Positions 1 through 32,000 of a stretch of 32,000 bases of DNA are shown here, piece by piece. The translations under genes and the position numbers were made by a program. The notes beneath the pieces were generated by a model. It was not told the DNA's origin. It was given only the letters and a program-made list of their open reading frames with translations, and ran no database searches. Position 1 is the first letter of the stretch. Every line of letters starts with the position of its first letter. The DNA comes from Desulfocapsa sulfexigens DSM 10523 (GTDB taxonomy: Bacteria > Desulfobacterota > Desulfobulbia > Desulfobulbales > Desulfocapsaceae). Location: contig NC_020304.1 of NCBI RefSeq assembly GCF_000341395.1, positions 2,550,001-2,582,000 on the forward strand. The letters run 5' to 3'.

Positions 1-88
1 GATCAACATCCCAGTCAAATTGCTTTAATCTGTCGTAGACAGAAATACGCATTATTTCATCATCTTCAGCAAGAAGTATTCGTACCAT
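1..88 (-). CDS. Response regulator receiver domain, N-terminal fragment (gene runs off the window start)
   Basis: The reverse complement of 1..88 reads ATG GTA CGA ATA CTT CTT GCT GAA GAT GAT ..., giving MVRILLAEDDEIMRISVYDRLKQFDWDVD. This is a typical CheY-like receiver start: a hydrophobic beta-1 followed by an acidic pair. The ATG (86..88) lies 7 nt downstream of the kinase stop (95..97), so the two are likely co-transcribed. The output domain is not visible. Confidence 0.6.
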   Translation of the reverse strand, partial: MVRILLAEDDEIMRISVYDRLKQFDWDVD

Positions 89-94
89 TTTTGA

Positions 95-1696
95 TTATAT
101 CTCCATCGTATTTTGGGGGTATTCAGGGATGGTGACTGTAAAGGTGGTTCCAGTTCCTTCTTCACTTGTAACGGCTACCGTTCCTTTCATTTTACCAACG
201 AGAGTATAGGTGACGGACAGGCCAAGGCCTGTTCCTACCCCGACATCTTTAGTTGTGAAAAAAGGATCAAAGATGTGAGTCAGAATATCTTCAGCAATCC
301 CTGTGCCTGTGTCCGTAAATGTGAATCGAAGCTGCTGCTCTATCATTTCGGAGCGTATGTGCAATGAGCCGCCGTCAGGCATTGCCTGGATAGCATTGAG
401 ACCAAGGTTTACAAAAATCTGTTTCAAGGCCTCTGCGTCGACATAGCATTCCTGCTCAATACTGTTTTCCTGGTGAATAACAATGCCTTTTAATTTGTAA
501 GAAAGGAGTTCGAGGCATTCACCCAGCAGAGTCGCCACGTTTATTTTACGTAATTGTAACGGCTCCTGCCTGCCAAAATTGAGGAGTTGACGCATGGTGT
601 GCTCTATTTGTTTCAGTCCTTTGTGGAGAAGGGGGAGGTACCGTTCATGCATTTCAAAATCTTCTGGATTTTCCCGCATGGATTTGACCAGATTAAGCAT
701 TCCCCCAAGTGGATTATTGACTTCGTGGGCAATACCTGCTGAGAGGATCCCCATGGAGGCCATTTTCTCGTTGAACAGAGTCTGTTGCCTGGTAGTTTCG
801 ATCTCTTTCTGGTAGCGGACAATACGCTGACAGAGTTCTGAAAAATGATCACTGAGGTGGCCAATCTCATCGTTACCGAATGGTAGCATCAGCTGGTCTG
901 GTTCTGTTTCCGGAAAGGATTTTATGGCGGTGGAGAGTCTGTCAAGTCTGCTGACAACGAGGGTGTTGAACATAATTAACAGGGTTATGGAAACCAGGAC
1001 AAAGCTGATAAATCCAATGATAAAAAGAGACCTGTTATTTGCCTGTATTTTCTCATCGGCCCAGGCGATAGGGATGGTGATTGACAGGGCTCCTCGTATG
1101 TCGCCCTGGCTGTAACCATGGCGGGCATGGCATCCCAGACATGAGTCTTTGGTCTCAAGAGGGGCCATATAGCGTACAACACGGCCCTGGGGAGTGTCCC
1201 TGATTGCGATAGACTCTAAAAAACCATGATCGAAGTTTATCATACAGAGTTTTTCAAATTCATCTGGACCGTTTTCGGGATTAACAGGATGCAGACTGGT
1301 AACGCGGAAACTGCCAAGACCTTTATCCTGCGAATATTCGGAGAGTTCCCTGGTGACCATTGCCGGATTTCGCATCACATATTCATTCCCCTCCTGATCC
1401 CTGATGCTTGGCAGATCAAGGTATGGATTCTTGTTCACGGTATCCTTTCTGATAACGAAGAGTCCATTATGTTCAGAAACCCATTGCCTGGTAATAAGAA
1501 TCTGATTGTAGAGCATACGCGCCTGCTGTTGAGCCTGTAAAATAATCAGTTCATTATCAACCAGGGAAGTTCTGTAGAGAAAAACCATATAGGAGACAGA
1601 AATTATGGTGCCAATGGCCACTATGAACTTACCGCGCAGGGAAAACTTAGATTCCATCCACAGGTAAAGGGTTCTGAAACTGATAATTGATTTCAT
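95..1696 (-). CDS. Sensor histidine kinase with periplasmic haem-c (DUF3365/Tll0287-like) sensor domain, HAMP, HisKA and HATPase_c
   Basis: 533-aa ORF. Two hydrophobic helices (FIVAIGTIISVSYMVFLY and SLFIIGFISFVLVSITLLIMF) flank a roughly 190-aa loop. The loop carries the DUF3365 pattern (ITRQWVSEHNGLF ... NPENGPDEFE ... RYMAPL ... CLGCH ... GDIRGALSITIP), including one CXXCH. An H-box (AGIAHEVNNPLGG) and a G-box (GTGLGLS) follow. Confidence 0.9.
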   Translation of the reverse strand: MKSIISFRTLYLWMESKFSLRGKFIVAIGTIISVSYMVFLYRTSLVDNELIILQAQQQARMLYNQILITRQWVSEHNGLFVIRKDTVNKNPYLDLPSIRDQEGNEYVMRNPAMVTRELSEYSQDKGLGSFRVTSLHPVNPENGPDEFEKLCMINFDHGFLESIAIRDTPQGRVVRYMAPLETKDSCLGCHARHGYSQGDIRGALSITIPIAWADEKIQANNRSLFIIGFISFVLVSITLLIMFNTLVVSRLDRLSTAIKSFPETEPDQLMLPFGNDEIGHLSDHFSELCQRIVRYQKEIETTRQQTLFNEKMASMGILSAGIAHEVNNPLGGMLNLVKSMRENPEDFEMHERYLPLLHKGLKQIEHTMRQLLNFGRQEPLQLRKINVATLLGECLELLSYKLKGIVIHQENSIEQECYVDAEALKQIFVNLGLNAIQAMPDGGSLHIRSEMIEQQLRFTFTDTGTGIAEDILTHIFDPFFTTKDVGVGTGLGLSVTYTLVGKMKGTVAVTSEEGTGTTFTVTIPEYPQNTMEI

Positions 1697-1768
1697 ATGA
1701 TTCTCTACAGGGAGTTGGGGAAAGTATGTGTTGTGTGAAATGTTGCGCTACCGAAAGGTAACATCTTT

Positions 1769-1784
1769 TGTCGAAACTGTCGAA
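1769..1784. promoter_or_regulatory. Tandem direct repeat TGTCGAA-AC-TGTCGAA, candidate activator binding site
   Basis: Read directly: tgtcgaaactgtcgaa sits in the divergent intergenic region, about 150 nt upstream of the candidate -24/-12 promoter. There is no experimental or family-specific consensus to compare it against. Confidence 0.2.
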
Positions 1785-1933
1785 TATCTTCAGTAATTAA
1801 CTATTTAGTTTAGTTCTTTCCTTTTTATTGTTTGTTACTAAACGGTATCATGGGATTGGTGGTGTGTTACCTTGAAGTAGCACTTCAGGGAAGCATGTGT
1901 AGTAATCTTTTGAAATTACAGAGATAATATTTT

Positions 1934-1950
1934 AGGTACACTTTTTGCTA
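1934..1950 (+). promoter_or_regulatory. Candidate sigma-54 (-24/-12) promoter for the cytochrome/Hao operon
   Basis: aGGtACacttttTTGCta has GG at 1935-1936 and GC at 1947-1948, separated by exactly 10 nt as in TGGCAC-N5-TTGC, and the TTGCT -12 element is intact. It lies about 128 nt upstream of the GTG start at 2076 and faces a two-component system. The match to the -24 element is partial. Confidence 0.45.
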
Positions 1951-2075
1951 GTTGTTTTTAATTATGATGGCTTTGACTTTATATGAATTGAAGTGATAGG
2001 CTTTAGAGGAGTCTGCATTTATATCGTTTCAAGGGGGAGAAAGTCAAAAGATGAATAACCTAAGGGGAGGTCTAG

Positions 2076-2630
2076 GTGGAGAAGAAGTATAAATCAAGTG
2101 ACTATGCGCATGTCCTGAGATTAGCGGTGATTCTTGTTGGTGCCGTGGCTCTTGGACTGTTAGTAAGGGGAATGTTTCTTCCCGATACCATGGGCCAGTA
2201 TGGTCATTATCGGGGAAGTGATCTGGTGGACCAGCGTAACGTTGAAATAAGAAGCCACACCAACGAGTCGTGCTACGAGTGCCATCGTCCAATCAGACTC
2301 ATTCATAAAGCCGGTGTTCATAAAACAGTGTCTTGCGAGTTCTGCCACGGCCCCTATGCGGATCATGTAAAAGACGACAAATATGTTGCAAAGATGCCGG
2401 TTACAAGAGGCATGGAGATAAAAACACTCTGTCTTCGCTGCCATAATAAGATTATCCGGGCTCGTCCTGAGGAATCCATCAAGGTTGTTGCCATGCCGCA
2501 GCATCTTGAAGAGAAGAAGGTGAACGTGGAGCATAACTGTAATCAGTGTCATATGGTTCATGATCCATTGCTCTGGATAAAGGCTGCCTACGAAATGATG
2601 GGTATGGAGATGAAGGAGGAGAAGAAGTAA
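2076..2630 (+). CDS. Membrane-anchored tetrahaem c-type cytochrome (cytochrome c3-family/Cbc-like electron-transfer subunit)
   Basis: GTG start 5 nt after the RBS AAGGGGAGG. N-terminal hydrophobic anchor VLRLAVILVGAVALGLLV. Four CXXCH motifs (CYECH, CEFCH, CLRCH, CNQCH). The stop overlaps the next start (TAATG). Confidence 0.85.
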   Translation: MEKKYKSSDYAHVLRLAVILVGAVALGLLVRGMFLPDTMGQYGHYRGSDLVDQRNVEIRSHTNESCYECHRPIRLIHKAGVHKTVSCEFCHGPYADHVKDDKYVAKMPVTRGMEIKTLCLRCHNKIIRARPEESIKVVAMPQHLEEKKVNVEHNCNQCHMVHDPLLWIKAAYEMMGMEMKEEKK

Positions 2631-3433
2631 TGATTGATATACAAAAAGAAATACAGAAAGACCGTCGTGCCTTCATCAAGAACGTCCTCAGTGGTACCAT
2701 TGCCGGGTCACTGCTTATGGTCATTCCTGCCGGAGCTGCACTTGACCAGCGTTTACCGGAACAAATTTCAGGCATAAGGGGAGATGATTCACCTTTCACT
2801 GAGAAGAAATTTGCCTTTGTAGTGGATGTTACAGCCTGTATCGGTTGTGGATCCTGCTGTGTTGCAGACAAAAATGAGTATAATGTTCCCGACGGCAACT
2901 ACCGTACCTGGGTTGAAAGGTACATTATTGACGACCACGATGAGGTCTTTGTTGACTCACCCAATGGTGGCCTTGATGGCTACACCGAAGAAAGAACGGA
3001 TATTCCTTATCCGGTTCGGGACACCTTTTTTGTCCCCAAACTCTGCAATATGTGTGAGAAACCCTCCTGTGTTCAGGTATGTCCTGTGGGGGCGACATAC
3101 AAGACCGAAGACGGTTTTATACTTGTTGACAAGAATCGCTGCGTCGGTTGCGGCTACTGTATTCAGGCCTGTCCCTATTCGGTGCGTTTTCTGAATCCCA
3201 TAAGCAAAACCGCTGAAAAATGTACCTGGTGCTATTCGCGGGTGCGTCAGGGGTTGTTACCGGCCTGTGTCAATGTCTGTCCTGTGCATGCGCGTAAATT
3301 CGGTGATCTGAATGATAAAACGTCCGAAGTGTATAAGCTTTTACGTGAACCCCACGTGATTTCCGTACTTAAGCCGGGTATGGGGAACCAGCCAGCGCTT
3401 CATTACCTTGGATTGAGAAGGGAGGTGGTCTAA
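2630..3433 (+). CDS. Tat-exported 4Fe-4S ferredoxin-type subunit (NrfC/PsrB/DmsB/HybA family)
   Basis: Twin-arginine leader KDRRAFIKNV. Four Cys groups: CIGCGSCC, CNMCEKPSCVQVCP, CVGCGYCIQACP and CTWCY...CVNVCP. Translationally coupled on both sides. Confidence 0.9.
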   Translation: MIDIQKEIQKDRRAFIKNVLSGTIAGSLLMVIPAGAALDQRLPEQISGIRGDDSPFTEKKFAFVVDVTACIGCGSCCVADKNEYNVPDGNYRTWVERYIIDDHDEVFVDSPNGGLDGYTEERTDIPYPVRDTFFVPKLCNMCEKPSCVQVCPVGATYKTEDGFILVDKNRCVGCGYCIQACPYSVRFLNPISKTAEKCTWCYSRVRQGLLPACVNVCPVHARKFGDLNDKTSEVYKLLREPHVISVLKPGMGNQPALHYLGLRREVV

Positions 3434-4626
3434 TGAGCGTAGCAGCCCATGGCGAGACTGTCGCCGCAATTTCAAATTTTATTTTTCCCAATGATCTTCA
3501 TGTTCACTGGAGCCTGATGATCGTCCTGTATCCTTATATTACAGGGCTTGTAGCCGGTGCCTTTATCGTCTCCTCCCTGTATCATGTCTTTCATATAAAG
3601 GCATTAAAACCAGTGGCCAGGTTTTCACTCCTTTTTGCACTCGCTTTTCTTATCTGTGCAACCTGGCCTCTGCTCAACCATCTTGGACATCCGGAACGCG
3701 CGCTGTCGATGATGCTTACTCCAAATCCAACATCTGCAATGGCAGGTTTTGGTTACATCTACTCAGCCTATTTTATTGTCCTCCTGCTTGAGATTATCTT
3801 TATTTTCAGGCCTGTTGTGGTGGGTTTGAGAGAGAAGGCCACAGGCTTTATGAGGGTGCTGTACGGAATCCTTGCCATTGGAAGTGACAATGTATCTGAG
3901 AAGGCGTTGAAAATTGACCATAAGATTATCGCGTTTCTAGCTGCCATCGGTATCCCCATGGCCTGTGTCCTCCATGGCTATGTTGGATTTATCTTTGGCG
4001 GTATTAAGGCCAATCCTCTGTGGGCAACACCACTTATGCCCCTTATCTTTCTGCTATCTGCATGTGTATCCGGTATTGCCGGGATTATTCTTACTTATAT
4101 CCTGCTGATGAAGATTTCCGGGAGAGCTATAGATATGGATTGTGTCCAGACACTTATCAAGTTTCTCTGGGGATTCTTTATTCTTGATTTTGTTTTTGAG
4201 ATGCTTGAGTTGTTTTCGCATTTCTATATGGCAACACATCACTGGCATACCCTTGAAACACTGTATTCAGGACCACTGTTTAACACTTTCTGGGTTTTTC
4301 AGGTTGGAATCTTCTCTGTGATCCCCTTCTTCCTGCTGATGTTTATGAGTCTGATCCGCTTTAAGGATGGATTACTGCTCTTCTTTGCACCCATCGTTTC
4401 CATCATGATCCTTTTGCAGGTACTGCTTATGCGCTGGAACGTTGTTGTCGGTGGACAGTTGATGTCTAAAAGTGAACGCGGTGCCACTACGTTTCATCCA
4501 ATGTGGCTCGAGAAAGAGGGTATTCTGCCAGCGATAATTATCATGATAGCTCCCGTTGTCATCCTCTGGATAATCGGCAAAGTTCTGCCATTCTGGGTGG
4601 ATGATGAGGGCGTTGAAGCGGTTTAG
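3433..4626 (+). CDS. NrfD/PsrC-family polytopic membrane protein (putative quinol-interacting subunit)
   Basis: 397 aa, hydrophobic helices throughout and no Cys motifs. It sits immediately after an NrfC-type FeS gene, as in the nrfCD, psrBC and dsrOP arrangements. TAATG start overlap at 3431-3435. Confidence 0.85.
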   Translation: MSVAAHGETVAAISNFIFPNDLHVHWSLMIVLYPYITGLVAGAFIVSSLYHVFHIKALKPVARFSLLFALAFLICATWPLLNHLGHPERALSMMLTPNPTSAMAGFGYIYSAYFIVLLLEIIFIFRPVVVGLREKATGFMRVLYGILAIGSDNVSEKALKIDHKIIAFLAAIGIPMACVLHGYVGFIFGGIKANPLWATPLMPLIFLLSACVSGIAGIILTYILLMKISGRAIDMDCVQTLIKFLWGFFILDFVFEMLELFSHFYMATHHWHTLETLYSGPLFNTFWVFQVGIFSVIPFFLLMFMSLIRFKDGLLLFFAPIVSIMILLQVLLMRWNVVVGGQLMSKSERGATTFHPMWLEKEGILPAIIIMIAPVVILWIIGKVLPFWVDDEGVEAV

Positions 4627-4641
4627 AAGAAACCCTGGTTA

Positions 4642-4677
4642 CCCTTCAGCCATCTTCTTTTTGAGGGGGCTGGAGGG
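4642..4677 (+). other. Intercistronic stem-loop between the NrfD-like gene and the octahaem gene
   Basis: cccttcagcc (4642-4651) pairs with ggctggaggg (4668-4677): 10 bp including one G-U, with a 16-nt loop. No U-tract follows, so it is not a canonical terminator. Confidence 0.3.
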
Positions 4678-4763
4678 GTATAAAGTTGTTTTACAAGACA
4701 CGTTTTTGTGAGAGCCGGCACTAACCGGTAAATTATAAATTTTCCTATGGGAGGAAAGAAAAC

Positions 4764-6350
4764 ATGCAATATTGGAAGACATATCTTTCGATGGCAGCGC
4801 TTGGATTAATGATTGCTAGCCCTTCATTTGCAACGACTAAAGCATCCACGAATACTCAGGACGAAGCGATTAAAGAGGCAAACATCAAGTGTATCAACTG
4901 CCATCAGAAAGAAAACTACTCACTGGTTATGCAGTGGAAAAACTCTCCCCATGCAGCGGCCCAGGATGGCTCAGTTGCCTGTTTCAACTGCCATGCTGCT
5001 GATGAAGGTGATGAGTTGGGCTATATGCATGAAGGGGCATTAATAAAGACCATTATAACCCCCAAGGACTGCGGGTATTGTCATGCCGATGAAGTGAAAC
5101 AGCAGGCACCTTCTCATCACGCTTCTGCCGGTCAGATTATGGCCTCCCTGGATAACGTCGTAGGCGAGGTTATCTGTTCCATGGAAGACAAGGCCGATGC
5201 GGTAAATGGCTGTTGGCAGTGCCATGGTTCTGTTATTAAAATCCAGAAAGGTGCTGATGGTAAACCACTTTTGAATCAGCACAAAGCTGTTATGCTCGAT
5301 CCCATGACCTATCCCAACTCTGGTATTGGGCGTCTCCATCCGGATGGAACCAAAGGTGCCTGTAATGCCTGTCATGGTAAGCACTCATTTAAGGCTTCCA
5401 CAGCTCGTCAGCCTGAGAACTGCGGAAAATGCCATCTTGGCCCTGATCACCCACAGGCTGAGATTTATCTCGAGTCCAAGCATGGTATTGCCTATTTTAC
5501 CGCCACCCGTGATAGGGGGATGAATGGTATGAATATTCATAAATCCGGTAAATGGGTACTTGGTAAGGACTATTACACAGCTCCTACCTGCTCCACTTGT
5601 CACATGGGCTCCTATATGAAGTCAGATGGTTCTGTTGCACCGAACACCCATAATGTTGGTGACCGTATTTCCTGGACTCTTCGTCCCAAGGTATCTGTTA
5701 AACTGAACCGTGTTGAATTTGAAGACGGTACTCAGAAAGATATCCCTGGTGATATTGCCCCTCAGCCTGGACAGCTTATCAAGTACAAGGAATTCAAATT
5801 TGTAGACGATAAGTGGAAGGAAGTACCCGTGGAAAAAGAAGCCACCAAGGTTGTTGCCTGGAGTGAGCGTCGCGACAATATGAAAGCTGTTTGTAAGCAG
5901 TGTCATGGTGAGCAGAAGGTGGATAACTTCTACACCCAGTTTGACGCTCTCGTTGTAACCTACAATGAGAAGTTTGCAAAACCTGCTGGTAAATTGTACG
6001 GAATGGCAATGGAAGATGGTCTGATCCACGGATCAACCTTTCATACCGAGCTTGGATGGCATTGGTGGGAACTCTGGCATCATGAAGGGCGTCGTGCCCG
6101 TCACGGTGCTGCCATGCAGGGACCGGATTATACCCATTGGCACGGAATGTATGATGTTGCTCATAACTTCTATTTCAAATTCATTCCAGAACTTATGCAT
6201 CTTGCCGAGTCCAAAGGAATGGGTGAAAAATACAAGAAAATTGTTGGCGAACTTCTCGCTAAACCCGAGCACCAGTGGTACCAGAAAGGCTTTGGTGAAG
6301 ATGTAATGAAAGACATCAAAGCTCAGGAAAAAGCACGTTACAAGCAGTAA
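4764..6350 (+). CDS. hao: Periplasmic octahaem cytochrome c, hydroxylamine oxidoreductase (HAO)-family, probable reductive Hao-type enzyme
   Basis: RBS GGGAGGAAAG. Sec signal MAALGLMIASPSFA-TT. Exactly eight CXXCH motifs (CINCH, CFNCH, CGYCH, CWQCH, CNACH, CGKCH, CSTCH, CKQCH), with no CXXCK and no CX15CH. A C-terminal block, WELWHHEGRRARHGAAMQGPDYTHWHG, is one I recognise from HAO-family proteins. The family call is from memory of motifs, not a search. Confidence 0.75.
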   Translation: MQYWKTYLSMAALGLMIASPSFATTKASTNTQDEAIKEANIKCINCHQKENYSLVMQWKNSPHAAAQDGSVACFNCHAADEGDELGYMHEGALIKTIITPKDCGYCHADEVKQQAPSHHASAGQIMASLDNVVGEVICSMEDKADAVNGCWQCHGSVIKIQKGADGKPLLNQHKAVMLDPMTYPNSGIGRLHPDGTKGACNACHGKHSFKASTARQPENCGKCHLGPDHPQAEIYLESKHGIAYFTATRDRGMNGMNIHKSGKWVLGKDYYTAPTCSTCHMGSYMKSDGSVAPNTHNVGDRISWTLRPKVSVKLNRVEFEDGTQKDIPGDIAPQPGQLIKYKEFKFVDDKWKEVPVEKEATKVVAWSERRDNMKAVCKQCHGEQKVDNFYTQFDALVVTYNEKFAKPAGKLYGMAMEDGLIHGSTFHTELGWHWWELWHHEGRRARHGAAMQGPDYTHWHGMYDVAHNFYFKFIPELMHLAESKGMGEKYKKIVGELLAKPEHQWYQKGFGEDVMKDIKAQEKARYKQ

Positions 6351-6375
6351 CAGGTTGTTCTCCTGCTAGTATTAC

Positions 6376-6410
6376 GCTCCGGAATCTTTCTGGTTCCGGG
6401 GCGTTTTATT
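6376..6410 (+). terminator. Rho-independent terminator after the octahaem gene
   Basis: gctccggaa (6376-6384) pairs with ttccggggc (6394-6402): a 9-bp GC-rich stem with one G-U and a 9-nt loop, followed by gttttatt. Confidence 0.55.
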
Positions 6411-6534
6411 CGTCTGTTTTTGTATTCATCCAATGTGTTTTTTGCAATGATTACAGTTTTGGCTTGCTGATTACTTCAGTGAATCATCAAGCCTGAACCG
6501 TAAATATTTACCACATTTATTAAAGGAAAACTAA

Positions 6535-7209
6535 ATGAACTTCTCAACAACAATGCAAACCAAGACTCTTTTTCTCACACTGTCCCTGTTTTTTTATACC
6601 TGTGGAATTGGAGTCAGTCAGACAGTTGACTATTCGGCTCTGTCTAAAACTGAATTGCAAAACAGGATTGCAGGTCTTGAACTTGGCCTCGGATCTTATG
6701 TTATTGGCAAAAAAATGACCCCAGAACAGCTGGAAATTTCTAAAAAAAATAATGATTACAAGGCCTATCCAGGAACAGTAAAATTCAAAGATGGAGATAT
6801 CTTTGTTATTGCTGATGCGCAGTCAGATGTCGTGATAGCGGTTTACAAACGAAATAAAAAAGCTAACAAAAACGATTTTAAAGTAACGATCAGCGAGCTT
6901 ATGATGCTCTATGGAGAGCCAACTGCTGAGGCCCATGGAAAAACTATTTATTGGAATTATGGTGAAGACGGATTGATATCCGAGGAGCTTTACAGGACGG
7001 TTAAATCGCAGGGGATGCTTAATACCCTCGTTGTCCTGGCGACTGTAAAATTCACCTCCTCAGAAAATATTGAAACGATAACCGACATGATTGAGATGAT
7101 GAACAAGAAAAATCAGCAGTCAGAAAAAGTACAAAAAAGTGATATCACCAGCGATAATTATATCATGATTCAGTCGGATCTGCTTACCCAAAAATATATG
7201 GATAAATGA
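6535..7209 (+). CDS. Hypothetical secreted protein (ORFan, no recognisable domain)
   Basis: RBS AAAGGAAAA. N-terminal hydrophobic signal-like segment TLFLTLSLFFYTCGIG. Lys/Asn-rich, and the DNA is visibly A/T-rich. The stop overlaps the next ORF (ATGA). Confidence 0.6.
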   Translation: MNFSTTMQTKTLFLTLSLFFYTCGIGVSQTVDYSALSKTELQNRIAGLELGLGSYVIGKKMTPEQLEISKKNNDYKAYPGTVKFKDGDIFVIADAQSDVVIAVYKRNKKANKNDFKVTISELMMLYGEPTAEAHGKTIYWNYGEDGLISEELYRTVKSQGMLNTLVVLATVKFTSSENIETITDMIEMMNKKNQQSEKVQKSDITSDNYIMIQSDLLTQKYMDK

Positions 7210-7232
7210 ACTCCCTTTTGCAAGGAAACACT

Positions 7233-7532
7233 ATGATACAAAGACTCCTATTAGTGATAAGTCTCGTCCTGTCCAGTTCTGGGGCAATAGCTGCGGATCT
7301 GCCAGATAGTTCTGATTTGCCCAGAATGCCCGATGCATACCGCAATAATGACTACAAGGATCTCAGTAAGAGAAATCCCTATGGGATGTCAGTTTACGAT
7401 ATTGCAGAGCGAAAGGCCGAAGAGGATATCTTCGGATCTGAAGTTATTTCCCTTGAAGAGTCCAGAAGAATACTGGAGGAACGAAAGGCGAAGAACAAAG
7501 AACAGGCAGGTGTTGTACAGGAAAAGGAATAA
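7233..7532 (+). CDS. Hypothetical small secreted protein (ORFan)
   Basis: Start chosen at the ATG preceded by AAGGA, giving the signal peptide MIQRLLLVISLVLSSSGAIAA-DL. The longest ORF would begin at 7206. The mature part is charged and low in complexity. Confidence 0.5.
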   Translation: MIQRLLLVISLVLSSSGAIAADLPDSSDLPRMPDAYRNNDYKDLSKRNPYGMSVYDIAERKAEEDIFGSEVISLEESRRILEERKAKNKEQAGVVQEKE

Positions 7533-7650
7533 TCAACGTGCTGTCGTCAGTATCGATGCATAGATGAATATTGTTTGATTTTGAGGAGAAGAAGGAGGGT
7601 CGCAGGAAGAGGGATTTGAATCTCATTTTTTCAACAAGGGGAGGTTTTAG

Positions 7651-8031
7651 ATGAAAAAACTTTTTGGTTTTAACCTGTTGTTAGCTGTTTTTTTTCTTTC
7701 ATGGGTCTGTGCTGGCGCAGGTGACAGCGGTAGTGTTGGAGTTTCGGCCACGTCAGCTCATCCTGAAATAACGGAGCAGGAAAAGCTTCTGCCATGCTTT
7801 GAATGTCACAAGGAAGCCACACCCGAAATCTACAATGAATGGTTTGATTCATTGCATGGTATCGGTATGGTCAAGTGCTATCAATGTCATGGAACTTATG
7901 AAAATATGAAGATAGAGCCCGAGGCTTCTGACTGTATGGTTTGTCATGTTGACCAGATAAAAAAATGTCCTCAAGACAAGAAGTGCTGGTCTTGTCATAC
8001 TGCCCATACTTTTAAACGCAATGCGAAATAG
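7651..8031 (+). CDS. napM: Small periplasmic tetrahaem cytochrome c, NapM-like
   Basis: RBS GGGGAGG. Signal peptide present. Four CXXCH motifs (CFECH, CYQCH, CMVCH, CWSCH) in 126 aa. It lies directly upstream of napA, as napM does in the Desulfovibrio desulfuricans napCMADGH cluster (recalled, not searched). Confidence 0.7.
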   Translation: MKKLFGFNLLLAVFFLSWVCAGAGDSGSVGVSATSAHPEITEQEKLLPCFECHKEATPEIYNEWFDSLHGIGMVKCYQCHGTYENMKIEPEASDCMVCHVDQIKKCPQDKKCWSCHTAHTFKRNAK

Positions 8032-8040
8032 GAGGAAGCC

Positions 8041-10428
8041 ATGACACAGTCAAGACGTGAATTTCTGAAACGAACTGCAGCACTGAGTGCGGCGGCCTAT
8101 GTTGGAGTGACCCTGCCTTTTGACGAAAAAGGACTGGTATATGCAGCCAGTGAAACTGTCTGGCACCGCGGATCATGCAGACTTTGTGGTGTGGGATGCA
8201 GGGTTGAACTGGGGGTAAAGAATGGAACCCCCGTTGCCCTTCGTGGAGTACCCGAGTCACGAACTAATTTTGGTTATGTATGTATGAAGGGGATGCACTT
8301 TTGGAAGGTGATGAACCATGCCGACCGACTGACAACTCCTCTCTATCGAGCCAGTAAAAAAGACAAATTCAAACCTATATCCTGGGATGAGGCACTTGAT
8401 ATCGCCGCAGATAAATTTGCTACTGCGGTCAAGGAACATGGAAACGATTCCGTGGCCTACTACGGATCAGGCCAGGCCCTTACCGAAGAAACGTATTTCT
8501 TCCAGAAAATGTTTCGCGGAGGGCTGCAGACGAATAATGTTGAAGGTAACCCAAGGCTCTGTATGGCCAGTGCCGTTGGTGGTTATCTGACCTCCTTTGG
8601 TGCTGATGAGCCGATAGGTGGCTATGCCGATATTGAAAAAGCGGATTGTATCTTTATTATTGGATCCAATATGGCTGAGGCGCATCCCGTTGTTTTCCGG
8701 CGGGTGATGAGAAGAAAACTGGATAACCCGGACGTTACTGTCATTAACGCTGATCCCCGTATTTCCCTTACTTCCCGTATTGCCGATATCCATCTGCAGT
8801 TCCATCCGGGAACCGATCTTGCCCTGTTAAATGCCATGGCCCATGTCATTGTTAAAGAGAAGCTGTACGATGAAGCTTTTCTCAAGGACTACGTAGCGAT
8901 TAAAAAGGGGAAGGCCGTTTCCATCGACTTTGCGGAATATGAGCAGTTTCTGGAGAAGTATACTCCTGAATACGCTGCAAAGATCATGGGAGGGAAGGTG
9001 ACTCCCGATCAGATTCGTGAGGTTGCACGAAGGTTTGCCACTTCCAAGGGGACATTAAGTTTCTGGACCATGGGGCTGAATCAGCGAAAACAGGGGGTTT
9101 GGGCAAACAATCTGGTACACAATCTCCATATTCTTACAGGTCAGCTCTTAAAAGAGGGAGCAGACAGCCTTTCACTTACCGGCCAGCCAAATGCCTGCGG
9201 TGGTGTTCGAGAAGGTGGCGGACTCTGTCATATCCTGCCAGGACACCGTCTGGTGGCAAAAGAAAAACTGCGCAACCAGGTAGAAGAGGCCTGGGGTATT
9301 CCCAAGGGGCGCATACCACCCAAACCCGGTTATCACACCATGGCCATGTTCACCGCGGTGAATGAGAAAAAAATAAAGGCAATGTGGGTACATTGTACCA
9401 GTCCGGTACAGAGTCTGCCAAACTGTAACCTCTATAACGAGGGAATGGCTAAAGATGATTGTTTTATGGTTTGTACCGATATCTTTCCCACTCTGACCAC
9501 GGAGCTTGCAGCAAACCTCATTCTGCCCACTGCGTTTCATTTTGAGAAAACCGGAGTATATGGCTGCACTGAGCGACGATCTCAGATCACACGCAAGGCC
9601 ATAGATCCACCAAAAGGTGCCAAGCCTGAGGTCTGGATTATCAGGGAGTGGGGCAGGAAGCTCGCCGAGAAACTGAACGACCCGGTCATTGCCCAGTGTA
9701 TAAAACCCTTTGAGGGGCTTGAAGAAGGTTATGAACTTCCCAAAGCTATCTGGGATGAGTATTCACAGAAGCTTACCAAGGGGCGTGATAATGATCTGCG
9801 TGGTGCAAGCTATGAGGTGTTGGAGCAGATGTACGATGGAGTGCAGTGGCCAGCCCCGACAGAGGCGTTTGCCCTCACTGGCGGTACTGTGAAGAAATTT
9901 GTCCGTGGCATGGACCCCATGGCTGACAGCCATGGTAAGGATGATAAGCCGTATCAGTTTTATGGCCCGGCCCACCCGGATCAGAAACTCTGGTTGTGGC
10001 AGCGTCCACAGGCCGATCCTGAAGAGATTCCAGACGCGGAATATCCTTTCTATCTCTCCACGGGGCGCATTATTGACCACTGGCACACCATGAGTATGAC
10101 CGGGAGAGTCAAAGAGTTGCTGCGTGCCAACCCCTATTCCTATATTGAGGTTAATCCTGCAGATGCCAAACGCATGGGAATCAAACCGGGAGATATGGTG
10201 GAGATTACCTCCAGGCGTGGAACCAATATCATGCCGGCCAAGGTGTATGAAGGCCCCATTGAGGGAATGGTCTTTGCTTACTGGCATGATCAGCATCCGG
10301 ATCGGATGATTAATAAGGTCACTAAAGATGCCTATGATCCCGGATCCAAGGAGCCTGAATTTAAGATCTGTGCCTGCAGGATCAAGAGAGTTTCCGGTCC
10401 TAAGGCCCTGAAACCCTATATTGTCTGA
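8041..10428 (+). CDS. napA: Periplasmic nitrate reductase catalytic subunit NapA (molybdopterin oxidoreductase)
   Basis: RBS AGGAGG. Tat leader SRREFLKRTAALSAAAYVG. N-terminal 4Fe-4S motif CRLCGVGC...C. 795 aa with molybdopterin-oxidoreductase blocks (IGSNMAEAHPV, RIIDHWHTMSMTG). napD, napG and napH follow. Confidence 0.96.
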   Translation: MTQSRREFLKRTAALSAAAYVGVTLPFDEKGLVYAASETVWHRGSCRLCGVGCRVELGVKNGTPVALRGVPESRTNFGYVCMKGMHFWKVMNHADRLTTPLYRASKKDKFKPISWDEALDIAADKFATAVKEHGNDSVAYYGSGQALTEETYFFQKMFRGGLQTNNVEGNPRLCMASAVGGYLTSFGADEPIGGYADIEKADCIFIIGSNMAEAHPVVFRRVMRRKLDNPDVTVINADPRISLTSRIADIHLQFHPGTDLALLNAMAHVIVKEKLYDEAFLKDYVAIKKGKAVSIDFAEYEQFLEKYTPEYAAKIMGGKVTPDQIREVARRFATSKGTLSFWTMGLNQRKQGVWANNLVHNLHILTGQLLKEGADSLSLTGQPNACGGVREGGGLCHILPGHRLVAKEKLRNQVEEAWGIPKGRIPPKPGYHTMAMFTAVNEKKIKAMWVHCTSPVQSLPNCNLYNEGMAKDDCFMVCTDIFPTLTTELAANLILPTAFHFEKTGVYGCTERRSQITRKAIDPPKGAKPEVWIIREWGRKLAEKLNDPVIAQCIKPFEGLEEGYELPKAIWDEYSQKLTKGRDNDLRGASYEVLEQMYDGVQWPAPTEAFALTGGTVKKFVRGMDPMADSHGKDDKPYQFYGPAHPDQKLWLWQRPQADPEEIPDAEYPFYLSTGRIIDHWHTMSMTGRVKELLRANPYSYIEVNPADAKRMGIKPGDMVEITSRRGTNIMPAKVYEGPIEGMVFAYWHDQHPDRMINKVTKDAYDPGSKEPEFKICACRIKRVSGPKALKPYIV

Positions 10429-10452
10429 TCAATACCTTATCCTTAACACAAG

Positions 10453-10483
10453 GCTGTCTCCCTGAAACCTTCAGGGAGACAGC
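10453..10483 (+). other. Perfect 14-bp stem-loop between napA and napD
   Basis: gctgtctccctgaa (10453-10466), loop acc, ttcagggagacagc (10470-10483): a perfect inverted repeat. Only TT follows, so it is more likely an mRNA stabiliser, processing site or attenuator than a full terminator. Confidence 0.6.
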
Positions 10484-10508
10484 TTGTATCCAGTTCGAGA
10501 GGAATTCT

Positions 10509-10823
10509 ATGGTAATTGGTGGTTTTGTCGTGCAAACGCTGCCCGGAGAACGCAATGTGATTGTGGAAAAACTGACATCTCTGCAGGGGGTTGAGGTGTA
10601 TGGTGCTGATAAGAAAGGAAATATTGTAACCGTGGTTGAGGCCGACTCCTCTGATGCTCTGGGGGAGGTGGTCAAGTTGATGGAAAAGCTGGACGATGTT
10701 CTTAATGTGGGGATGACCTACATGAACATGGAAGACGAAGCTGAACAGATTGCCAGTGGTGAAAGTACTCCCGGAGTGTTTACAGGGAGGAAACAAAAAC
10801 AGGCCTCCTTTGAAGCGTCGTGA
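10509..10823 (+). CDS. napD: NapD, NapA-specific Tat proofreading chaperone
   Basis: 104 aa. MVIGGFVVQTLPGERNVIVEKLTSLQGVEVYG...IVTVVEA is the typical NapD ferredoxin-like fold signature, and the gene sits between napA and napG. Confidence 0.85.
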   Translation: MVIGGFVVQTLPGERNVIVEKLTSLQGVEVYGADKKGNIVTVVEADSSDALGEVVKLMEKLDDVLNVGMTYMNMEDEAEQIASGESTPGVFTGRKQKQASFEAS

Positions 10824-11406
10824 ATTTATAAAAATAGCTACCGGCGCTTTTTCTGCGACGGTTCTCCTCCCTGCAGCTGCCAGAGCCTGGAGTCTGGTGA
10901 AATCCCCGGTTGGGACTAACAGGCTGCGTCCTCCTGGAGCGGTTCCGGAAGAAATATTTGCCGGTAAGTGTATCCGCTGCGGGCGTTGTGTGGAGGTTTG
11001 TCCTTACCGTTCAATCGCCCTCCTTGACATTCGATCCGGTATTTATGCCGGAACACCAATTATTGCAGCGGAAAAGATCCCCTGTTACCTCTGTATGAAG
11101 TGCGTGGAGGTCTGTCCCACCGGTACCCTTCTGAAAGTCCGGCAGGATGAGACCCGTATGGGAATGGCTGTTGTGAATAAGCATACCTGTTACAGCTGGC
11201 AGAGCCTCACCATATGCAGAACCTGTTTTGATGTCTGCCCATATAAAGAAAAGGCCATCAGCCTGGATCAGTTACGTCCTGTTGTGCTGGAGGATTTCTG
11301 CGTGGGATGCGGAATTTGTACACATGCCTGTCCGGTGACAGCAGAAGATGGAGAAAAGGCAATTACCATTGAACCCATCTATGCCCGGGAGCGTGTGCAA
11401 TGGTAG
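10750..11406 (+). CDS. napG: NapG, Tat-exported 4x[4Fe-4S] ferredoxin
   Basis: Tat leader KRREFIKIATGAF. Four CxxCxxCxxxCP groups: CIRCGRCVEVCP, CYLCMKCVEVCP, C..CRTCFDVCP and CVGCGICTHACP. The start is uncertain. The longest ORF starts at TTG 10750 and overlaps napD by 74 nt. In-frame GTG 10756/10759 or TTG 10810 are alternatives. Confidence 0.85.
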   Translation: MPVVKVLPECLQGGNKNRPPLKRREFIKIATGAFSATVLLPAAARAWSLVKSPVGTNRLRPPGAVPEEIFAGKCIRCGRCVEVCPYRSIALLDIRSGIYAGTPIIAAEKIPCYLCMKCVEVCPTGTLLKVRQDETRMGMAVVNKHTCYSWQSLTICRTCFDVCPYKEKAISLDQLRPVVLEDFCVGCGICTHACPVTAEDGEKAITIEPIYARERVQW

Positions 11407-12239
11407 AAAAAAAGAAGAACAGGATCCATGTAATACGTTTTCTGGTTCTAACCGGGGCGTTTCTTCTTATCCTGGTCAATCCATTTCTCAACTATTACCT
11501 GCAAATAAATTTTATCCAGGGATGGTATCAGTCCTTTGGAATCGGGAACCTCTGGTTTGTGTCACCTCTGGAAGGCCTGGAAAGTCTCCTGGTTACAAAA
11601 CATCTTTTCCTTCCCACCCTCATCGGTATGCTGCTTCCAGTATGTCTCGCTGCCTTACTCGGGTCGGTGTACTGCAGCTGGCTCTGTCCCATTAGTTTTT
11701 TTCATGAAATTCTCGATTTTCTGCGCAGGAAGGTGACCCGTAAAAAACGGCTCAGGGATAGAATGGTCCTTTCACGTCGTATTCTCTGGTACGCCCTGAT
11801 AGCCGAAATTTTGCTGACTCTCATTCTTGCGGCTCCCATATTCGTTTTTATGTCGCCGCCAGGCCTTGTGGGGCGTGAGATAATGATCGCCGTTTTTTTT
11901 CACACTCTGGCCCTGGAGGGGATTATCATTCTTTTTGTTCTTATGATGAACCTGGTAACTAGGAGATTTTACTGTCGTTATCTCTGTCCTCTGGGGGCTA
12001 CTCTAAATATCATTGGCAGCAGGAGGAAGCTGCGGGTTGTTCAGGATCTCCAGGCCTGCACAGCCTGTAGTCGGTGTGATCAGATCTGTCCTCTGGGGCT
12101 GACTCCATCCCTGGGTATGGCGGAGTCTATCTATTGCTGGAACTGCGGAGAGTGCACAACGGTCTGTCAACCAGGTGCTCTTATGTACCACTGGGGAGAA
12201 AAGGTCGTTCTTGAGCAGGTAAAGCCAGACTCTTTGTAA
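11400..12239 (+). CDS. napH: NapH, membrane-bound polyferredoxin quinol dehydrogenase subunit
   Basis: The ATG overlaps the napG stop. Four hydrophobic helices. Two CxxCP motifs (CSWLCP, CRYLCP). C-terminal clusters CTACSRCDQICP and CWNCGECTTVCQ. Confidence 0.9.
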   Translation: MVEKKKNRIHVIRFLVLTGAFLLILVNPFLNYYLQINFIQGWYQSFGIGNLWFVSPLEGLESLLVTKHLFLPTLIGMLLPVCLAALLGSVYCSWLCPISFFHEILDFLRRKVTRKKRLRDRMVLSRRILWYALIAEILLTLILAAPIFVFMSPPGLVGREIMIAVFFHTLALEGIIILFVLMMNLVTRRFYCRYLCPLGATLNIIGSRRKLRVVQDLQACTACSRCDQICPLGLTPSLGMAESIYCWNCGECTTVCQPGALMYHWGEKVVLEQVKPDSL

Positions 12240-12257
12240 GACTGGGGACTTCTTTTT

Positions 12258-12605
12258 TCACTGTACCTTCATTGTATCTTCTTCATCAATAAAGTGGTGG
12301 AGTTTGTGTGCCTTTTCTTTTTCCTGTATCATTTTCCGTGCTTCATCTTCACTGATATCAAGATTTCTGGCCAGATCTTCCACACGGTAGCAGGGTTGTC
12401 CATCCGGGGCGTATCCTTTAGCCTGTAAATCCGGGAAACATTCATGGGTTGCTGTACCGGAGGAGGCGAGAAGTATTTCGCGTACATCATCAGGGCCGTA
12501 AAGAATAAGCCACTCAACTGCCTCTGCCCAGAGTCTGGCATCCACGGTCTGATGCTTTAGTACTTTCATTGCCGATGCAAGATCCCATTCGTCCTTTAGT
12601 TCCAT
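12258..12605 (-). CDS. Hypothetical small acidic cytoplasmic protein
   Basis: 115-aa ORF with an ATG start and GGAG about 11 nt upstream. No signal peptide and no recognisable motif. Convergent with napH and divergent from the SPFH gene. Confidence 0.55.
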   Translation of the reverse strand: MELKDEWDLASAMKVLKHQTVDARLWAEAVEWLILYGPDDVREILLASSGTATHECFPDLQAKGYAPDGQPCYRVEDLARNLDISEDEARKMIQEKEKAHKLHHFIDEEDTMKVQ

Positions 12606-12708
12606 ACTTTCTCTTTCTCCATGATTTTTTCTTTTTTCTGCGACTTTGTTATACTATAATTCCATTATACAAAGATGCAACACACTCGGGTATGACAAAG
12701 GAGAGGAT

Positions 12709-13839
12709 ATGAACCAGTTTGACAGTGCAGTCTTTCTTGAGAATATTGAATGGTTTGATGAGACAGGTGAAGAGCTGGTCCATCGTCTTCCGGAAACCGG
12801 ATCAGGGGAAATTAAGTGGGGTGCCCAACTTACAGTTCGTGAAAGTCAGGCCGCCGTTCTCTTTTATAAGGGAAAGGCCTGTGATGCTTTTGCTGCAGGG
12901 CGTCACACCCTGAAAACCGGAAACCTGCCAATTCTCACTAAAATTCTATCCATCCCATGGCGCGGTAACAGCCCCTTACGGGCTGAAGTGTATATGGTAA
13001 ATTTGAAATATTTCACTAACCTGAAATGGGGAACCATGAGCCCCGTGGCATTCAAGGATAGTGAACTAGGGCTGATTCGGCTTCGGGCTCACGGTGTCTT
13101 TAATATTCAGATTGTCCAGCCGGTGCTGTTTATCAATTCACTGGTTGGAACCATGGGAAAACTGACCACCGATGATATTGCCGGTTATCTCAAGCAAGTG
13201 ATAGTGTCACGTTTTAATGATTATCTTGGTGAGACACTTGATACCATCCTTGACCTCGCCGGACAGTTTGATGAGCTCTCCATTGAACTTCAAAAACGGC
13301 TGGTGGGTGATTTTTCTCACTTCGGGCTTCATCTGAGCCACCTCTATATTACCTCAATCACTCCACCGGAGGAAGTCCAGAAGGCAATCGATGACAAGAG
13401 CAGGCTCAATGTTATTGATGACATGGAGAAGTTTGTGAAAATGAAGGCAGCCATGGCCATGGAGAAGGCAGCTGAAAATCAGGGTGAGGCCGGGGCAGGT
13501 ATGGGGCTTGGTATGGGGATGATGATGCCGGCGATGTTTGCTGCAGGATCCGTTTCCTCAACTGCAGCGCCGGAAGAGACAGTTCTTGGGAAGATTGTCT
13601 GTCCCGATTGTCAGAACAGAATTCCAGCTGATGCCCGGTTCTGTCCGCTTTGCGGGCATCAGCAACTTGTGTTCAGTCAGTGCGTTAACTGTGGGAAAAA
13701 CATGGCACCCAATGCCAAATTCTGTTCTAAGTGTGGTCATTCGGCGAGTGAAAAGCCAAGGGCTGTTGTCTGTCCAAAGTGCCATGAGAAAAACATCCCG
13801 GGGGCGACCTACTGCAACCAATGCGGCCATCGACTGTAA
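12709..13839 (+). CDS. SPFH/Band-7 domain protein with C-terminal triple zinc ribbon (COG4260/YdjI-like)
   Basis: Start set at ATG 12709, preceded by AAGGAGAGG; the ORF-track start at 12646 lacks an RBS. The N-terminal body matches the YdjI-type SPFH pattern as I recall it. A Gly/Met-rich hydrophobic linker (GAGMGLGMGMMMPAMFAAG) follows. Then come three repeats of C-x2-C-x10-C-x2-C-G-H. Confidence 0.8.
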   Translation: MNQFDSAVFLENIEWFDETGEELVHRLPETGSGEIKWGAQLTVRESQAAVLFYKGKACDAFAAGRHTLKTGNLPILTKILSIPWRGNSPLRAEVYMVNLKYFTNLKWGTMSPVAFKDSELGLIRLRAHGVFNIQIVQPVLFINSLVGTMGKLTTDDIAGYLKQVIVSRFNDYLGETLDTILDLAGQFDELSIELQKRLVGDFSHFGLHLSHLYITSITPPEEVQKAIDDKSRLNVIDDMEKFVKMKAAMAMEKAAENQGEAGAGMGLGMGMMMPAMFAAGSVSSTAAPEETVLGKIVCPDCQNRIPADARFCPLCGHQQLVFSQCVNCGKNMAPNAKFCSKCGHSASEKPRAVVCPKCHEKNIPGATYCNQCGHRL

Positions 13840-13991
13840 ATGGTTCCAGGCACCACATCTCTGCGTGATTTGTCCTTGCTGCAGAGGAAAAACTTTTGTG
13901 GCAAAAAACGATCAAGTGAACCTGCAGCACCTGAAACGATTTACTGCTCATTTTTTCTCAAACATCAAACCGCCTTTCGCGAATTTATATC

Positions 13992-15239
13992 ATGGATCTG
14001 ACAATCCATCAAAACTGCCCTTCCTGTGGTGCCCCTATAGAACTTCACGAAGCAGACCGGCTGATTCGTTGTCCTTATTGTGAGGTGAAAAACTTTATGG
14101 TAAGCCGGGGAGTGCTCCGCTTTGTTCTCCCTGACAGGGCGCCGGAGAATATTGAACGCAGTGAAATGTTTTATGCGCCCTATCTCCGCTTTAAAGGCAA
14201 TATCTACTATTGCAAAGGAAAACATCAGAAATACAAGGTCGTTGATACTACTCAGCAGGGAATGAATGCCAGAGCCTTACCGCCTTCTCTTGGTCTGAGA
14301 CCACAGGCAATGCCGGTTTCTTTGGTGACTGAAGAGATACAAGGTACTTTCCTCCGTCAGACTGTGAAGGCTAAAACACTCCTTGAACGGGCAGCACTGC
14401 TCACAGTGATTGATTCCGAAAAGATTAAAGCTCCCTTTTATCATCGGGCCTATATTGGCGAATCCTTGAGCTGTATTTATCTGCCTTTGTATATTAAGGA
14501 TGAGATCCTCTATGATGCTGTGACCAATAAACCCCTGGCAAGTGGTGGATCTGCCGAAAATATGCGAAAGAGCGGGAGTGGCTATCATCCAACCTGGACA
14601 CCGCATTTTCTCGCCACTCTTTGTCCACAATGTGGAGATGCACTCACGGGAGAGCATGACAGTTTGATTCTTTCCTGCCACAACTGTCATTCTTCCTGGG
14701 CCGAACAACAGGGGAAATTTCATTCCATTGATTGGAGTTGCGTTGTTTCAGCGGAGACTTCTATGTATTATCTTCCGTTCTGGAAAATACGGGTGCGCTC
14801 AACAGCCTTTGGACTCGAAACATTTGCTGATTTTTTGCGAATAACCAACCAGCCGCTGGTAATTCAGGAAAAACATACAGAGATGGATCTTGTATTCTGG
14901 GTACCATCGTTTAAACTCAGGCCTTCAACATTTTTACGGATGGGGAAGAATATTACACTCAGGCAGGCAAAGATTCCAGATGGTGAACCAAAAATGGTAC
15001 AGAGGATGCATCCTGTTACCCTGCAGAGAAAAGAAGCTATCCAGTCCTTGAAGAGTATTCTGGCAGGTGCTGCTTTAAATAAAAAGAAACTCCTGCCGCT
15101 CCTTCCTGATTTGAGCTTTCAGCCAATGTCCACTGAATTGATATATCTGCCATTTTCTGATAAGGGACACGATTTTGTTCAGGAACAGACAGGGATCTCC
15201 CTGGCGAAATCGGTTCTCCACTTTGGCCGGAAACTGTGA
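13992..15239 (+). CDS. Hypothetical protein with two zinc-ribbon modules (internal duplication)
   Basis: 415 aa. It contains CPSCGAPIELHEADRLIRCPYC and CPQCGDALTGEHDSLILSCHNC, with identical C-x2-C-x14-C-x2-C spacing. Each is followed by an aromatic motif (FYAPYLRFK / YYLPFWKIR) and later by IYLP(L/F). No transmembrane segment or signal peptide. Confidence 0.7.
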   Translation: MDLTIHQNCPSCGAPIELHEADRLIRCPYCEVKNFMVSRGVLRFVLPDRAPENIERSEMFYAPYLRFKGNIYYCKGKHQKYKVVDTTQQGMNARALPPSLGLRPQAMPVSLVTEEIQGTFLRQTVKAKTLLERAALLTVIDSEKIKAPFYHRAYIGESLSCIYLPLYIKDEILYDAVTNKPLASGGSAENMRKSGSGYHPTWTPHFLATLCPQCGDALTGEHDSLILSCHNCHSSWAEQQGKFHSIDWSCVVSAETSMYYLPFWKIRVRSTAFGLETFADFLRITNQPLVIQEKHTEMDLVFWVPSFKLRPSTFLRMGKNITLRQAKIPDGEPKMVQRMHPVTLQRKEAIQSLKSILAGAALNKKKLLPLLPDLSFQPMSTELIYLPFSDKGHDFVQEQTGISLAKSVLHFGRKL

Positions 15240-15249
15240 GAATCTAAGC

Positions 15250-15756
15250 ATGAATCACGAAAAGTATATGCAAATTGCCTTGGATCAGGCAACGGAAGCT
15301 CTGAGGCAGGGCGAATTTCCTGTGGGTGCAATTCTGGTCGAGGGGGGCAGAGTTGTTGCAAGTGGACGGAGGATACATAGTCGAGGATTTGCTGCTGCAG
15401 TGAACGAAATTGACCATGCGGAAATTGTTGCCCTGCGTACCTTTCTCTCTCAGGGGCAAATTGTCAAACCGGGTGAGTTAGTGGTTTATTCTACCATGGA
15501 ACCGTGTCTTATGTGCTACTCCACCATGATACTCAATGGAATTCGACACATTGTCTACGCCTATGAAGATGTTATGGGGGGAGGCACTAATCTTCCACTC
15601 AAACAGTTGAATCCACTCTATGCTGAGATGGACGTTGTTATCACTCCGAATGTCCTTCGTGAGCAGAGTCTTGCACTGTTTCAGGAATTTTTTGCTAATC
15701 CCGAGAATACATACTGGAAGGATTCAATCCTTGCCAACTACACCCTGAACCAGTAA
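15250..15756 (+). CDS. CMP/dCMP-type zinc nucleoside deaminase (TadA/guanine deaminase-like)
   Basis: Start set at ATG 15250 (MNHEKYMQIALDQA...). It has the HAE motif (IDHAEIVAL) and the PCxxC motif (EPCLMCYS). The substrate cannot be assigned from the sequence alone. Confidence 0.85.
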   Translation: MNHEKYMQIALDQATEALRQGEFPVGAILVEGGRVVASGRRIHSRGFAAAVNEIDHAEIVALRTFLSQGQIVKPGELVVYSTMEPCLMCYSTMILNGIRHIVYAYEDVMGGGTNLPLKQLNPLYAEMDVVITPNVLREQSLALFQEFFANPENTYWKDSILANYTLNQ

Positions 15757-15809
15757 CTTTGTTTATTAAACCTTCAGTCTTAATAGCTAATCCTTCTACA
15801 TAAAAAATC

Positions 15810-16826
15810 ATGACCTCAAAAGCTAATACCGTTGCCTTCCAAGCCGGCGAACGCAATATCTTTTTTCATATCCTTACCGCATGTAACCTTTCCTGTCGCC
15901 ACTGTTATATAAATACCAGTCAGCACGGGACAACCACTCTACCAAAAGAAACCATGCTGAAGTGGCTTGAACTTTTTGCCGATCCGAACAAAAAGTCCAA
16001 TGTGATCTTTCTGGGAGGTGAGCCTACCATGCACCCGGATCTTGCTGATGGTATAGCGAAAGCGAAAGAATTGGGAATGGCTGTAACGGTTGATTCCAAT
16101 GGGTATCTTTTTAACAATCTGCTGGAGAAGACAAGCCCGGATCTCCTTGATTATTTGAGTTTTAGTCTTGATGGGCCCGATCCTTCGGTGAATGATCCTA
16201 TTCGTGGTGAAGGTGTTTTTGAGGTATGTACTACCAATATGGGCAAAGCTGTGGCGGCTGGGTATAACGTTTCGGTGATTTACACGGTATCCAACCTGAA
16301 CATTGAGCATCTGCATCGCATGATACCACTACTTCAGGATATTGGAGTAAAACGTTTTTTTATTCAGGTAATCGGCTTGCGCGGGAATTCAGCCAAAACA
16401 AGCGCAGGGGAACAGGGGTGGCAGGTAAGCCCTGAACAATGGCTTGATGTCGTTCCCCGTGTCGCAATCCAGGCGGCCGAGGCTGGAATTCACGTAACCT
16501 TCCCAAAGGTTTTTCTTGACCCGAATGAAAAATTTGAGTGTGCCGGTCTTGTGACCGAAAATTTCTTTATTTTTCCAAATGGCCGGGTGTATCGTTGCCC
16601 GCTCTGTGAAGATCACCCGATTCATGCTCTTGAAATTAAAAATGAAACTCTGGTTCCCAATCAGAATATGAGACTGACGGAGGATAACTTCTTCCAGTTA
16701 AATATAGAAGAGGGTTGCGTTATGAACAGGCTTCTGCAGCCGGATACCATATCCTACGATGCGCAGGGGAAACCACTACACAGAATTTCCTGCTGTCTCC
16801 TGAAACAGGAAATATTGCCTGTGTAG
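15810..16826 (+). CDS. Radical SAM enzyme with C-terminal twitch/SPASM-like Cys motif
   Basis: CNLSCRHC (Cx3Cx2C) near the N-terminus and a GGEPTMHPD SAM-binding motif. C-terminal CAGLVTENFFIFPNGRVYRCPLC fits CX13GX4C of twitch/SPASM auxiliary-cluster domains. No clear SD sequence precedes the ATG. Confidence 0.8.
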   Translation: MTSKANTVAFQAGERNIFFHILTACNLSCRHCYINTSQHGTTTLPKETMLKWLELFADPNKKSNVIFLGGEPTMHPDLADGIAKAKELGMAVTVDSNGYLFNNLLEKTSPDLLDYLSFSLDGPDPSVNDPIRGEGVFEVCTTNMGKAVAAGYNVSVIYTVSNLNIEHLHRMIPLLQDIGVKRFFIQVIGLRGNSAKTSAGEQGWQVSPEQWLDVVPRVAIQAAEAGIHVTFPKVFLDPNEKFECAGLVTENFFIFPNGRVYRCPLCEDHPIHALEIKNETLVPNQNMRLTEDNFFQLNIEEGCVMNRLLQPDTISYDAQGKPLHRISCCLLKQEILPV

Positions 16827-16834
16827 CAGGGGGG

Positions 16835-17494
16835 ATGGATATGGAGAGGAATCCTGTAGTTTGCCCTCTGTGTCAAAGTACAGGGAGCAGTGAACTTTTT
16901 CACCGTGATACCGCTCGCAGCTATTATCGCTGTACACTCTGTCATCTTACCCACATTCCCCCGGTTCAACGACTTTCCTTAAGGGCAGAGCGGGAAGAGT
17001 ATGACAAGCATCAGAATTCACCGGATGATGTCAGGTATCGTGCCTTTCTCGGCCGTTTGTTTAACCCTTTGCATAAACGGCTCCTCCCAGACAGTCGTGG
17101 TCTCGATTTTGGCTCGGGTCCAGGGCCGACCCTTTCGCTGATGTTTGAAGAAGCAGGCCATAGAGTTAGCCTTTATGATCCTTTTTACGCGCCGGATACC
17201 CAATCTCTTCGTATCCAATATGATTTCATCACTGCGAGTGAAGTGGTTGAACATCTCCACGACCCGGCTGCAGATCTTGCACTGCTTTGGTCTCTTCTTC
17301 TTCCCGGTGGCTGGCTGGGCATCATGACAAAACTTGCTCTCGATAAGGCCGCGTTTTCCACCTGGCATTATAAAAAAGATCCTACCCACGTCTGTTTTTT
17401 TGCAAGCGAGACCATGAGGTGGCTTGCCGGGAAATGGCAGACAGAGTTACTCTTTATCGGGGATGATGTTCTTCTTTTTAAAAAACCGGAATAA
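16835..17494 (+). CDS. Class I SAM-dependent methyltransferase with N-terminal zinc ribbon
   Basis: Start set at ATG 16835, just after the radical SAM stop (16824-16826). The ORF-track start at 16715 would overlap that gene. CPLC...CTLC ribbon. Motif I is LDFGSGPG. Also has the EVVEHL motif. Confidence 0.8.
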   Translation: MDMERNPVVCPLCQSTGSSELFHRDTARSYYRCTLCHLTHIPPVQRLSLRAEREEYDKHQNSPDDVRYRAFLGRLFNPLHKRLLPDSRGLDFGSGPGPTLSLMFEEAGHRVSLYDPFYAPDTQSLRIQYDFITASEVVEHLHDPAADLALLWSLLLPGGWLGIMTKLALDKAAFSTWHYKKDPTHVCFFASETMRWLAGKWQTELLFIGDDVLLFKKPE

Positions 17495-17495
17495 C

Positions 17496-18236
17496 TCAGC
17501 TGGTTTCAGGTTTTTTCTTGCCAAAAAGGGCAGTGAGGAAAATTCCTGCCTCGTAGAGGAAGAAGAGTGGAATGGCAAGAAGGCCGGTGGCCATGAAATC
17601 TCCGGCGGTGAGAAGGAAGGCCATAAAGACGATTGCTGCGTAAAAGTAAAGTCGCTTGCTGCGGAAATATTGAGCTTTTACAAAGCCTGCTTTGCCGGCC
17701 ATGACCATGAGGAATGGTATCTCAAAGGAGAGGCCAAAGGCGAGCACGGTACGGGCAACAAAGGTGAGATATTTTCCGAATTTTGGTAAGGGCTCCAGGC
17801 TTTCACTTGCATAACTCATGAAGTAAATCAGCATACGCGGCAAGACGCCAAATAGCGCAAATGCGGCACCTGCGCCAAAAAGAAGGGTCGCCCAGAAGAC
17901 AACAGTAACGGCGAATTTTTTTTCACTGCTACGGAGTCCTGGGGCAATGAACATCCAGAGTTGAAAGAGGCTGAAGGGAAAGCTGAAGAGAATGCCAATA
18001 AGAAGTGAGAGCTTCAGGTAGGAGAGGAAGGCTTCGGGAAGATTGGTGTAAACCAAGTGATCCAGGTGTGGGCTGGCAGCAAAAAGAGGATCCATAAAGA
18101 AGCGGGCAATGTTCTCTGAGAAAAAATAGGCGACCCCTGAACAGAGAATGAGTGCCGCAAAGACCTTGATAAGGCGCTGCCGTAATTCTTCATGGTGGGG
18201 CCGAAACTGCTCGAGGCTTCTGACAATAAGGGACAC
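17496..18236 (-). CDS. tatC: Twin-arginine translocase subunit TatC
   Basis: 246 aa with six hydrophobic helices. N-terminal HHEELRQRLIKVFAALIL is typical of TatC. The GTG start overlaps the tatB stop by 1 nt. Confidence 0.93.
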   Translation of the reverse strand: MSLIVRSLEQFRPHHEELRQRLIKVFAALILCSGVAYFFSENIARFFMDPLFAASPHLDHLVYTNLPEAFLSYLKLSLLIGILFSFPFSLFQLWMFIAPGLRSSEKKFAVTVVFWATLLFGAGAAFALFGVLPRMLIYFMSYASESLEPLPKFGKYLTFVARTVLAFGLSFEIPFLMVMAGKAGFVKAQYFRSKRLYFYAAIVFMAFLLTAGDFMATGLLAIPLFFLYEAGIFLTALFGKKKPETS

Positions 18237-18691
18237 TAGCTCTGCTGCTCCGTCGATTCTTTTTTTGCCAGGATCTCGTTGGTTTTGGAGTTATCCACTT
18301 CCTTTGCGGGCTCTTCCCGCACAGCTTCTTCCATAATCGATACACTATCTGCATCTTTTTCCACTTCTATATCGATAATTTCAGAAGATTCTTTTTCTCC
18401 AGTACTTCTGAGGTCGTAAATTTTATCACGATTTTTGCTGGACCAGTCGTCACTGCTGTCGCCAAGAACATCATCGGTGAGTGCCTTTGCTGCTTTCTGC
18501 AGTTCCGGTTTAATATCCTCAAGAGGATTTCCTTCTTCAGTCAAACTTTCTTTAAGTGTGTTGGCTGTTTTTTTAAGGTCGAGGATTCCCTTGGCCACGG
18601 AACGGGCAAGGTCCGGTAATTTGTCAGGACCGACCACGATTAATGCAAGAGCAAGTATGAGAATAAACTCAGGTAAACCAATACCAAACAT
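18236..18691 (-). CDS. tatB: Twin-arginine translocase subunit, TatB-like (TatA/B/E family)
   Basis: MFGIGLPEFILILALALIVVGPDKLPDLARSVAKG is a TatA/B-family N-terminus. The GP-x-KLP motif and the long acidic tail (151 aa) favour TatB over TatA. Confidence 0.75.
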   Translation of the reverse strand: MFGIGLPEFILILALALIVVGPDKLPDLARSVAKGILDLKKTANTLKESLTEEGNPLEDIKPELQKAAKALTDDVLGDSSDDWSSKNRDKIYDLRSTGEKESSEIIDIEVEKDADSVSIMEEAVREEPAKEVDNSKTNEILAKKESTEQQS

Positions 18692-18767
18692 GTGAAAGCC
18701 TCAAATTTTCAAGGGGGAGACTGGGCCGAACCTCCAGTTTTCAGAACTGTTCGACTGATGACTGGCA

Positions 18768-18796
18768 AATGTAAGGTATTTGTTGTGGGGTGTCAA
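18768..18796 (-). promoter_or_regulatory. Candidate sigma-70 promoter for tatBC
   Basis: On the minus strand: TTGACA (18796-18791), a 17-nt spacer, then TACATT (18773-18768), about 75 nt upstream of the tatB ATG. Confidence 0.4.
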
Positions 18797-18833
18797 CTCC
18801 TACGCCGCTATTGGCAGAATGCATTAGGATGCC

Positions 18834-19859
18834 TCAGGGATGGCCAATTGTATCAATCAGCTGATAGTAGTGCTGAAAGACTTCGTTTGGAACATGGCTG
18901 TGCCAGTGACCGCTGATCAGGGCGATAATGTAACAGGTGAAGAATAGTCCCAAAAGAAGTCCCGGCAGGAGGAGCAGGTTGGTATCTTTTGTGCCGGGAA
19001 CTGCAAGGGTCAGGCATTTCTGTGCAGGGCATACCTGGACACATTCAAGGCAGCCGATACATTCGGCATTGCGTACGGTTGTTTTTCGGGTGATACGAAT
19101 GGAAGAGGGACAGGCATCTTCACATTTTTTACAATCAATACAGGTTTCAGGGGCGCGTTTGACCTGAAATGGGCTGATCAGGGCAAGGATACCGAGCAGG
19201 CCGCCATAGGGACAGAGATAGCGGCACCAAAAATTTCGCAGGACAAATGAAATAAGTAGTATTCCCAGCATGATAGATCCTGCCAGGGTGCTTGGGTGGA
19301 GGAAGAAGTGGAGCATTTTTGCATCTGATATCAGATTGTAGGAGGAACGATGAAAGTCAGTGAGATCCTCAAGTCCCATGTTCCAGAGGATAAGATAGCT
19401 AAAGAAGCCAAGGAGCAGATATTTCAGGCTGAGTAAGGGGATATCGATCCAGGCGGGAAGTGAAAGGAGTATCCCTGTTTTTTTACTGAACCGTTCTACC
19501 ATATTAGAAAAAAAGCCAACGGGACATATCCAGCCACAGAATCCTTTGCGTAGAAACAGGCTTATCAGCAGGGCGGCAATAAAAATTGTGAGGCCTGCAG
19601 GATGGATGGTGTCAAATCCTGCGCCGAGAAATAATCGTTTCAGGCTGACCAGGGCGCCAAGAGGCAGGAAGGCCTCAACTGAAGGCGGCCTTGCCACGTA
19701 CTGATGTGTAATGGGATCGAGAGCCCAGAGGTAAAAAGAGTAGAATTGCCAGCCAATAAAGAGGCAGAAAAGAGCGAAGAGCGATTGGCAGGAAAGTCGT
19801 AAAAGACTCAGACGAGAGTGAAAAAATTTTTTAGCACGCATTTCTCTGTTTTTGATCAT
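18834..19859 (-). CDS. NapH/MauN/NosH-family membrane polyferredoxin (second paralogue in window)
   Basis: Start set at ATG 19859 (MIKNREMRAKKFF...); 19841 is an alternative. Several hydrophobic helices. Two CxxCP motifs (CGWICP, CRYLCP). Two ferredoxin motifs (CIDCKKCEDACP, CIGCLECVQVCP). One extra C-terminal helix. Confidence 0.8.
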   Translation of the reverse strand: MIKNREMRAKKFFHSRLSLLRLSCQSLFALFCLFIGWQFYSFYLWALDPITHQYVARPPSVEAFLPLGALVSLKRLFLGAGFDTIHPAGLTIFIAALLISLFLRKGFCGWICPVGFFSNMVERFSKKTGILLSLPAWIDIPLLSLKYLLLGFFSYLILWNMGLEDLTDFHRSSYNLISDAKMLHFFLHPSTLAGSIMLGILLISFVLRNFWCRYLCPYGGLLGILALISPFQVKRAPETCIDCKKCEDACPSSIRITRKTTVRNAECIGCLECVQVCPAQKCLTLAVPGTKDTNLLLLPGLLLGLFFTCYIIALISGHWHSHVPNEVFQHYYQLIDTIGHP

Positions 19860-20017
19860 ACTGAAAACCCTGAAGCTGAAAGTGGAGATGATTGGAAAAA
19901 TATAGGGCAATAGTAGCAAACTTCCGCAGAGAATAGCCTTGATTCAGGTCAAGAACCAAAGATATTGTGGTAAAATATGTTTTTTTGATCTGGTTCGCCT
20001 GGTCGGCCCGCAAAAGA

Positions 20018-20046
20018 TTGACTTTCAAGGGTTGTCTGACTATATT
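20018..20046 (+). promoter_or_regulatory. Candidate sigma-70 promoter P1 upstream of purA
   Basis: TTGACT (20018-20023), a 17-nt spacer, then TATATT (20041-20046). Confidence 0.4.
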
Positions 20047-20081
20047 GACGCGGTTGTCCGTTGACGAAATCCAGGTGCGTT

Positions 20082-20110
20082 TTGATGTTGTGTTGTTTTA
20101 CTGATACAAT
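20082..20110 (+). promoter_or_regulatory. Candidate sigma-70 promoter P2 upstream of purA
   Basis: TTGATG (20082-20087), a 17-nt spacer, then TACAAT (20105-20110), about 40 nt upstream of the purA ATG. Confidence 0.4.
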
Positions 20111-20145
20111 GCGTAACGCAATAAATGTGAGTGAACAGGAGATAG

Positions 20146-21450
<1,305 letters not shown>

Positions 21451-21545
21451 CAGGTGCTTATACACTGCAGAGTTAGAAAGTGTTGACACTTTCGGGTGGC
21501 TGGATAAAGGGCTATCGTAAATATATAAAGAATTGAGGATTATGA

Positions 21546-21821
21546 ATGGCAAGAATTACCGTTGAAGATTGTCTGGAAAGCATTGGTGAGAATAAACGTT
21601 TTGATCTTGTGCATCTGACTGTGGAACGGATTCGTCAGCACAGACATGGCGAACCGTATCTCGTGGCAGGTAAAAACAAAGAGGTTGTTATGACCCTTCG
21701 GGAAGTGGCAGCCAAGAAGGTTACCTTTGAGAATATTAGAAATCTGCCCGATGCTGTAAATGAAGCAGTGACAGAAGAAGTGGAAGTAGAAAATACTGAA
21801 GAAGAAAAAGCTGCTGTCTGA
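21546..21821 (+). CDS. rpoZ: DNA-directed RNA polymerase subunit omega
   Basis: MARITVEDCLESIGENKRFDLVHLTVERIRQ is a classic RpoZ N-terminus, with an acidic tail. Confidence 0.93.
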   Translation: MARITVEDCLESIGENKRFDLVHLTVERIRQHRHGEPYLVAGKNKEVVMTLREVAAKKVTFENIRNLPDAVNEAVTEEVEVENTEEEKAAV

Positions 21822-21876
21822 AACGATGGCAGGTTAGTAACTTCGTCAAAACAGTAGACAGGCCGTAAGAGAAAAA

Positions 21877-23001
21877 ATGCAGAAATGTTATTATGAAGTG
21901 CTGTCAGTCAGCAAGGATGCAGACGGTAGCACGATCAAAAAAGCCTACCGTAAGCTCGCCATGAAATATCATCCGGATCGTAATCCCGATGATAAGGCTG
22001 CAGAGGAATCGTTTAAAGAATGCACCGAGGCTTATGAGGTGCTCAGCGATCTTCAAAAAAGAAAAATCTATGATACCTATGGCCATGAAGGTCTGAAAAG
22101 CAGTGGATATCAGGGGCCGAGCAACTTTGAAGATATGTTTTCTGGCCTGGGAGATCTCTTTGGAGATCTCTTTGGTGGCGGAAGGGGACGTAGCCGTCGT
22201 AACGGACCGCAACCCGGAAACGATCTCCGCTACGATATCGAAATTACCTTTATGGAGGCCGTGCACGGTCTTGCCAAAGAGGTGGCTATAAACAAGCGTG
22301 ATACCTGCTGGACCTGTGAGGGCAGTGGCTGTCGTCCAGGTCATAAACGTCAGACCTGCCCAAGTTGTAATGGACGCGGTCAGGTTATTCGATCCCAGGG
22401 CTTTTTTCAGGTTTCTTCAACATGCCCGCAGTGTCATGGTGAGGGGGAGATCGTGACCGAACCCTGTGGTGATTGCAATGGAAGCGGCCTGGTGGAGAAA
22501 AGTAAAAAGGTTTCTTTGAAAATTCCAGCTGGCGTTGATACCGGGGCTCAGATGCGTCTTCGTGGAGAAGGTGAAGGTGGGCGCCGTGGCGGTCCAACCG
22601 GCGATCTCTATGTTGTTATTCATGTCCAGGAACATGAGTTTTTTAAACGTGATCGGCAGACTATCTACTGTGAGTTTCCTGTCTCCATGGTTCAGGCGGC
22701 ACTTGGTTGTAAGGTGGATGTTCCGACGATCCACGGGAAGAAGAAGTTGAGCATCCCGGCAGGAAGTCAATCCGGTGAGCGCTTTACTCTGAAAAAAGAA
22801 GGTGTTCCCAGTCTGCGTGGTGGTGTTCGTGGTGATATGATTGTGCAGTTACAGGTGAAGACACCAACGAATCTCTGTGATGAACAGAAAAAGGTCCTGG
22901 AAAACTTTGATGAACTCTGCCAGAAACATGGGCAACACAAAGAAAACGAGGGGTTCTTTAGCAAACTTTTTCATGAAGTATTGGGGAAAAAGGAATCCTG
23001 A
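21877..23001 (+). CDS. dnaJ: Molecular chaperone DnaJ
   Basis: J-domain with HPD (KYHPDRN), a G/F-rich linker and four CxxCxGxG zinc-finger repeats (CWTCEGSG, CPSCNGRG, CPQCHGEG, CGDCNGSG). Confidence 0.97.
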   Translation: MQKCYYEVLSVSKDADGSTIKKAYRKLAMKYHPDRNPDDKAAEESFKECTEAYEVLSDLQKRKIYDTYGHEGLKSSGYQGPSNFEDMFSGLGDLFGDLFGGGRGRSRRNGPQPGNDLRYDIEITFMEAVHGLAKEVAINKRDTCWTCEGSGCRPGHKRQTCPSCNGRGQVIRSQGFFQVSSTCPQCHGEGEIVTEPCGDCNGSGLVEKSKKVSLKIPAGVDTGAQMRLRGEGEGGRRGGPTGDLYVVIHVQEHEFFKRDRQTIYCEFPVSMVQAALGCKVDVPTIHGKKKLSIPAGSQSGERFTLKKEGVPSLRGGVRGDMIVQLQVKTPTNLCDEQKKVLENFDELCQKHGQHKENEGFFSKLFHEVLGKKES

Positions 23002-23022
23002 TGGAAGCCTTGGGACGTTAGA

Positions 23023-23517
23023 ATGAAAGAAAATCAGGGACAGGAGTTGACTCATTTTGATGCTGATGGCAATGCCATAATGGTGGACGTCAGCAGGAAG
23101 CTTGATACTGAACGTGTGGCAACGGCAAGCGGGAAAATTACCCTGTCGCAGGATGCCTATGATCGAGTAAAAAGTGGTTCCATGGCCAAGGGGGATGTGC
23201 TTGGAGTGGCACGTGTTGCTGGAATAATGGCAGCAAAAAAAGTGGATAGTCTGATTCCTCTTTGTCACCCCCTTGCAGTAACAAAAATTACTATAGATTT
23301 TGTGTATCATGATGACCTTCGTCAGATTGAGATCGTGGCAGTTGTCGGCATTACCGGTAAAACTGGTGTGGAGATGGAAGCGCTCACAGCTGTTTCAATA
23401 ACTGCATTGACCATCTATGATATGTGTAAGGCTATAGATAAGGCAATGGTTATCAGTGATATTTGTTTGGAGAAGAAAACTGGTGGTAAGAGCGGGACAT
23501 TTATTCGACCTGAGTGA
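23023..23517 (+). CDS. moaC: Cyclic pyranopterin monophosphate synthase MoaC
   Basis: 164 aa. LTHFD...[31 protein letters not shown] and [10 protein letters not shown] are MoaC signature blocks. Confidence 0.93.
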
Positions 23518-23581
23518 TTGGGTATACAATGTCTCTTTTTCATATTGAATGTTTTTATGTTTAAAATGAGAGGTTTTTTGA

Positions 23582-23944
23582 ATGGAACATAAAGTACTGG
23601 ATAGCTTCCGAAAGCAACTTGAGGAAAAACGAGCAGATATTCTGAAGGAAGCAGAAAGGACATTGGCTGAGTTGAATGATCAGTCTGGAAACATTCCGGA
23701 CCCTAACGACCGTGCCAGTGCAGAATCGGGTCGTAGTTTTGAACTTAGAATAAGACAGAGGGAGCAGAAACTGCTTTCAAAAATTGAAGAGGCCCTGCAG
23801 AGAATCGAAGATGGCAATTTCGGGGAATGTGACAGCTGCGGAGAACTTATTGGCTTGAAGAGACTAGAGGCCAGGCCGGTCACCACTCTCTGTATTGAGT
23901 GTAAAACTGCCCAGGAATCAAAGGAAAAGTCTTTAAGGAAATAG
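23582..23944 (+). CDS. dksA: DksA/TraR-family C4 zinc-finger transcription factor
   Basis: 120 aa. Coiled-coil N-terminus, acidic tip (PDPNDRAS) and C-terminal CDSCGELI...CIECK zinc finger. Confidence 0.85.
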   Translation: MEHKVLDSFRKQLEEKRADILKEAERTLAELNDQSGNIPDPNDRASAESGRSFELRIRQREQKLLSKIEEALQRIEDGNFGECDSCGELIGLKRLEARPVTTLCIECKTAQESKEKSLRK

Positions 23945-23949
23945 TGTAA

Positions 23950-24957
23950 ATGCCGGAATTAAGAAAAGATCCAGTCCTCGGTCGATGGATTATCATTGCC
24001 AGGGAACGTGGGAAGCGACCTTCGGATTTTGTTATTGTTGAATCACCGGGTAGCGGTGGTTTTTGCCCTCTTTGTCCCGGCAATGAAAATACTACCCCCA
24101 ATGAAGTACTGGCTTATGGCCGTGAAAGTAATATTATCAATTCTCCCGGTTGGAAGGTCCGGGTGGTGCCGAACAAATATCCGGCTCTGGTGATTGAGGG
24201 AGATCTTAACCGCGAAGGTGAAGGACTCTATGATAAGATGAATGGGATCGGTGCCCATGAAGTTGTCGTGGAATCCCCCAACCACGATGATGTTTTTTCT
24301 GAGTTACCCTCAGAACATATGATCATGATTTTTAAGGCTTTTCAGGTTCGTATTAAAGATCTTGAACATGATGACCGATTTCGCTATGTCCTGGTTTTTA
24401 AAAACTACGGTAAGGCCGCCGGTGCCTCTCTGGAACATTCCCATTCACAGCTTGTAGCACTTCCGGTACTACCGAGAAAAATAGAATCGGAGCTGGCGGG
24501 TGCTTTAACGTATTATAATTATAAAGAACGTTGTGTATATTGTGACATTATCAGTCAGGAGCTGAAACAGGACATTCGAGTGGTTTGTAAGAATGAATAT
24601 TTTATAACCATTACTCCCTTTGCTCCGAGAACTCCTTTTGAGATGTGGATTTTACCCATCCGTCACTCCTCTGCCTACCATGAGCAGGATGATAGACAAC
24701 TGGCATCTCTCGCCGAAATATTTTCAGAAAGCCTTTGCCGGCTTGATGCCTGCATCCCCAAAGTTCCTTATAATTTTGTACTTCATACACAACCTCTGCG
24801 TTCACCGCACATGGATCATTTCCATTGGCATTTTGAGATTGTACCCAAGCTCACATCCATTGCAGGTTTTGAATGGGGCTCGGGATTCTATATTAACCCC
24901 ATGCCGCCCGAAGAAGCTGCCTCCTACCTGCGGGAGTCACTGGAGCGAATATCTTAG
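23950..24957 (+). CDS. Galactose-1-phosphate uridylyltransferase-like HIT-superfamily nucleotidyltransferase (GalT type 1-like)
   Basis: N-terminal MPELRKDPVLGRWIIIA, Zn site CPLCPGNE and active-site HSHSQL (HxHxQ). Physiological substrate unknown. Confidence 0.8.
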   Translation: MPELRKDPVLGRWIIIARERGKRPSDFVIVESPGSGGFCPLCPGNENTTPNEVLAYGRESNIINSPGWKVRVVPNKYPALVIEGDLNREGEGLYDKMNGIGAHEVVVESPNHDDVFSELPSEHMIMIFKAFQVRIKDLEHDDRFRYVLVFKNYGKAAGASLEHSHSQLVALPVLPRKIESELAGALTYYNYKERCVYCDIISQELKQDIRVVCKNEYFITITPFAPRTPFEMWILPIRHSSAYHEQDDRQLASLAEIFSESLCRLDACIPKVPYNFVLHTQPLRSPHMDHFHWHFEIVPKLTSIAGFEWGSGFYINPMPPEEAASYLRESLERIS

Positions 24958-24965
24958 AGGACTTC

Positions 24966-25316
24966 ATGAAAAAAATCTTACTTGTTGATGACGAAGAAGG
25001 TATCCAGATGCTCTATCGTGAAGAGCTCGAAGATGAGGGATACGAAGTGATTTCAGCCTATACGGGTGAGGAAGGTATCCAGAAATTTAAAGAGGAGTCT
25101 CCCGATCTGGTGATCCTCGATATTCAGATGCCTGGGATGAATGGGATTGAAACACTACGTCAGATGAAAATGGAAAATCCCAAGTTGCCTGTTATCCTGA
25201 GTTCTGCATATAACGAGTATAAGCAGGATCTTGGAGCCTGGGCTTCCGACGAGTATGTGGTGAAATCATCCAATATTAATGATCTGAAAGAAGCTGTACG
25301 TAAACACCTCTCTTAG
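24966..25316 (+). CDS. Single-domain CheY-like response regulator
   Basis: 116 aa. KILLVDDEEG, phospho-acceptor context LVILDIQMPGMNG, and a conserved K (YVVKS). No output domain. Confidence 0.9.
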   Translation: MKKILLVDDEEGIQMLYREELEDEGYEVISAYTGEEGIQKFKEESPDLVILDIQMPGMNGIETLRQMKMENPKLPVILSSAYNEYKQDLGAWASDEYVVKSSNINDLKEAVRKHLS

Positions 25317-25434
25317 GACTTGTTCCTGAACTGCTGTTATGAAAAAAATTGAAAGTTATCATTAAGTTATTTTGTTGTTACGAGAAGGTATGTAGGTTGG
25401 AGGTTTTTAGCCTGAAGGAAAGACCGCCTTTCAC

Positions 25435-26220
25435 GTGGCCTTCAACCGTTCTGTTCCTTCATCCTTCAGACCTCAGTCTTCCTTACAAATGAAAGATATC
25501 CAGAATCAGGAGGATCACCGCCGCATTAATATCAAGAAGGTGGGGGTGAAGACCATCTCCTATCCTGTCACAGTCCTTGATAAAGCTCGTTCTAAACAGC
25601 ACACCGTTGCTTCAGTGAACATGTATGTGAATCTTCCCCATCATTTTAAGGGAACACATATGAGCCGCTTTGTTGAGATTCTCAATCGTTTTCATGGGGC
25701 AATTGATATCGGGAAATTCCATGATATTCTTGCAGAAATGAAGACTAAGCTTGAGGCCGAAGCTGCTCATATTGAAATGTCTTTTGCGTACTTTCTCGCC
25801 AATAAGCTGGGAGATCCTGAGACCTTGAAATCGAGAAGGTATGAGTGCTGCATGCACGGTTCTCTTGAAGTGGTGGATGATCTTGAATTCCGGATTGAAG
25901 TTCCGGTCTCTCTGGCACTTGCTAAAAAAACAGGTCAGGGCTTGCCACGTTCTCTTGGACATTGGGGGCGTGCTGTTGTTGCAGTTAAATTTAAGAATTT
26001 TATCTGGATTGAGGATCTGATTGCTCTTGTTGAGACCGTTATTGAAGGAGAGCGTAATATGGCGCCCATTCAGGGAGAAAACAGTATGTCTGTTGAGTCT
26101 CTGACTCGTCGAATAGCCGGGAGTCTTCGAGAGGAAGAGGCGATCAAAGAATTTTCGGTAAAAGTTGAAAATCTCGCAGAGGGCTATTCCACATTTGCCA
26201 CCATGGACTCTTACTCGTAA
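25435..26220 (+). CDS. folE2: GTP cyclohydrolase FolE2/MptA (type IB)
   Basis: DIQNQEDHRRINIKKVGVKTISYPV and LPHHFKGTHMSRF are FolE2-type blocks. The start is ambiguous: GTG 25435 (AAGGAAAG 12 nt upstream) or ATG 25489 (MKDIQ..., typical family N-terminus but no SD). Confidence 0.85.
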   Translation: MAFNRSVPSSFRPQSSLQMKDIQNQEDHRRINIKKVGVKTISYPVTVLDKARSKQHTVASVNMYVNLPHHFKGTHMSRFVEILNRFHGAIDIGKFHDILAEMKTKLEAEAAHIEMSFAYFLANKLGDPETLKSRRYECCMHGSLEVVDDLEFRIEVPVSLALAKKTGQGLPRSLGHWGRAVVAVKFKNFIWIEDLIALVETVIEGERNMAPIQGENSMSVESLTRRIAGSLREEEAIKEFSVKVENLAEGYSTFATMDSYS

Positions 26221-26257
26221 AGAGCTGTTATCAAATTTACACTAAAAATGAATAATT

Positions 26258-28333
26258 ATGCCTGAATTACTTTTTGAGATTGGAACTGAAGAACTGCCGG
26301 CCGGGTTTCAAAAACCAGCCCTCGACCAGTTGAAAGAGAATTTTATTGCCAGGGCAAGGGAATTGAAAATTGCTCATGGTTCAGTGAGTACCTTAGGAAC
26401 TCCGCGTCGTCTTGCATTACTGGTCGAAGATCTGGTTGATTCACAGCCTGATTCACGAAATGAGCTTATGGGGCCTTCCAGGCAGGCGGGGTTTGATGGC
26501 GAAGGGAATGCTACCCGGGCTGCCATAGGTTTTGCCAGTTCCAGGGGGGCAGATGTCAGCGATCTCAAAGTCGTTGAAACAGATAAGGGCGAGTACCTGA
26601 TGCTCGTTCAGGAAATAAAAGGGGTGGCGACAACGGAGCTGCTTCCTGACCTTCTCAATGGTTTGATGATGGGGTTCTCTTTTCCCAAATCCATGCGCTG
26701 GGGAAGTCATAGCATTTCCTTTGCCAGACCTGTTCAATGGCTCGTTGCTCTTTATGATAGTGAGATTGTTCCTTTTTCCTATCAGGGCACGGCAGCATCA
26801 GATACGAGTCGAGGTCATCGTTTTATGGCTAATGAAGATGTGAAAGTAGATGATATTGCCAGCTATAAGAAGAATCTTCAGAATGTCTTTGTTGTGGTTG
26901 ATCAGGCTGAACGGCGAAGTTTGGTGCTGACCGAGATAGAGAAGGCGGTTTCCGAAACACTTGATGCAACGGTTGCAAGGGTTGCTGTTGATGAAGCACT
27001 GGTTGATACCGTCTGTAACCTCGTGGAAAAACCCTACGGTGTCTGTGGCAGTTTTGATGAAAAATTTCTGCAGTTACCGGATGAGGCACTTATTACATCC
27101 ATGCGGGAGCATCAGAAATATTTTCCCGTGGTTGATAATGAAAATAATCTTCTTCCCCACTTTGTGGCGGTAAACAATACTGATGTTAAGGATATTGCCT
27201 TGACCCGTGCCGGCCATGAACGCGTTTTACGGGCACGTCTGGAGGATGCATTCTTCTTTTTTTCAGGTGATAAGGAAAAGAAACTTGAAGAGCGCGTGGA
27301 TGCCCTTACCGGAATTATCTTTCAAGCAGAACTGGGAACCATGCTTGAAAAAACAGAGCGTATTGTGAAGCTTGCAGGTCTTCTTGCTGAGCAGTTTGCA
27401 CCTGACTCAGTCGATGATGCCTGTCGTGCTGCCCGCTTATGTAAGACCGATCTTCTCACTGACATGGTAGGTGAGTTTCCTTCCTTGCAGGGAAATATGG
27501 GCTGTGCCTACGCTCTGCAGGACGGCGAGTCACAGGCTGTGGCTCTCGCCATTCAGGAACACTACTTTCCCAAACGTGCAGGTGCGGAACTTCCGACCTC
27601 CTTGCTGGGTGCTGTGGTAGGGCTTGCCGACAGGATTGATACGATTAGCGGTTGTTTCGGGATAGGTCAGGTTCCTACGGGAACAGCTGATCCCTTTGGA
27701 TTACGTCGTATTGCTCTTGCTATCCTCCATCTTATAGAGCACTTTGAACTGTCTCTGTCTCTGCATGATGTGGTGCATAAAGCTCTCTCCCTTTATGGGG
27801 ATAAGGTTAACGGTGGTATGGAAACCGTGCGACAGGTTGTTGCTTTTATCCGTGGTCGATTTGTCAATGATCAACTCTCTCTCGGTGTCGATGCTGAGGC
27901 AGTTGAAGCTGTAACAACGGTTGCGTTTGATGATGTTAATGATAGTCTGTTGAAAATTCAGGCACTAAGCGCAATTCGTGCTAAAGAGGATTTTGCGGTT
28001 CTTGCCGCCTCATATAAGCGTATTTGCAATATCATTAAAGTTAATAGTGCAACGGATGTGCAGGAAGCTCTTCTTACTGAAAAAGCCGAGCAGAATCTGG
28101 CGTCGATTTTTGGAAAGCTTGCTGAAGAGGTTCAGCCCCTGCTTGCTGCCCGTGATTACAATGGAGCCCTCGCAGCAATGCTGATTCTCAAAACACCCGT
28201 TGATGAGTTCTTTAATGAAGTAATGGTGATGGCGGAAGATGATGGGGTTCGTGCCAATCGACTTAATTTGCTTACAGCAATATCAGCCCTTTTCTTGAGA
28301 GTGGGTGACATTTCGAAAATGCAGGCTAGCTGA
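26258..28333 (+). CDS. glyS: Glycine--tRNA ligase beta subunit
   Basis: MPELLFEIGTEELPA is the canonical GlyS start. 691 aa, with TPRRLA and HQKYFP blocks. Confidence 0.97.
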   Translation: MPELLFEIGTEELPAGFQKPALDQLKENFIARARELKIAHGSVSTLGTPRRLALLVEDLVDSQPDSRNELMGPSRQAGFDGEGNATRAAIGFASSRGADVSDLKVVETDKGEYLMLVQEIKGVATTELLPDLLNGLMMGFSFPKSMRWGSHSISFARPVQWLVALYDSEIVPFSYQGTAASDTSRGHRFMANEDVKVDDIASYKKNLQNVFVVVDQAERRSLVLTEIEKAVSETLDATVARVAVDEALVDTVCNLVEKPYGVCGSFDEKFLQLPDEALITSMREHQKYFPVVDNENNLLPHFVAVNNTDVKDIALTRAGHERVLRARLEDAFFFFSGDKEKKLEERVDALTGIIFQAELGTMLEKTERIVKLAGLLAEQFAPDSVDDACRAARLCKTDLLTDMVGEFPSLQGNMGCAYALQDGESQAVALAIQEHYFPKRAGAELPTSLLGAVVGLADRIDTISGCFGIGQVPTGTADPFGLRRIALAILHLIEHFELSLSLHDVVHKALSLYGDKVNGGMETVRQVVAFIRGRFVNDQLSLGVDAEAVEAVTTVAFDDVNDSLLKIQALSAIRAKEDFAVLAASYKRICNIIKVNSATDVQEALLTEKAEQNLASIFGKLAEEVQPLLAARDYNGALAAMLILKTPVDEFFNEVMVMAEDDGVRANRLNLLTAISALFLRVGDISKMQAS

Positions 28334-28373
28334 GAGAAGGGATTTGCTTGCTATAGGCGGTCTCGAATGAGAA

Positions 28374-28419
28374 TAAAAAAAGCCCACCCTCATATCTGTG
28401 AGGGCGGGCTTTTTTTTAT
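28374..28419. terminator. Bidirectional rho-independent terminator (glyS / cytochrome c3)
   Basis: aaaaaaa-AGCCCACCCTCA-tatctg-TGAGGGCGGGCT-ttttttttt. A 12-bp GC-rich stem with one mismatch (a G-U on the minus-strand RNA), flanked by an A-run and a T-run, sits between convergent genes. Confidence 0.85.
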
Positions 28420-28458
28420 TTCAAATCTGCTTAACAGCAGACGCATCCTGAGAAGTTA

Positions 28459-28860
28459 TTATTTTTTAGGATGACAAACGGTACATTTGGCAAGGGCTTT
28501 GTCCGTTTTCTTGTGACATTCTTTACAGTTTGCGTGTGCAGCATCTTTAAAAGTGCTGAGTTTGTCAGGCATGCCTGCAGCTTTGTTGTGGCAGGACTCG
28601 CATTTTTCAATCTTCTGACCTTCAACATAGGCAACTTGCTTGCCGTCAGCATCCTTGGAGTGGTGGCAGTCACCACAGGTAAGTTTTTCCTGATGCTTTG
28701 CATGGGGGAAAACTGCTGGTTTGGCTTTTTTTGCCTTGTCGATGGTAGATTCAAGAGTTATCTCAGCAGGACCGTTTGCATCATTGGCAAAACTTGCTCC
28801 TGTAAAACAGAGCCCTAAAACCAGGGCTGTTGCTGCAGCGATCAGTGTAACTTTCTTCAT
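28459..28860 (-). CDS. Periplasmic tetrahaem cytochrome c3
   Basis: Start set at the ATG (28858-28860) preceded by AGGAGG. Signal peptide MKKVTLIAAATALVLGLCFTGASFA. Four CXXCH motifs (CGDCH, CESCH, CKECH, CTVCH) with interspersed His, in 133 aa. Confidence 0.9.
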   Translation of the reverse strand: MKKVTLIAAATALVLGLCFTGASFANDANGPAEITLESTIDKAKKAKPAVFPHAKHQEKLTCGDCHHSKDADGKQVAYVEGQKIEKCESCHNKAAGMPDKLSTFKDAAHANCKECHKKTDKALAKCTVCHPKK

Positions 28861-28966
28861 TTTACATCCTCCTGTAAAAATAATGTGTTTCAGCATATGG
28901 CTGAATGGTCATTCACCTTGCAGATAGTTTCTACCTTTTTTTGTCGTTGTTGTCAAGAAATGGCCG

Positions 28967-29821
28967 TTAATTTGAACCATAACTGTGCAGGCCGGAGAGG
29001 AGAAAGTTTACTCCATAATAGGTAAAAATAACAGAAATGAAACCGAAGATTGCAAGCCAGGCTATCCGAGTTCCACCCCAGCCACGGGTGTAACGGGCAT
29101 GAAGAGTGATTGCATAGATAAACCAGGTGATAAGAGACCAGGTTTCCTTGGGGTCCCAGCTCCAGTATGTTCCCCAGGCCGAATTTGCCCATATGGCGCC
29201 GGTGATAATACCAACGGATAACCAGAGAAAACCGAACACCATGGTCTTATGGGTTATGTCGTCTATAACCTTCAGGGGAGGGAGAGTCCCGAGGAGGGAC
29301 TCATCATTTGTTGTCTGTCTCGTTTCACTCATGTTCTTGACCAGATACATGATTCCGAGTCCTGCAGCTACTGCGAAAGCAGCATAACCGATAAAACAGG
29401 TGATAACATGGGCAAGGAGCCAGTTTGACTGCAGAGCAGGGACCAGGGGGCTGATCTCCTTATTGATCCCGGTGGCAAATGAGGCGTAAGCCATGGCAAG
29501 AAAAGCGAAGGGTACTGCAAATGTTCCTATGACCCGGGTTTTAAATTTCCATTCAATAAGGAGGTAGAGTGCTATGATCGTCCAGGCGAAGAAGACCACC
29601 GATTCATACATGTTGGTAAGTGGGGCATGGCCATATCCAAGAGTGTAGGATTCCTGCCATCGGAGAAGAAGACCAGCAGTCTGTACGAGAAAGGCGACGA
29701 TGGTAAAGATGGTTGCAGCGGGGCCAAGTTTTTTTGCCTTGAATATAAAAATTATGGCATAAAGAATGGTGGAAAACATATAGGTGAATGTTGTAATGCC
29801 TAAAAGTTGTGAACTGTCCAT
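28967..29821 (-). CDS. ccsA: Cytochrome c biogenesis System II haem-handling protein CcsA/ResC
   Basis: WWD-type motif WGTYWSWDPKETW in a polytopic membrane protein. Start set at ATG 29821 with GGAG 9 nt upstream; the ORF-track TTG start at 29836 is possible. Confidence 0.9.
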   Translation of the reverse strand: MDSSQLLGITTFTYMFSTILYAIIFIFKAKKLGPAATIFTIVAFLVQTAGLLLRWQESYTLGYGHAPLTNMYESVVFFAWTIIALYLLIEWKFKTRVIGTFAVPFAFLAMAYASFATGINKEISPLVPALQSNWLLAHVITCFIGYAAFAVAAGLGIMYLVKNMSETRQTTNDESLLGTLPPLKVIDDITHKTMVFGFLWLSVGIITGAIWANSAWGTYWSWDPKETWSLITWFIYAITLHARYTRGWGGTRIAWLAIFGFISVIFTYYGVNFLLSGLHSYGSN

Positions 29822-29856
29822 ATCGTGAAACTCCAATGTCTACTTTTTTCTGTCGA

Positions 29857-31179
29857 TTACTTAGTGTCAGTTTCCAGGTCCGAGGAGAGACTGGTGAAAA
29901 TCCTTTCAAAACCGACTTTATTTTTATTTGCACTGCCGCTTACCAGGACTGTTGTTCCGTTGTCCTCTTGAGTGAGTAGTATCCATATACGTTTATGAGA
30001 CATAAAAAATGCCACAAAAAGTCCAAGGATCATTAGTCCACATCCAAGATACACAATCCATACTCCAGGATCTTTTGCTATCTGAAGTCCGGTTGCATAC
30101 ATCTGTTTTCCTGCGATGGTATATTTTTTTCCGGGACGCTCAACGGTTACCTGGTCTCCAGCTTTAAGCCAGAACGTTGAGGCTGGTCCCTGGTCGTCTT
30201 TAAACCACACCTTCATTCGTGTGATGGTCTGTCCCATTGCCTCGGCATTAATGATGCCAATACGGGCATTGTGTTTACTGAGTTCCTGCTGCTGTTGAAA
30301 GGGCATGGGCACGGTTTGAGTTTCGTTATTCTCCTGGTTGGTAACCGTCAGTAAAAAATCTTCATAGCCCTGATAGCTTGACTGGTAGAAAGTGATTCCC
30401 CTGTACGTTAAGGGATCATTGACAACGATCTCTTTTTTCACTGTTACTTTGTTGTCCTCAGATACCGTGAGCACAGATTTGTATGCTTTAGGCATACCGG
30501 AATCGTAAAATTCGATATCAAATCGGTCACAGCGCACCGTGAACCCGAGATCAATTGATTTTCCGGTACCAGTTTGAAAAATAGTATTGGTGGCCTGGGT
30601 TTCCGGTAACATTATCGATCCCTTGAATCCGTATAACTCACCAATTATGGCTCCAAGAAAAATAACAAGAATGGAAGCGTGAACGATATACACGCCGGTT
30701 CTGGTCATCGCACCCTTTTGAGCAAAAAGAAGGAGTGTGTCGTCACGTTTACGCTGGAACGCTTTCCAGCCTTTGGAAGAAAGGCTGTCGCTGAGCTCGG
30801 TGGCAAGGGTTTCTTCAGCTTTGTTAGATGTCCAGCTGGCAGATAAACGCATTTTCTGAATACGTTTTGGATCGGTTGCCAGGTTGTCGGCATTTATCTG
30901 CCGCCATACGCCTGGAAAACGGTCAATGGAGCAGATGATAAGGTTTGAGGCAAGAAGACCAAGTAATCCCAGGAACCACCATGAGTTGTACATATCAGGG
31001 ATGGAGAGAACTTGAAAAATTCTTGCAGTGGTTTCACTGTAATTCTGGGCGTACCAGCTCATACTTTCTTTCTGGGGTATTACTGTTCCGATGATGGAAG
31101 TGACCGCAAGAAGAAAGAGAGTGAAAAGAGCTAGTTTAACAGAAGAAAAAAAGCTGAATAGGGGATTCTTTTTTTTCAT
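29857..31179 (-). CDS. resB: Cytochrome c biogenesis System II protein ResB/CcsB (Ccs1)
   Basis: Start set at ATG 31179 (MKKKNPLFSFFSSVKLALFTLFLLAV...), a typical ResB N-terminus. Large periplasmic domain with a C-terminal transmembrane helix. Lies immediately upstream of ccsA. Confidence 0.88.
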   Translation of the reverse strand: MKKKNPLFSFFSSVKLALFTLFLLAVTSIIGTVIPQKESMSWYAQNYSETTARIFQVLSIPDMYNSWWFLGLLGLLASNLIICSIDRFPGVWRQINADNLATDPKRIQKMRLSASWTSNKAEETLATELSDSLSSKGWKAFQRKRDDTLLLFAQKGAMTRTGVYIVHASILVIFLGAIIGELYGFKGSIMLPETQATNTIFQTGTGKSIDLGFTVRCDRFDIEFYDSGMPKAYKSVLTVSEDNKVTVKKEIVVNDPLTYRGITFYQSSYQGYEDFLLTVTNQENNETQTVPMPFQQQQELSKHNARIGIINAEAMGQTITRMKVWFKDDQGPASTFWLKAGDQVTVERPGKKYTIAGKQMYATGLQIAKDPGVWIVYLGCGLMILGLFVAFFMSHKRIWILLTQEDNGTTVLVSGSANKNKVGFERIFTSLSSDLETDTK

Positions 31180-31404
31180 TTGATCCTTGATAATAATTAT
31201 TAAATGGTTTTCTTTATCAGAATATTTCTGAAAAAGCAAGGTATTTGTCAGGTCTCACAGTATTTCTTTTGCTGCCTGTTATGTACCACGTTGTAGATGG
31301 TGATCGCAAATCTATTCATGGCTGGTCAGAAATTAACAGGTGTGGGCAGGTATGCATTGATACAGGTCAAAATTTAGTAATAAAGAAAAAATAAGGAATA
31401 TGTA

Positions 31405-31433
31405 AAATTACTAAGCCTTATCACCCCTGTCAA
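31405..31433 (-). promoter_or_regulatory. Candidate sigma-70 promoter for resB-ccsA
   Basis: On the minus strand: TTGACA (31433-31428), a 17-nt spacer, then TAATTT (31410-31405). It would give a leader of roughly 220 nt, so it is tentative. Confidence 0.3.
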
Positions 31434-31634
31434 TAAAGGTTTTTTTGTAGTCTTATGGCTTTTCAGGGGCTGGTAGGACCAGGCAGGTGCTTCTGTGGAA
31501 AAACACTTGCCATTCTTGCGGAAAACAGGTATAAAAAGCAGTTTCTCGTTTGTCAAAGGAAAATGAAAGAAATTTTTTTATGATATCCGAAAGTTGTAAA
31601 CTCTTTCGGAATCAAACCATATAAGGAGATCGTC

Positions 31635-31829
31635 ATGGCTAAAGTCTGTCAGATTTGTGGCAAAGGGCCTGCCACTGGAAATAATGTTTCTCATGCACAC
31701 AATAAAACCCGACGTCGCTGGTTGCCGAACCTCAAAAGAGTTCGCATGTTGACTTCAGGTGGCAGTGCTGTCAGGGCTCGTGTTTGTACCCGCTGTATTC
31801 GTTCGGGGGCAGTTGTTAAGCCTGCCTGA
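31635..31829 (+). CDS. rpmB: 50S ribosomal protein L28
   Basis: [42 protein letters not shown] is the canonical L28 sequence. Confidence 0.96.
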
Positions 31830-31864
31830 GTAGAATTTTGGGTGGTGTATTTATGTAAGTTATT

Positions 31865-31900
31865 AAGGGTGATAAGGATTGATTCCTGGTCACCCTTTTT
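31865..31900 (+). terminator. Rho-independent terminator after rpmB
   Basis: aagggtga (31865-31872) pairs with tcaccctt (31890-31897). There is an inner AGGA/TCCT pairing, followed by tttttctgttt. Confidence 0.65.
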
Positions 31901-31920
31901 CTGTTTCAAAGGAGTTGGAT

Positions 31921-32000
31921 ATGAGTGAAGAGATAAAATTTCTCCCTCGTGAGGAGGCGCTGCAGCTGGTTGGGGCAATTCAGGAAGAAGAGGATATCCA
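31921..32000 (+). CDS. Unknown protein, N-terminal fragment (runs off the window end)
   Basis: ATG at 31921, 6 nt after AAGGAG. The open frame MSEEIKFLPREEALQLVGAIQEEEDI continues to the window edge. Too short to identify. Confidence 0.4.
   Translation, partial: MSEEIKFLPREEALQLVGAIQEEEDI

Follow-up and report, generated by a model that had tools for sequence, protein, structure and literature searches.

Genes of the locus

The 32-kb window, that is the whole stretch of DNA analysed here, stems from Desulfocapsa sulfexigens DSM 10523 and carries an operon of four forward-strand genes, UWK_02289-02292. Gene 1 (UWK_02289, 2076-2630, 184 aa) encodes a membrane-anchored tetrahaem cytochrome c of the c3/c7 type, with one transmembrane helix at residues 12-30, four CXXCH motifs and a match to the Pfam family Cytochrom_c3_2 (1e-7). 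Two further assignments were rejected: as NapC/NirT it reaches 18 bits, under the cut-off of 24.1, and as NrfH (PDB: 2j7a) it gives an E-value of 0.42. Gene 2 (2630-3433, 267 aa) encodes a Tat-exported PsrB/NrfC-type protein, with a twin-arginine leader (DRRAFIK) and 16 cysteines in four ferredoxin-type groups, predicted to hold four [4Fe-4S] clusters. It matches Fer4_11 (3e-26) and its top PDB match is PsrB (2vpw_B, 2.7e-45); its scores stay under the equivalog cut-offs of TtrB, NrfC and DsrO, with TtrB the highest of them. Gene 3 (3433-4626, 397 aa) codes for an integral membrane protein of the NrfD/PsrC family with about 9-10 transmembrane helices (Pfam: PF03916 NrfD, 2.6e-37), again under the equivalog cut-offs, here of NrfD and DsrP. 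The periplasmic octahaem cytochrome c of the HAO/IhOCC clade is encoded by gene 4 (UWK_02292, 4764-6350, 528 aa) and has a Sec-type leader and exactly eight CXXCH motifs. TAATG stop/start overlaps at 2628-2632 (genes 1/2) and 3431-3435 (genes 2/3) provide translational coupling. The reading frames, the coupling and the motif counts given for genes 1-4 in the initial annotation were all recovered from the sequence.

A terminator-like hairpin (6374-6404, forward strand; 13 pairs, 8 of them GC, then TTTATT) lies 24 nt past the stop of gene 4 and suggests that genes 1-4 may form one transcription unit, with read-through possible. On the same strand follow o5 (UWK_02293, 6535-7209, 224 aa) and o6 (7206-7532, 108 aa), each with a signal peptide and without an assigned function, and then the periplasmic nitrate reductase genes napMADGH (7651-12239), recognised from ORFs and motifs: napM 7651-8031, napA 8041-10428, napD 10509-10823, napG 10750-11406 and napH 11400-12239. 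The napM product is a tetrahaem and NapD is matched by Pfam. The distance of 1.3 kb from gene 4 to napMADGH, as first annotated, holds with the start at 7651, but this apparent gap contains the two signal-peptide ORFs o5 and o6, which had been omitted. None of the genes nrfA, nir, nor and hcp was found across the 32-kb window, which extends to its full length the earlier remark that no nrfA was in view. For o5 there is no Pfam or NCBIfam match, and its AF2 model (pLDDT 84) has no significant PDB neighbour.

Family placement and active site of the octahaem cytochrome

Gene 4 had been proposed to belong to the HAO family, and profile and PDB searches agree. It scores 74 bits against Pfam PF13447 (cut-off 21.9; 1.4e-20) and its PDB matches are limited to IhOCC, HAO, HDH and HAOr; Otr, MccA, NrfA and ONR gave no matches in the PDB searches, and a motif scan of gene 4 detected neither CXXCK nor CX15CH. 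The closest solved relative is IhOCC (PDB: 4qo5), with an E-value of 5e-41 and 2e-55 by profile, and canonical HAOs match more weakly (1e-12 to 1e-19 overall, about 1e-13 where IhOCC gives 5e-41). With the gene 4 model, an AF2 model that is poor in the haem core and has a TM of 0.30 to 4qo5, Foldseek returned 4qo5 as the sole significant match. Judged by these matches, gene 4 is a member of the HAO superfamily that lies nearer to IhOCC than to canonical HAO. IhOCC has been grouped with HAO and HDH in clade 1 and is described as an octahaem enzyme that reduces nitrite and has no P460 (PMC9250108).

The block WHHEGRRARHGAAMQGPDY, residues 438-456 of gene 4 and part of a conserved C-terminal block at 436-463, had been taken as a mark of the HAO family. 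This could not be upheld, as the WHHEGRR...PDY block shows no significant alignment to NeHAO or KsHOX; by sequence comparison it is a signature of the IhOCC-like branch and not of canonical HAO. The catalytic haem is predicted to be that of the fourth motif, C150-H154. Without exception, the 64 family members share the Asp228-His229 pair (GPDHP), which matches Asp267-His268 of NeHAO in the alignment, and the conserved features also include Arg307 and the C-terminal block with Tyr456.

Of the 64 family members aligned, 63 have Tyr456, as do almost all of the 80 loci surveyed below, sister clade included. The Arcobacteraceae locus L039 has a Phe in its place and IhOCC, which is collinear here, has a Trp and no P460. 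The loop that contains Tyr456 connects the last long helices and is topologically equivalent to that of the cross-linking Tyr467 in NeHAO, and the local motifs are Y-T-H-W at Tyr456 and Y-T-E-G-W at Tyr467. No significant alignment pairs the two tyrosines, and three methods gave three different registers. HAO relatives that lack the cross-link are reductases (PMC8042395), and the initial annotation expected the cross-linking tyrosine to be absent; no supported alignment to HAO reaches the region, and a near-invariant Tyr456 stands in the equivalent loop. As a counterpoint to a reductive reading, its position there leaves room for an oxidative P460-type site.

Conservation of the gene order

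We surveyed the neighbourhoods of 80 loci. Gene 1 was found in 48, gene 2 in 51 and gene 3 in 54 loci, and o5 lies directly 3' of gene 4 in every one of 51 loci. The order and strand g1-g2-g3-g4-o5 are constant in 48-54 loci, and the carriers belong to Desulfobulbales, Desulfobacterales and Campylobacterota. Chance falls far short of explaining an arrangement that is kept by 48-54 genomes, independent of each other and distinct at species level. The linkage of the octahaem to a tetrahaem/NrfC-type/NrfD-type module, first noticed in this one stretch, is thus conserved across three orders or phyla. As far as gene order can tell, the unit is one of five genes with o5 as the fifth co-conserved member; o6 is restricted to the Desulfocapsa loci.

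In 16 of the 80 loci napA is found at most 8 kb from the module; these belong to Desulfobulbales, Arcobacteraceae/Sulfurospirillaceae, KSB1 and Ignavibacteriae. On the Thermosulfurimonas contig nap also adjoins the module, so that the adjacency seen in Desulfocapsa recurs independently in several lineages. The Desulfobacterales loci mostly have the module without nap nearby, and no sulfur-metabolism gene is a recurring neighbour among the 80 loci. A sister clade from Binatia, KSB1, Ignavibacteria and FCB-group MAGs has an N-terminally anchored octahaem that is paired with Rieske and cytochrome b proteins.

Promoter and regulation

Divergent from the operon, on the reverse strand, lies a sensor histidine kinase gene (95-1696), whose product has a periplasmic Tll0287-like domain (Pfam: PF11845, 8e-21) with a CLGCH haem-c motif, followed by HisKA and HATPase_c, both also matched. 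Its orthologues, with 74-80% identity, hold the equal position in loci L001-L007, and in L003 a gene for an NtrC-type sigma-54 activator comes after the kinase gene. The Thermosulfurimonas cluster is also flanked by a Tll0287-like kinase, so a haem-sensor kinase adjoins the cluster in two phyla.

Between the kinase gene and gene 1, three forward-strand copies of the palindrome G[CT]TAC[CT]-N4-[AG]GTA[ATG]C are located at 1747-1762, 1834-1849 and 1866-1881. The two proximal copies are kept in the alignment of all 8 Desulfocapsa loci, and the palindromes are candidate enhancer (UAS) sites for an NtrC-type regulator. They precede a sigma-54-type -24/-12 element of the form GG-N10-GC, AGGTACACTTTTTGCTA (1934-1950, forward strand), whose GG and TTGCTA vary in none of the 8 Desulfocapsa loci, and neither does their spacing. 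The number of sigma-54 patterns alone is at chance level within the window, and we call the promoter because of this conservation and the neighbouring sigma-54 activator in relatives. Expression would probably start from a sigma-54 promoter, controlled by an NtrC-type regulator together with the kinase that senses through its periplasmic haem-c domain.

Relation to described systems

The initial annotation placed the architecture outside the characterised ones. This stands for biochemistry, as we found no characterisation of an octahaem with a tetrahaem/FeS/NrfD module in the literature and the architecture is absent from a 2021 catalogue of NrfD-type complexes (PMC8076601), but the arrangement is not newly seen. 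An 11-gene cluster of the four genes, two periplasmic unknowns and napMADGH was described in 2016-2017 in Thermosulfurimonas dismutans (TDIS_0599-0609) and Dissulfuribacter thermophilus (DBT_2319-2329), and T. marina and strain F29 are further members (Mardanov 2016; Slobodkina 2017; Allioux 2022; PMC4911364, PMC5276818, PMC9676032). Its order is that found here: membrane cytochrome c, TtrB/NrfC-like FeS protein, NrfD-family protein, HaoA-like multihaem cytochrome, two unknowns and napMADGH. We confirmed the equal order on the Thermosulfurimonas contig (L081), whose octahaem shares 59% identity with gene 4. The host lineage differs (here Desulfocapsa, Desulfobulbales), as do the regulator, NtrC/sigma-54 here and OmpR-type in L081, and the second unknown gene, o6 here and an Alginate_exp-type protein in L081. 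[quoted passage not shown] From this genomic description the authors hypothesised nitrite reduction and kept a sulfur alternative (PMC4911364, PMC5276818, PMC9676032). The Desulfocapsa locus is another case of this cluster, known from genomes and with a hypothesised function.

IhOCC of Ignicoccus hospitalis (Igni_0955, PDB: 4QO5) resembles gene 4 in its pattern of eight haems, in an insertion located between haem 7 and haem 8 and in a C-terminal block that is collinear; it differs in being archaeal, in its identity of only ~23-30% and in the Trp for Tyr456. The epsilon-Hao of Epsilonproteobacteria (Haase et al. 2017), likened here by description, is an HAO-family octahaem without the cross-linking Tyr; it acts in vitro as a reductase of nitrite and of hydroxylamine, and it is tied to nap genes and NrfA-independent ammonification. 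In the reverse-HURM proposed for Nautilia profundicola the partner of Hao is the membrane tetrahaem CycB, whose gene is missing from T. dismutans and D. thermophilus. Gene 4, in contrast, is partnered by a tetrahaem that fails the NapC/NirT threshold and by an additional FeS/NrfD pair.

E. coli NrfABCD and Wolinella/Shewanella MccACD follow, as would the complex here, a route from menaquinol via an NrfC-type FeS protein and an NrfD-type membrane protein to a periplasmic multihaem reductase. Nrf has an extra cytochrome relay, NrfB, to which gene 1 is comparable, although it is a membrane-anchored tetrahaem and NrfB a soluble pentahaem. Gene 4 itself belongs to another family than NrfA and MccA, with no CXXCK, CX15CH or match, and genes 2 and 3 do not reach the NrfC and NrfD equivalog cut-offs. 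The anammox genes kuste4569-4574, which encode Rieske/cytochrome b complexes with an HAO-like octahaem subunit, likewise combine an HAO-family octahaem with a membrane module that oxidises quinol; the sister clade with its Rieske protein, cytochrome b and anchored octahaem resembles them, whereas the clade of the window has an NrfD-type module and its hosts are not anammox bacteria. Modules of the Geobacter Cbc type (e.g. CbcSTU) and the DsrJOP type consist of a membrane-associated multihaem cytochrome c, a periplasmic FeS protein and an NrfD-like protein. Unlike here, no HAO-family catalytic subunit is known to be encoded with them, and the DsrO and DsrP equivalog scores of genes 2 and 3 are below the cut-offs.

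Proposed function and alternatives

On balance and with moderate confidence, we take the locus to encode a periplasm-facing, membrane-bound menaquinol:N-oxide oxidoreductase, which would most likely reduce nitrite from the adjacent Nap. In favour of this reading are the placement of gene 4 beside IhOCC, the invariant Asp-His pair, the constant gene order, the recurrence of nap as a neighbour, the ammonification of nitrate by T. dismutans and D. thermophilus and the haem-sensor kinase next to the cluster; that most Desulfobacterales loci have no nap nearby counts against it. Gene content, motifs, family placement and the conservation of synteny and promoter elements are shown by the sequences, and we infer the electron path, complex formation, direction, substrate and product from the protein families and the conservation of their gene order. 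The NrfD-type gene 3 product would oxidise menaquinol at a quinol/quinone site and pass the electrons to the four [4Fe-4S] clusters of gene 2, from where the membrane-anchored tetrahaem of gene 1 would relay them to gene 4. There the fourth haem, flanked by the Asp228-His229 pair, may form the substrate site, and nitrite could be reduced to ammonium or part-way via NO or hydroxylamine. o5 may be an accessory or assembly subunit. The quinol-oxidising Rieske/cytochrome b partner of the sister clade argues for the octahaem as terminal acceptor of quinol electrons. The gene 4 complex would be the likely "missing" nitrite reductase of NrfA-less ammonifying bacteria.

As a counterpoint to the nitrite reading, most carriers, the present host among them, are specialists of the sulfur cycle, and nitrate respiration is not known from the host of IhOCC, a sulfur reducer. 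Nitrite reduction in vitro is therefore weak evidence of the physiological substrate. With the electron route unchanged, the physiological substrate might be sulfite, tetrathionate, thiosulfate or polysulfide, and the complex would then be a counterpart of MccACD or Otr that serves the disproportionation or respiration of sulfur. Most carriers, including D. sulfexigens, disproportionate, reduce or oxidise sulfur (PMC3739170), octahaem relatives are promiscuous across N and S oxyanions (PMC9250108), and the original cluster authors retained this alternative; gene 2 scores top against TtrB and has PsrB as top PDB match, and many Desulfobacterales loci have no nap nearby. We nevertheless consider a sulfur substrate unlikely: across the 80 loci it is nap and no sulfur-metabolism gene that recurs beside the module, gene 4 has neither the MccA-type CX15CH nor a Cu-site signature and no Otr or MccA match in the PDB, and the Asp-His pair is typical of HAO enzymes that convert N compounds.

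The N-oxide reading itself could take another form, in which the complex mainly detoxifies nitrite, NO or hydroxylamine rather than serving energy-conserving respiration. NrfHA has a detoxification role in sulfate reducers that are unable to respire nitrate, many sulfate-reducing Desulfobacterales carry the module without nap, and a dedicated haem-based sensor would fit the sensing of NO or nitrite stress. The tight linkage of napMADGH in several lineages and the growth of T. dismutans and D. thermophilus by nitrate ammonification make detoxification as the main role decidedly unlikely, although the two roles are not mutually exclusive.

NrfD-type modules can work in both directions, and those such as Qrc reduce quinone. 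An oxidative enzyme would carry a Tyr456-haem cross-link (P460-like), oxidise hydroxylamine, hydrazine or another reduced compound and feed the quinone pool through the module; this, and with it a new version of the hydroxylamine:ubiquinone redox module, we regard as very improbable. The near-invariant Tyr456 (63/64), with a loop and local motif that resemble those of NeHAO Tyr467, speaks for it, but the pairing has no significant alignment and three registers by three methods, and Phe in L039 and Trp in IhOCC, which has no P460, replace the residue. Moreover, quinol oxidation is the normal role of the Rieske/cytochrome b partner in the sister clade, the hosts are strictly anaerobic, no ammonia-oxidation genes were seen in the window, and the nap linkage favours a reductive pathway.

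Least of all do we expect a non-catalytic conduit, a Cbc-type quinol:periplasmic cytochrome oxidoreductase with the octahaem as shuttle to Nap or extracellular acceptors: the tetrahaem/FeS/NrfD layout is like that of the Geobacter Cbc-type and DsrJOP modules, and the nap operon of the window lacks both NapB and NapC, but NapGH and NapM already give Nap an electron route, many genomes carry the module without nap, and the invariant Asp-His pair and other active-site-like residues would be unneeded in a pure shuttle.

A four-gene operon for a tetrahaem, an FeS, an NrfD-type and an octahaem protein

Four genes on the forward strand encode the putative complex. Gene 1 (UWK_02289, 2076-2630, annotated as 'cytochrome c3 family') carries four CXXCH motifs and a single N-terminal TM helix, and gene 2 (2630-3433) combines a twin-arginine leader (DRRAFIK) with 16 cysteines that form four ferredoxin-type groups. 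Gene 3 (3433-4626) belongs to the NrfD family (Pfam: PF03916, E-value 2.6e-37) and has about 9-10 TM helices. Gene 4 (UWK_02292, 4764-6350, annotated as 'multiheme c-type cytochrome') has a Sec-type leader and exactly eight CXXCH motifs. TAATG overlaps connect gene 1 with gene 2 (2628-2632) and gene 2 with gene 3 (3431-3435). The four ORFs of the initial annotation, with their coordinates, motifs and overlaps, were all found in the window sequence. No nrfA, nir, nor or hcp gene was detected elsewhere in the 32-kb window. A strong terminator-like hairpin is positioned 3' of gene 4 at 6374-6404.

Of the proteins of genes 1-3, here called the module, those of genes 2 and 3 are recognisable at the broad family level, as Fer4_11 and NrfD in Pfam. 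The best solved relative of gene 2 in the PDB sequence search is PsrB (2.7e-45). Its top NCBIfam scores are to TtrB, NrfC and DsrO, each of them under the equivalog cut-off; for NrfC (TIGR03149) the score is 157.6 against a cut-off of 377.6. Gene 3 scores 64.2 with the NrfD equivalog (TIGR03148, cut-off 347.6), is also below the NCBIfam cut-off for DsrP and has zero matches among PDB sequences. For gene 1, the NapC/NirT model (Pfam: PF03264) gives 18 bits with a cut-off of 24.1, and the comparison to NrfH (2j7a_C) an E-value of 0.42. Judged by its sequence, gene 1 looks like a membrane-anchored c3/c7-type tetrahaem and not like a NapC/NrfH protein. In this the system differs from epsilon-Hao with its CycB-type tetrahaem partner. 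The earlier description of the layout as Cbc-like or DsrJOP-like is a fair account of how the module probably works, while membership in any named complex is unsupported.

Family placement of the octahaem protein

Gene 4 scores 74.1 bits with the HAO family model (Pfam: PF13447, gathering cut-off 21.9), aligns with Nitrosomonas HAO (NeHAO) and the HAO-family enzyme KsHOX by hhalign with 99.7% probability over residues 36-431, and has its eight CXXCH motifs in the order of the HAO superfamily. The CXXCK motif that marks the catalytic haem of NrfA and ONR is absent, as is the CX15CH motif of MccA haem 8. Among PDB sequences there was no significant NrfA or ONR match and no match to MccA, and Otr (1SP3) is missing from both the PDB sequence and the Foldseek match lists. 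The gene 4 family is large: the 90% collection holds more than 7,900 close matches, and at 50% identity there are 187 clusters (E-value <= 1e-30).

Within the superfamily the nearest relative is the Ignicoccus hospitalis octahaem IhOCC (PDB: 4QO5) and not a canonical HAO. IhOCC (4qo5_A) is by far the best solved relative, with E-values of 5e-41 for the single sequence and 2.3e-55 for the family profile, and the aligned stretches 67-304 and 368-470 take in almost the whole length with the C-terminal block. Kuenenia HAOr, NeHAO, HDH and KsHOX follow with 1e-12 to 1e-19 in the PDB sequence searches. The hydrazine dehydrogenase equivalog (NF052343) gives gene 4 only 59.6 bits at a cut-off of 900. 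In the Foldseek search with the AF2 model, 4QO5 was the sole significant match (E-value 6e-13), with a TM-score of only 0.30 because the model is haem-free. The model has a pLDDT of 76, with the haem core at residues 200-250 below 50, and with this low confidence and the TM-score to 4qo5 it was dropped for questions of geometry. IhOCC has been placed in one clade with HAO and HDH and described as a nitrite reductase that lacks the P460 cross-link, the Tyr-haem link of the catalytic haem (Soares et al. 2022, PMC9250108).

A beta-rich insertion is predicted with pLDDT above 90 between haems 7 and 8 (residues ~311-365, nt ~5694-5858). It has no counterpart in NeHAO, where CXXCH motifs 7 and 8 are 52 residues apart compared to 103 in gene 4; the spacing in IhOCC is long too. 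The pMHC of cable bacteria was weighed as a possible instance of this system and not retained, as it is described as a sister of epsilon-Hao without a quinol module.

Previous descriptions of the cluster

The same gene order is already in print. Mardanov et al. 2016 described TDIS_0606-0609, located beside nap, as an oxidoreductase of unknown specificity (PMC4911364). In Thermosulfurimonas dismutans and Dissulfuribacter thermophilus, which they showed to form ammonium from nitrate without NrfA, Slobodkina et al. 2017 reported an '11-gene cluster' made up of the four-gene locus, genes for two periplasmic proteins whose function is unknown, and the nitrate reductase genes napMADGH (PMC5276818). 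Their proposal was nitrite reduction by the four-gene locus, with conversion of sulfur compounds as the alternative (PMC5276818). The cluster is also on record for T. marina and strain F29 (Allioux et al. 2022, PMC9676032). The window matches the published order of cytochrome c, FeS protein, NrfD, HaoA-like multihaem protein, two periplasmic unknowns and napMADGH, and a Thermosulfurimonas contig has this order around an octahaem 59% identical to gene 4. Since both the cluster and the hypothesis have been published since 2016-2017, the claim of an unseen architecture was overstated. The interpretation proposed with that claim is partly supported: assignment to the HAO family, the link with the module and the role put forward are reasonable, and the closest relative is IhOCC and not canonical HAO.

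Literature searches found no enzymology, expression data or genetics for the cluster and, by locus tag, no follow-up on TDIS_0606-0609 or DBT_2326-2329. It is included neither in a 2021 catalogue of NrfD-type complexes (PMC8076601) nor in the genome paper of Desulfocapsa sulfexigens. The system will not surprise specialists. What is added here is a fifth gene (o5), an alternative Rieske/cytochrome b partner, the sensor and promoter, and a C-terminal block that is conserved and contains Tyr456.

Conservation and exchange of the partner module

Conservation was analysed in 80 species-level loci from a genome scan. The gene 4 clade, defined by at least 55% identity to gene 4, comprises 57 loci from Desulfobulbales, Desulfobacterales, Arcobacteraceae and Sulfurospirillaceae. 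Wherever the contig is long enough the order of genes 1 to 4 is intact, with L032 as the sole long locus without the module. The synteny survey asked for in the initial annotation bears out the coupling of the octahaem to nrfC/nrfD-like genes.

The sister clade, with 47-52% identity to gene 4, includes a subclade of Binatia, KSB1, Ignavibacteria and FCB-group MAGs in which a Rieske protein and a cytochrome b precede an octahaem with an N-terminal TM anchor. This arrangement is found in L059, L061-L063, L067, L068, L070, L075, L076 and L078 (for example L076:6299-9485), and nap genes are also adjacent in L076 and L078. These loci resemble the anammox Rieske/cytochrome b complexes with an HAO-like subunit. 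In the remaining sister-clade lineages no recognisable partner was found. As quinol-oxidising modules are interchanged between the clades, we argue from the gene content that the octahaem enzyme would receive quinol-derived electrons. In an uncultured deltaproteobacterial MAG (L072:6520-9233) two octahaem homologues, 36% and 57% identical to gene 4, stand in tandem, and no NrfCD-type module was detected upstream of them.

The 'gap' between gene 4 and napMADGH, which starts at 7651, is filled by two exported ORFs. The first, o5 (UWK_02293, 6535-7209), has a signal peptide, is annotated as 'hypothetical' and directly follows the octahaem gene in 51 of the 80 loci; the second, o6 (7206-7532), is restricted to Desulfocapsa. 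For o5 there was no Pfam or NCBIfam match and no significant PDB sequence match, and its AF2 model, a confident one (pLDDT 84), had no significant structural neighbour in a Foldseek search against the PDB. In the Thermosulfurimonas contig (L081:12280-13851) a 523-aa Alginate_exp-type protein, similar to outer-membrane beta-barrels, replaces o6 between the o5 homologue and nap.

Proposed function

The most likely reading, somewhat more probable than not, is that the complex is a menaquinol:nitrite (N-oxide) oxidoreductase. The NrfD-type subunit would oxidise quinol, electrons would pass from the FeS subunit via the anchored tetrahaem to the octahaem, and the octahaem would reduce the nitrite made by Nap, with o5 as an accessory factor. 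In 16 loci napA lies no more than 8 kb away; they include members of Desulfobulbales, both Campylobacterota families, KSB1 and Ignavibacteriae. In the neighbour clustering nap genes are the only other recurrent functional neighbours, next to regulators and tatC, and no recurrent sulfur-metabolism gene and no recurrent hcp, nor or nrfA was found beside the module.

That the enzyme is a sulfur-compound reductase, close to the published alternative and in keeping with the sulfur-cycling hosts, is improbable given these neighbours. A mainly detoxifying role, in which nitrite, NO or hydroxylamine would be removed, is less probable still.

Catalytic residues and the C-terminal block

A catalytic Asp-His pair directly follows the sixth haem motif, where CGKCHLGPDH of gene 4 is aligned with CATCHSGVDH. 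D228-H229, in GPDHP, is invariant in 64 of 64 sequences and is the counterpart of Asp267-His268 in NeHAO. The position of NeHAO Tyr334 is taken by Arg307, invariant in the gene 4 family. A non-catalytic conduit for electrons fits poorly with this invariant pair and is the least likely of the readings.

In the NeHAO reference sequence, 100% identical to 4fas_A, the cross-linking Tyr467 is located in ...GGWTYTEGW.... Statistically supported alignments of the gene 4 family with HAO end near residue 428, short of this region. A forced global hhalign alignment puts Tyr467 near residue 506 and a C-terminal-only alignment (E-value 0.69) near Trp434; as the two registers disagree and neither is significant, residue-level equivalents of Tyr467 were rejected. 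In all 80 genomes, those of the sister clade included, the block E436-x-WHHEGRRAR-x4-M-x2-PDY456-THWHG hardly varies, and Tyr456 is exchanged only once, to Phe in an Arcobacteraceae member (L039). The AF2 secondary structure places Tyr456 in the loop that joins the two final long helices, topologically equivalent to the loop that holds Tyr467 in NeHAO. IhOCC is collinear with gene 4 in this block and has Trp at the Tyr456 position.

Gene 4 probably does not have a Tyr-haem cross-link, a leaning that comes from the priors of an IhOCC-like protein and a reductive context. An oxidative P460-type enzyme that feeds electrons into the quinone pool, for which the location of Tyr456 could speak, is very unlikely.

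Residues 436-463 (nt ~6069-6152) read EhWHHEGRRAR[HM][GA]A[AS]Mx[GA]PDYTHWHGMY and are nearly invariant in both clades. Besides the His required for bis-His ligation it has three to four further invariant His, and it has three invariant Arg. At position 447 His-Gly is found in Desulfobulbales, Campylobacterota and the sister clade, and Met-Ala in Desulfobacterales.

Regulation

A divergent histidine kinase gene (95-1696, reverse strand) encodes a periplasmic Tll0287-like domain with a CLGCH haem-c motif. In related Desulfocapsa loci the kinase is followed by an NtrC-type sigma-54 activator (L003:1311-2645, reverse strand), and the corresponding gene would lie just beyond base 1 of the window. 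Upstream of gene 1 a sigma-54-type element, GG-N10-GC (1934-1950), is invariant in an alignment of eight Desulfocapsa loci; the pattern has 21 matches across the window with 18 expected. Two copies of the palindrome GTTACC-N4-GGTAAC (1834-1849 and 1866-1881) are conserved in the same alignment and a third copy is found at 1747-1762. A Tll0287-like kinase (L081:19180-20679) is also found beside the Thermosulfurimonas cluster, there together with an OmpR-type regulator.

Implications for ammonification

Taken together, the tetrahaem, NrfC-type, NrfD-type and IhOCC-like octahaem proteins and o5 might form a class of NrfD-type respiratory complex of its own, widespread and possibly conserving energy. 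Tentatively, this class would supply sulfur-cycling Desulfobacterota, Thermodesulfobacteria and Campylobacterota with the NrfA-independent menaquinol:nitrite reductase that has long been sought. Its active site would be unlike those of HAO and NrfA, with Asp-His, the invariant Arg307 and the near-invariant WHHEGRRAR...PDYTHWHG block, possibly contributed by a neighbouring subunit and possibly with a Tyr456-haem link; o5 would be an accessory protein of new fold, and control would be by the periplasmic haem-c sensor kinase. This combined reading is more doubtful than the nitrite-reducing role by itself.

For NrfA-independent ammonification the system is a good candidate, and one that can be tested. 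Several cultured bacteria, T. dismutans and D. thermophilus among them, convert nitrate to ammonium without NrfA and are therefore overlooked by surveys based on nrfA counts. If the module is the responsible nitrite reductase, it would provide a marker gene set for a hidden part of the DNRA that takes place in sulfidic sediments and hydrothermal systems, and an HAO-family catalytic subunit would join the catalogue of NrfD-type quinol-linked complexes. Handles for testing are the cultured and fully sequenced D. sulfexigens DSM 10523 (UWK_02289-02293), Desulforhopalus singaporensis DSM 12130, and the defined promoter and sensor system, which can be used to test for the inducing signal.

Other genes in the window

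A 415-aa ORF without a Pfam match at E-value <= 1e-5 is located at 13992-15239 (forward strand), with an SPFH/zinc-ribbon protein gene on one side and a deaminase gene on the other. Genes that support periplasmic redox enzymes are found at 17496-18691 (reverse), 18834-19919 (reverse), 23023-23517 and 28967-31239 (reverse), and include tatC and tatA/B, moaC, a NapH-like Fer4_5 membrane FeS protein and the CcsA/ResB pair for System II cytochrome c biogenesis.
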